Positions 1 to 56,584 of a DNA stretch of 56,584 bases are shown in pieces. Under the pieces are notes generated by a model. It made no database searches and was not told where the DNA came from. It worked only from the letters and a program-made list of their open reading frames with translations. How positions within the stretch are numbered: the stretch's first letter is position 1; every line of letters begins with the position of its first letter. Source of the DNA: Atractiella rhizophila (lineage: Eukaryota); NCBI GenBank assembly GCA_021432655.1, contig MU271218.1, positions 90,335 through 146,918 on the forward strand, in the 5' to 3' direction. The translations under genes were made by a program, and so were the position numbers.

Positions 1-2879
1 TAACACTTGTCTACCATGCATTACCACCTACTTCTCACGTCTCTACCTTTCCCTGTCGCTCCGTGCTCTGGTACTGCCTGTTGTGACTGACTCTTCCTTC
101 CACGGTCGTGACGATAGACGACGGGTCACTTTCAAGCGGACTCCTGCCGTATCGTGCTGTTTCCTCCGTGCGCTAAACGTCACCTCCGTTCTTACTCGCT
201 CCTCCCCGCTTTCTCTCGATCCATACCTAGGATAATGCCAGTTGCCTCCCGAGTTTGAAAATATCGCTTCTCTCCACGCTCTCTTCTCCACGGAAGGGAG
301 GGGGAGAGGGAGAAACGTAAACACGCATTACTGTATTCCTAGTCTAAGGAGCGGGGGAGTGGCCAAGCTTTGCTCTCTCGTCACGCTCCCTTCGCACCCT
401 ACGTTTTTCCTCTGTCCTGTCGCGGCAGGTCGAGGTCAAAGTTATGGACGAGGCTAGATAGGGGGGAAAGGGCGAAGGGCATGTGGACGTGGAGAGCGAG
501 GTTGTTAGGAGCACGGAGCGAAGGCACGATGAGAGCGGTAGGCAGGAGGAGACGAGGAGGTCGTTGAAGACACAGGAGGCTTTACTCGCTGTTCATTTTC
601 GACCTCCAGCCTAGCGCTTTCGTCTCCTGCCTCACTGTCTCGTCCAGCCGGTAACGCTACCTGTTGCCTCTTGGTACGATACGAAAGAGAGTGGGTGACT
701 ACGGGGGGCAAAGCGGAGCGAGAGGTTGTGGTAGGGAGTACGGGCGTAGGAAGCGGAGCTTGGTTGAACGAAGCGTGATCTGTAGTCTTTTGGTTGGCGC
801 TTCGCATCCGCATACACTACCTCTTTCTCCTTTCTGACGCTACGACGGTTAGGGGTTGAGTGCGACGGTTGAAAGCGATAGTGCCGAACAAGAGGTGGTA
901 ACGGATCCGTTCCTTGGGGAGGAGAGGTGACGCCGGAAATGGAACAGCGTATGACCAGTAAATTATAGTTGTGTTTCGTGCCCCCTGTGTAGTTTACCCC
1001 TTTCCATCTGTATCTCCCTTGCACCAACCACTACCGTCTTACTGACCTCTTCCTAGCAGGGCCACAAGAGGATGAGAGGCGGTAGAGGAAAGTGGAGCGA
1101 ATGGGAGAGTGAGACGGAGCGTAGGGACAGACGGTTGTAAGTGGGAAGTAGAGGGGAAGGTGGTTGGGGAGGCGGAAAAGTGTAATACCGGCGTAACCCG
1201 GTAAAGAAAGACGACCGTTACATAAAGCAAAGAGAGGAGAGAGGTCGATGTTCACAGGATTGACTGTACGTGTGATCCAGGGAACGAGGCGGCGAGGGGA
1301 AAGGACCGTCAGGGTGAGGGGAGGACAGCGTGAGGTGACCGAGAGGACGGAGGTGGTTCGGGCACCGAGCCTTCAACCTGAGCCTCACCTCCAACTTGCA
1401 AACTTTCGCTTGCCCCCTCCTTCTTTAGTATTGTCCAGGTATCAGTTCTACCCTACAGCCTCTATGTGTAGTGTGAAACAGAGCGGCAAGGCAAGCGTGA
1501 GGGAGCGGTAGGGAGTAGTAGGATACGGAAGGGGCACAGGAGTACGGCGGTAGGATAAGAGAGAGGATGGAGTGGAAGTTAGCGTGAGGCCGAACGTGAA
1601 GTACCGAGGAAAAGGTGGCTGCGAACAAAGTACTGCAACCCCCGTTGTTAACTTTACCGGCTACCTCTTTCTCCTCCCGTTTCACACGTCACACCGTAGT
1701 TCCTGGTGTTCACCTGTAGATCCAACCAGGAAGAGCACAAGGACTCGGAGGCAGGAGGTAGGGAGAACAGAGGGCGATCACTGAGTTCACTGTAGATACA
1801 AGAGCGCTCATCAAGGAGACGGAGGAGACAGTAGGTCTATCCATTGACGGAGAAATTGACAGGGTCGGTGTAGATCGGAAGGAGAGTGTTAGTTAGTAAT
1901 GCTTCGCTTCGTAGTTATAGTCTCGCAAGACGTGATCGAGAGCAAACTAAAAGTCACATTAAATCCATGATCATAACGTTTCCTGAAAATGTATAAAATC
2001 CTGAAGGACGTCGTGATAGACCATCAGTTCACGACCTCTTGATTTCGGAAGTTGCAGGCCTGCGGGTGAAGGTGGTTGTGGTAGCATTAGGCAGGATTAA
2101 TGTTGCTAGCGGATTAGGTAGCTGAGGTGCTTGTCAAGGCCCTGGAGGTAGAAGTGCTCATCACTATAGACTAGACGAACTAGGAACGCGTCTCTTGCAG
2201 CTCTACCAAGTTCAACCTGTTACGTGACTACGCGACCTCCGTACTAGGCTAGAGAGGGGAACAACAGAGCAAATTACACGCAAACACCCGAAATCAGGTC
2301 GAACAATAGAGGTTCTTACTTTTCTTCTTTTTGTAGCTAAAGTACGTTCCTACTAGTCCCCTGTCTCAGGTAGAGTGACCAGGTAGGCATCTCACGTCCC
2401 CTCCCATCTTCTCACTAATTATACTCGTCCACTCATCACTTGCTCACACCAGTGCTACCGACTACATCGGGTGTCGCGTGTGGGAAGGTACATGAGGAAA
2501 GAGGATGGTGGGGGATAGCTAAGACGGACGAGGAATGCGGAAGAGGGCGGGGCTGGGGCTGGCGGAGTGGCGAAGGTGCTAAAACAGGAGAGGGACACAC
2601 CAGGACCGGCCAGAGTGAAGGAGACCAGGGACAGATGGGAGGACGCGAGAGAGGTGTGCTGGGGACTGCATGAAAAACGCAGCGAACTGGAAGCGTGAAT
2701 GGCGGTATGACGGTGGAGATACGATAGACGGCGAACGAAGGATAGAAGGCGTGAAGCACAGTGGGTGGACGGGAGACTGTAGCGGAGGTCGAAGGAGATG
2801 ACACAAAAAGGGAAGGGAGCTGCTCGCAGAGTCATCCACATCCTGGCGATCGTAGAAAATCATTCAACAACATCCCAGT

Positions 2880-4720
2880 TTCATGCAACGATCTTCCCAA
2901 CCAAGGCTGTCCCATTTATGCCTTCCAGCCGTGTTTCCCATTCCCCTGTGGCGGTTGACATTCTTAGGCGGACTAGTCTATGGCTGGAGTTGACAGGAAT
3001 GAGACTGAGAGGAGGTTGATCAACGACACCAACTTTTGTGTTCTTCCTTAGTTCTTGAAGCAAATTGCCAGGGGAAGCGTTGAGTATACTGCGATATGTT
3101 GAGTATAGTGCTGAGAACCCCCCAAAGTAGAATTGCTACCAGAGATTTTATGCACGGACTTGCAGATGTGATTGTTGCTCTCCAGCTGCAAACATAGCTT
3201 CCATATCTCCCATCGCTTTGGAGAGTTGCCCTCATTCATCGTGGCAACACGTCGGTCTCTGGGCTTTTGTGTATAGTCTACGCTGTGATGCCTTCGACTG
3301 TCAGAGTATTCTTTTCACACGCTTGGACTGTTGGCTGAAGGAGATTCCACAGCAGTTATTGCCCCATTGTTATAACGTTAGGGGGGGGTGAAGATTTTCT
3401 GCAAGTTCATAATAACGTTGATGAGAAAGCATCGAATCATCATTCTCAGTTAGCAATGGCGATGTCATTCCTTCCCTCTAGACGCCTGGCAAAAAGCACG
3501 AATGAAAGATATGAGTCCAGCAGAGGCTCCTAAGACTGCTCTTCTCATTCCACACTCAACACCTTCTTCACCATATGGTGCATTCACAGATATCAGAATG
3601 AGTGACTGTCTCTCAAAACATCTCGCTTTCATGACAGTTCAACCAGGGGAAGGAGGATAAGTACGTTGGATTGCGAATATGAAGCTGAAGCCGGAGGACA
3701 CGGTACGAATATGTGCAGGAAGAGGGAGGGGAGAAGGGGGCAACGGAGTATCAATCTTGATATTGTCAGTGACGAGGAGCGGAGCAAGAGTCTCCTTACG
3801 TGGACGGGCATCTTGAGTGCGTTTCTCTTTCGTTTGTGTCTGGTGAACACTGATGGAGACAAAGAGACATGATATTGGAGCTCTTTAAGAACTCCATAAG
3901 AATGCGTGGGAAACGCCAGGAAGGTCCTGTAGAGTTCCCCATCACTGCCACGTCTTAGCGCATCGATACGCAGCCCATTGTGACCATTCCAATATCGGAT
4001 CAAGGTGAGCAACTTCCATTCTGTGCTAGCCTCTGCTACCAGACGACAGGTGGTGCGATCTCGCTCCTCCCCAGAACAAGCAAGAAGCATACTTCTGCTC
4101 CATCAGCACCTGCAATAACATCAACCTTCTCTAGCGCCGTTTCACCTCCTCCGCCTCCAAACCCTTCTATCGTTCCTCCAGCTGCAACCCAGTGAGCATC
4201 GACTCCCCTAGACGATGCTTCTGCCTCACCAGCACTATCTCTGTGCCTTTATCCGTGCCAGCTAGCCAGATCTCACCGCTCCAGTGATGCCAACTGGTCC
4301 AGCAGGTTCTACCTCTTCAACACCTCAGTACCACACGCACAGGAGAGAACAAATACGGCAGTGAAGAAACACCTATGCCTACACTTACTCATCGTCGCAG
4401 CCGCTTGCCCTTACCACAGCCCCAATCAACAAGTACAGCTCCAGAAACCCTCGCGATTTTTCGGCGAAAGAATGAAGGTGGGGTTGGTTTCAGATGTTGA
4501 GACGGACGAGGGACCAGCACCGAAGAGTAAGGAGGAAGCGAAGGAGGCAATTGTGAGAAAGGATTGGATTGTGAAGGCAGAAGCGGTCAATTCACACCGG
4601 AAAATCTCGACAGCATCTTCTCCCTTCTCCTCCCCCTCCCTTCTGACCCCACTGTCCTCGACTGCTGCTCGTTGAAAGATCTTTTCTTTCGGACACTTGC
4701 ATCCACGCACCAATCTCATG
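2880..4720 (-). pseudogene. Degenerate gene relic of unknown family (paralogous relic at ~12000-13830)
   Basis: Short translated blocks are conserved between the two unit copies (DAVEIFRCELTASAFTIQSFLTIASFASSLLFGAGPSS vs DAVQIFRYKLTASSSTFPSFLRVISFASSLLFGAGPSS; ELQYHVSLSPSVFTR vs ELKYHASLSPSVFTR) but are broken by stops and indels. Strand is not certain and no domain was recognised. Confidence 0.35.
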
Positions 4721-7382
4721 CCGAACTAAACCACGTCTGAGAAGGAGGTGACAGCTAAGGCGTAGATGGAGGCCAGCTGGATCAGTTCCTTCCAAACGTG
4801 CGTCCCACTGTAACCCTGCTGACCTGCATTTTGTCTTATTTTTGCTCATGGTGTGTTTTGTTTGTGTTTAGCAAAGGTGTGATTGTGCTTTCAAGGAGGA
4901 TAGGGGATAGGGGGGTTCTGAAGGAGAAGCTCAAGGTTGCAGATGGGGATTGGAGGTATTCACTGGCTGTAGATTGCATGGGGGCTGAGGCCCGTTTTTC
5001 CATCCTTCTTCCTTTGCTGCGCTTTTAGGTATTGGTGTACTAATACTGATGCATGAATGAGAACAAGCGTGCATCCTGACCGCTCTCCACCTTGTGAAGG
5101 ATAACAGATTGTACGGGTGGGGATGGGCAATGATTTCCACCAAGAGCTCATCGCCGCCATCGTCAAGGCAGAAGTGACTATCAATGGTTCCTTCCAGTCC
5201 ATCCTCCCTCATACTTCCTGCGCATAACCAGTTAGCGAGCACGCATCGGTAGGGACCATGTAGGCTTGAAGCCGCCCACTACTCATTGCTACAAGTCAAA
5301 GATGCAGTCCGCGAATTAAGACCGCTCAGGTTCGTCTCTCCCTGTTCCTGTGATTGTTCTAAAGTTGACACTGGGTTATGTAAATAGGCAGAGAGTTGAG
5401 ATGATTTCAAGGAGACGCCGTCGCCCTCGAGCGCGGAGAGTCATGTAGGACGTGCTACAACTCCAATGCGGGAAGGTACGAGTTCTGTCCCTTCATCGAA
5501 TTCCCCGCTACCTTTTCTTCCGTGAGCTTGCCTCTTCCTTCTCTCTCCTTTTCGTGGTACACAACTTCGTGCTGACTCGATTAGTTAGCAGGGCGGAAGC
5601 TGCGAGGCTACAAACTACGGCGAGACCTGTAAATCATTTCCATACCCCTCCGCTCTCCAAACGCTGCTTTATTGTGTCCGTGATCACAAACCTCCAGATT
5701 TCCCGATGCGTTCCAAGCCCTCTACTCTCGTCGGATATACCTCATAACAGACTGCTGGTGTGATGACAGAATGTCTCCCTAGAAGAAGGGTTCGATGATA
5801 GAACCGCTCTCTGTGGCCGTTCAAAGCCTAGCACGTATCGGAGAATGAAAGCGGAGTTGAAGTTTGAACGTTACCTTGGTCCGGTTCGTCTCCCTTTCTC
5901 CTCTTCCTCCTGTACCCTTCGAATGAAAACTAATAATGCGTCGACTTGTGTTGTGAACAGCTGATCCGAGGGTGCTACTCGCACAGGCAGTCAAGAAGCC
6001 GTTAGTTACTGGAAGGATAAAGCTGTCGATATTCACGAGCGTAGGCCAGCTTTCGCGAACAAGTGCGTGGAGTCGGAGACTTTCGTTCCTCCAAACGTGT
6101 TTCGACATCTAGCCTCTCTCATGCACGTTTTGTCTTACGTCTCTATTCTTTTACGAGAACAGGCGTGCATTCAGACTGTCTAACTTGTCAAAGGCGGCGG
6201 AAAGTAAGTCTAAGTGGGAATGGGCACCGAGTTCGTTCTAGGTGCTACCATCCTCACGAATGAGGTGGCCGTCAAAGGTTCTTCCGGTCCCTCCTCCCTC
6301 CTATGTTTTGTACTATAACTTTGTTCTGACGCTTTGTTTATTTGCTCGATGAATATAGACCGGGTGTTATGAATAGACTGATTTGGTTGCTAGCGGCCTC
6401 TTAGACTGGCTGAGCCGCTCTTCACATTGCTTCAAGTTTAGAGATGCAATTGCGCCTTGAAGACAATACAGGCTCGCCTCCTCGCTTCTTTTCGCCTTGA
6501 TCTGACAACGCTGAAATCTGACGATGATGCTTTGCTCTAAGAAGGGGAGGACGAGATCGAAAGCGTCATCGACGGATACGTCAATGATTGAATGTTGTAG
6601 CGACATGAATGCAACTGTCTGGGCTATTAAGGAAATGAAGGAACAAAAAATGGGATCTCTGCTACCACAAGGGGTTCAAGGGATGGTACCATCTTTGTGC
6701 CACATCTTCAATCTTCGACGGCAGCCCCATCTGTTCTCTTAAGTAGCCCGTTGTCGAAATGCATGAGCCGTCGTCAACCGTAAGAAAAACTCAGGGCTCT
6801 AAGGGTGAATCTGCTTCTTTAAATCGTGGCACTTATCGAATGAACTTGATGTCCTAAGTGCTTTTACGGGGAATCAGCAGAATTATTTGCAGGACAGAGG
6901 ACATCCATAATACACACAGAGAGCGTCTTCCTCACAAACCCGATCTTTTCATGGCCTGAAGCTTCTGAAATAATCATCAACAGCAATTCTACTCCTTCCC
7001 ATCCATTTTCTTCATTGCCCGCATCCCTAGTTTCCTGATCCCCCAAGAACCCGCAGATAAACACTAGGAAACTGACTCACCCCACGCAGTACGAAATAGC
7101 TATGACCTTTACAGCATTGTGTGCTAATATTGCGCATAGAAAGACTTGAAGATTGCTCATAACCATCAAGGACGAAGTGTCGACTATGAGGGAGTGACTT
7201 TGTGAGGAGCGGCACGTTGCATAAAGGGGGAGGGATGGAAGGATGGCGTTGTTCCGAATAAATTCCAACCCCATCCCTAGTCACCCAAATTCAATGCTGT
7301 GTTAGATGAAGAGCGTTACGAAATACGCACCTTCTTCTCGTGTCTTTTCTAGAACGCGGATGAAATCTGAGTACCTCCAGCA

Positions 7383-9116
7383 TCACTCCTCCCCTCCCTC
7401 CCGAACCTGTACGTATGCATCCTTCTTGCTCACGTCAAACTCTCTCAACGTGCTCCTAGCTTTGAATATCTCTTCCTCAAGCCACCGTCCAAAGAATAGC
7501 TGAACCATCAACCAGCCTCCTCGCATCGTCTTCACCTTTTCAGCTCCATCCTCCATATCCCTCTCCTCCTTCACCCCCCTGTTCCGAAAGAACCAGCAGA
7601 TGAAGTCTGAGAATACGAACCCTGTGAATTGCCAGTCCACCACACAGTACCGAACATCTATGATGGTTATCGCTTTTGCATTTGTGAGGGTGTGGAAGAA
7701 CTGGGGGGAAACGAGGTTTGAAGTTTCCTCGCCACCATCGAGGTAGAGTCTGGTGAGATGTTCGAGATGTGATAGGTCGAGCGGAGTGGGCAGGATGGAG
7801 ATCTTTCCATCAGGCCAGTAGGGGGCGAGTGTGATATTGAGATATTCGAGGAGAGGCGGCAGACAGGAGCCTGAGACGGAGGGAGGGAGGGGACACAGAT
7901 TGGAGAGACCCAAATACGTGAGGGTGAGTGGGAGAGAGAGCGATTGGAGAGGCGGGTATGTGCGAAGGTCTAGCTGTTCGAGGTCAGTCGATAGTTGAAG
8001 CCCTGGTGACGTCGACAAGGCAGAGTCCTCCACGTCCTGAGCACGGAAGAAACTGATCCTGTCACCCATCCTCAACATAAAATTCTCAACCTCATCCTTC
8101 TTCCACTTTCTCCAACCTTGCCCTCCAAACCATACGTCATCCAACTTCCTCAAGCCTTCAATCGCATGCAACACAATCTTTGCCTCTTGTTCATTCCAAA
8201 ATGCATCCATCCGCACTCTTCTGACATTCGGAGAGCCAGCGACGACGTCTTTCGCCATCGCAATGCTGATGTCATCGTCAAACCTTCTTGCGAGCTGGAG
8301 GGACGTCCACAAACGTCCAGCATTAGGATAAGCTGTCAAACGAGCATGCATCTCCTTCACAGAAACATCTTCACTCAAATATGGGGCTGAAACAGCCTTC
8401 CAAAGCTGACAGACGTCAGAAAGTCGCTCGAAGTCAACAAGATATCCAGTACCTTCTATGAGCTTTTCAGATTCATCGAATGAAAGAAACTCGAAGATGA
8501 GTGAGAGGATCTCAGTAGGAAGGTGCGTGATACTGCATAAACTAACACCTGTAGGTCGAGTTGTGGAGAGGGAGAGTTGGATGGTTGTCCCCAGACTGGT
8601 GGATGGGATGGTTGATTCCTCCCATTCGCTGAGAGGAATGAAACGCTGTTGCCACCCGGAGTATAGGGCAACGGGTTCAAAGAGCACCTGAGAGCGGTTA
8701 TCTGGAAGATGAAAAGTGCATGTGAAGGGCTTCCGAGACAGGCCCTCCAATTCCACGGCTGCACGATGTTTGGTATCCCCAAAAGCTACCGTAATACTTT
8801 CCTCCTCCAATGCAATGCAAAGAATCGCTGTACCGTCGGGTTCGACTTCATTTTCGAGACCTGCCAGAGAGAAGTAGGATGATTTCGACGGCCCATAACG
8901 CTCCCTCCACAAGCCCTTAGGCAAGACAAATGTGATCCGGAGCATGTGAATTGATGGAGGTAGGCGAGAATGGAAAGAGGAGAGAATGGAGAGGTGGATC
9001 GGAGTGCCATGTTCTACCGTTACTGGGGTAATGAGATGGACCAGTGCGATGGACTCTGTCCCCTGATCATCCTTGCATGAAATCGATGTTTTTCTTTTCA
9101 TTCTTGGAGATAACAA
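7383..9116 (-). CDS. F-box protein with C-terminal LRR/RNI-like repeats (577 aa ORF; true start may be the Met near 8945)
   Basis: Uninterrupted ORF. F-box motif SITHLPTEILSLIFEFLS...FERLSDVCQLWKAVS is followed by LxxLxL repeats (LEQLDL, LTYLGL, LEYLNI, LTRLYL). Confidence 0.88.
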   Translation of the reverse strand: MLSPRMKRKTSISCKDDQGTESIALVHLITPVTVEHGTPIHLSILSSFHSRLPPSIHMLRITFVLPKGLWRERYGPSKSSYFSLAGLENEVEPDGTAILCIALEEESITVAFGDTKHRAAVELEGLSRKPFTCTFHLPDNRSQVLFEPVALYSGWQQRFIPLSEWEESTIPSTSLGTTIQLSLSTTRPTGVSLCSITHLPTEILSLIFEFLSFDESEKLIEGTGYLVDFERLSDVCQLWKAVSAPYLSEDVSVKEMHARLTAYPNAGRLWTSLQLARRFDDDISIAMAKDVVAGSPNVRRVRMDAFWNEQEAKIVLHAIEGLRKLDDVWFGGQGWRKWKKDEVENFMLRMGDRISFFRAQDVEDSALSTSPGLQLSTDLEQLDLRTYPPLQSLSLPLTLTYLGLSNLCPLPPSVSGSCLPPLLEYLNITLAPYWPDGKISILPTPLDLSHLEHLTRLYLDGGEETSNLVSPQFFHTLTNAKAITIIDVRYCVVDWQFTGFVFSDFICWFFRNRGVKEERDMEDGAEKVKTMRGGWLMVQLFFGRWLEEEIFKARSTLREFDVSKKDAYVQVREGGEE

Positions 9117-11556
9117 GCTGGACTAAAGCCCACAAACGCACATTAAACGAGACAACAAGGGGAGAGATCGGATCATGCCTCCAGCGCATCAGTGCATTGT
9201 CCAACTTGAACCATCTCGACGTTCTCTGCGCAAGGATCAAGCAGATCAGATATCACTACTCGTGAAGATGGAGGTCCCGGAACTGTTCGTGGAGTCGATG
9301 GATTAGGCGATCGTTGTAATTAGGACGGATTACGATGGTGTTGGTGGAAGTGGGCGTCCGGACGTTGAAGGCTTTAGTTCTCCAGCACTTGACTACCAGA
9401 TAGTGCTGCAGGAAGTCCTAAAATATGTAAAAGTCCTTTGCAATACTAGTACCTAAATTACACTGCAAATCAAACGAGAGCTAGTGCAGAAAGCTCTGAT
9501 ATTGATGCTTCGTTTCGTAATGATTGATTGTGAGAGGAAAGGCTAGATGTGGCTGGGACAGTTAAAGAGGCAGTTACCTATCTGGATGACAGAGGAGGCA
9601 GAGGAACTACTCGCGAGAACATAGATGACACTTGAGTCACTAGCGGGAGACAAGAGGGATGGAGGACGGAGGCTCACGAACACGAGAAGGACCAACCTAG
9701 ATGTCCACTTGTGGTCCTTGATGCCACACTGCACACTTTGCCCTCCTCTTTCTCCATCGGCCATTTCAATTGTAGCCCTCGACGTCATGAAACAAGCGTC
9801 GGTGGAAAAGGAGCCATGAAGTGCAAGCCGGAGTGCGACTGAAGGTGAGGTGGGAGAGAGAATAGGATGACGGCATGAGGACACGGGGGAGGCATAGGAT
9901 GACGAGGGATGGCGAGGGAGTGCGAACGGACCGGCGAGACAAAGTGTGACGCAAACCTGCGACATCTCATCTTGACTATGGACCCAGTGTCACTTCTTCC
10001 TTCCGCTTTCGCTATCGAACGTTCAACCTCCATTCCGCGCTCAACTTCCGAGCTAGGGGCCTGTTGGAGGTGTGAGGGCCAGTGGAGTGCGATAGGAGGC
10101 GGAGTGAGACTGCCAGGAAAGGGCAGCGGGGGAGCAAGGAACCTAGTGTGCATGGCAGTTAGGACACTTGGAGCGGGGAGAGAGGAAGGGAAAAACGAAA
10201 TACACTGCCAGCAGAAAGAAAAGCCCCAACGCTGCCATAATGCGAAAAGGCGGAGGGTTCGGTGGAAGGCGAAATGAAGGGTGAACGTTAGTGGAGAGGG
10301 ATGAGAGGTCCGAGAGGGTATCTGAGGCGAAAGGAGTGGCGGAAACTGGGAGAGACGCCGGGACGAACCTTCTCACATTTTTCTGCCATCACCAACCACA
10401 TTCCCTCTATTCCCCTCTGTCTACCCTTTCGCCAGTTGATGTGTCGCCCGTGTTCTAGGTTGATTTTAAATGACCAGTATGCGAGAGAAGGTAAAGGCAG
10501 CAGTGGAGGGTGGGTTGCCTAGGCAATGGTGGAGAACAAGCCGCGAGGGCGAAAGTTGGTGGCGTGAGTTGGGGACTGGCGGTGTCACAGCCTCCCATCA
10601 CATGCCCGCACGCTTCGCCGTTGGTTTCTGATGTCTAGGGCAAAGCAAGTCGGTTCGACGCGAAGGACGACGGAAGCGGGCATGAGGGATGGTGTTGGAG
10701 AGCGAGGTGAAAGGGGGGGCATAGGTGGGTGAGAGAAAGGATACCATGCCTCTCCGTTGTCCATAGCAATGCCCGACCTGCTCTGTCACTTCCGCCCTCT
10801 ACTTTCGCAATCCGACGTCAACCTCGCAGTCGCCCTTCATTTCGGAGTGCACAGAAGTTGTCAGAGGAGACGGATGGCGACAGTAGCATGGAGGTAAGGA
10901 GAGGGATGGTGGAGCGAGAGAAGCAGGGCGAGGGTTATGGGAAAACAGGATAGGTTGGACAGAGGTATCGAGACTGGTGTAAGACGGCGCTCACACACCG
11001 TCACATGTCTCCTTTGCCTCCCACGCTTCTTTCGCACTGCTCTCTCGCTTCGAAGCCCCAGCAGCGAAGGTAAGTCGCGGTGCTGGGAGGCTCGAGCAGT
11101 GCTGAGGCGGGGCGGGGCTGCAAGTGGGAGCAGGGTGAGGAGTGTCATTGGTGAAGGCGAGGAACCTGATCCCTATGTCATTAAGCACAAATGCAAAAGA
11201 GGGAGAGGGGGAGAGAATGTCACCTCTTCTCTCACACCTCCCTTCGCTATAAAGTTTTAGCCTTCCGTTGACCGTAGGAGGATCCATACCTGGCCCCTCT
11301 TTCGCCTTCCTCGCGTTATTGCCCTCCACTGCACTTAGTGCGCCTCCTTTGTAGTGCCATGCCATCCACAGGCGCACTTTCACTGGGCAGCAGATCAGCA
11401 ATGCTTGCACCTTCCTTTTCAGGCAGCGTTGTATGTCACGGTCTCATGCTTCACTCTCCCTTCCATCTCCGTGATACTTCACTTACCATTACGTACCATG
11501 TCTTCACAATGCACGTCACATCCCCTCTCTTCTTCGTACTGATCGCCCCTTTCCTT

Positions 11557-14500
11557 TCATCACTTGCTCATACCAGCGCTACCGACTCCATCAGCCGTCG
11601 AGTGTAGGAAGAGTACATGAGCAAAAGAGGACGATGGAGGATAGCTGAGGTAAAAAGGAATGTGCAGGAGAGCAAGCTGGAGGGCTGACGAAGGGGCTGA
11701 ATCAGGAGAGGGAGACCAGGACCAGCCAGAGTGAAGGAGGTCCTGGACATGAGAGGTCACGACATCGACAGCGGTGAAGCCTGTGAGAAAGCAGCGAACT
11801 GAAAGCGTGAATGGCGAGAACGACGGCGGAGATAAGATAGAAGGCGTGAAGAAGAGTCGGTGTACTGGAGGCTGCCGCGGCGGTCGAAGGAGATGACAGA
11901 AAAGGAGCTGCTCGCAGCGTCATCACACATCCTGGCGATCGTAGAACATCATTCAACTTCGTGACACTTTCACGCAACGATCTACCGGAACAAAGGCTGT
12001 CGCGATTTACGCCTCCCTCCCACCGTGTTCCCCCTTCCCCTGTACCGGTTGATATTCTTAGGCAGACTGGACTAAGAGATGGAGTTGGTAGGAATGAGAC
12101 TGAGAGGAAGCTGCTCAACGGCGTTAATTTGTGCGTTCTTCTTCGTTGCGAAGGGTTGGTTATACTGTGATATGTCGAGAATGCTGCTGAGAGCCTCTCA
12201 AAGTAGAATTGCTGCCGGAGGTTTTATGCACAGACTTGCAGAGCTGATCGATGCCCTCCAGCTGCAAACATACCTTCCATGTCTCCCATTGCTTGGGAGA
12301 GTAACTCCCATTTATCGTGGCAACACGTCGCTCTCTGTACTTCGTGTACGGTCTATACTGTGGTGCCTTCCAGCTCTCCGTGTCTTCTTTTCAAATGCAG
12401 GGAACGGTGGCTGAATGAGACTCCTGAGCAGGAGAGTTAACCCTAACTGGCCCCTTGTTACAACGTTAGAGGGTGGTGAAGATTTCCAGCAAGTTCATGA
12501 TCCCGTTGATGTGAAAGCATGAAATCATCACCATCAATGACCAATGTCAACCTTTTCCCCCAAATGCCGGGCAAAAACACCAATGAAAGATATTAGTGCG
12601 ACAGATGCTCCTAAGACTGCTCTTCTCAATTCCACATTCAACACCTTCATCGATATGGAGCGTTCGCAGATTTCGAGATGGGTGATTGCCTCTCGACACA
12701 TCTCGCTTTCATGACAGTTCAACGATGGGAAGGAGGATAAGTACGTTGGATTACGAACACGAAGCTGAAGCCGGAGGACACGGTGCGAATATGTGCCACA
12801 TGATGGAGCTACAGGAAGAGGGAGGGGAGAAGGTGGGCAACGGAGTATCAATCTCGATAGTGTCAGTGACGAGGAGCCAAAGTCTCCTTACTTGGACAGA
12901 CATCTTGAGTGAGTTTCTCTTTCGTTTGTCTCTGGTGAACACTGATGGAGACAAAGATGCATGATATTTGAGCTCTTCAGGCACTCCATATAAGTACGAG
13001 GGAGAAACACCGGCAACGCCCTGAAGAGTTCCCCATCACTGCTACGGCGTTGGTGCATTGATGGGTCAACCCACCGAGACCATTTGTATATCAGATCAAG
13101 TGAGAACTTCCATTCTGTCCCAGCCTCCGCTAAAAGACGACGGGTGGTGTGATCTCAGCAAGAAGCATACTTCTGCCCCTTCAGCACTTGCAACAACGGA
13201 CATTCTCTACGGCCGTTTCTCCCCTCTGGCTCCAAAACCCCTCTGTCTTTTCTCCAGCTGCAACTCCAGTGAATGTCGACTTCTCTAGCCAATGCTTCTA
13301 CCTCACCAGCACCATCTCCTGTGCCAGCATCTGCGCCAGCTGGCCCCGGCCTCACTGCTCCAGTGATGTTGAATGATGTGGCTGGTTCTACCTCTTCACC
13401 CCTCGGTGTTACCATATAGGAGAGAAGGAATGCGGCAGAGTGAAGAAACACCTACGCCTACACTTATTCCTTGTCTGCAGCCGCTTTTTATCCCTCCATC
13501 GCCCTTACCAGAGCCCAAATCAGCAAGGCAGCTACAGACACCTCCTGTCGATTTCTTATTTGCTCAGCCCAACAGTAGGCGGTTGAAAGTAGGATCTCTA
13601 TTCCTCATCTTCGGCGAAAGAATGAAGTTGGGTTTGGTTTCAGATGTCAAGAAGGAGGATGGACCAGCGCCGAAGAGTAAGGAGGAAGCGAAGGATATGA
13701 CTCTTAAAAAGGATGGGAATGTGGAGGAAGATGCGGTCAGTTTGTACCGAAAAATCTGGACGGCGTCTCTTCCTCCTCCTTCTAGCTTCTGGCCCCGCTG
13801 TTCTCGACTGCCGATTGTCGAGAGGTAATTTATTCAACATTTGCATTAACGCCTAAGTGGGGATGGGCAGTGATTTCGACCAAGAGCTCATTGCCGCCAT
13901 CCTCAAGGGAGAAGTGACTTTCTATGGTGCCTCCTGGTCCATCCTCCCTCGTACTTCTTGTGCATAATCAGTTAGCGAGCAAGCATCGCTAGGGACCATG
14001 TAGACTGGAAGCCACCGCCCACTACTCATTGCTACGAGCTCAAAGATGCAATGCGCGAATTAAGACCGCTCAGGTTCGTCTCTCCCTGCTCCCGCGATTG
14101 TTCTCAAGTCGACACTTGGTCATGTATATGGGCAGAGAGTTGAGATGATTTCAAGGAGACTGCACCGCCCTCGAGCGCGGAGAGTCACGTAGGACGTGCT
14201 ACGACTCCAATGCGGGAAGGTGCTAGCTCTGTCCCTTCGTTGAGTTCCTCGCTACCTTTCCTTCCGTGAGCTTTCCCTCTTCCTTCTCTCCTCTTCCTGG
14301 TACGCAGCTTCGTGCTGACTAGATTGGTTGGGGGGGGGTGGATGCTGCGAGGCTTCTACTGACTACGGCGAGACCTGCACATTATTTTCCTTACATGTCC
14401 GCTCTCCAAACGCTGACTTATTGTGTCCGTGATGACAGAGCCTACAGATTTCGCGATGTACGTTTCAAGCCCTCTACTCCCGTCGAATATGTCGTATAAC

Positions 14501-17500
14501 AGACTACTGGTGTGGTAACAGACATCTCATTAGAAGATAGAGCGGATCGAACAATACCCTGTGCTCATTCAAAAGCATAGCACATATTGTGGAACGAAAG
14601 TGGGGCTGAAGGTTGAATTTTACCTTCTTCGGGTTGTGCTCCTCCATTTCTGCTGTCCCCTTCGAATAAAAGTTAATAACTGAACAGCCGGTCTAAGGGT
14701 GCTCCTCGCATCGGCAGATGTGAGGCCGTTAGGTACTAGAAGGATAATCGTGGTCGACATTCCAGAGCGGCAGGCTCGCTTCGCAAACAGGTATGTGGGA
14801 TCGGGGACTTTCATGCCTGCCAAATGTGCGTCCAACTCTAACGTCTCTGATGCACGACATGTCTCCCGTTTCTGTCCTTTTTGCGTTTGTGGTTTAGTGG
14901 ATGAGGGAGAGCAGAGGATAGCGCATTCGAGGAGGCTCGTGGCTCGCGGAGGAGTCCAAGGTTGCAGACAGGGGATTGCAGGGTTACGACCTCCCGGTCG
15001 ATTGCACGGGGGCGAGGTGTGTTTGCCCTTGCTTTCCCTTTTCATCCTACACTTTGCAGATCGGTGTACTGATAGTGATGGACGGACGAGAACAGGCGTG
15101 CATGCAGACTGTCTCCCTCGCCAAGGACGGCGGAACATACGTCCAAGTCGACATGGCATTGAGTTCGTCCAGGTGGTGCCCGTCACTTGCCATCCTATGA
15201 AGGAGGTGACCGTCAACAGTCCGACCTACTGTCGCACTATAACTTCGTTCTGACGCTTCGTAGTTAATGAATTGCTCAATGAATACGGACCAGGGTGTTA
15301 TGAGCAAGCAATTATTCCCTAGGGGCCTGGCCTCGTAGACTGATGAGTCGCCATCACACATTGCTTTAAGTTCAAAATGCAATCTGCGCTCTTAGGGCCG
15401 CTCAGGTTCGTCTCTCCCTTTTGCTGTGATGTTCTGACGTTGACACCGGGTGATGTACGTTTCCAGGAAGCGAAGGTAGAGGATGAAGAGAACACAATCA
15501 CGACAATGACCGAACCTCGAAGAATGCTTAAATGGAACTCTTTGGACAAAGATTAAGGAATGAAGGGACAAAAAGATGGGAACTTGGTCCTTCAACCAGG
15601 GGCTGAAGGAATTCCATCGTTGGCCTTGTACCACGTCTTCGACCTCCGACGGCAGGTGCGCAGGTGCCAATTGGTCCATCATCGGAACGCAACAGTCATC
15701 GTCAATCGTGAGAACAGCTTAAGCAAGAGACCACCTCGGGACACTTTCTGGGCGGAATTTGATGTCTTAAACCCTTTTACAGCTAGCCAGTGAATTGTTC
15801 GCATGAGAGTAGACACCCGTAATACACACAGACAGCATTCTCCTCACAAACCGAATCTCCTCATACCTCTTCAAGGAACTAAATAAGCCTCCCCCCTCCC
15901 CCCCCATCCATCATTGTCTATATCCCTCTTCGATAAACTTTGGGAAATCGAATCACTTCGACATAGGAAACTTTAACGACATTGGACTCTAACAGTGCAT
16001 GCAGAAGGATTTGGTGCGAACGGGGTTGAAGATTCCTTGCAATTGTCGAGCGTGAGGTGTTGGGCATGAAGGAGGAGAGATTTGTGAGATGTGATACAAT
16101 GAATAGAGCTAGGGGATGGATGATTGACGGGTCCTATATGAACCCGCATCATTTCAATTCTGCGTTAGATGGAGACATGGATATGAACTGTGCACCTTCT
16201 TCTCTTTCTTCTCTAGAACACAGATGAAATCTGTACATCCAGCATCACTCCTCCCCTCCCTCCCGAACCCATGTACTTTTATCCCACTCGCTCACACCAA
16301 ACTCTCTCAACGTGCTCCTAGCTTTGAATATCTCTTCCTCAAGCCACCCTCCAAAGAATAGCTGAACACTCAACTTGCGTCCTCTCGTCGTCTTCACCTT
16401 TTCAGCACCATCCACCACATCCCTCTCCTCCTTCACCCCCCTGTCCCCAAAGAACCAGCAGATGAAATCTGAAAATACGAACGGAGTGAATCCCCAGTCC
16501 ACCACACAGTACTGAACATCTACCCAATTTATCGCTTTTGCATTTGTGAGTGTGTGGAAGAACTGGGGGGAAACGAGGTTTGAAGTTTCCTCACCACCGT
16601 CGAGGTAGAGGTCAGTGAGATGTTTGAGGTGTGACAAGTGGGTAGGATGGAGGTCTTTCCATCGGGTGAGTAGGGGGCGAGGGTGATCTCGAGATGTTCA
16701 AGTAGAGGCGGCAGACAGGAGCCAGAGACAGATGGAGGGAGGGGACACAGGTTGGAGAGATACAAATGCGTGAGGGAGAGTGGGAGAGAGAGCGATGGGA
16801 GAGGTGGGTATGTATGAAGCTCTAGTTCTTTGAGGTCAGATGATAATTGAAGGCCTGGTGATGTCGATGAGGCAGAGTCCTCCTCCACGTCATAAGCACT
16901 GAAGGTTCTGATCCTGTCACCCATCCTCCACATAAAATTCTCGACCTCATCCTTCTTGCACTTTCTCAAACCATACTCTCCAAAGGTTACGTTATTCAAC
17001 TTCCTCAAGCCTTCAATCGCATGCAACACAATCTTCGCTTCCTCTTCATTCCACAATGCATCCATGTACACGTTCCTAACGTTCGGTGCGTCGGCGATGA
17101 CGTCTTTCGCCATCTCAACGCTGATGTCATAGTAAAGCAGTTTCAAAAACCGGAGGGATGTCCACAACCGTCCTCTGGCATGAGGATATTGTTTCAAGCG
17201 GGCAAGCCTCTCCTCTATAGAAAGATCAAAATCATTCAAAAATGGGACTGAAACAGCCTTCCAAAGCTGACAGACGGCGGAAAGTCGCTCGAAGGAAACA
17301 AGACATTCAGCTTCAATGAGCAGTTTATTTTCATCAAGTGAAAGGAACTTGAAGATGAGTGAGAGGATCTCAGGAGGAAGGTGCATGATGCTGCATGGAC
17401 TAATACCTGTAGGTCGAGTTGTGGAGAGGGAGAGTTGGATGCTTGGCCCCAGACCGGTGGATGGGATGGTTGATTCCTCTCATTCGCTGAGAGGAATGAA

Positions 17501-20263
17501 ACGCTCTTGCCCCTTGGAGTATGAGTATAGGGCGACGGGGTCGAAGATGGCCTCAGAGCGATTATCTGGAAGGTGAAACGTGCATGTGAAGGGCTTCCGA
17601 GACAGGCGCTCCAATTCCAAGGATGCATGATGTTTGGTATCCCCAAAAGTCACCACAATACTTTCCTCCTCCAACGCAACGCAAAGAATCACTGTACTGT
17701 CGGGTTCGACTTCATTTTCGAGACCTGCCAGAGAGAAGTAGGATGATTTCGACGGCCCATAAGATTTGCTCCAGAATACCAGACGCAAGACAAATGTGAT
17801 CCGGAGCATGTGAATTGATGGAGGTAGGCGAGAAAGGAAAGAGGAGAGAATGGAGAGGTGGATCGGAGTGCCATGTTCTACCGTTACTGGGGTAATGAGA
17901 TGGACCAGTGCGATGGCTCTGTCCCCTGATCATCCTTGCATGAAATCGATGTTTTTCTTCTTTTCACTCTGGGAGATAACACGCTGGACTAGAGCCCACG
18001 AACGCACATTAAACGAGACAACAAGGTGAGAGATCGGGTCATGCCTGCAGCGCATCAGTGCATTGTCCAACTTGAACCATCTCGACGTTTTCCGCGCAAA
18101 GATCAGACATCACGATCGTGAGATCGCAAAACTGTTCGTGGGAGCCGGTGGATTAGGCGAGTTTACAATTAAGACTGGTGTTGGGTGGTGGAAGAAGTCT
18201 GCGTCCGGACGTTGAAGGCTTTAGTTCTCTAGCACTTGACTACCACATAGTGCCACAGGAAATCCTAAAATATGTAAAAGAACTAAAATCCTTTTACAAT
18301 ACTAGTACCTAAATTACACTGCAATTCAAACGAGAGCTAAAGCAGTACACTTTGATAATGCTGCTTCGTTCCCTAATGATCTGATTATAAGAGGAAAGGC
18401 TAGATAGGCCTGGGAGAGATAGGGCAGTTAGCAACATGATGGCAGGAGGAGCGGAGGTCACTTGCGTCTCAGCTAGAATATAGGTGATGTTCGAGTCAGT
18501 AGCGGGAGACAAGAGGGGCGGAAGGCAGATGCTTATGAGCATGAGAAAGGGGCCGACCTAGACATCCTCTTGTAGCCCTGGTCCACCATTGTCCCCATGG
18601 CCGCCCTTTCTCCAATAGCCATTTCATTGTTGACCTCGATGTCACGAAGCAAGCGTCGGTTGAAGTTGATCCATGGAGTCCAAGCCGTAGTCCGACAGAA
18701 AGTGGACGATGAGGTGGGAGAGAAAATATGAGGGAGGGCGGCATGGAACACGGGAGAGGCATAGGACGGTGGGGGATGTCAGGTGGCGCGAAACATACCA
18801 TGTTGATAATCGATCCCTTGTCACATCTGCCCTCTCCGCTATCCGACGTCCACGTTTGACCCATGCTCATGGACTTGGTGCAGGTGGAGTGCGAGAGGAG
18901 GTGGAGTGAGACTAGCAGAAAACGGAGAGATCGGCCTAGTGCACATGTCAATTAGGACACTTGCGGCAAGGAAAGAGAGGGAGAAAGGGAATACACTGCC
19001 AGCAGAAAGGAAAGTCCTAACCAGGCTAGAGTGCGAAAAAAGGCAGAGGGGTTGGCGGAATGCGAAATGAAGGGCCAACCTTGGCGCAGCGGGTAAGTGC
19101 AGCAAAAAGAGGAGGCAGAGGTCGAAAAGGAGTAGAAGAGACGCCGGAACGGTCCTTCTCACGTCCTTTTGCGATCACCGACCGTATTCATCCCCTCTCT
19201 CCACCATTTTCACCATTTGAAGTGGCTTTCATGCTTTGGGTTGATTTTAGAAGACCATTTTGCGAGAGAAGGTGGAAGGTGATCGGTGCAGCAGGAATAG
19301 GCAATAGTAGACGGCAAGAGAATAGGCGAGGCGGCGAAAGACGGCAGCACGATTGGGATGGGTGAATCGGTTGGCAGTGACTTCTTTCCAACCTCCTTTC
19401 CGACCCCATCTGAGCCACCGTCCACCTCCTTCGTCATCACGCGTCCCTACTACACTTCGCGGTTGACTTGCAATATCTACTGTGAAGCAAGTTGCTTACA
19501 GTCGAAGGAGGGCTGAAGTGCGCTTGGGGATGTTAGAGAGCGAGGTGCAACGAGAGGGCGACTGGGGGTGAGAGAAAGCATATCATGCCTCTCCCATGCC
19601 CAGGCTTAATCCACGACCCGCTGTGTGAGCTCCATCCTCTGCTTTGGCGATCCGACCTCCAACTTGACCTCGGCGTTCATTTCGGAGGACAGAAAGGTTG
19701 CTGGAGGAGCGGAGGATGTTGGATGTTGGGGGGGGGCAGGGGTGTGGGGAGAGAGGGATGCTGGAGAGAGCGAGGTGAGAGTTGTGGTGAGGATTATGGG
19801 AAGCGGGATAGGTTGGATGGAGGTATTGTGACCGGTGCAGGATGCGCTTACTGCTTCCGTTTAACTGCCGTCTCGCTTCATAGACCCGGGCTAAAGGTAA
19901 GGCAGGAGGCTGGGACTCGGAGGGTCTGGAAGTGCTGAGGCGGGACGGGATTGCAGACGGGAGATGGGCGACGGTGGACAGAGTGACAGTGGGAGAAACC
20001 TAATACCCATGTCAGTAAACGCAATTGCAAAAGAGGGAGAGGGAACGACGGTCACCTCTTCTCTCCGACCACTCTGCCCCTTCCATCTCTGTCACACCAC
20101 GCCTTCTATTATGCACTACTCTGTTCGCAGTGTATCTTATTCCCTCCTTTCTTTGCGCTGATTGTACTTGTCTGTTTATTACTTGCGCATACCCCTACTA
20201 CCGTCATCCCTCTCTGCGCCTCCCCACCTGTCGCGCCTGCTCTGTCCAAGTATTTCGGTTCGG
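11557..20263. repeat. Tandem segmental duplication unit, copy 2
   Basis: Collinear with 2387-11556, offset 9124 bp at the left end. It lacks the equivalent of ~4680-5110 and carries extra sequence at ~14880-15070. Confidence 0.92.
16245..17980 (-). pseudogene. F-box/LRR pseudogene, paralog of 7383-9116
   Basis: Three ORF pieces (17480-17809, 16529-17386, 16245-16637) align to the intact copy. Lesions: TGG to TGA nonsense at 17480 (LSEW to LSE*), a 10-nt deletion (GGTCGAGCGG) at ~16636 that shifts frame, and small indels near the 5' end. Confidence 0.9.
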
Positions 20264-20577
20264 ACCGACTCCATCACCCGTAGCCTAGGAAGGGTCCATC
20301 AGCAAAAGAGGACGGTGGGGGATAGCTGCGGTGAAAGGGTATGTAAAGGAGAGAGGAGCCGGAGGGGATGACGAAGGAGGCTGGGACAAGAGAGGGACAC
20401 CAGAACCAGCAACAGTGAAGGAGACCAGCGAGACGCAAGAGAGGTGACGCATGGGGCTGATGAAAGAAACGGATAGCTCAGAGCGAGAAAGTGGGAAGGG
20501 CGGCGGAGATGGAGAGACCGATGGAGGACGTTCGGAGATGGTGTGCTAGTGACTGCTTGCAGAGGCGGAGGAGATGA
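20264..20577. repeat. Truncated start of a third tandem unit
   Basis: ACCGACTCCATCA...AGCAAAAGAGGACG...GGATAGCTG...CAGTGAAGGAGACCAG matches ~2457-2800 and ~11581-11895; similarity is lost after ~20577. Confidence 0.8.
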
Positions 20578-20579
20578 AA

Positions 20580-23500
20580 GGTCTGCAGTGGTGGTCAGTT
20601 TCAGATGACTCGCCGAAAACTCATCTTTCACTTTCCCAAGGCGCCCTGTGACCTTGGTATCGTGTGGGGGGGTGGTACTAGACAAGTGCACACAGGTCAA
20701 ATTCGTGACGCGACGCGTTCCCGATGCGCAAGATCTCACCAGAGGCCAGTCTGTCTTCCTCTTCTTCCTGTGTCCAACTTGCACCTACATCACAAAAACG
20801 TAGTCTGTCTGATCAGGCGCTGTTGAGAAATCGCGCTGACCAGAGCTGAGCATGCATCGCGCTAAACTGCGTTACGGCTGAGCAGTGCCTGGTCATTGGG
20901 GTGAATGCCCTGAGGATCTGAACAACTGCCACGTCCCTTGATCCACCATCGATCAGCTTGTCGAGGTGTTGATATCTCGTATGACCTACCAATGTATGAT
21001 GTCGCATCCTGAAAAAGCCGCTCACGATAAGTGGTCGACGGTGGATATTTCAGAAGCTATTAAGAACCCTCGTTGAGAGCCTGAGGTCTGTATACATCTC
21101 AGTTCTAATGCTGACGAGTCCTTAGTAGCGTCGACCTGTATCTTTCATTTCGTTCTGTTGCTGACTCGGACAGCTCCTCAGAGATTGTCTAGCTCGTAAT
21201 CTACTCGATCCATTAACCTTTCTTCGCTCTCCTCACCGGCAGCAATCCATCAAAGCGAATGTGAGAAATGGTATTACTATGACTCTTTGTGAACAATATC
21301 ATTTAGTTACACTGGCAGCTTGTTGAACAGTAGTTACAGCTAATCAAGTCCCCTCAAACGAAGTAAAAGGTCAGGCTCTGCCAGATCATTAAGGTGTACG
21401 TGAGAATGCTCCATTCCATCTGGCTGAAAATAACAACTTCGCACGATAGCCGTAACCTCAATGACTTCGAGTCGGTATTGCCGCTTAAAATATGGCATTC
21501 CAGTGAGATCATGGCGCCGTTTCCACTCATATGGCTGAAAAAAAGCCAGTTGAAGGGATTTCCCTTCAAATTGCACCTTGAATAACCGAATCACTTTGCC
21601 AAAAGCAAAGGTCCCATCGTTATTCTGCACGATAACATCGTCGCGCCGCTCCCCTTGGCCTCTCCATTGATCGGAAGAGCGAATGAGATCCACCTAAGTC
21701 CTCCAATCAACGAATGAGGTGAAGGTCGTGCGTAGCAATGTAAATTCATGAATCTAGAAAATTTAACATGTGTGACAACTGGTGGCTCACATTATCCATG
21801 TCCAATACAGGCAGATCAATCGATTTCACCTTCCTTTGGTTATTTCTAGCATTCGGATTCTTTTTGTAAAAGAGAAACAGGTGCAACAGCTCCTGGAGCT
21901 CTTTCCCAGACTGTTTGGCCGGTGAACTCGCTGCCAGACGGGAGAAGAAAGCAGTTGTGGACGAGTGTGACTGGGAGGAGCCGCCTAGACGTGGGTGGAG
22001 ATTGTTGAAACTGCAAGCATCTTTGCTTTTGTGTGGCGGGTCATCCCCTTCCGAGTCATTATTCTGCCGCTGTTGAGTCTGAATCTGGTTCACGATTTCT
22101 TCGAGTTGGATATGTTCGAAGTTACGTTGTGCCATCTGTTGAGCAATTACACCACATGTAATTACGTTCAAGACAAAAACGGCTCACTGACGCCTCCGTA
22201 AGCCCTTCCTCCTGACTCTGATTTGCGCGCTCGAAGATTTTCTATTGCTTTTTATGATTGTATTCTACGTGGTCCGTACTCCGCTGATGGGTTGAGCCTG
22301 CTTCCTCAATTAAATGAGGATATTCGCCCAACATATGCAGTCTGGGAAAGGCATTAGACATGTCTAAATGTTTATGAAGTTGCTGGAGATGCCCAATCAA
22401 TGATAGAGAATGGTGTGGATTGAACTAACAATATTGGCTCGCTCGACTTTCGGCAGCATTTCACGAGCTAGCTGAAGGCGGTCTTGATCCTGTACTGGGA
22501 ATCTGGTCTGCATCATGTATTCAATAAGTGTCCGGATGGCTGGGAGGACTTCGTCAGGCCTGGAAATAGATTTAAGGTGGACAAGCGCTGGGAGCATTTG
22601 CTGTCAATGGGACATCAGCAGGCACTAGTGTGGAGACATAACACCAACTCGGAATATATCATCAAACTGCATGGATGAATAGCCAACACGTGCTGTAATG
22701 CCTCTTGCCGTGACATGACGAAGAGAGGAATATGGAGGTAGTCCCGACTAAACTGTGATTGATTCCCTTTAATGCAGTGACAGGAGAAGAGAGTGACGTA
22801 CTATTCATCAATTTGTTCCTTATCCTCTCCAGACAATTTGTCGAAAAGAGCCTTTAAAATGTGATCCTTGATAATCCCTCCATTTATGTACAAAGTATCG
22901 GCACCAATAGCTTCAAAGACATCAGATTGCAGTTTGAAGAATGGACTCTAAAACTGCCATGAGTCAAGATAATTGTAGAGGGAATGCTGACGCTTTCAAA
23001 TCTCATGGAGCGCTTCAATCTAAGTTCTTCAACCGCTTTTGTCTTGGCCCTTGAGTCTGCCATATGCTGCGCTCTAGCCAATTGTTCACGAGCATCTACA
23101 GCTGTACGACGGGGATATGTACGAGTGACGAGTGCGGCCTCATCACGGGGTACCAGGCACATAGGACAGGTAAAGCCTGATGCTGGTCCTAACAAACACA
23201 AAACATCATATCTAAACAAATGGCAGTATGTCAACGATTCTTCCAAATTAAAATATGGCTAGGGTGCTTACAATTCATCCAGGTCTCCTTCCATCAAACC
23301 CAACCTAATGACACCTCTTCGTTTGGCTCCATCATCGCACGAAACAACAATGCCTGCTTCCCCGATCCGTATAATGGTTTCTAAAACCACAGCATAAGCC
23401 CTGAGGTAGACTTGACGCTTATATTTCCTAAAACTATCCGTTCCTCGTTCTTCTTCCGTGCCTGATACCTGCAGCTGTATAATCAGTGTGTTTGATTCGG

Positions 23501-25020
23501 AAGGTGACAGACTTACTATCGGTTGAAAGCCCATCAAATGACAGCCTGTCTTCCCTGGTAGACTTCGCTCTTTGAGCGGAAAATTTCCAAGCCACATGTA
23601 AATTGGATGGCATTTCCGATTGCCAACTTTGATGACCAGGGTGGAGTCAGAATAGAGAATGAGGAAAATGATAAATGTGCTTGGATCGGCAACATCGTTC
23701 TATTGTCACTGGTCGACGTGTTTTAGTTTGATAAGTAGAAGACATACTTGAAGCCTCTACCACCTGTTGCCAGTAAATATTTCATCGTAAACTCGCACCC
23801 ATTCCAAACTCTCTTCGCTCCATCGATATTTCTTGACTGGATACCAGATAAACTTGGAACAAGCGTCGTGATCTGCAAGAACCTCTCGCACAACTTCAAC
23901 AATATTGCGGCCAAAAATTCGATGGACTCGTGTTTCATTTCCATACCGAACTTCAAATTGCTGCTCAATGAACTATATCCATACATGTCAGCAGAACTCA
24001 ATTATAATGGAATACAAACCGGAGTAGAAACAAGGCCAGTTGATAAAGACAAGGTGCTTTGAATATCCTTGAAAGAGCGCAAAGAGACATCCTGAGCCTT
24101 ATGCTTACGCATCATTCCAATCCATCTATCCCCAAGCTTCTGGGAGATATTACTGTCGTAAACAAGTTTGGCTAAGTCAAAATCTGCTTCGGATTGAAAC
24201 GGAAAGTAGGGAGGGTGTGATTGCGAAATGTTTCTCTGTAATGTCGGAGCACAAGTTGCAAACTCAGCATCTTCGTGGACGATTTCGTAAAATCCAGAAG
24301 CTGTGGGACCAGTAGGAAGCTTGCTCGGCTCGGGGTTCAGACATAACAGTGGACTTGGAGGAGAACTATGTGCCGTCGCTGGGTCAACGCAGAATGCCAG
24401 TGAGGATTCCGCAATGGAATCATCTGCTCCTGCTCCACATCCTGTAATAACTTGATGAGCAATGAATGTTGTGGTGTAAGAGTAGTAGTATCAAAGAGAG
24501 AGGACTGACGGGAAGAATCTGAGAAACTATGATTGGTTAAAGCCAATGCTCCTTGCCGCCTTTTTGCTAATATTCAACCTTGAGCACCACGCTCCACAGA
24601 AACATAAACTGCGGACCTTGAGGCGTGAAAATGATATCCTCATCCTCATATTCTTCCTTGAGTTCTTGTTCCCTCAACGAACCAAGAGATACATATGGGG
24701 TAACCTCAAATGAACGAGCTTGCCATGGCCTCTTCCGCTTTCTATTATTCTTGTCCTCCCTTTCATGCTTCTTCATATGCTTCATATATCCACCTCTGCG
24801 GATGTTAAACTCCTTTCCACAGTCAGGGAAAGGACAAAGAGCTCTGCTCATGTTGTACAAGTGGTTGTTATCACGGTCTGTTCAACTTCTACCACTGTGA
24901 CAGCTATGATGTCATAGCGGACGTGTCGCAAAACAACAACTTGAGACCACCATGAGCAGCATATCTGAATCTGAAGAAACCCATAGGAATTTGCAAGTGG
25001 ATAAAATTAAAAGAGTGGTG
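20580..25020 (-). mobile_element. Plavaka-family DNA transposon (CACTA/CMC-related), decayed; left end not identified
   Basis: Contains the transposase below. The right boundary is a sharp junction at 25020/25021 that cuts a DUF6534 exon; on the minus strand the element side begins CACCACTC. No matching terminus was found on the left. Confidence 0.75.
21340..24851 (-). pseudogene. Plavaka transposase, multi-exon, with N-terminal C2H2 zinc finger; inactivated by nonsense changes
   Basis: Translated exons give CPFPDCGKEF...YMKHMKKH; YFPFQSEADFDLAK; VYDEIFTGNRW*RLQ; LILYSDST...HPIYMWLGN; CDDGAKRR...GDLDE; CPMCLVP; ADTLYINGGIIKDH; PPYSSLRH; FPRLHMLGEYPHLIEEAGS; SFVDWRT*VDLIRSSDQWRGQGERRDDVIV. 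This matches the motif order I recall for Plavaka transposases. In-frame TAG at 23757, 22242 and 21694. Confidence 0.88.
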
Positions 25021-25413
25021 AGACATTTCTACGGCCGTACACGCCGTATCCACAATAGCGCACTAAATGGCCGTCAGTCCGCGTTCTCCTGATGACGACG
25101 GAAGCGTAAGATAGCAACAGCTGTTCTCATCAGCGGTCCATCCTTCGAACATGCCCTTAGATAGTACAGGTACACCATGCACCTGAAGATATAGCATGAG
25201 ATGATGAAACGAAGTCTAAGAGGAACAGGTACATTTCAATACTCCACAAAGCAATGTTTGTCCTGTCAATGCTCAGGGACTTTAATGCCATCACGCAAAT
25301 CTCTCTCACCAGGTCCCGATCACTTTCAGACGAATCAGAATGCAGTTTATGCGACGCTGAATCTGCGACCTACCAATGGGGATGACCACAGTTCGAACAG
25401 CTTCAGAGGGCAT
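25021..25413 (-). pseudogene. 5' fragment of a DUF6534-like membrane protein gene, truncated by the Plavaka element
   Basis: ATG at 25413 (MPSEAVRTVVIPI); same exon/intron layout as 35645-36035; ends abruptly after VDTACTAVEMS at 25021. Confidence 0.87.
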
Positions 25414-25766
25414 ATCGAAAGCAGCTAGAAAGAAGGTACGTTCCAGCTTGGAAAGAGAGAAACAGTATTCGACTCTTTCTTCTCCTCCTCCTTGTAAAAT
25501 TGGTTACTGAGAGGTATTGTCGCTGTCCCAAATCGTACAAGACTAAATCAAAGTCTTCTTTTGTCGCTCTTCTTGGGACGCGATAAAATGGGGAGCTTGC
25601 GTATGGCTCTTCAGCGTTGTCGCTGATGTTCGAAGGTCTGCTTCTTGATCTGCAGGATTTAGCGCTGGATGTAGCGGGTTAGGTAGATTCTCTGCAGACC
25701 TCGTGAAAGATTAGTTGACAATGGAATGCTTTTGAGGTGCAGATGTTCCCAAAGACTAGTTTCAAG

Positions 25767-25787
25767 CTCTGAGAACAGAACCCACAC
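25767..25787 (-). promoter_or_regulatory. Conserved upstream motif GTGGGT-N4-5-GTTCTCAGAG of the DUF6534 paralogs
   Basis: The same motif lies ~350-390 bp upstream of the ATG in four paralogs (also 36405-36424, 45928-45950, 49298-49320). Confidence 0.5.
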
Positions 25788-26553
25788 ATTTCGCGGGGTT
25801 CTTTGAATTTGTGCATATTTGTATGCAAACCGAGTTGAATGGAGTGAAGACGGGAAGAAGGAAGGCTGATTATCGGATTCGAAATTTGAGTGCAACGATT
25901 CAGTACAAAACCAGTTTCATTGATCAGTCTGGTCATTTCGATGCAGGTTATGAGGGGGTGAATGCCGGTTGTGACGACGTGGACAGAAGTTCGTGGTGTC
26001 CACTGGCACTGTTCGAGAGTGACAATGTAAGCCTGCCTACGCCAGTGGTTTCCGCAGTCAAAAGATAATGAGCGAAATAATTGGTAGTGGCGCAAGCACC
26101 AGTCGCCCACCTGAACTATTTATGCAGAATCTGCAGGGGAGACGGTTTATGCATGCTGATTGTGTGGGAAAGCAGCTCAGTCGCTGAGGACAGAGCTCTT
26201 AAGCCGTTCGTAGAAAGGATGACGCTCCGCTCTCTGTCAAGCAGCAAAGCACGGGCTCAGGCACGACTCCCTTGCACTCAAACTAGGCATATCTAAGAGC
26301 AACTAAGCCTGCCACTCACGTTTGTTTTTAGTTGTCGGCTGCTTGAGCTACTAAGTGAGCGACCGCTTGAGAGCAGAGTGTCAGTCTTTGCAAGCGTACC
26401 TGTGAAATGATAACGGGAAAGGTATTTAGACAAGTGTTTCTGTCAGAACACTGCTGCTAGTTTGACTTTTTACCTTGCTGTTTTTCTAGAAATCAGCTAG
26501 CTAAAGTGGTAGGTTAGGGAAAGAATGAAGGAAACTAGGGAATAACTGTTATA

Positions 26554-26880
26554 CACTGTAAGACTGCACTGGCTGAGTTCCGAAATCCAGCCGGGAGAGC
26601 ACTGAAAATTCAGCACTTGAGGCTGAATTTTCAGTCTCGATGCAAGTTTGAGGCCTGAAGCTGAAGCTTGAAGTTCAGCATTTGCATGCTGAATTTTTCA
26701 CTCATGTAAGTTGAATCCTGTTCTCACTCGACTCCGTCATTCTATGGCTGAATATTTCAACCTTACAAGGCTTAAATGATGTTGTAAATATAATCAGCAG
26801 ACACAATGCTAAATAAAATATTCTCTGCCTGCAAACTGTTGTTACTGAACGTTCAGCAGTTCCAATACTGCTGAATAGCT
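26554..26880 (+). mobile_element. Probable DNA-transposon end: CACTG terminus plus subterminal GCTGAA/TTCAGC inverted repeats
   Basis: CACTGTAAG at 26554; perfect 14-bp inverted repeat ACTGAAAATTCAGC (26601-26614) / GCTGAATTTTCAGT (26622-26635); further TTCAGCA...TGCTGAA pairs at ~26674-26693 and ~26852-26876. Confidence 0.5.
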
Positions 26881-28262
26881 CATCCTCTACATACTAAGCA
26901 CTTCGTAGTTCGCTTAATCTGCTGCTACGAGTATATAGCCCTTAACAGCTTAGCGTGTACAACACAAGCTAAAGAATAAAATACCATACAATATGATGAA
27001 TCGTCGACGTGATAGAAATAGAGAACAATATGCGATTCAATATACTAGGAATGAAGAGGCTTTCTTGTATCAACCCAGAGTCCACTGCTGGATTTCCTTT
27101 TTCAGGAGACAGTAGAAAACACACCTAAATGACATATGAGAATCGGTAGAACACCATGGGACATACAACTTCACGGCCGTCACCATCTCTCGCTCTCCGG
27201 CACTGTAACCCTCACTTACGATCCCTTCTCTGGTGCTCTCTCATCGTCGGCAACCTCCTTTCGGCGCTCCCGTCCGCTCTCTTCCTCCGTCCAGCCTCCA
27301 TGCCTAACCCGAACTTCCTTCGGCCACTCTTGAGCCATACGCACACGTCTCCATCTCGTCCTCGTGCTCTGTGTATTCGATTTCCGAAGTCTACTGTAGG
27401 GTGGATGACGGAAAGGTAGGTGGGGGATGGAAGGGAGAGCGAGAGAGCGAGAGAGCTCTGGGAGGACGAACTGACGTTCCTCTCTCTCCTTAGTGATTCG
27501 GCCTCTGTTTCGCAAGCGGTTCTCAATTGACAAACGAGAATGGGCGACAGAGCCGGGAAGACGTTTATGGACGGAGAGAGTGGAAGGACAGCCTAGTTAG
27601 GGGTTCTTGCGACGTCAGCCTTCGTTCCCCAACCATTCCTGATCTATGCTCCTCTTTCGCATCCTGACCTTGCCCGTGCAGTGGGTTGATTGGGTAGTTA
27701 AAGGGTTTTCGATGGCGAACGGCGTCAGGTGGCAGGTGGAGGGCAGGATGGATAGCAAGGGGACAGGCGACAGAGACCGGCTTGTGGAGGCTCTCCGATG
27801 TCCTCCCTCCTCTCTGTCTTTTCCGCCCGTTCCTCTTCCACAATACGACGGGACGGAGGAGAGAGCGAGCAAGGGTTTCACTCAAACGAAAAGAGAAGGC
27901 GAGAAAAGTGGGGGGAGTAGTGGTCGGAAACTAACACACATACACGCCTCGTAAAGCATTACTGGAAGCAAAGCAAGGCTAAAGAAGGTGGAATGGGGAT
28001 CCTGAAGTAGTAAACAAAAAGTAGTTACAGTATTGCCACAAAGGATTTAGAACGAGTGACCGCTTCAGTTAAGAGATCCTAACGACGCGGGATGAGGAAT
28101 ATTAGGTCATGCTCTGCTGGAGAAGGAGAGCGGGAGGATAGTTGACGAAAGACGAAAGACTTCTAACTCCTATTAATCGAGATATTACTATAAGCTAAAC
28201 AGTAGTACACAACATGAAACTACTAGTCGATAGCTTTGATAATTCAGTGTCTGAACGAGTAG

Positions 28263-29196
28263 TCAGGATGTGAAGGGAGTTTGGTTTGGGGCATTAGATG
28301 CTTGGGGATGCGAGACCTGAGAAGCGTTCAGATCTCTGGATAAATCTCTGCCTCCAGTAAAATCACCGCCAGTGCAGCCAGTGTGGGAGATTTTGACAGG
28401 AAAATCCTTCTCTTCTTCACCCCATTGCTCCTCACTTGAATGTTCCTGCTCCTTGATGAGAAATGAAGGAACCCGAACAAGAGAACACTGACCCTTTTGA
28501 TCTGAACTGTCGTCTCATGCTGCACCGAAATGGCATCCATGAACATACTGGGTGTGATTTCGTTGGAATTAGGAAGAGCAAATTCAGAATCTGTAGTCGT
28601 ACGGCCAGGAGTACCAAGGGATTTCCTGATCAAGAGATTTATAAGGAGAGTGATCGTGTAGATACAACCGATATAAAAGGCAATGCCCGATGAGGCATTA
28701 CTGTAGAAACCGTCAGACACAGTGGCTAGATGGCAAAGGGTTCTATACCTTGTATTGTTGTGCAGGTAGGTTATCAATGCACAAGTAGTAATCTGGAGAG
28801 CGATGTCAATCCCAAACGATCTAGAGGGCGACTGCATCCTACCAAGGCAGTCGGGGTACCACTCTCGATTGCAAGTATGCATAATGTTGAGAGCAATTTT
28901 TTAGTCTCTATAAATCGGCAGGTCAGTTTCAGCTAAACGTGAGCATGAACTCACGCTGAAGTAGAGGCTTAGATCGATAAAGCAAGAGATGAACAATCAA
29001 AGTGGTAGCAATGGCAACATCTAAGTCGAACATTAGAACATATGCAAGTCGACTCGTGCAACTTACCACAGACAGCATGTGTGGCCACAGACAGACTGAC
29101 TGATGCTGTAAGCCTGTGTCGTTCTGAATATTCCTTGTGTGTGACTAGCATCACTGAGAGAAGTACACCACATCCGAAGGAAACAAGAGCAAGAAT
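28263..29196 (-). pseudogene. 3' half of a DUF6534-like membrane gene (934-bp near-identical copy of 34392-35325), fused in-frame to copia pol
   Basis: 934 bp, no indels, about 27 substitutions (manual count) versus 34392-35325. Introns and the stop codon (TPFTS*, 28263-28265) are retained; the 5' half is replaced by the retroelement. Confidence 0.9.
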
Positions 29197-32100
29197 AGGC
29201 TTGCTTTGCGCATGGTGAACGCCGTTTGTTGATATCTTTATTGCAGCCTGATTGTCTTCGAAGACAGTGGTTGGAGGGATCTCTTCTCCAGGAGATACGT
29301 TATGAACGCTTGCCAGGGCTCCTAGTTCTTCGTAAAGACCTCTCGTCCACAAGAGGTCTGCAGTTGCCTTTGCAGCAGCACCATATTCTGCTTCACCAGA
29401 AGAAAGGGCAACAACTGTCTGTGGTTTTGATTTGAAAGTGATGGGTGCTCCGCAGAGCATGGTGAGCCGACCTTCTTGCGACTTGAAAGAGGGAAGAAGA
29501 GAGGCAAAGGAAGCGTCGGCATATGCGTGAAGGGGTCTTCGATCGTTTCCGTTGAATAGCAAACCCTTGTTCGAGGTTGCACTGAGGTAACGGAAAATTT
29601 GTTTGACTGCTCTGAAATGATTTGGGCCTGGGTTGGCTGAGAACCGTTGGACATTCGAGAGAGCGTATGTTATATCTGGTCGTGTACAAACTGATAACCA
29701 GTTGAGGCACCCTGTGGCTTCGAGGAAAGACCAAGGAGGTTTGCTGGCAAGTTCTTCTTCAGTCCAAACCCCATCGAATGGCTCTAGTTTTACTTTTGGA
29801 TTTGCTGGCACGCTTGCGTAGCTATCTGTGAATCCAAACTTTTCAAGAATCGTTGCCGTGTAAACTCTTTGACTTAAGCTGATGGTACGCTTCTCCCAAT
29901 CCCGTTTTACTTCCATTCCAAGAAATTTTCCAACTTCACCAAGTGTTCGCATTGCGAACGAAGTCCCCAGTTCCCGTTGAAGTCTTTGGGCAACTTCTCG
30001 GTCCTTTCCTAGCAGGAGAGTGTCGTCAACGTATACGACTAAGATGTAGAGCTTGCCGTCTACGTTCTTGGTAAAAACGCAGGAATCAGACCAGAGTGGA
30101 GTCCAACCCTTTGCTTGAAGGTCTGTTTTGAGGGTGTCAAACCAGAGACGAGCTGCCTCCAACAAGCCGTACAGTCCTTTTTTTAGGAGGTATACTTTCC
30201 CTTCAGTTCCAGGTTTTTCGAGTCCAGGTGGTTGACGGATGTAGATTCGTGTTTTTGAGGTGTCTATCGGGGAGTTGAGGAAAGCAGTCTCGTAATCAGC
30301 TTGGTAGATAGATAAGTCTTCACGAGCGGCAAGGGCTACAACTGCTCGAATAGTTTCGCCGTTGCTTACTGGAGCAAAAGTTGGATCACCAGTTGGAGTC
30401 TGAAGGTCTCCTCGTACACAGATGCGTGCTTTCAGGCTTTCTAACTTTCCGTTGATATCGTATTTATGTCGGAACGCCCACATGAGTGGTGTAGCCGTTT
30501 CGCCTTCAGGAAGGTCAATAGGCTCACCCTCTATGGTCTTATTGAGGAACTGCTTCTCCCACTCGTTCCGACACGCCTCCAGCCATTCGGGACCTTCGTT
30601 GCTCTCCAATGCCTCTTTCAGACTACGGGGCTCTCGAAGTGTCCAGCCGCGATCTTGTAGGGCTCGTGTAGAGAACGTGTAATCGATGGAGTCGACGTTG
30701 ACATGCTTCGATGAAGGAATTTTGTGGCCCCACTTGCGAATCACCTCCTGTACGTCCTTCTTTGAGAGTTCGTCCACTTGAACCGCCACAGGTACACTGT
30801 CATTAGGGGTGTGCACGTCATGTAAGGCACAGGCACTTTCCTGTTGAATGGGTCTTACGTCCACCTCTACGTGCTTGGCCCCAATGCAACTGCCCAATTT
30901 CAAACTCTCAGGAGACACGGTGCTCCCTTCAACGTGCGTACTAGGAGCTAGACGGAGGATATCTCTGTATTTCGAGTCAATGACGTAGTCGTCATTGAGG
31001 ATACGCTTATTTGGGATTCTTTTTCGTGTGGAACGGCGAGGAGGTGGAGCTGTCTGAGTTGAGGTCGATGGATGGAAGGAAGGTGGCTCAGGTGGAGTGC
31101 TGGGACGTCTATGTGCGAAAGTTGGCTCCGTTGATTTGTCAGGGTAATGCTGATCATTTAGAGGAACATCACTTTCCTGAATTGCGGGTCTTACGTCCAC
31201 CCTTTCGTGTGAAGCGCCCTCGCAACTGCCCGTTCCCAAATTATCTCTCTCCTCAAGATTACTCGCCTCAAAGGAGCTTGGAATGGATGGAGATGGAGCT
31301 ATTGTTTCGATGGAGTTGGGAGCGGAAGGTGCAACTCGCACCCACGAATCGGGAAGTCCAGCATCAGAAGGTGCATCTTGAGGGAACTCATCTATATTCT
31401 TTTCTGACCAGAAAGAGTAGTCGTCCAGACGATCTGACCCAGTTCTCCCTTCGAAGTAGTTTTCAGCGAATATCACATGCCGTGCTCGAATTAGACGACG
31501 TTTCATTGGGTCCCAGCAACGATGCGATTTAAACATCACGTCAGGCCCAAGATAAATGCAGCGGACAGCCTTATTTTCCCACTTCCTCCTTCGCTCTTCC
31601 GGTATGAGCGCCCACGCCGTACAGCCAAATGTGCGTAGATAGCCAACTGAGGGTTGGATTCCTTCGAGATTTGTGAGTGGTATCTTTCCCTGTAGCGAAG
31701 AATGAGGAGTTCGATTGTAGACGTGGCCGGCAAAGTAGAGAGCTTCTGCCCAGAATGTCAGAGGAAGCCTTGCATGGTGGAGCATGGATTTTGCGAGGTT
31801 GCGGAGGGTACGATGGATGCGCTCTGCAATCCCATTTTCCTGATGACAGTAAGGAGTTGTGGTTTTCCATTCTATATTGTTGACTTCGAACCAGGATCGT
31901 AACAGACTGCTCACGAATTCTCCTCCTCCATCGACTTTCCATCTCTGCACTTTTCGTTGGGTTTTTGCATGGAGGATCGATCTGAATCGCTCAAATGAGG
32001 GAAGAACAGTTGCCTTTGACTTGTCGGGAATGAATTCCTGGTGCACCACTCTCGATCCAACATCGACGTGTACAATTGAATACCAAGCACCACCTAACGA

Positions 32101-34062
32101 AGAGACTTGCACAGGACCAGTTAAATCGGACACTACAGACTCGCCCGGAAGAGTAGGCGGGAGCTCGACGCTTTGCTTTGAAGGAAACGGACCACGATGC
32201 ATCTTTCCCATCACACATGGCTCACAAACTTCCTCAAAATCCTTTGCTTTCGCCTCTTTCACTTCCAAACCTCCAACCAGGGATTTCGAGATCAGATCTT
32301 TGATCTTCTCCATCCCGATATGCGCGAGTCTGTTGTGCCACACCTTCAGGTCGACAGCCTTTGAGGCAGTATCGATGTGAGTACTCGCCTTCGCCTTCCG
32401 TGCATCTCCCTTCAGCAGAAACAGTCCCCCTTTGTCCTCCGCCATTCCTACCAGCCCTCCCTTCCGATTAAAAATCTTGCATGCTCCATCTTCGAAAACC
32501 AGTTCGAAACGGTCGCGAGGTGGAAGAGAGAGACTGACGAGTTTGGAGACGCTTATGAGGGGGCTGGTGAGCGAAGGCAGGTGAAGAACGTTTTGAAGTA
32601 CGATGTTTGAGAGAGGTTGTCCATTTTTGTTGTGGGTAGTGTATTCCGCAGAACCTTTAGTCGTAATAGATATGCTTCTACCATCTGCCACCTCGATAGA
32701 TCCATTGTGCGGCTGACGATTGAAGATGTAGTCGAGGGGAAAGACATGAGAGGTGCAGCCCGAGTCGATGCAGGCGGCGGTTGCCACTTTGTCAAGAGAT
32801 AGATTCGCCTTGCTAACTGGCACCTCTTCAACCAGTCGTACTTGATCTCGGATGGCAAGTGAACGTATTGACTGGGCACTCGATGCAAAATCGGAGCTGA
32901 AATCGGAGACATTGAGGACAAGGTTCGCTTGGTCAGGAATGGAGGAGGTATCGATGGATGGTGACGCTACTTCTTTCCCGTTGTCTTTTCGCTTTGGATT
33001 GATCGTTCCGTCCTTGAATCGATATCCTGGGGGTGCAAGGACTCGATTTGCTTCTAGCTCCCAGCAGCGATCAGGGGCATGGGAGCGTAGGTTGCAATGA
33101 GGACACAAAGGGAAGCGATTCAATCCACTCTTTCTCCCCTTTTCTCCGACACTCCCACTGTTTCCACTCCCTCTCTGAGGTGCTATTGAACGCGAAACGA
33201 GGGCCTGTTCCTGTGCCTTCTGCACTTCACTGAGACCCTCTTCCAGCATAATCGTATTGATGGTGTTAGAGATCCATTCTGGGGTGAAGTCGATGAGAGT
33301 GGCTTGTGAGGATTTCGTTGCCTGCAGTGCCGAAAAATAGGGCTTCATCTTGTCGCGAAGTGAGTCTGGAAGTGTCGCTTGGAGGTGTGCAGAGAAAACA
33401 ATCGATTTCCAAGTCCCAGTAGTGAGCTTGTCTTCACCAACGTATTTGATGAAGTCCGTAAGATTCTTTTCGAGGACCGCCATGTGTTCTGTCCAGTGTT
33501 GAGGAGTTGTCCCACTGAAATGAGTGCGCGCGAAAGCACTCCAGGCGGTGACGGCATAGAGATGATTTGCTGCATCGTACTCTGTCTTGAGCCAATCCCA
33601 CATCTCCTTGGCCTTCTCTTGCAGGTTGTTCGCTTTGATCCTAGCTTTGATCCCATCGGAGAGTGATTCGTAGAGAAGTGCAGACGCCTGTAGATTCTTG
33701 TTCTTCCAAGCGATGGAATGTTGATCGAAGAGATAAAGGGCCGCTCCGTAACGAGATTCAATAGGCTCCTTCTCATCACCAGATGTGACAAGCCACAGTT
33801 GTTGGCTTCGCAGAGTCTCGTACGCATCTTCTTTCCACGCTCGATAGTTAGGTCCCTCAAGGATTGTAGGGATTTTTCGACTGGAAAACGAGATCGATGG
33901 AGAAGATGGCAATGGATCCATGGCGATGAGTTGGATTTCTTCTGGTTCTGGTGCAGGGCTACGTTGACGTGCGGGTGCTGTGGATGGCTCGGGGGTTGCA
34001 AGTCCGTAATCTGGTAGATTCTGAGGTAGAGATTGTTCGTCTGATCTTGGTGATCCTGACAT
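28969..34062 (-). CDS. Copia Gag-Pol polyprotein; the last ~75 aa derive from the host membrane gene
   Basis: Gag (YRAWKEDAYETLRSQQLW), zinc knuckle CPHCNLRSHAPDRC, protease CIDSGCTSH, integrase WHNRLAH..CEPC / SDLTGP / DGGGEF / ENGIAER, RT ADYETAFLN / LYGL / YVDD, RNase H YADASFA / SSGEAEY / EDNQAAI. At 29196 it switches to ILALVSFGCG... First ATG at 34062. Confidence 0.95.
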   Translation of the reverse strand: MSGSPRSDEQSLPQNLPDYGLATPEPSTAPARQRSPAPEPEEIQLIAMDPLPSSPSISFSSRKIPTILEGPNYRAWKEDAYETLRSQQLWLVTSGDEKEPIESRYGAALYLFDQHSIAWKNKNLQASALLYESLSDGIKARIKANNLQEKAKEMWDWLKTEYDAANHLYAVTAWSAFARTHFSGTTPQHWTEHMAVLEKNLTDFIKYVGEDKLTTGTWKSIVFSAHLQATLPDSLRDKMKPYFSALQATKSSQATLIDFTPEWISNTINTIMLEEGLSEVQKAQEQALVSRSIAPQRGSGNSGSVGEKGRKSGLNRFPLCPHCNLRSHAPDRCWELEANRVLAPPGYRFKDGTINPKRKDNGKEVASPSIDTSSIPDQANLVLNVSDFSSDFASSAQSIRSLAIRDQVRLVEEVPVSKANLSLDKVATAACIDSGCTSHVFPLDYIFNRQPHNGSIEVADGRSISITTKGSAEYTTHNKNGQPLSNIVLQNVLHLPSLTSPLISVSKLVSLSLPPRDRFELVFEDGACKIFNRKGGLVGMAEDKGGLFLLKGDARKAKASTHIDTASKAVDLKVWHNRLAHIGMEKIKDLISKSLVGGLEVKEAKAKDFEEVCEPCVMGKMHRGPFPSKQSVELPPTLPGESVVSDLTGPVQVSSLGGAWYSIVHVDVGSRVVHQEFIPDKSKATVLPSFERFRSILHAKTQRKVQRWKVDGGGEFVSSLLRSWFEVNNIEWKTTTPYCHQENGIAERIHRTLRNLAKSMLHHARLPLTFWAEALYFAGHVYNRTPHSSLQGKIPLTNLEGIQPSVGYLRTFGCTAWALIPEERRRKWENKAVRCIYLGPDVMFKSHRCWDPMKRRLIRARHVIFAENYFEGRTGSDRLDDYSFWSEKNIDEFPQDAPSDAGLPDSWVRVAPSAPNSIETIAPSPSIPSSFEASNLEERDNLGTGSCEGASHERVDVRPAIQESDVPLNDQHYPDKSTEPTFAHRRPSTPPEPPSFHPSTSTQTAPPPRRSTRKRIPNKRILNDDYVIDSKYRDILRLAPSTHVEGSTVSPESLKLGSCIGAKHVEVDVRPIQQESACALHDVHTPNDSVPVAVQVDELSKKDVQEVIRKWGHKIPSSKHVNVDSIDYTFSTRALQDRGWTLREPRSLKEALESNEGPEWLEACRNEWEKQFLNKTIEGEPIDLPEGETATPLMWAFRHKYDINGKLESLKARICVRGDLQTPTGDPTFAPVSNGETIRAVVALAAREDLSIYQADYETAFLNSPIDTSKTRIYIRQPPGLEKPGTEGKVYLLKKGLYGLLEAARLWFDTLKTDLQAKGWTPLWSDSCVFTKNVDGKLYILVVYVDDTLLLGKDREVAQRLQRELGTSFAMRTLGEVGKFLGMEVKRDWEKRTISLSQRVYTATILEKFGFTDSYASVPANPKVKLEPFDGVWTEEELASKPPWSFLEATGCLNWLSVCTRPDITYALSNVQRFSANPGPNHFRAVKQIFRYLSATSNKGLLFNGNDRRPLHAYADASFASLLPSFKSQEGRLTMLCGAPITFKSKPQTVVALSSGEAEYGAAAKATADLLWTRGLYEELGALASVHNVSPGEEIPPTTVFEDNQAAIKISTNGVHHAQSKPILALVSFGCGVLLSVMLVTHKEYSERHRLTASVSLSVATHAVCGKLHESTCICSNVRLRCCHCYHFDCSSLALSI

Positions 34063-34204
34063 CAAATTTCACGGATAGACGTGAGAACTTGGTGGGCTGA
34101 TTGATCGCGACGTGTCGTGTTTATTTGATGATGTATACGATTGTTGATAGAAGGGGAAGTTAAATTGGGCGGGGCGGTGAATGCTCGATCAGTAGGGATC
34201 GTTT

Positions 34205-34216
34205 GGGCTCATAACC
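34205..34216 (-). promoter_or_regulatory. Primer binding site GGTTATGAGCCC (initiator tRNA-Met half-molecule type)
   Basis: Directly abuts the LTR end on the minus strand; resembles the GGTTATGRGCCC PBS of Ty5/Drosophila copia-type elements. Confidence 0.88.
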
Positions 34217-34390
34217 TGTTGAACCTGAGGTTCATCTGAGGTTCATCAGAGTGACAGAAAGAAGAAAAGATGAACCTCAGATAGCTGAAAACAGACTAAA
34301 CTACGGGAGCGGGCGGAACTGACACCCGATGCGATAGCCAACTCGAGGGAACGAAAAGAACGTAAAGACGAAAACATAATAACTTCAACA
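34217..34390 (-). repeat. Long terminal repeat, 174 bp
   Basis: Bounded by TGTTGAA...TTCAACA inverted termini; PBS on the inner side and host gene stop codon 1 bp away on the outer side. Confidence 0.9.
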
Positions 34391-34391
34391 A

Positions 34392-36035
34392 TCAGGATGT
34401 GAAGGGAGTTTGGTTTGCGGCATTAGATTCTTGGAGATACGAGACCTGAGAAGCGTTTAGATCTCTGGCTAAATCTCTGCCTCCAGTAAAATCACCGCCA
34501 GTGCAGCCTGTGCGGGAGATTTTGACAGGAAAATCCTTCTCTTCTTCACCACATTGCTCCTCACTCGAATGTTCCTGCTCCTTGATGAGAAATGAAGGAA
34601 CCCGAACAAGAGAACACTGACCCTTTTGATTTGAACGGTCGTCTCATGCTGCACCGAAATGGCATTCATGAACATACTGGGTGTGATTTCGTTGGAATTA
34701 GGAAGAGCAAATTCAGAATCTGTAGTCGTACGGCCAGGAGTACCAAGGGATTTCCTGATCAAGAGATTTATAAGGAGAGTGATCGTGTAGATACGACCGA
34801 TATTAAAAGCAATGCCCGATGAGGCATTACTGTAGAAACCGTCAGACACAGCGGCTGGATGGCAAAGGGTTCTATACCTTGTATTGTTGTGCAGGTAGGT
34901 TATCAATGCACAGGTAGTAATCTGGAGAGCGATGTCAATCCCAAACGATCTAGAGGGCGACTGCATCCTACCAAGGCAGTTGGGGTACCACTCTCGATTG
35001 CAAGTAGGCATAATGTTGAGAGCAATTTTTTAGTCTCTATAAATTGGCAGGTCAGTTTCAGCTAAACGTGAGCATGAACTCACGCTGAAGTAGAGGCTTA
35101 GATCGATAAAGCAAGAGATGAACAATCAAAGTGGTAGCAATGGCAACATCTAAGTCGAACATTAGAAAATATGCAAGTCGACTCGTGCAACTTACCACAG
35201 ACAGCATGTGTGGCCACAGACAGACTGACTGATGCCGTAAGCCTGTGTCGTTCCGAATATTCCTTGTGTATGACCAGCATCACTGAGAGAAGTACACCAC
35301 ATCCGAAGGAAACAAGAGCAAGAATTGCTAATATGCTGGTACGTATGAAGTTACGAGACAGTCTGTGGTAACGCTGGATAAAGTAGCTTTGTACTACCAA
35401 GGCGACAGTGACTACAGTGATGTTAAGGTAGTTTCTGTCCTAGAAGAAGGATTGACCAGTAAGAAAAATGTAAGTGGGAAACTCCCATCCTACATTCGAA
35501 CGTCAGAGAGCTGCACACTAACAAACTGAATGAATTGCTCACCTTGTCGCAGGAGGTACGCTTCATTCCCCCAATTTGTGACCGTGTATGCATAAACGCC
35601 TGAGGGATCATCAGGAAAGGGGAACAAACGGAAAGAAACGCACATGACATTTCTACGGCTGTACAAGCCGTATCCACAATAGCGCACTAAACACCGTCAT
35701 TCTTCGTTCTCATGATGAAATAAACGACGGAGAGGGACGATGGCAATAGCCGTTCGCATTAGCGGTCCATCCTTCGAACATGCTGCCGAATAATACAGGT
35801 ACACCAGACACCTGAAGGAGTCACATAAGATGATGAAGCTCTAAGGAGAGTTACATTTCAAAACCCCATAAAATGGCATTCGCCCTGTCAAAGGTCAAGA
35901 GCTGTCCAGGCGCCATTACAAAGGGCTCTCACCACGCCCCGATCACTATCGAAAGAATCAACTGCATTCGGAAAGAACTTAAATACGGAACTTACCAATA
36001 GGGACGACCACAATTCGAAAAGCTTCAGATGGCAT
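34392..36035 (-). CDS. DUF6534-like multipass (about 7 TM) integral membrane protein, multi-exon
   Basis: ATG at 36035 (MPSEAFRIVVVPI). Spliced translation includes DTACTAVEMSCVYAYTVTNWGN, VVQSYFIQRY, DVAIATTLIVHLL, AIESGTPTAL, IGRIYTITLLINLLIR; stop 34392-34394. These motifs are typical of basidiomycete DUF6534 proteins. Confidence 0.85.
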
Positions 36036-36559
36036 TACGAAAGCTTCAGGAAAGTATTTTCGAGTGAAACAGTGTTGTTCAATTCCTTCGACGTAAAGTT
36101 GGTTACTGAGAGGTCTTTGCTCTCCCAATTCCTAAGAGAACAAATCGAGGGGTTCCAGCGATTTATTTCGTTGCTCCTCTTTTTCTAGACACGAAAATTG
36201 GGGTGTTTTCGGTTCTTCTGCACCGTAGACGAAACGAAATTGGAGCGTCCCTTCCAGTTGATCTGCAGTACAGGACAACATCAGTTGAGACCTCTGAGAG
36301 ATCTAGTTCCATTCGGCCCGGCTACAGTTGGACTCCGAAATCCTGTCGAGGCTCGAAGCGCGCATGTTCCCAAAAATCAAGATCAAAAAAGATCAGTTTT
36401 ACGACTCTGAGAACCGAAACCCACGAACCCACACACTCTTAGGCTGTAGAGCTATGTTTTTGGATGGGCAAGCTGCTTGGAATGTGCAAAGGGGAGTGAT
36501 AGTACAGTGGCAATATCGTCGACATTTTAGCAGGTCCGATCTTTAAGATTGAAGCGACA

Positions 36560-38397
36560 AGCACGGAGGAATGCTCTGAACGAGGAAGGCTTGCGTTATT
36601 GATATTGTAAAAGATGATGATGTCGTCGGCAAGAAGGATAACAGCACCGAGGTCTATATCCTTCTTGAGCAGAGTGAATCGAGTGAAAAGGATACCGAAG
36701 TCGCAAGAGTATGCGTCTCTTCGCTATCTCCGTTCCGAAATACGTTGGTTCTCTTTGCTTCTCATTCGTCACCAAAACATTTAGCGCCTTAATCGATTCT
36801 CCATTGGCACGAAGAATGAAGAGTTTGATAGACAAGACATGGCGATCCAGCTTGGTAACAATGGTTTCGTCCCTCCGGTGATATCCTCTTCCGGCGACGT
36901 ACATATATATTCGAACATACCCAGTGCGTTGTGCCATCATCGCTCAAGCCTCCAATCGCCAGCCCTTGAATCTCACTCCTATAGAGTTCACGCGTTCAAC
37001 CTGATGACCACGACGCACTACTATGAGAATGGAACCTAAAGGGCATTTGGTGAAAAAAAAAGACTGGAAGAATCGAAGTTATTCGGGTCAGACCTTGCGG
37101 GAGTGCAAAATTATCCAAGACTAGTATACACTTGTGAGCGTTGAAATATTGTGCGACAGCCATAAGCTCGTCATCACCAGGTTGAGGCGTTAATCCAAAA
37201 ACTCCCTTGCAAAGGTTGGTGGAGAGAGAGGAGAAGTCGGAGCAAGCGTCGCATCGAGTCCAAAAGCGAAAGTCCTCTTCCCTACCATCAGTCACCGTCG
37301 TAAATGTGTTCTCAATTTCGAATGCATGTAGGAGTTCCGGTGGCCACTCCCAAAACATAATTGTGCATTGAGGAGTTAAAGTGTCAGCGTCTTGTAACAA
37401 CTGATGAAGCTGAAGTATCCGAGCATTCTTGTTTCCCTTCTCGGCGAGAAGTGGCGGAGGGCTATAAGTGATACGACAGACTTCTGCCAGCTTCTCGTTC
37501 ATCCACCTTTCGACAAGAAATGGCGAATAGAGCGACACTAAACTTGCAAAGGTTTGCCGAGATCAATGCCCATGTTTCTTTCTTTGTTTGTTGCAGCCGA
37601 TGAACCCGGATTGCTGTCGAGCCCAAATTTGAGTAGAGTGGTGGTTCTCTTTGACCCTGCCTCTCTCCTCGGTGCGATATCACAAGACAGGTGTCGTTTC
37701 AGCATCCCGTTGTTTCGCTGCAAGTGAGAACTTCCTCCTGGGTGAGAAACGGTCACCGTTGCAATGAGGAGACAATAGACGTATGAGGAAAAGGTATTCT
37801 TTCTGCCTCTGACTTATACAAACGACGAGACAGTCCAAGGAATGAGAAATCGTTGCCTTGGGTTATCACGGCGATGAATAAGCTGAAACTCTTCTTGTAG
37901 GTCCGTCCGTGTTGGACTTCTTATTGTTATGAAGAGAATCAAGGTATATTTTAACACTTTTATAGGGCAGGTGAAGACTATTGAACGAATGGCAAAATAA
38001 GAACGGACCAGTTGGTAACGTTGTGCACCAATTCGATCAAGAGGTGACTTGGGAAATAAGAGATACGAGGAGAGATCGTGACAATCTTGTCCTCGCATGT
38101 CAGACAACACTGGTGGTAAATCTCAAAAATAATATTGTTGTCGTAAGAGACCATATATTCACCGGAAACTAATCTTTAGATAGACGATCTTGTAACTCAT
38201 AAGGAGAGTGATAAGGAGTCGCTCCCATGAGGAGTCAATTCATAGAAAGATACATAGTCTGATCCATCCTTCTCGTGCGTCATGAGTCTAATGAACACAG
38301 ACGTTAGCATCACAGATTTGAGAAGACGCATTATGAGGCGAAAGAGTAACAAATCATTTCGATGAGGAAGGAGCAAGAAAACAAGGCTGTAGTACAT
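36560..38397 (-). pseudogene. Degenerate NB-ARC/STAND (fungal NLR-like) gene relic
   Basis: FRFWTRCDACSDFSSL...FGL...CILVLDNF (Walker B-like); after a frameshift in the A9 run at 37053-37061, SILIVVRRG (sensor-1-like) and ETIVTKLDRHVLSIKLF (GxP-like). Walker A is absent. Several stops and frameshifts; ends approximate. Confidence 0.55.
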
Positions 38398-38646
38398 TTG
38401 GCAGCTCAGTCAAGCTATTCGATATTATGTTTCAGTTCGACACATAATTCGTCTCATTCCTCCTGAATATTTCTTTCTCGAGACGACCATTAATGAGAAT
38501 CTCGAAAATCTGCACTTTGTCTTTTGTGCCCTGGTCTCGGAACCGAAGATCATCAAAAATTTGGTCCGCCACCCGTGACTTGAACGACCAACGACAACGA
38601 CATCACCCACTCATAGATATTTTACCAGCTCCCTCAGTTATCAATC

Positions 38647-39747
38647 ATGTCCACTGAAGCTGCCTCCAATATTCCTACCTTCAAACTCGTCCTTGGTGCG
38701 CTGTTTCTTCTGCAGCCGAAGAGGAGAACTGGAATACTGATGTGATTTGGATGGATCAAGTCGGTGATGGTGGAACAGGAAAGACCACTTTCGTCAAGGT
38801 TTGTCGTTCTCTCCGTGTCTGTGGGCTAGACCTGAGTACTGTTTCAATGGTAGCGACACTTAACTGGTGAATTTGAGAAAAAGTGAGTTTTTCTGTTGCA
38901 TCATCAGATGCGCGCTGATCGCGTCTGAATCAGATACATTGGTTTGTTGCACTCATCCTCCTTACCATTTCTTTCAAAAACACGTGTGGATCTCAAGCCT
39001 AATATATCTGACACGGAATAGCTACGCTTGGTGTCGAAGTTCACCCACTCACCTTCCACACCAATGTGGGAACGATCTGCTTCAACGTTTGGGATACCGC
39101 AGGACAGGAGAAGTTCGGAGGACTGAGGGATGGATATTATATCCAGGTTCGCCTATCCCTTTGGACTTTCAATGGGAACAGTAACTCTGATCGATTGTTC
39201 GTCAACAGGGTCAGTGCGGTATCATCATGTTCGACGTCACTTCGAAAATCACATATAAGAACGTCCCCAACTGGCACCGCGATCTGGAGAGGGTGTGTGA
39301 GAATATCCCTATCGTTCTTTGTGGCAACAAGGTCGATGTCAAGGTATGTGTGCTTGCTGAGTGTTCTTCCGCCATGACTCATGGATTGGTGTGGATGAAA
39401 ACAGGAGCGAAAGGTTAAGACCGGAGCAGTCACCTTCCACCGCAAGAAAAATTTACAATATTTTGAGATCTCTGCTAAATCGAACTACAACTTCGAACGT
39501 CCTTTCCTCTGGCTTGCTCGCAAGCTTGCTGGGTAAGTTGGCTCTCTCCCCTCCTATTCTGAACTGCATTTACGGATCTTGACCTTGAATCCATGTGCGC
39601 AGAAACCCTGCTCTTGAATTTGTTGCAGCCCCTGCTCTCGCTCCTCCAGAAGTCCAACTCGACCAAGCCCTCATGGCAGAATACGAGAAGGCGCTTCAAG
39701 ACGCCGCCGCCGCACCACTGCCAGATGAAGATGACAATGATTTCTAA
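38647..39747 (+). CDS. GSP1: GTP-binding nuclear protein Ran/Gsp1, 8 coding exons
   Basis: Exons 38647-38695, 38761-38798, 38854-38882, 38934-38941, 39022-39146, 39209-39343, 39405-39532, 39603-39747 give [37 protein letters not shown]...[17 protein letters not shown]...NKVD...EISAK...LPDEDDNDF*. Confidence 0.99.
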
Positions 39748-40812
39748 GCGCTGTCATCTGGGCAGGCCTTGGGGGGAGAGCTCCTAAGGTGGGTGGAGAT
39801 GAGAGCGTGGAGGATAGAGATTCTTGTTTCTGACGACCTCTGAGATTGAGATTGAGATTGTGTTGTTAAGTTGGAGACAAGACTGTGTTTATTTTGGAGT
39901 GACAAAATGCCTGGATCAATAAATGACTAAAGATATGAAGTTTTGAAGCACAGTGGGTTGGTCTGTTTCTTAACTGAGCGTCTGAAGGACCATACCCTGA
40001 GTAAAGGCCGCGAACTCTGCGCTGTCGTATTATAAACACGTTTATGATTTGCGATCCCATGGCCTCCATGATGAATTGAGTTCAAATCGTTCTTTTTGTT
40101 CTTTTGTTGCCTCCTTCCATCATAATGAACCATGACTATGTTCCCACTCGGAAATGTGGCAAGTGGAATACTCAAAATTCCAGACTTTGCATGTCTACGT
40201 GACTGATCATATATTCGCATTCAGGTTTAAGCTCGTTCAACGTTCAACAGCTTGCTTTCTGTTGTTTTGCTGCGAGTTCACCATTCATTTCGCTACTGGT
40301 ATCTTCTTCAAGTTCTTTAGATCCTCGGTTAGTATTCACGACTCACACACGCCAACGCATACGCGTTACTAGGAAACAATGAGCACTTCTTCACAACTTC
40401 AACGTTGTGTTTTCTTGCTTGAAGCTTGAAGTCGGACGAGAAATCTTTGGATCGACGGTTGAGAAAGCTGCGGGAGGAGTAAACTTCCAGGTTGGTGCAA
40501 CGCTTCTTCCTTCTTTCCTTCTCTATATTTGTTTCCTCCTTCTCGTCTAGCGCCGCTCGCAGGCGAGCCTACCCACATCAGTGTCGGATTCGGGGAACGA
40601 CTAAGATAAGGGCTGGATGGATGGAGATCTCAGATCGCCTTTGGCTAGTGCTGGCAGCCTCATGGGTAATGGGTATAAAGCGGGAGGCGCTTCTGACGCT
40701 GCGTCCTGGTCTCTGTTGCTCATATTTCACTTCTTCAAAATTTGCCTCGCCATTTATTGCAGGTCTCAACTCCATCGATCAAGGTACGAAGGACGGCCGA
40801 AAAGGTCGGGAG

Positions 40813-42432
40813 ATGGGTAAGTCTGATTTGGGCCGTTGTATCGCTCATTCAGCTCGCATTTTCTGCCTAGACTATGATGACCCGCCACCAGTTCCTCCCG
40901 AACTTGCCCATTCACTCCTAATAAGCAATGTTCAACCACTTCTCATTGGTCTCTGGGTGACGATCGCTCTTTGGACGGTAGAGGTCATGCTTGCCATTAA
41001 GTGGTATCAGAAATATTGGAGTAAAGACCACTGGTTGGTGAAAATTGCGATCCTTGTAGTAAGCCCGTCACCTTCTTCGACATCTCTTCAATACATCCCT
41101 ATCTATCAGGTAGTTCTCAACGAGACAACCGCGCTGGTAACGACTTCATGGGAAGTTTACGAAATATGTATCACTCATTGGAGTGAGCATTCCTAATTAC
41201 ACAAGAAAGGCGCCTGCTGAGTTTGACAGGCGACATAAGCATCCTGATCAAACTTCGCTGGCAAACGTTAGTTTCTAGCTATTTGCCCATACACTGAGAC
41301 CCAAGCTGAGTTGGCAAACAGAAAAGTGCATCCTCTCTTTATCGGTTCGTCCACTGCTTCACGTCAAAGCAGTTGGAAACTCTGCTGAATTACATTCTCC
41401 ACTGAGGCAGGCATCAGCTCGGCAATTCTCCAGGTGTACCTACTCGTCCGATACTTCCGTATCGCGAACAACAAGTGGATCACTGGCCTTCTGGGATTGG
41501 GAATTGGTGCCAGCGTAAGTTGTGACTTTGAATCCAAACATATGAATAAGAGGACTCCCAGTTCGCAACCTGCATTCGACTAGTTGTCATCCTCATCCAT
41601 CAACATCCTTACCCTTCCCCAGATATGGACGGCGTTCCTCGAATAGTGACAGCATGGCTCATCACCGCTTCTGTAGTCGGTTCGTCCGTCCACCGCTGAC
41701 CGCTTCCTTCCTCTGATCATCGGTGGGATGGGTGACCAGATATCCTCATTACGCTCGCTCTCGCCTTTTGTGTGTACAAGATGCGACGGAAGATCATGGC
41801 GAAGGGGACGAAGAGACTGTTGGGACAGGTGATCCAGATCTCATTCGAGACTGGGGGACTCACGAGCGCACTCCAAATCGGTAACTTATCTTTTCCTCAC
41901 GTTCTGGTTCAACCTGAAGTGAAAGGAAGCTGAACACCCGCCATAGCTGCCCTGATCACATATCTCTGCGGTCGTGCCAAGGCGACGAACAACGGGATTG
42001 CCTATCCGCTCCGGACCACCCGTCAGTTCTTCCGTTACAGGTGTGGCATGCTGACGACGTCTGTTTTACGATTATTCAAAACAGTTGGCCTCGTCTTCTT
42101 CTACAACCTCCTCGTTCGTTCCTCTCTCCTGCGCACCAACACGCCGTCCGAATCCCCAACTTTCTCGCTCTCCGAACCCCAATCCTGGTCACGGTGGAAA
42201 ATGTGGAGGAGGAGGGAAAGAGAGCTGGAGATTGGCGTGTCGGTGGAGGTTGTGCAGGAGACGGTGAAGAGTGATGCGGTTCGTTTTTTCTATCATCCCT
42301 CATTCTTTCTTGGAAAACTGCTCTCCTTAGAGGCAGCTCAGAGAAATTGTCACAAAGAATCCAGAGTTTGCATGGACATATGTCCTTATCCGGCTCACTC
42401 ACTTCGCGAGACGCCGATACTCTCATCTTTAG
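40813..42432 (+). CDS. Divergent DUF6534-like multipass membrane protein, multi-exon (3' end uncertain)
   Basis: ATGG|GTAAGT first exon at 40813, then PLLIGLWVTIALWTVEV...KDHWLVKIAI, EICITHW, ILQVYLLVRYFRI, AWLITASVVDILITLAL, FETGGLTSALQIAALITYL, FFYNLLVR, with canonical introns. Confidence 0.82.
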
Positions 42433-42936
42433 TCTTTTTGTCATAAAAATAAACAGGCTCGACAATTCTAGCCAGTTCCCCCCTTTCTACCGGAAATTTA
42501 CACCTCAAAGGCCTCCGTTCTCTGCATATACACAAGACATTCCGCCATCATTGCTTCGTTAGCTGGGAATATTATCTCGCTGACCTCGAACTGGGGCGAA
42601 ATAGGACGAGCACGCTATCAGCTTGGACTCCGCCGCCGCCTACTACCGTTCGCGTTCACGGGCTCTTGCCGCTGTCCCCTCTAGAGTGGTGGAGGAGGTG
42701 GAGGTTGAAAATATTCGATGATTGTTTATGGTATCATTGGTATTTCATGTTTATATAAGGCCTATCGTACAGCTATGTAAATTCAGACTTGTTCCCAGTC
42801 TCAACCTCGCATTCCGCACTCTCGCATTCTAACCTTAACCTTTCCGTATACGCCGTATTCACAATATCCTTATATAAAAAGCACGACGGGTTTGACCATG
42901 ACTCACGCATGTACTTTTGAGCTCTTATATCACCGC

Positions 42937-43200
42937 CCACAACAACCCTGTCAGAATTCTGAGCATACCAACAGAATACGCGTGCCGGCGCCCTTCGAAC
43001 CGTATACAGCAAAGTCCATTTGAAAGACGAAAAAAAAATTGTTTTCCCCAACTGACTCATGTGACTTCTTGGTCCACAACAACCCCCTTAAAATTCTGAG
43101 CATACCACCAGAATACGCGTGTCAGCGCCTTTCCAACCGTATACAATAAAGCTTATTTAAAGGACAAAAAACAGTTGTCTTCCATGACTGAGTCAAGTGA
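42937..43200 (+). repeat. Two imperfect 137-bp tandem repeats in the Helitron 5' region
   Basis: CCACAACAACCC...AATTCTGAGCATACCA.CAGAATACGCGTG...AACCGTATACA starts at 42937 and again at 43074. Confidence 0.9.
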
Positions 43201-43510
43201 CCGACTTCGGCACTTTGACAAAATTTTCCTTAACTACTCAAATACGGCAACAAGGGACAGAGTTTGTGCGATGGTGTAGTTGGTGTATGGTTGGGTAGTT
43301 GAGTCTTGGCTGATTGGTGTTGGTGTGGGTTCGATTCTCAGTCATGTCACATTTTGTCACTGCCGAATCCTATTATGTGCAAACTGCTTGCCCGCAATTT
43401 CTAATTTCTTCAGAGCTTTCTGAGACTTCTCATGTCATGCACCAAAAACTGTTGTTTGCCAACTATGAGGGAAAGTGAGCAATTTGTTATGTGCAGCAAG
43501 CTACACTCTC

Positions 43511-44149
43511 ATGCCACGTGCAATTCAGAGAAATCAAACAAGAAATCGAGAGCGTCGATCCAAACGGCATCAATGTCTGCAGCAGGAGGCACCACTATAC
43601 CAGGGTCGACCTGTAAGAGAGAGGCAACACCCTGCACATTTTAATCCTACTCCACCTACTCCATCTCAACATGAGACAAGATCAACTAGGGCTCCACGTC
43701 AGTGTCAGCGGCACCGTCGAAGCTCTTCACTATCTATATCATCACGACCAGCTCAACGACATTGGAGACAGCATTCACCCTCCGCTGAGGAATACAGTGA
43801 AGAAGAAACCCGATCATACCCATCCTCTCCTGATCCTGATGGTGTGGACAGTGATGAGGATAGGGCATTAATCCTGTTGTTGCGAGGCGAAATAAGGCAA
43901 CATCACTGTCCTGCATTCAACTACTCACCTGATATGGATCTTGAGGCACACCACCTCTCTACTTGGGGATTACTTTGTACACATTGCAAAGCCTTTCATT
44001 GGATGGAAGAGAAGATCGTTAACAGCCCACAACGAAATCCAAAGTTTGCATTGTGCTGCCTCCACAGCAAGGTGCTGCTACCTGTTCCTCCACCTCCACC
44101 TGAAGAGCTACGAAAGCTTTTTTACACATGACAATACAACAGGTAAGTA
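43511..44149 (+). CDS. Helitron RepHel N-terminus (zinc-finger region), partial and probably frameshifted
   Basis: CTHCKAFHWMEEK...KFALCCLHSKVLLPVPPPPPEELRKLF matches the CxxCxAxxWxxE...FxxCCxxGKVxLP signature of Helitron RepHel proteins. Confidence 0.85.
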
Positions 44150-44174
44150 NNNNNNNNNNNNNNNNNNNNNNNNN
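44150..44174. other. Assembly gap (25 N)
   Basis: Run of N in the sequence. Confidence 1.
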
Positions 44175-44626
44175 GTGGAGGTTGTGCAGGAGACGGTGAA
44201 GAGTGATGCGGTTCGTGTTTTCTATCATCCCTCATTCTTTCTTGGAAAACTGCTCTCCTTAGAGGCAGCAGAGAAATTGTCACAAAGAATCCAGAGTTTG
44301 CATGGACATATGTCCTTATCCGGCTCACTCACCTCGCGAGACGCCGATACTCTCATCTTTAGTCTTTTTGTCATAAAAATAAACAGGCTCGACAATTCTA
44401 GCCAGTTCCCCCCTTTCTACCGGAAATTTACACCTCAAAGGCCTCCGTTCTCTGCATATACACAAGACATTCCGCCATCATTGCTTCGTTAGCTGGGAAT
44501 ATTATCTCGCTGACCTCGAACTGGGGCGAAATAGGACGAGCACGCTATCAGCTTGGACTCCGCCGCCGCCTACTACCGTTCGCGTTCACGGGCTCTTGCC
44601 GCTGTCCCCTCTAGAGTGGTGGAGGA
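44175..44626 (+). repeat. Near-identical copy of 42243-42696 (3' end of the divergent DUF6534 gene)
   Basis: 452 vs 454 bp, differing by two substitutions and one 2-nt indel by eye; begins right at the gap. Confidence 0.95.
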
Positions 44627-46242
44627 TTTGAAATGATGTTTCATTCGGGGAATTGGAGGAAGGAAAAGAAGAGGCTTTTAAGTGCGTTATATTACTTCCT
44701 GGGACTCAATCTAGTTAAATTTCAACTGAATGTCATCAGGGCAAATGTAGAGGTATTGCGACACGTGATGAGTTATGTTGGACATTGCAATTAAGCAGTT
44801 AGCAATCCGAATGAGCGCCGTGAAGTCTCTCAGCTATTGCATCTACAGCGTCCTTCACACGTCACTTTTTGTGTATGCTGGGAGTTATCGTAAACATCCA
44901 GTCCATGTGAGCCGCTGACGTTGCCAGGGAACTCACAGTCGGTAACATCTGACTGGTAGATTCATTTTCATTTTATGAATATTGACGCGCACTGCACCCA
45001 TCGCACCCATCCGGCGACGCTGCAGTCCGGTGCACCACTCAAAGTTCCTCTCCTGCTCGACTTGCTAGCGGAGTTCTACTCGCCGTCAGTCGTCTCTTTC
45101 GCCCCTGCTTCGGCACTTCATAACCCACAGCTGAGAAGTAGCCGATTGTCCGCCTGACCATCCTACTAACCTGCCACCTTCGTTTCTCGTCCTCTCCCTC
45201 ATGCTGTCCCACATGAGCCGTCATAGGCTTCCCTGGCTCTGTTACGCGATGTGAGTAGAGCTCACCTTGTTTTTTTTTGTTTTTGAGGCAGGGCCTTTAT
45301 TCTTACAGGATGGGCAAAAACGGCAAACCAGGAGGGGAAACGTTATCTGTCCACTAGAGCCGTCACCAGCGCGGAGAGGTTGGCACTACTTCTCTCTCTT
45401 AATCCTTGGTCCGCTCCCTTGGGCCTCACATTCTCAGGCTCAAAGGACAGCTTCGCTTGTAGACAGGTCCTCCTTGCAGCTTCACGGTTTCGCTCGCATC
45501 ATGATTACTTGAACGTCGTAATCCTGCAGACTATTTCCCCTGTCTCCTCTTCAAACTCGCAAAATTGAACACCCGGAGAGTTTACTCGCCAAACTTAGAG
45601 GAGAGGGGAAGGCGACGGGAGGGAAGTTGAGACCACCAGATGTATCTCCCTCTTCCATGCTCGGCCGAGAAGCTGGTGAAATTCATGCTGTTCGCTGCCT
45701 CATTTGCATTGTTAGAACAATTTGAACTGAACAAAGATCAAAACTGTTTACATTTCACACACACTCGATGTCTGAACGCATCTTCTTCCGCTTTGATTCT
45801 CGTTTAGTGTCAGGGGAGCCAAATCCACAACATTCAACTTGGATTGAATATGTATCGTACAAATTTCAGAACCTACAGTATGGTCAGTCTTCTTTCTCCC
45901 CGCCCCTCTCAGAGATTCCTACAAACGGTGTGGGTAGTGGGTTCTCAGAGCGACCCATCAACGTATCATCGAGCATCGATCATCGTTGGAACCTCCGCAC
46001 GTCTAGAAAAGCCCTATAGTGCCAATGGGTGTGGTTGAAAACAACGAGATCACCAGAAGCCGCTACCTGCACCCATTTGCAGATGAACAGAACAGTCATT
46101 CCAATTGCTTTTCTACCTAGGCTGAAGAAGCGCCAGGCGGAAGTACCGAATTTATGCGTCCCGAAGGGCAACAGAAGGTTTTTGGAGCCGTTTGGTCTTG
46201 TAAGAATCTGGAGAGGGAAGTAATAGCTCTGTGAGAAACTCG

Positions 46243-46250
46243 TTTATAAG
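46243..46250 (+). promoter_or_regulatory. Candidate TATA box (TTTATAAG)
   Basis: About 75 bp upstream of ATG 46320; the same TTTATAAG lies at 49580-49587 upstream of the paralog. Confidence 0.5.
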
Positions 46251-46319
46251 ACATGGGAGAAAGAGGCACCACCTGTTTCTCACTTTCCACACGAAAATAT
46301 TGTGCTGACTGCTGTTGCG

Positions 46320-47955
46320 ATGCCGTCTGAAGCTTTTCGAGCTGTCGTCATCCCTATTGGCAAGTCCCGGATTTAGCTCTGTGTAGGATGCAGTTTGATT
46401 CCTTTGATAGTGATCGGGGCCTGGTGAGAGACTTGTACAGTTGATTATGAACAGATCCTGACGATTAGCAGGACAAATGCTGCTTTATGGGGTTTTGAAA
46501 TGTGAGTCTCCTGTTATTTTGTATCACCTAACCTGCCTGCTTTAGGTGCATGGTGTACCTGTATTGTTCGAGGTCATGGTCGAGAGACGGCCGACTGATG
46601 CGAACAGCTGTGGCCATCGTCAGTCTCCTTCGTTGTTCTCATTAACAGAAGGCAAAATGAGGGTGACCAGTGTGCTATTGCGGATACGGCGTGTACAGCT
46701 GTAGAAATGTCATGTAGGTACCTTTCCTTTCTGTTTACTCCCCTTTCCTGACTACTTTCAGGCGTTTATGGATACACTGTCACTAACTGGGGGAACGAGG
46801 AATACCTCTTACGCCAAGGTGAGCAACTGACTAATTTGTTATGTGATCTCTGTGACGATCAGGATGTAGGGTGGCAGTTTCCAGCATACATTTTTCTTAC
46901 CGGTCAATATCATGTTCATTTCAAAGAGGACTCTTTAACACCCACCTTAGCCACGGTCGCTTTGGTGGTGCAAAGCTACTTTATCCAGCGATACTTCCGC
47001 ATGTCTCGCAACTTCATCATCACTGGCGTGTTGGCATTGCTGGCCCTCCTTGCTGTCGGAGGATCCTCGTCACTCGCGCTGATAGTCGCCGTACACTCTA
47101 AATATTCTGAAAGAAGCAAGGTTAGGGTGTCGGCCATTCTGTGGGTGGGCATCAAGGCTGTCTGCGGTGAGCTGGTTTGCTCAACTTGCACATTTCCTGA
47201 GTTTTGAACTTCAGATGTTTCAATTGCTACCGCTTTAATTGTTCAGCTTCTGCGTTATCGATCTAAGCATCCACTCAAACGTGCGTTAATGTTCCCCTTC
47301 ATTGAAGCTTCCTCACTGAACTGATATGTCATTTTATAGAGACAAAGAAATTGCTTTCAACATTATGTGTGCTCGCAGTTGAGACTGGTACTCCAACGGC
47401 CCTAGTACGTCGCGCCGTTCCAGAGTACCTCGGATTGAGATTGCTCTTCAGATTGCCGTTGCAGGATTGATAACCTATCTGCAGAACAATTCAAGGTGTG
47501 GAATCTTGTGCTGGTTGCTCCGGCTGATGGTCATATCAGTAATGCCCCGACAGGAATCGCTTTTAACCTCGGTCGTGCCTACTCCATCACTTTTCTTATG
47601 AATCTCTTGATGAGACAATACCTTGCCACCTCTGGTCAGACTAATGCGGACTCAGAGTTTGCGCTTCCGAAATCAAACGAAACCAGACCCAGCATGCTCA
47701 GGAATGCAATTTCTGTGCAGGATGAATTGGCCATCCAGGTCAAAGGGGTGCGTACTTAAATGTATGGCGCCTTACCGACTCATGAGAAAGCAGGAACGTG
47801 GCTCAAGTGAAGGAGAGAAGGCAGTTCATGTCAAAATCTCCGGCTCCAGTGGTGATTTTACCGCAGGGGAAGATGTACCAGGCGATCTCAATGCTTTTCG
47901 CGTCTCCTATCCCCCAGGATCTCGTGTCTCCTCTCAAGTTTCGTTCACATCTTGA
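46320..47955 (+). CDS. DUF6534-like multipass membrane protein, multi-exon, apparently intact
   Basis: Spliced translation MPSEAFRAVVIPIVIGAWTNAALWGFEMCMVYLY...DTACTAVEMSCVYGYTVTNWGN...VVQSYFIQRY...DVSIATALIVQLL...AVETGTPTALIAVAGLITYL...LGRAYSITFLMNLLMR...VSFTS*. The first intron has a GC donor at 46360. Confidence 0.87.
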
Positions 47956-48252
47956 GCTTTCTCAATGAAATATATCTATCGAACAGTGGATGGTCGATGA
48001 TTGGTTGTCGTTTTGTATCACACTTGTAACTTAAATAATTAGTGCTGTGAGAAAGTTCCTTGCCGAGAGTACGATGAAGGGGATGTCGCGCAATGGCGAA
48101 CGTGAAAGATGCTCATGCGACGGTGTCTGCTGAGCGTCTTCAAGTTCCTCACAAACTCTTACCCCGTCCAGAATGCACACATGGAAGTAGAGGCACCATA
48201 TGGATACGAGGTGAAGATCGCAAAGAGAATATAATCACTCGTTCACCGTAAT

Positions 48253-48995
48253 GAGGAAGATGCTCGCGAAGGGACGAGGAGGCTGTTGGAACTGGCGATC
48301 CAGATCTCATTCCAGCTGGGTCTCACGAGCGCCGTCCAACTTGATAACTTATCTTTCGCTACATCCCCATTCAACCTCAAAGTGAAATAAAATGAGTCTG
48401 AACACACCCATGGCCGTGGTCACGTGATCACACCATATGCACCTAACCTCCTAACTAATCATCTATCTGTTCTTCAGGGGTTGTTGGCTTGACAAGGACT
48501 GGGTCTTTACCGTTGGGAACAGTTGGCCTCGTCCTCTTCTACAACCTCCTCGTCTGATCCTCACACCTAACCCGCTCCAATACCGATTACGATAGAGGAT
48601 GTTGAGGAGGGGAAGAGAGTTGGAGGTTGGGTGGTAGGGATGGCGAAGAGGGGAGCGGTTCGTGTCCTGACAATCCTTCTTTGAGCCCTGAACACGCTTT
48701 CCCCTGAGAAGAGGGGGGTGATATCGCGGTATAAAGCAATTGCCACCATCCATCCTGAATTTGGGTTGGCCGCACATTTAATTGTTACTCCATCGTTTAA
48801 TATTTCTGATTATTCTTGATTCCCAACAATTATTCTGTCTGACTTTCTATTCGTTTCTGTTTCTAACAAGCGCATCAACGCTACTCTAGAAAAGGACACA
48901 TTCTCTTCTGCTTATTACTCAGGCGATTCCTTCGCTATCATTCACCCGCAACACCACCTCGCTGGCGGAGAACTGCAGCGAAATAGGATGAGCAC
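48253..48995 (+). pseudogene. Decayed copy of the 3' part and 3' flank of the 40813 DUF6534 gene
   Basis: GATCCAGATCTCATTC, CTCACGAGCGC, ACAGTTGGCCTCGTC.TCTTCTACAACCTCCTCGT and GCGAAATAGGA.GAGCAC match 41787-42613; contains frameshifts and a stop. Confidence 0.82.
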
Positions 48996-49673
48996 TTCAT
49001 GTTGTTAGCTGCTGGCCAGATTCAATCTGGTACAAACAACCTGACGAGAGGAAGATTGGGTGGTAAATGGACCGATAGAACGGTGAACATTTCTCAAACT
49101 TGGGCCATGTTTGAGACCAAGGTCGTGGTGTCAGCCCATCCCACTTCAGAACTTGCAAGCTCCTTCCATGCCACTGTCTGTTGAGGAGACTCATGGACAA
49201 GCGCAACTTTGGAATATTTGTCATCCAATAATTTCAGAAGCTACAGTTCACTGCAAGCATGGTCAGCTTCCTTCTCCCTCTCACAGAGACTATAAGGGTG
49301 TGGGTAGTAGGTTCTGAGAGCCATCAAAGAATGAGGGTTGGAACTTCCGCACGTCCGGAGAAGTCCAGAGTCGCAAAAGAAATGTGGTCGAATGTAACAA
49401 GATCTCCAGAGGTCGTTCCTGGCAGCGGTATTATTGCAGATGAACATCCCCTTAAACCGAAAAGCACTAGCGAAAGTATTCCCATTTATTGCCTCTGGAA
49501 GGGCAAGAGAAGGTTTTGGAGCTGTGATTTGGTCTTGCAGGAATTTGGGCAGGGAAGGAACAACTCAGTGAGGGACTCCTTTATAAGGGACAGGGAGATT
49601 CTGCATTGAAAGAGACGATCAGAGTGCCTCCCTTTCCGCTTTCGGAAAATACTTCCTTCCAGCCACAGTTGTG

Positions 49674-51310
49674 ATGTCTTCTGAAGTTTCTCGAGCTGTG
49701 GTGATTCCTATTGGTAAATCAGAGATTTGACTTCGTCTTGGATGCAGTTTGATTCTTTTGATAGTGATCGGGGCCTGGTACGTGACTCGCCCAGTTGATT
49801 ATGAACAGTCCCTGACCTTTGGCAGGACGAACACCGCTTTATGGGGTTTTGAGATGTAACTGTCCTGCTTGATCTTTGCACCATCATCTAACGTGGCTCC
49901 CTCAGGTGCATGGTGTTCCTGTATTATTCGAGGTCATCTTCGAGGGATGGCCTGCTCATGAGAACAGCTGTCGCAATCGTCCGTTAACATGTCTCTCATT
50001 ACCGCCGAACGCAGAGTGACTGGAGTTCAGTGCTCAATTGTGGACACAGCATGTACAGCCGTGACACTGTCTTGTAGCTTACGTCCCATTCGTCCTCCTT
50101 TCCTGATCAACCTTTCAGGCGTTTATGGATATACCGTCACACATTGGGGGGAAGGGGAATACCTCCTACGTCAAAGTATGAATCGCTCCATTTTATCAGC
50201 GTGAGATCTGACAACCGTGTGTAGGATGGGAGTTTCCCGCATATCTCCTTCTTACAGGTCAATAGCTGTTCCTCTCAAAAGAAAACACTTTGACGCTACC
50301 ATAGCCACCGTTGCCATAGTAGTGCAGACCTACTTCATCCAGCGTTACTTCCGCCTATCGCAAAATTTCATCCTAACTGGAGTATTGATAATCTTAGCCT
50401 TACTTGCTCTTGCAGGTGCAATCTCGCTCTCAGCCACTGTTGCCAGGGGTTATGAATATTCAGAAAGAAATAGAAGCAGGGTCAAGGTCCCCGCAATACT
50501 CTGGGTTGGCCCGAAGGCAGTCTGCGGTTAGTTGCTTTGGTCTAGATGCATTTTTCTGATTTTGGAGCTAGATGTTGCAATTGCTACCACTTTGATCGTT
50601 CACCTTCTACGTTATCGATCTAAGCACCCCCTTCAACGTACGACAACGTCGCTTTTGCGGTTGAACTGACGGGGCATTGTTTAGAGACGAGGAAGCTGAT
50701 TTCCACGTTGTGCATACTTGCGATCGAGACTAGTACCCCAACAGCCTTAGTAAGTCGCAATCCTCACTCAGATCGTCGTAGATGGACATTACTTTTCAGA
50801 TTGCTGTTGCGGGATTGATAACCTACTTACAGAACAATTCAAGGTATGCACCTTGTGCTGGACGCTTCGTCTGATGGTCTACCAGCAATGCTTCGGTGGG
50901 CATTGCCTTTAATCTCGGTCGCGCCTACTCCATCACCTTCCTTATGAACCTTGTGATGAGACAATCCCTTGCCACTCCCAACCATCTTACTGCAGACCAC
51001 GAGTTTGCACTTCCGAAGTCAATCGTAACAACATCCAGCATGTTTATGAATGCCATTTCGGTGCAGCAGGGAACGCCGATCCAAGTGGCAGTTTGTAATT
51101 GATCTCAGGTTCCTTCACGGCTCATGAGTGGCGCAGGGACCTTCGAGTGGAAAACAATCGAGCGAAGAAGAGAACGCCGTTCCTACCAAAGTCTCCCGTA
51201 CCAGCGGTGAATTTGCCAGAAGGAAGGAGATACCAGGCAATCCTAATGCTATTCTGGTTTCCTATCCCCCAGGATCTCGAGCCTCATCCCAGCTTTCCTT
51301 CGCGCCATGA
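49674..51310 (+). CDS. DUF6534-like multipass membrane protein, multi-exon, apparently intact
   Basis: MSSEVSRAVVIPI start, same intron positions as 46320-47955; VVQTYFIQRYFRL, DVAIATTLIVHLL, AIETSTPTAL, LGRAYSITFLMNLVMR; ends QLSFAP*. Confidence 0.85.
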
Positions 51311-51990
51311 TCTTTGCCCAGGGGATCAAACCATCGCATCGAAAATGACACAATGGTGATAAGTCCATGGTGTATTATATAGCTCAATGTCTGAATTGGC
51401 CATTTTGATTTCTGCCCAACACACATTTGGGTATCTATGTGACAGGTGAACGCTGAGCCTGCAGCGGAACAGTATCTCTATGCCAAACTTTGTCGAACCA
51501 CTACTATCAGATGAGACGATGAAAGCATTGTCGACTTCCAGAAAGCTCCGTGATAAGAGAGGAAAATCGAGGAAAGATGGCTGAAAGAGGAGCGTGCGCC
51601 ATTAGCTGGAGACTGATTGCCTCACAAATAGTAGTAGTTCGATTCACTTTCGAAACTTCACCATCCTCAACGCGTTATAAACAGAAGCGAGGGCTATGGA
51701 TACGAGGTGAACAGGTGAACATTGCATCAAGAATATCATCAATCGTTCACCATAATCATCACAGAAATAACACCACATCATCCCCTAGCGATCTTCGTAG
51801 TAAGATAACAACTAAGTAGAATATAAGGTAGGTGATACAGAAAATGAGAGAAGAAATGTTGCGACTTTACGAGCAAGTTGCTGGCAGGCATATACTTTGG
51901 CAAACTGACAAAACGAAGAGAAGAAGATGCGACATGACAGTCAAGTCAGGCAACCCCGAACAACTCAAGCTCAATGGGAAAGAAAATCAT

Positions 51991-54900
51991 TCAATTTTCA
52001 GCACACCAACTTCCTCCTTTCTTCACATCTGCCCGAAATAAACCAAATCAGCATTGCCCAATCGCAGCAGGGATGAGAGAGCGAAAACAAACATTTGTCG
52101 ACCAACAGTCCGATGTCGTGCACCAAGAATCGACACAGCACTTGTCCAAAGAACTCAGAAGAGCGCTTCAGCCTCATTTCGATTCGTTGTTTCTCGATCC
52201 TCCCGATGGAGGGATAGGTGGAGGGTTGTTCGCCTATCAGGCAGGCGATGTGGCGGTCTGTAATTTGGCAACTCATCAGTTTGGCTAGAGATGAAAAGGA
52301 GTTGAACAAACCAATGATTTGACCATGAAGGAGTACTCTGGAAAGAGCCTCGACGTATACCGATGGTGAATCCAAGCTATCGCTCTCTCAGCATCACATT
52401 CGTGGAGGAGAAATAGACGCACCTCTTCCCGTTGGTCATCCTATCGATGCTCCTACTCAGCTTGCTACTCCAAGATCCAAACGAGCTCTGCCCATTCCTC
52501 TTTCCAACGCCATCAATCAAGCTCCCCAACTTCTTATTCAGCGTCGATTGAATGCCATCCAACAATCCTTCGAAGCTCTCCAACTCCTTCGCGAACTTAT
52601 CAGCGTTCATCGCGACTTCACTTCCACTCGCAAATTGCTGTGACCCTTGATTGGAAGGTTCAACAAATATCGAACCCGTCCGCTCCACCCCATCAAGACC
52701 AGTGAGGAGCAATTCGATCATCCGCACCTTTGCCTCGACAGCAAGTAACTTCGCCCCTCCCTGCAGCCACATCTGCGGCGGAAGGTAGAGCCGTTCAGTG
52801 ACGAAACCGCCGGTAGTCATCGTCGCTCTAATGGTGCGCATGAGGTGAAAAGGACGTCTCAGTGGGTTAGCTGGAAGCTGTAGGAGATCGGCACTTGGCG
52901 GTGGGAACGCGTTGTTCGAGCCTACAACCGCAGCATTGAAGGTTGCGTTCGACCTGAAGAAGGTAGCGGAGGTAGGAGTCTCAGCAGTCTCTGGAACTTG
53001 GAGCCCTGCGGTTTGAGGGATAGGATATAACCGTTCATCGAACATGTACGGGGTGGACGAGCGCGAGTTCATGCTCCCGGCCGTTGATTGAGAGGGTGGA
53101 AGTCCGACAGGAACGGATGCCTTTCGTTGAGGAGTGGGAGGATACGCTCGTCCTTGCTCCTGTAGGACAGGTGGGAAAGGTTCGGAGTCGTAGGAGTTGA
53201 ATAAAGGTCTCTTCCCAGGCTGAGATAGCGTCCTGAATCTCGCTGGTAAACTTCCTCCCACGGCTCCTCCCGTTCGAGCACCAAAGTCTTCCATGCTGCC
53301 TACCGATCCAGGTTCCGCACTGCTAGGTCGCGTACGACCAAGCTCATCCTCCACCTCAGCACCTAACATCTGCCCCAACTTGCTTCGTCGCTTGCTTATG
53401 GCCCCTTGCGCCGTCGTAGCGGAGATCAAAACGACTGGGCTTCCATCAGTCCTCTTCAAGACGTGCTGAGCACCATTCGACGCGCCATTTGCGCCCGTTG
53501 GACCAGATGAAGCAGTAGCAAGCGGTCCGTTGGCGCCAGCGAGACTCGCGCTCCTCATAGGTCGTGTCACCGAGTCCTCTTTCAACTTCAAGGTCCCCGG
53601 CAACGCAGATCCGAGCCCTCTCGAGTACTGCTGTGGATGGTGCGTAGAGCTAGTGGAGCTGCTGCCGTGGGTAGAAATGGAATCGAGTGAGGCCATATGC
53701 CTCAAACTCCTCTCTGAGCTCCCACTATCCTTCCGCCTCCTCGGATCGCCCAAAACCTCTTCTTCAAGTGAAACCACTGTGACCTCTGGCTTGGACAGGG
53801 CATCGAGAGACTTTGACAATTGCATGGGGACGGCAGGAAGGGGCAGGGTTGGCGGGGGGCCACGGGGCATAGGTTGTGGGGGTTTCTTGGTTGGGACTGG
53901 AGGCGGTGGGGGAGTGGAAGGCTCAGGGAGGAACGTGGAGGGGTTGTAAGTCGTTGTGAAGGCGTCTGCAGAAGAAAGGTCGGGCAGGAACGACATGCCC
54001 GCATAGGCATCTTCATTATCTGTCCCAGAAAAAAAACCCTCCTTCTCCATAGCGGGGGCGACAGCAGGATTAGGAGGTAATGGTCGAGTAGGAGAAATAG
54101 GCTGCTGAAACTGCGCCTGAGTCTGCTGAGTGGGAGTAGGTGTGTTCCCCCTCCCCTCCTCAGCCAAAATGGAAAGCATGCTCCCTGGCGTTTCTGCACG
54201 CACAGTCGTCGCTCCTTCCTCGCCATTCCTGACGGTCCCATTCCCCACCAAATCCACCTTCCGCATCAAATAGCCTCTCATCACATCTTCCTCTCCCGTT
54301 CCACCCATGACGGCTACGGCAGGGAACTCCGAGCTCATCGGCCTCTCGCCCTCTCCCACGTCCACATCGCCATCCTCGTCCTCCTCCGCAATCTTCTCTT
54401 CTCTCCTCGCCATATCCTCCTTGTGCACGGACGAGGCAGGTCCAATCGTCTCCAGGACCGAGCTGCGTCCCGTACTCCTCCGCCCGCTCCCTCCTCCAGG
54501 TGCGCTCCAGAAAGAGCTTTCGGCGCTACTGGAATACTCGTGCATTCCAGGATCAAGGGGGGAAGGAGGGGGAGAGTGGTCCATATACGCTTCGGGAAGA
54601 CGTCTATCTTCGGTGTAAGAGGAGATGATGGGCTGAGAGAGGGAGTCGGTGAACGACTGCGATGGTTGGGATCTCGAATGCGAATGCGATTGAGAGGGGA
54701 TCGGGGTGGGAGAGGGAGATCCCCTCCGTTTTCTGCGCGAAGAGGATGGTCCGATCATCCTCGAGTCTTCCTTTTCCTTCTTCTTGTCCCTCTTGCTGTT
54801 CTCCCTGGATACCGTTGCTGCGGAGGCGGACGTCGAAGAGTTGATCGGGGGCACGGGTGGCTCTGGGATCGCATTCGAATCCATATTTCCCACCGTAGTC

Positions 54901-56423
54901 GTAGTCGTTGGTGGTGGAAGTGGAGGCGGAGGAGGAGTTGCGTTTCCACCACCAGGCGGCATCGCTCGAAGCATGATGATTCTCTCCCTATAAGTATCAT
55001 GCTGTCCGGGATAACATCAACACTGCATTCTGACGAATCCAAACCATACGGTATGACGGAGAAAGCTCACGATGACTCTCAACCTCCTCGCCTCGTCCAA
55101 CCTAGCCCTTTCCCTCCTCAACCTCTTCGCCTTCTCCTCCTCGCTCTCTCCCGCCCCTCCCACATTCGCACCCGAATCAGCCCGTGCACGAGCGCCGCGT
55201 TCCACCTTGTACGTTACGGGAGATCAGCAAAATTTCTTTTCCGCAGAATTGCGAGGATGGAAGGGAAATGAAATGGAGAAGTACCTTTGACATGACTTGA
55301 CGGAGCAATACCACGCTCTCTTCATAAGCCTCAACCGCTTCCTGTACCTGATTCGAGCTGTCCAGCAAGACCGCTTGCTGAGCTCTAGAGAGGGCCAGAG
55401 TGAGGATCCGCTTCGACGATCCCTGCGAGGTCGTACTCGTAGGGGTAGGTGCCGACGGGTTTGAAGGGGTAGTCTGTGCAGTGGCAGTCGAAGATGTGGA
55501 GGGGGCATGAGAGTGTGAATGGGAATGAGACGATTGATGATGATGATGGGAGGAGGTGGAATGAGAGTGGTGGTGGGACGAAGACGAAGGGGTGTGGGAG
55601 TGCGAGTGCGAAGAAGAGATGGAAGCGTTATGTGCCAGCTCGGACCTCCTCGACGATCTCGATTTCGTCCTCCTCCTCTCTCCCCTCCTCTCTTCCTCTT
55701 CCGACCTTCCCTGACTCCTCGATCCGCTCCCACTCCCACTTCCGGTCGCACTCCCACCGACACTCGGATTCCGAGACATAGAAACGCTCACGCTCTCGCT
55801 CGCCTCCACAACATTCACATCGCCATCCACAGCGGGGACCTCGCTCTCCTTCTCCTTTCCCTTCTCTTCCTTCTCTTTATTTCCAGGCGAGTGCAAAGGC
55901 AGCCACTCCACAGGTCCCTCCCTCATCGGGGAATGCAACGAGGCAGGCGATAGGGGAGGGGTCGGTGGTTGAGGTCTTGGCGGCATCGGGGTCCGTGCTT
56001 CTTCTTCTTCTTCTATGTCTCTTTCTTCAGATGCTTCCAGTTCGACTTCGATTTCGACGACCGGAGTTTGGTGTTGTTCTTGTTCTTGTTCTTGATCGAC
56101 GACAAGGTCAGGTTGTTCGCTCCCTCCTACGAATGGAACAGATCGAGATGGTGACTGTGGTGCTGGTGCAAGGCTGGGATTATCGACAGCGATGAGCGAG
56201 TTCGACAGGGCGAAGTCGATAGAGAAAGGTGGTAGGAGGCCAACCGAGGTGGTGGGATCTTCTTCAGGTTCCGTATCCGTCTCCGTTCCCGTAACGGGAG
56301 CTGTAATCGAGATATCGTCTTCTTCTGAAGCCGAAGCTGGAGCTGGAGAGGACGAGGACGAGGGGAGGGACTGATTGGATGTAGCCGCAGCCGTCGTTGT
56401 CGTCGTCGTCGTGAGGGGAGGAG
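51991..56423 (-). CDS. Fungal MIT-domain protein with long disordered regions and a conserved C-terminal helical domain (start codon unresolved)
   Basis: MIT motif KRILTLALSRAQQAVLLDSSNQVQEAVEAYEESVVLLRQVM...RLRVIHDTYRERIIML spans introns 55284-55206 and 55070-55002. C-terminal LRRPFHLMR...GGFVTERLYLP..MW and EFFGQVLCRFLVHDIGLLVDKYVKKGGSW; stop at 51991-51993. The frame stays open up to an acceptor at 56424. Confidence 0.88.
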
Positions 56424-56584
56424 CTAAAGGATAAATATATCAGCGACCGATCAACACGCTGTGGACGCAATTCCCCAGCTGGCCGTCAAGCTAGGCTCAG
56501 GTTCGGTGATCGTGATACTGCATGATCGTATAGTAAAACGTTATAAGGTAGATAGATGGTCCCGTCCACAAGGAGTCCGACGCG

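Follow-up and report, generated by a model that had tools for sequence, protein, structure and literature searches.

We found that the window, by which we mean the whole 56,584-nt stretch analysed here (Atractiella rhizophila, contig MU271218.1, positions 90,335 to 146,918, forward strand), is best explained by a canonical retrotransposon insertion and one abnormal join. A young Ty1/Copia element would have inserted, in the same orientation, at a site one base past the stop of a gene for a putative DUF6534 seven-helix membrane protein; the target duplication, CTGA(C/T), would contain the stop, and the host gene, made up of its 5′ half and one copy of its 3′ part (copy B), would have been left intact. 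In the window, the element lacks its 3′ LTR and polypurine tract as well as the last 50–70 codons of RNase H, and past the junction a second copy of the host gene's 3′ part (copy A) runs on, introns and stop included, into the flank of the unoccupied site. One novel, non-homologous join, from the occupied allele (left) to the unoccupied allele (right), would suffice for this arrangement, and the in-frame Gag-Pol/membrane-protein fusion would be an incidental by-product of that join, with no function. We assign a probability of roughly 85% to this anatomy and the by-product status of the fused frame, held jointly.

Results

A young Copia element that ends within RNase H

The positions of all features are collected in Table 1. 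The stop-to-stop ORF 34068..28969, on the minus strand, encodes 1699 aa, and from the first ATG at 34062 to 29197 there are 1622 Copia codons with no stop, in agreement with the stop-free gag-pol of ~1620 codons reported in the preliminary description. Pfam domains occur in the order Retrotran_gag_2, Pol_BBD, gag_pre-integrs, rve, SH3_retrovirus, and RVT_2, the motifs DSG, HHCC, DD35E, and YVDD are all found, and BLASTP alignments are colinear with two full-length Copia polyproteins (P0005 and P0074). As in Ty1/Copia elements, a single polyprotein thus holds gag, protease, integrase ahead of reverse transcriptase (RT), and RNase H, and a primer-binding site after the 5′ LTR goes together with a short target duplication. 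The nearest database proteins, in a protein search of 934–2974 aa sequences only, are 34–38% identical over RT-RNase H, with none above 38%.

Table 1. Features at the Copia insertion and the junction, in window coordinates.
Feature	Position	Strand	Basis and details
Copia gag-protease-integrase-RT and truncated RNase H, one ORF	29197..34062	-	ORF listing, Pfam, BLASTP, motifs
5′ LTR, 174 bp, TGTTGAA...TTCAACA	34217..34390	-	Sole LTR copy in the window; BLAST matches itself only
Primer-binding site GGTTATGAGCCC	34205..34216	-	Immediately after the LTR; one match in the whole window
CTGAT, 5′ copy of the target-site duplication	34391..34395	-	Holds the copy B stop; 4/5 bases equal 28266-28262
CTGAC, unoccupied-site pentamer	28262..28266	-	Includes the copy A stop TGA; counterpart of the target-site duplication; sequence and contig joints in X1 and X2
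Novel junction	29196..29198	-	Copia sequence shared with other copies to 29198; host identity from 29196
Copy A, 3′ part of the host gene	28263..29196	-	Runs on into the downstream flank; self-BLAST, spliced model
Copy A exon pieces (6)	29196-29067, 29020-28955, 28907-28843, 28792-28749, 28700-28493, 28445-28263	-	
Stop reached by the fused frame when host intron 1 stays unspliced	28969..28971	-	75 residues past the junction
Copy B	34392..35325	-	Continuous with the gene's 5′ half; splice sites and frame all intact
5′ half of the host gene (putative DUF6534)	35326..36035	-	Partial exon model; frames kept against two window paralogues; P0121 tblastn; X3 splices

The Copia family is abundant, with nearly identical copies in the contig sets that we used for comparison (X1 to X4). 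The 4.9-kb frame is within ~0.5% of other copies, and 2–5 letters differ per 400–860 nt between the Copia ORF and X1/X2 contigs. Because the ORF is uninterrupted and so few letters differ, the element is much younger than the divergence between copies A and B described below. Its LTR begins one base past the copy B stop codon, and the LTR termini (34217 and 34390/34391) are independently backed by contig joints and loose ends, in a family that is highly repeated. The primer-binding site is presumably complementary to the stem-loop that carries the anticodon in initiator tRNA-Met; no tRNA genes were found in the window.

At the other end, alignments to P0005 and P0074 stop where the window reads ‘SKP I’ and the references ‘SKH I’, 52 and 68 residues short of the polyprotein ends. 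Self-BLAST of the window returned no second copy of the LTR, nor does a purine tract adjoin an LTR anywhere in it. The element is a truncated member of its family, short of the two LTRs, polypurine tract, and complete RNase H of an autonomous copy. Since the RNase H tail, polypurine tract, and 3′ LTR are absent, it is unable to transpose by itself, as previously claimed.

The host gene is unbroken, and its 3′ part occurs twice

Self-BLAST aligned 28263-29196 (copy A) with 34392-35325 (copy B) over 934 bp at 97.1% identity, with 27 differences and 0 gaps. The preliminary description was silent on this duplicate and on the intact parental gene. Copy B terminates at its own stop codon, and its stretch 35011..34395 exactly encodes a named protein of 174 aa, P0122. 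In the 5′ half of the gene, X3 contigs carry spliced joints at 35809/35853 and 35945/35996. The host gene, consisting of the 5′ half and copy B, is unbroken and lies directly upstream of the 5′ LTR.

Copy A keeps the donor at 29066, five intact GT..AG introns (46, 47, 50, 48, and 47 nt), and an intact stop at 28263-28265, and once spliced in the model it contributes 231 codons, in which there are four hydrophobic segments; the retained splice signals and the roughly four transmembrane helices proposed earlier were both borne out. We ran the Pfam search for DUF6534 (PF20152) on eight unspliced ORF fragments and the named protein P0121. None of the eight unspliced host fragments matched (0/8), and P0121 did, scoring 30.5 bits over residues 162-218 (cut-off, 28.2), with copy A identically encoding the matching residues. 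P0121 is nearly identical to the copy A product, copy A being of the P0121 type at 9 of 10 discriminating residues. Each also has a residue of its own, T19 in copy A and N27 in P0121, so that at least three distinct sequences exist near the junction. The coding differences between A and B (11 synonymous, 12 non-synonymous) are the same alleles as in the intact gene for P0121, and copy A shows no constraint signal of its own.

Two simple routes to this structure were rejected. After a simple tandem duplication on the occupied chromosome, a second element should follow copy A, and unoccupied-site sequence does instead. The retained introns, and the continuity of copy A with genomic flank, do not accord with retroviral-type transduction or with a template switch to host mRNA. 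More broadly, the region covered by the window is dynamic: it holds tandem duplications of older date and another three paralogues.

The in-frame junction is no more than chance expects

The peptide at the junction reads ‘...HHAQSKP/ILALVSFGCG’ (the slash marks 29197/29196), and the junction frame is the host's own, in which copy B reads SILAILALVSFGCG; the reported in-frame passage into the host exon is correct. The sequence is contiguous with no N, and at the junction it jumps back 6129 bp into the middle of the same host gene. Base 29197 is T on the minus strand, matching neither the C of the other Copia copies nor the A of copy B. Just past the junction, an imperfect match of 7/8, TTCCTGCT against TTCTTGCT, one base out of register, was noted by eye. 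The first 50 nt of copy A show 0 differences from copy B, and the next 40 nt show 4. Metagenome matches to a junction-adjacent 20-nt stretch came from two loci otherwise unlike the window and were set aside as chance.

An expressed fusion would be an LTR-driven, spliced mRNA encoding Gag-protease-integrase-RT plus four membrane helices, for instance a membrane-tethered or dominant-negative Copia inhibitor. The 1622 and 231 codons are open, 5/5 splice-site pairs are intact, and neither the 5′ LTR nor the primer-binding site lacks any part; since the Copia family is abundant in nearly identical copies, there would also be something for a restriction factor to act on. However, a join is in frame in 1 of 3 cases by chance, or 1 in 6 if orientation is counted, so the fusion is no more than chance expects, and the caution attached earlier to the fusion, that the odds were 1 in 3 and function was unproven, was right. 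The Copia frame is open because the element is young, which also counts against a selected product, as do the balance of synonymous and non-synonymous A/B differences and the lack of a fused homologue among 129 protein matches (934–2974 aa), each of which covers at most 87% of the query and ends at the junction. The proposal further presupposes a junction that may not be real. We consider an expressed fusion very improbable, and we think just as little of its variant on a real join, a membrane protein of a new kind whose ectodomain comes from a retroelement, or a newly born, membrane-tethered dominant-negative inhibitor of an active Copia family.

Other contigs hold the canonical 3′ junction

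In the duplicated part, the contigs of X1, X2, and X3 are mosaic for A-type and B-type letters, and those of X1 and X2 may not be from the window's isolate; X1, X2, and X3 share variant letters in the flank and also hold the window's letters at many sites. One contig apiece in X1 and X2 joins 28266 straight to the LTR end at 34217, and these contigs have depths of 121.8 and 195.6, compared with 140–335 around them, or about haploid. What the joint shows is a canonical 3′ junction for an insertion at this very site, and it is through this joint that the short target duplication is read. From the Copia side, loose ends occur at 29198 in two contigs of X1, two of X2, and one of X4, and all five of the listed contigs that reach 29198 go on with sequence translating to SKPFLLCYHMVRE, the expected RNase H continuation. 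Thus, with a canonical LTR-flank joint in X1/X2 and RNase H continuing past 29198 elsewhere, the locus resolves into a canonical insertion plus one non-homologous join. None of the contigs listed bridges 29196/29197. X3 is RNA-like (GT..AG joints), and one of its contigs is a spliced host transcript that passes the stop into the flank without an LTR; no X3 contig covers 28870-30439, though contig data cannot prove absence.

These joints also bear on a one-step aberrant integration, in which a 3′-truncated Copia cDNA would have entered and duplicated 934 bp of its target, through staggered breaks or at a replication fork, copies A and B being identical at birth. The order flank, copy, insert, copy, flank formally fits a long target duplication. 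However, A and B are 2.9% apart while the 4.9-kb Copia frame is stop-free and close to its relatives, and given the canonical short-duplication joint in X1/X2 an independent second insertion at the same nucleotide would be needed. We consider this very improbable, and the least probable of the alternatives that we weighed.

Origin of the join

The non-homologous join could have arisen in the assembly or in the DNA. We give an assembly origin, which the preliminary description had named as a possible refutation, about an even chance and hold it to be slightly more likely than a real join. Two haplotypes of a heterozygous genome would then have been set one after the other (false heterotype duplication), and the true occupied allele would carry a complete element. 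The A/B divergence is about the local heterozygosity, X1 and X2 having at least 20 heterozygous or variant sites within a 631-bp piece of flank (27333-27963), with the same variant letters in X3. Allelic-level divergence between copies and haplotype-specific k-mers would fit a false heterotype duplication, and heterotype false duplications are described as the main duplication error of heterozygous assemblies (PMC9516828). In one named assembly, the gene for P0122 (copy B exactly) is on a contig of 146,918 bp and an A-like intact P0121 gene on one of 60,484 bp; lying on different contigs, the allele-like sequences are thus kept apart there.

Three further points favor the assembly as the source. 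Elsewhere in the window, another duplicate (42243-42696 against 44175-44626, 99.1%) begins exactly at the edge of a 25-N gap, and the junction is bridged by none of the contigs listed. The run of 50 nt without a difference followed by 4 differences in 40 nt would fit a k-mer path of ~51 that switches haplotype, the first A/B difference being base 51 of copy A; this is a weak lead, as k was picked afterwards. Against an assembly origin, there is no gap at the junction, although gaps between copies are among the listed hallmarks of false duplications (PMC9516828), and at the other doubtful spot the same assembly does have 25 N. An assembler would have had no overlap between the two sides to use, base 29197 fits neither, and the junction resembles end joining. 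Nor is copy A simply P0121's allele written twice, each having its private residue (T19 and N27), and X1/X2 contigs on copy A at ~29086-29183 are roughly diploid in depth (bin means; contig depth is not copy number). A contig over the junction may also exist among the 523 pieces and 31 loose ends beyond those listed.

If the join is instead real DNA, the event would have taken place in a diploid or meiotic nucleus that was heterozygous for the insertion. The occupied homologue would have broken in the RNase H region, and end joining or template switching would have linked it to mid-gene sequence of the unoccupied homologue. The outcome would be a 6129-bp tandem-duplication unit, a dead, 3′-truncated Copia, and a fused frame without selected function. 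We regard this as a serious possibility, although its chances are somewhat below even. It is consistent with a contiguous junction without N, with its non-homologous character and single orphan base, and with the 7/8 match by eye of TTCCTGCT and TTCTTGCT beside it. Copy A differs from both copy B and P0121, and both A/P0121 differences lie in the first 81 nt past the junction, which is possible for error-prone repair; the older tandem duplications and three further paralogues of this dynamic window point in the same direction. However, a real join requires that homologues exchange sequence non-homologously, and such exchange is less frequent than events between sister chromatids; an A/B divergence equal to local heterozygosity is likewise what marks a false heterotype duplication. 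The canonical LTR-flank joint in X1/X2, with no listed contig over the join, argues against it as well. In X1, depth is 198.7 for A-placed and 218.5 for B-placed contigs and 245–335 in the flanks, uneven across sub-ranges; the summed A+B depth of ~200–220 is not above the flanks, a weak objection, contig depth not being copy number.

Discussion

Under either origin, the host gene is intact, whereas the element is dead. A real join would make this a clean, datable case in which a retrotransposon insertion, while heterozygous, gave rise to a tandem duplication and to a gene fusion, and in which a single non-homologous exchange between homologues supplies raw material for new genes, with no functional sign yet. 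If it is an assembly join, it would serve as a warning, applicable to heterozygous fungal assemblies, that allele pairs with a polymorphic transposon may be written in tandem without a gap and misread as gene capture.

Transposon-host chimeras and env-like capture are exemplified by the env-like ORFs of Sireviruses and by domesticated fusions such as SETMAR. The window resembles such chimeras in having an open frame that runs from pol into host coding sequence downstream, and the preliminary description had placed a chimeric gene at the position of env-like capture. That proposal fails on the anatomy. Captured env-like genes are ORFs between pol and the 3′ LTR that are mobile with the element; in contrast, the host part here lies outside the element with no 3′ LTR or polypurine tract after it, keeps its introns, and continues unbroken into its native, unoccupied-site flank, while the intact parent stands 6 kb upstream, directly upstream of the 5′ LTR. 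Neither the contigs listed nor the protein matches gave a sign that the fusion is expressed or conserved. The layout is that of a tandem-duplication-type join of occupied and unoccupied alleles, not of capture.

With Ty1/Copia (Pseudoviridae), the element shares a single gag-pol frame, the protease-integrase-RT-RNase H order, a short LTR with TG..CA ends, and a short target duplication. It differs from that group in its missing RNase H tail, polypurine tract, and 3′ LTR, and in a stretch of ~270 additional residues that separates integrase and RT. The likeness to Ty5 lies in primer choice, with the primer-binding site directly after the LTR presumably pairing with initiator tRNA-Met in the region of its anticodon stem-loop. 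Ty5 is described as priming with an internally cleaved tRNAiMet (PMC5371799). Finally, the window departs from false heterotype duplications (PMC9516828) in that its copies have no gap between them and its junction is non-homologous without N; it resembles them in having adjacent copies at allelic divergence, one per flank.

Results

The Copia frame continues into a host gene

A stop-to-stop frame on the minus strand (34068->28969; 1699 aa) contains 1622 codons of Ty1/Copia polyprotein, counted from the first ATG at 34062. Pfam domains occur in the order Retrotran_gag_2, Pol_BBD, gag_pre-integrs, rve, SH3_retrovirus, RVT_2, and the DSG, HHCC, DD35E and YVDD motifs are found. BLASTP alignments with two full-length Copia polyproteins from the databases, P0005 and P0074, are colinear and terminate at '...HHAQSKPI' (against 'SKHI'), 52 and 68 residues short of the respective C-termini; thus, the last part of the Copia RNase H is absent. 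Past 29197/29196, the frame reads on as ILALVSFGCG...

The host sequence that follows (copy A) was modelled from GT..AG sites, the named A. rhizophila protein P0121 and one spliced contig. Once spliced, the model adds 231 codons in Copia's frame, with four hydrophobic segments and a stop at 28263-28265. None of the eight unspliced host ORF fragments matched the DUF6534 profile; in P0121, a hypothetical protein of 329 aa, residues 162-218 match PF20152 with 30.5 bits (cut-off 28.2), and copy A encodes identical residues there. The preliminary description had reported Copia Gag-Pol fused in frame to the membrane-spanning half of a receptor-like host gene, and the frame, junction, introns and stop were all borne out. 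'Receptor-like' is used because a preprint, relying on machine-learning predictions, proposes that seven-helix DUF6534 proteins may be GPCRs (10.1101/2024.11.25.625238).

Features of the Copia element and the modelled host portion
Feature	Position	Strand	Detail
5' LTR	34390-34217	minus	174 bp, TGTTGAA...TTCAACA
Putative primer-binding site	34216-34205	minus	GGTTATGAGCCC, directly after LTR
Copy A exon pieces (n = 6)	29196-29067, 29020-28955, 28907-28843, 28792-28749, 28700-28493, 28445-28263	minus	modelled
Copy A introns (n = 5)		minus	46, 47, 50, 48, 47 nt; GT..AG sites

The host piece is duplicated, and the parental gene is intact

Self-comparison aligned 28263-29196 with 34392-35325 (copy B) as an ungapped 934-bp duplicate of 97.1% identity; the 27 differences are exonic (23; 11 synonymous, 12 non-synonymous) or intronic (4), and the host stop codon is the exact end of each copy. 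This duplicate had been left out of the earlier account. Copy B runs uninterrupted from the gene's 5' half with its frame and all five splice-site pairs intact, and 35011..34395 encodes the named protein P0122 (174 aa) exactly. The host gene is intact, not disrupted.

Both protein models look mispredicted (window 34395-35011, 35984-36302): P0122 begins in an out-of-frame stretch and spans the last 174 aa only, while P0121 omits part of a transmembrane exon and a 25-residue exon piece, and its first ~100 residues align to window sequence containing stops. The window also holds two further full-length paralogues of the DUF6534 gene (46281-47955 and 49671-51315, plus strand) and a fragment (25022-25549), ~70% identical in DNA, which together form a small gene cluster. 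An older tandem duplication (2392-10492 vs. 11516-19273; unit ~9 kb) has pieces 76-79% identical.

Inferred occupied and unoccupied arrangements

Parts of the window were found in four public runs (X1-X4), compared as contigs only. One contig each in X1 and X2 joins 28266 to 34217 (LTR end, CTGAC, flank), at depths of 121.8 and 195.6, about half of the surroundings. In the window, the LTR starts one base past the copy B stop and is preceded by CTGAT, identical to CTGAC at 4/5 bases, so these joints indicate a canonical insertion whose 5-bp target duplication contains the stop codon. Neither a second LTR copy nor a purine tract adjoining an LTR is present in the window.

A and B look like two alleles: their divergence (2.9%) equals local heterozygosity, and P0121, encoded by an intact gene on a different contig of the same named assembly, agrees with A at 9 of the 10 residues that tell the copies apart. 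We infer that copy A with its flank is the arrangement without the element, and copy B with the LTR the arrangement carrying it; a single novel junction, 29197/29196, would suffice to build the window from the two. At least 20 variant sites are listed for the 631 bp of flank at 27333-27963; many are near half depth in X1/X2, and X3 has the same letters.

Of the four runs, none is listed as RNA. X3 behaves like RNA, because its contigs have GT..AG joints. One of 372 nt uses the 47-nt intron and extends from the final exons across the stop and on into the flank with no LTR, differing from the window at 11 letters in 28210-28444. For this transcript contig through the unoccupied site (28059-28444), the 11 letters that fall in 235 nt of copy A approximate the A/B differences there (10), and its 32 upstream nt map to copy B, so there may be an unoccupied allele in which B-type letters predominate. 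Another X3 contig, at depth 104.6, connects 34685 with 35542 across 856 skipped nt with non-canonical ends; a paralogue, an allele with a deletion or an unusual isoform may account for it.

Other routes fit poorly. Simple tandem duplication on the occupied chromosome is excluded, as copy A would then precede an element, and the native flank and retained introns exclude capture through reverse-transcriptase template switching. One-step integration with a 934-bp target duplication is very improbable, given 2.9% A/B divergence beside an uninterrupted 4.9-kb Copia frame and a canonical LTR-flank junction at the identical nucleotide.

A real or an assembled junction

All five listed Copia-side contigs (X1, 2; X2, 2; X4, 1) diverge from the window at 29198, and their continuation, reverse-complemented and translated in frame (SKPFLLCYHMVRE), is the expected Copia RNase H. 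This places the break at 29197/29198 and leaves an orphan base, 29197, that matches neither copy B nor other Copia copies.

We put the probability that the assembly joined two haplotypes here at about one half. The copies diverge at the allelic level, the same assembly places allele-like genes on separate contigs, and a second duplicate begins immediately beside the only gap in the window. Copy A has no A/B difference in its first 50 nt and four in the following 40; X1 and X2 show the canonical 3' junction, and none of the listed contigs bridges 29197/29196. Heterotype false duplications are described as frequent in PMC9516828, which also gives gaps as a hallmark of false duplications. The junction, however, is gapless, although N was written elsewhere in this assembly, its two sides share no overlap usable by an assembler, and one base is an orphan. 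Moreover, T19 is private to copy A and N27 to P0121, neither lying more than 81 nt from the junction, so three distinct sequences (A, B, P0121) exist, and contigs adjoining the junction were placed on copy A. These same observations argue that homologues did undergo a non-homologous exchange, a rearrangement without function, which we regard as a tenable but somewhat less probable alternative.

Directly after the gap itself (25 N, 44150-44174) comes 44175-44626, 99.1% identical to 42243-42696; this pair represents a false duplication at the gap edge or else two LTRs separated by the gap.

The fused frame and its Copia family

No evidence points to a function for the fused frame. The earlier interpretation is supported in part, and autonomous transposition of this element is impossible. 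A real junction encoding a functional chimera is very improbable: an in-frame join has a chance of 1/3, the Copia frame is open because the element is young, and the A/B differences are allelic and found in an intact gene too. Among proteins of 934-2974 aa, with the 8000 candidates sharing most words scored, no fused homologue occurred in 129 matches, each one ending at the junction. If transcribed, an LTR-started RNA would continue into copy A and use the host terminator. The fused locus reflects either a commonplace type of event or an artefact.

The Copia family is abundant and recently active. LTR bin depth reaches 11,434 (X1) and 28,872 (X2) vs. a few hundred elsewhere, and 2-5 letters per 400-860 nt separate Copia contigs from the window. 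Low-depth X3 contigs (~4) have plus-strand GT..AG joints at 31368-31419 and 31848-31895, opposite the Copia ORF, and may represent spliced RNAs transcribed antisense to the family. Between integrase and RT lies a Pro/Ser-rich stretch of ~270 residues (30650-31450; ORF residues ~873-1140). It contains an internal repeat (...HERVDVRPAIQES... and ...KHVEVDVRPIQQES...), and the aligned relatives lack a corresponding stretch.

The putative primer-binding site is presumably complementary to the initiator tRNA-Met anticodon stem-loop; the window holds no tRNA gene for comparison. The closest relatives in the protein collection reach at most 38% identity over RT-RH. The family is new, though of a known type, and lacks a close relative in that collection; priming from the initiator tRNA-Met anticodon stem-loop is of the Ty5 type (PMC5371799).
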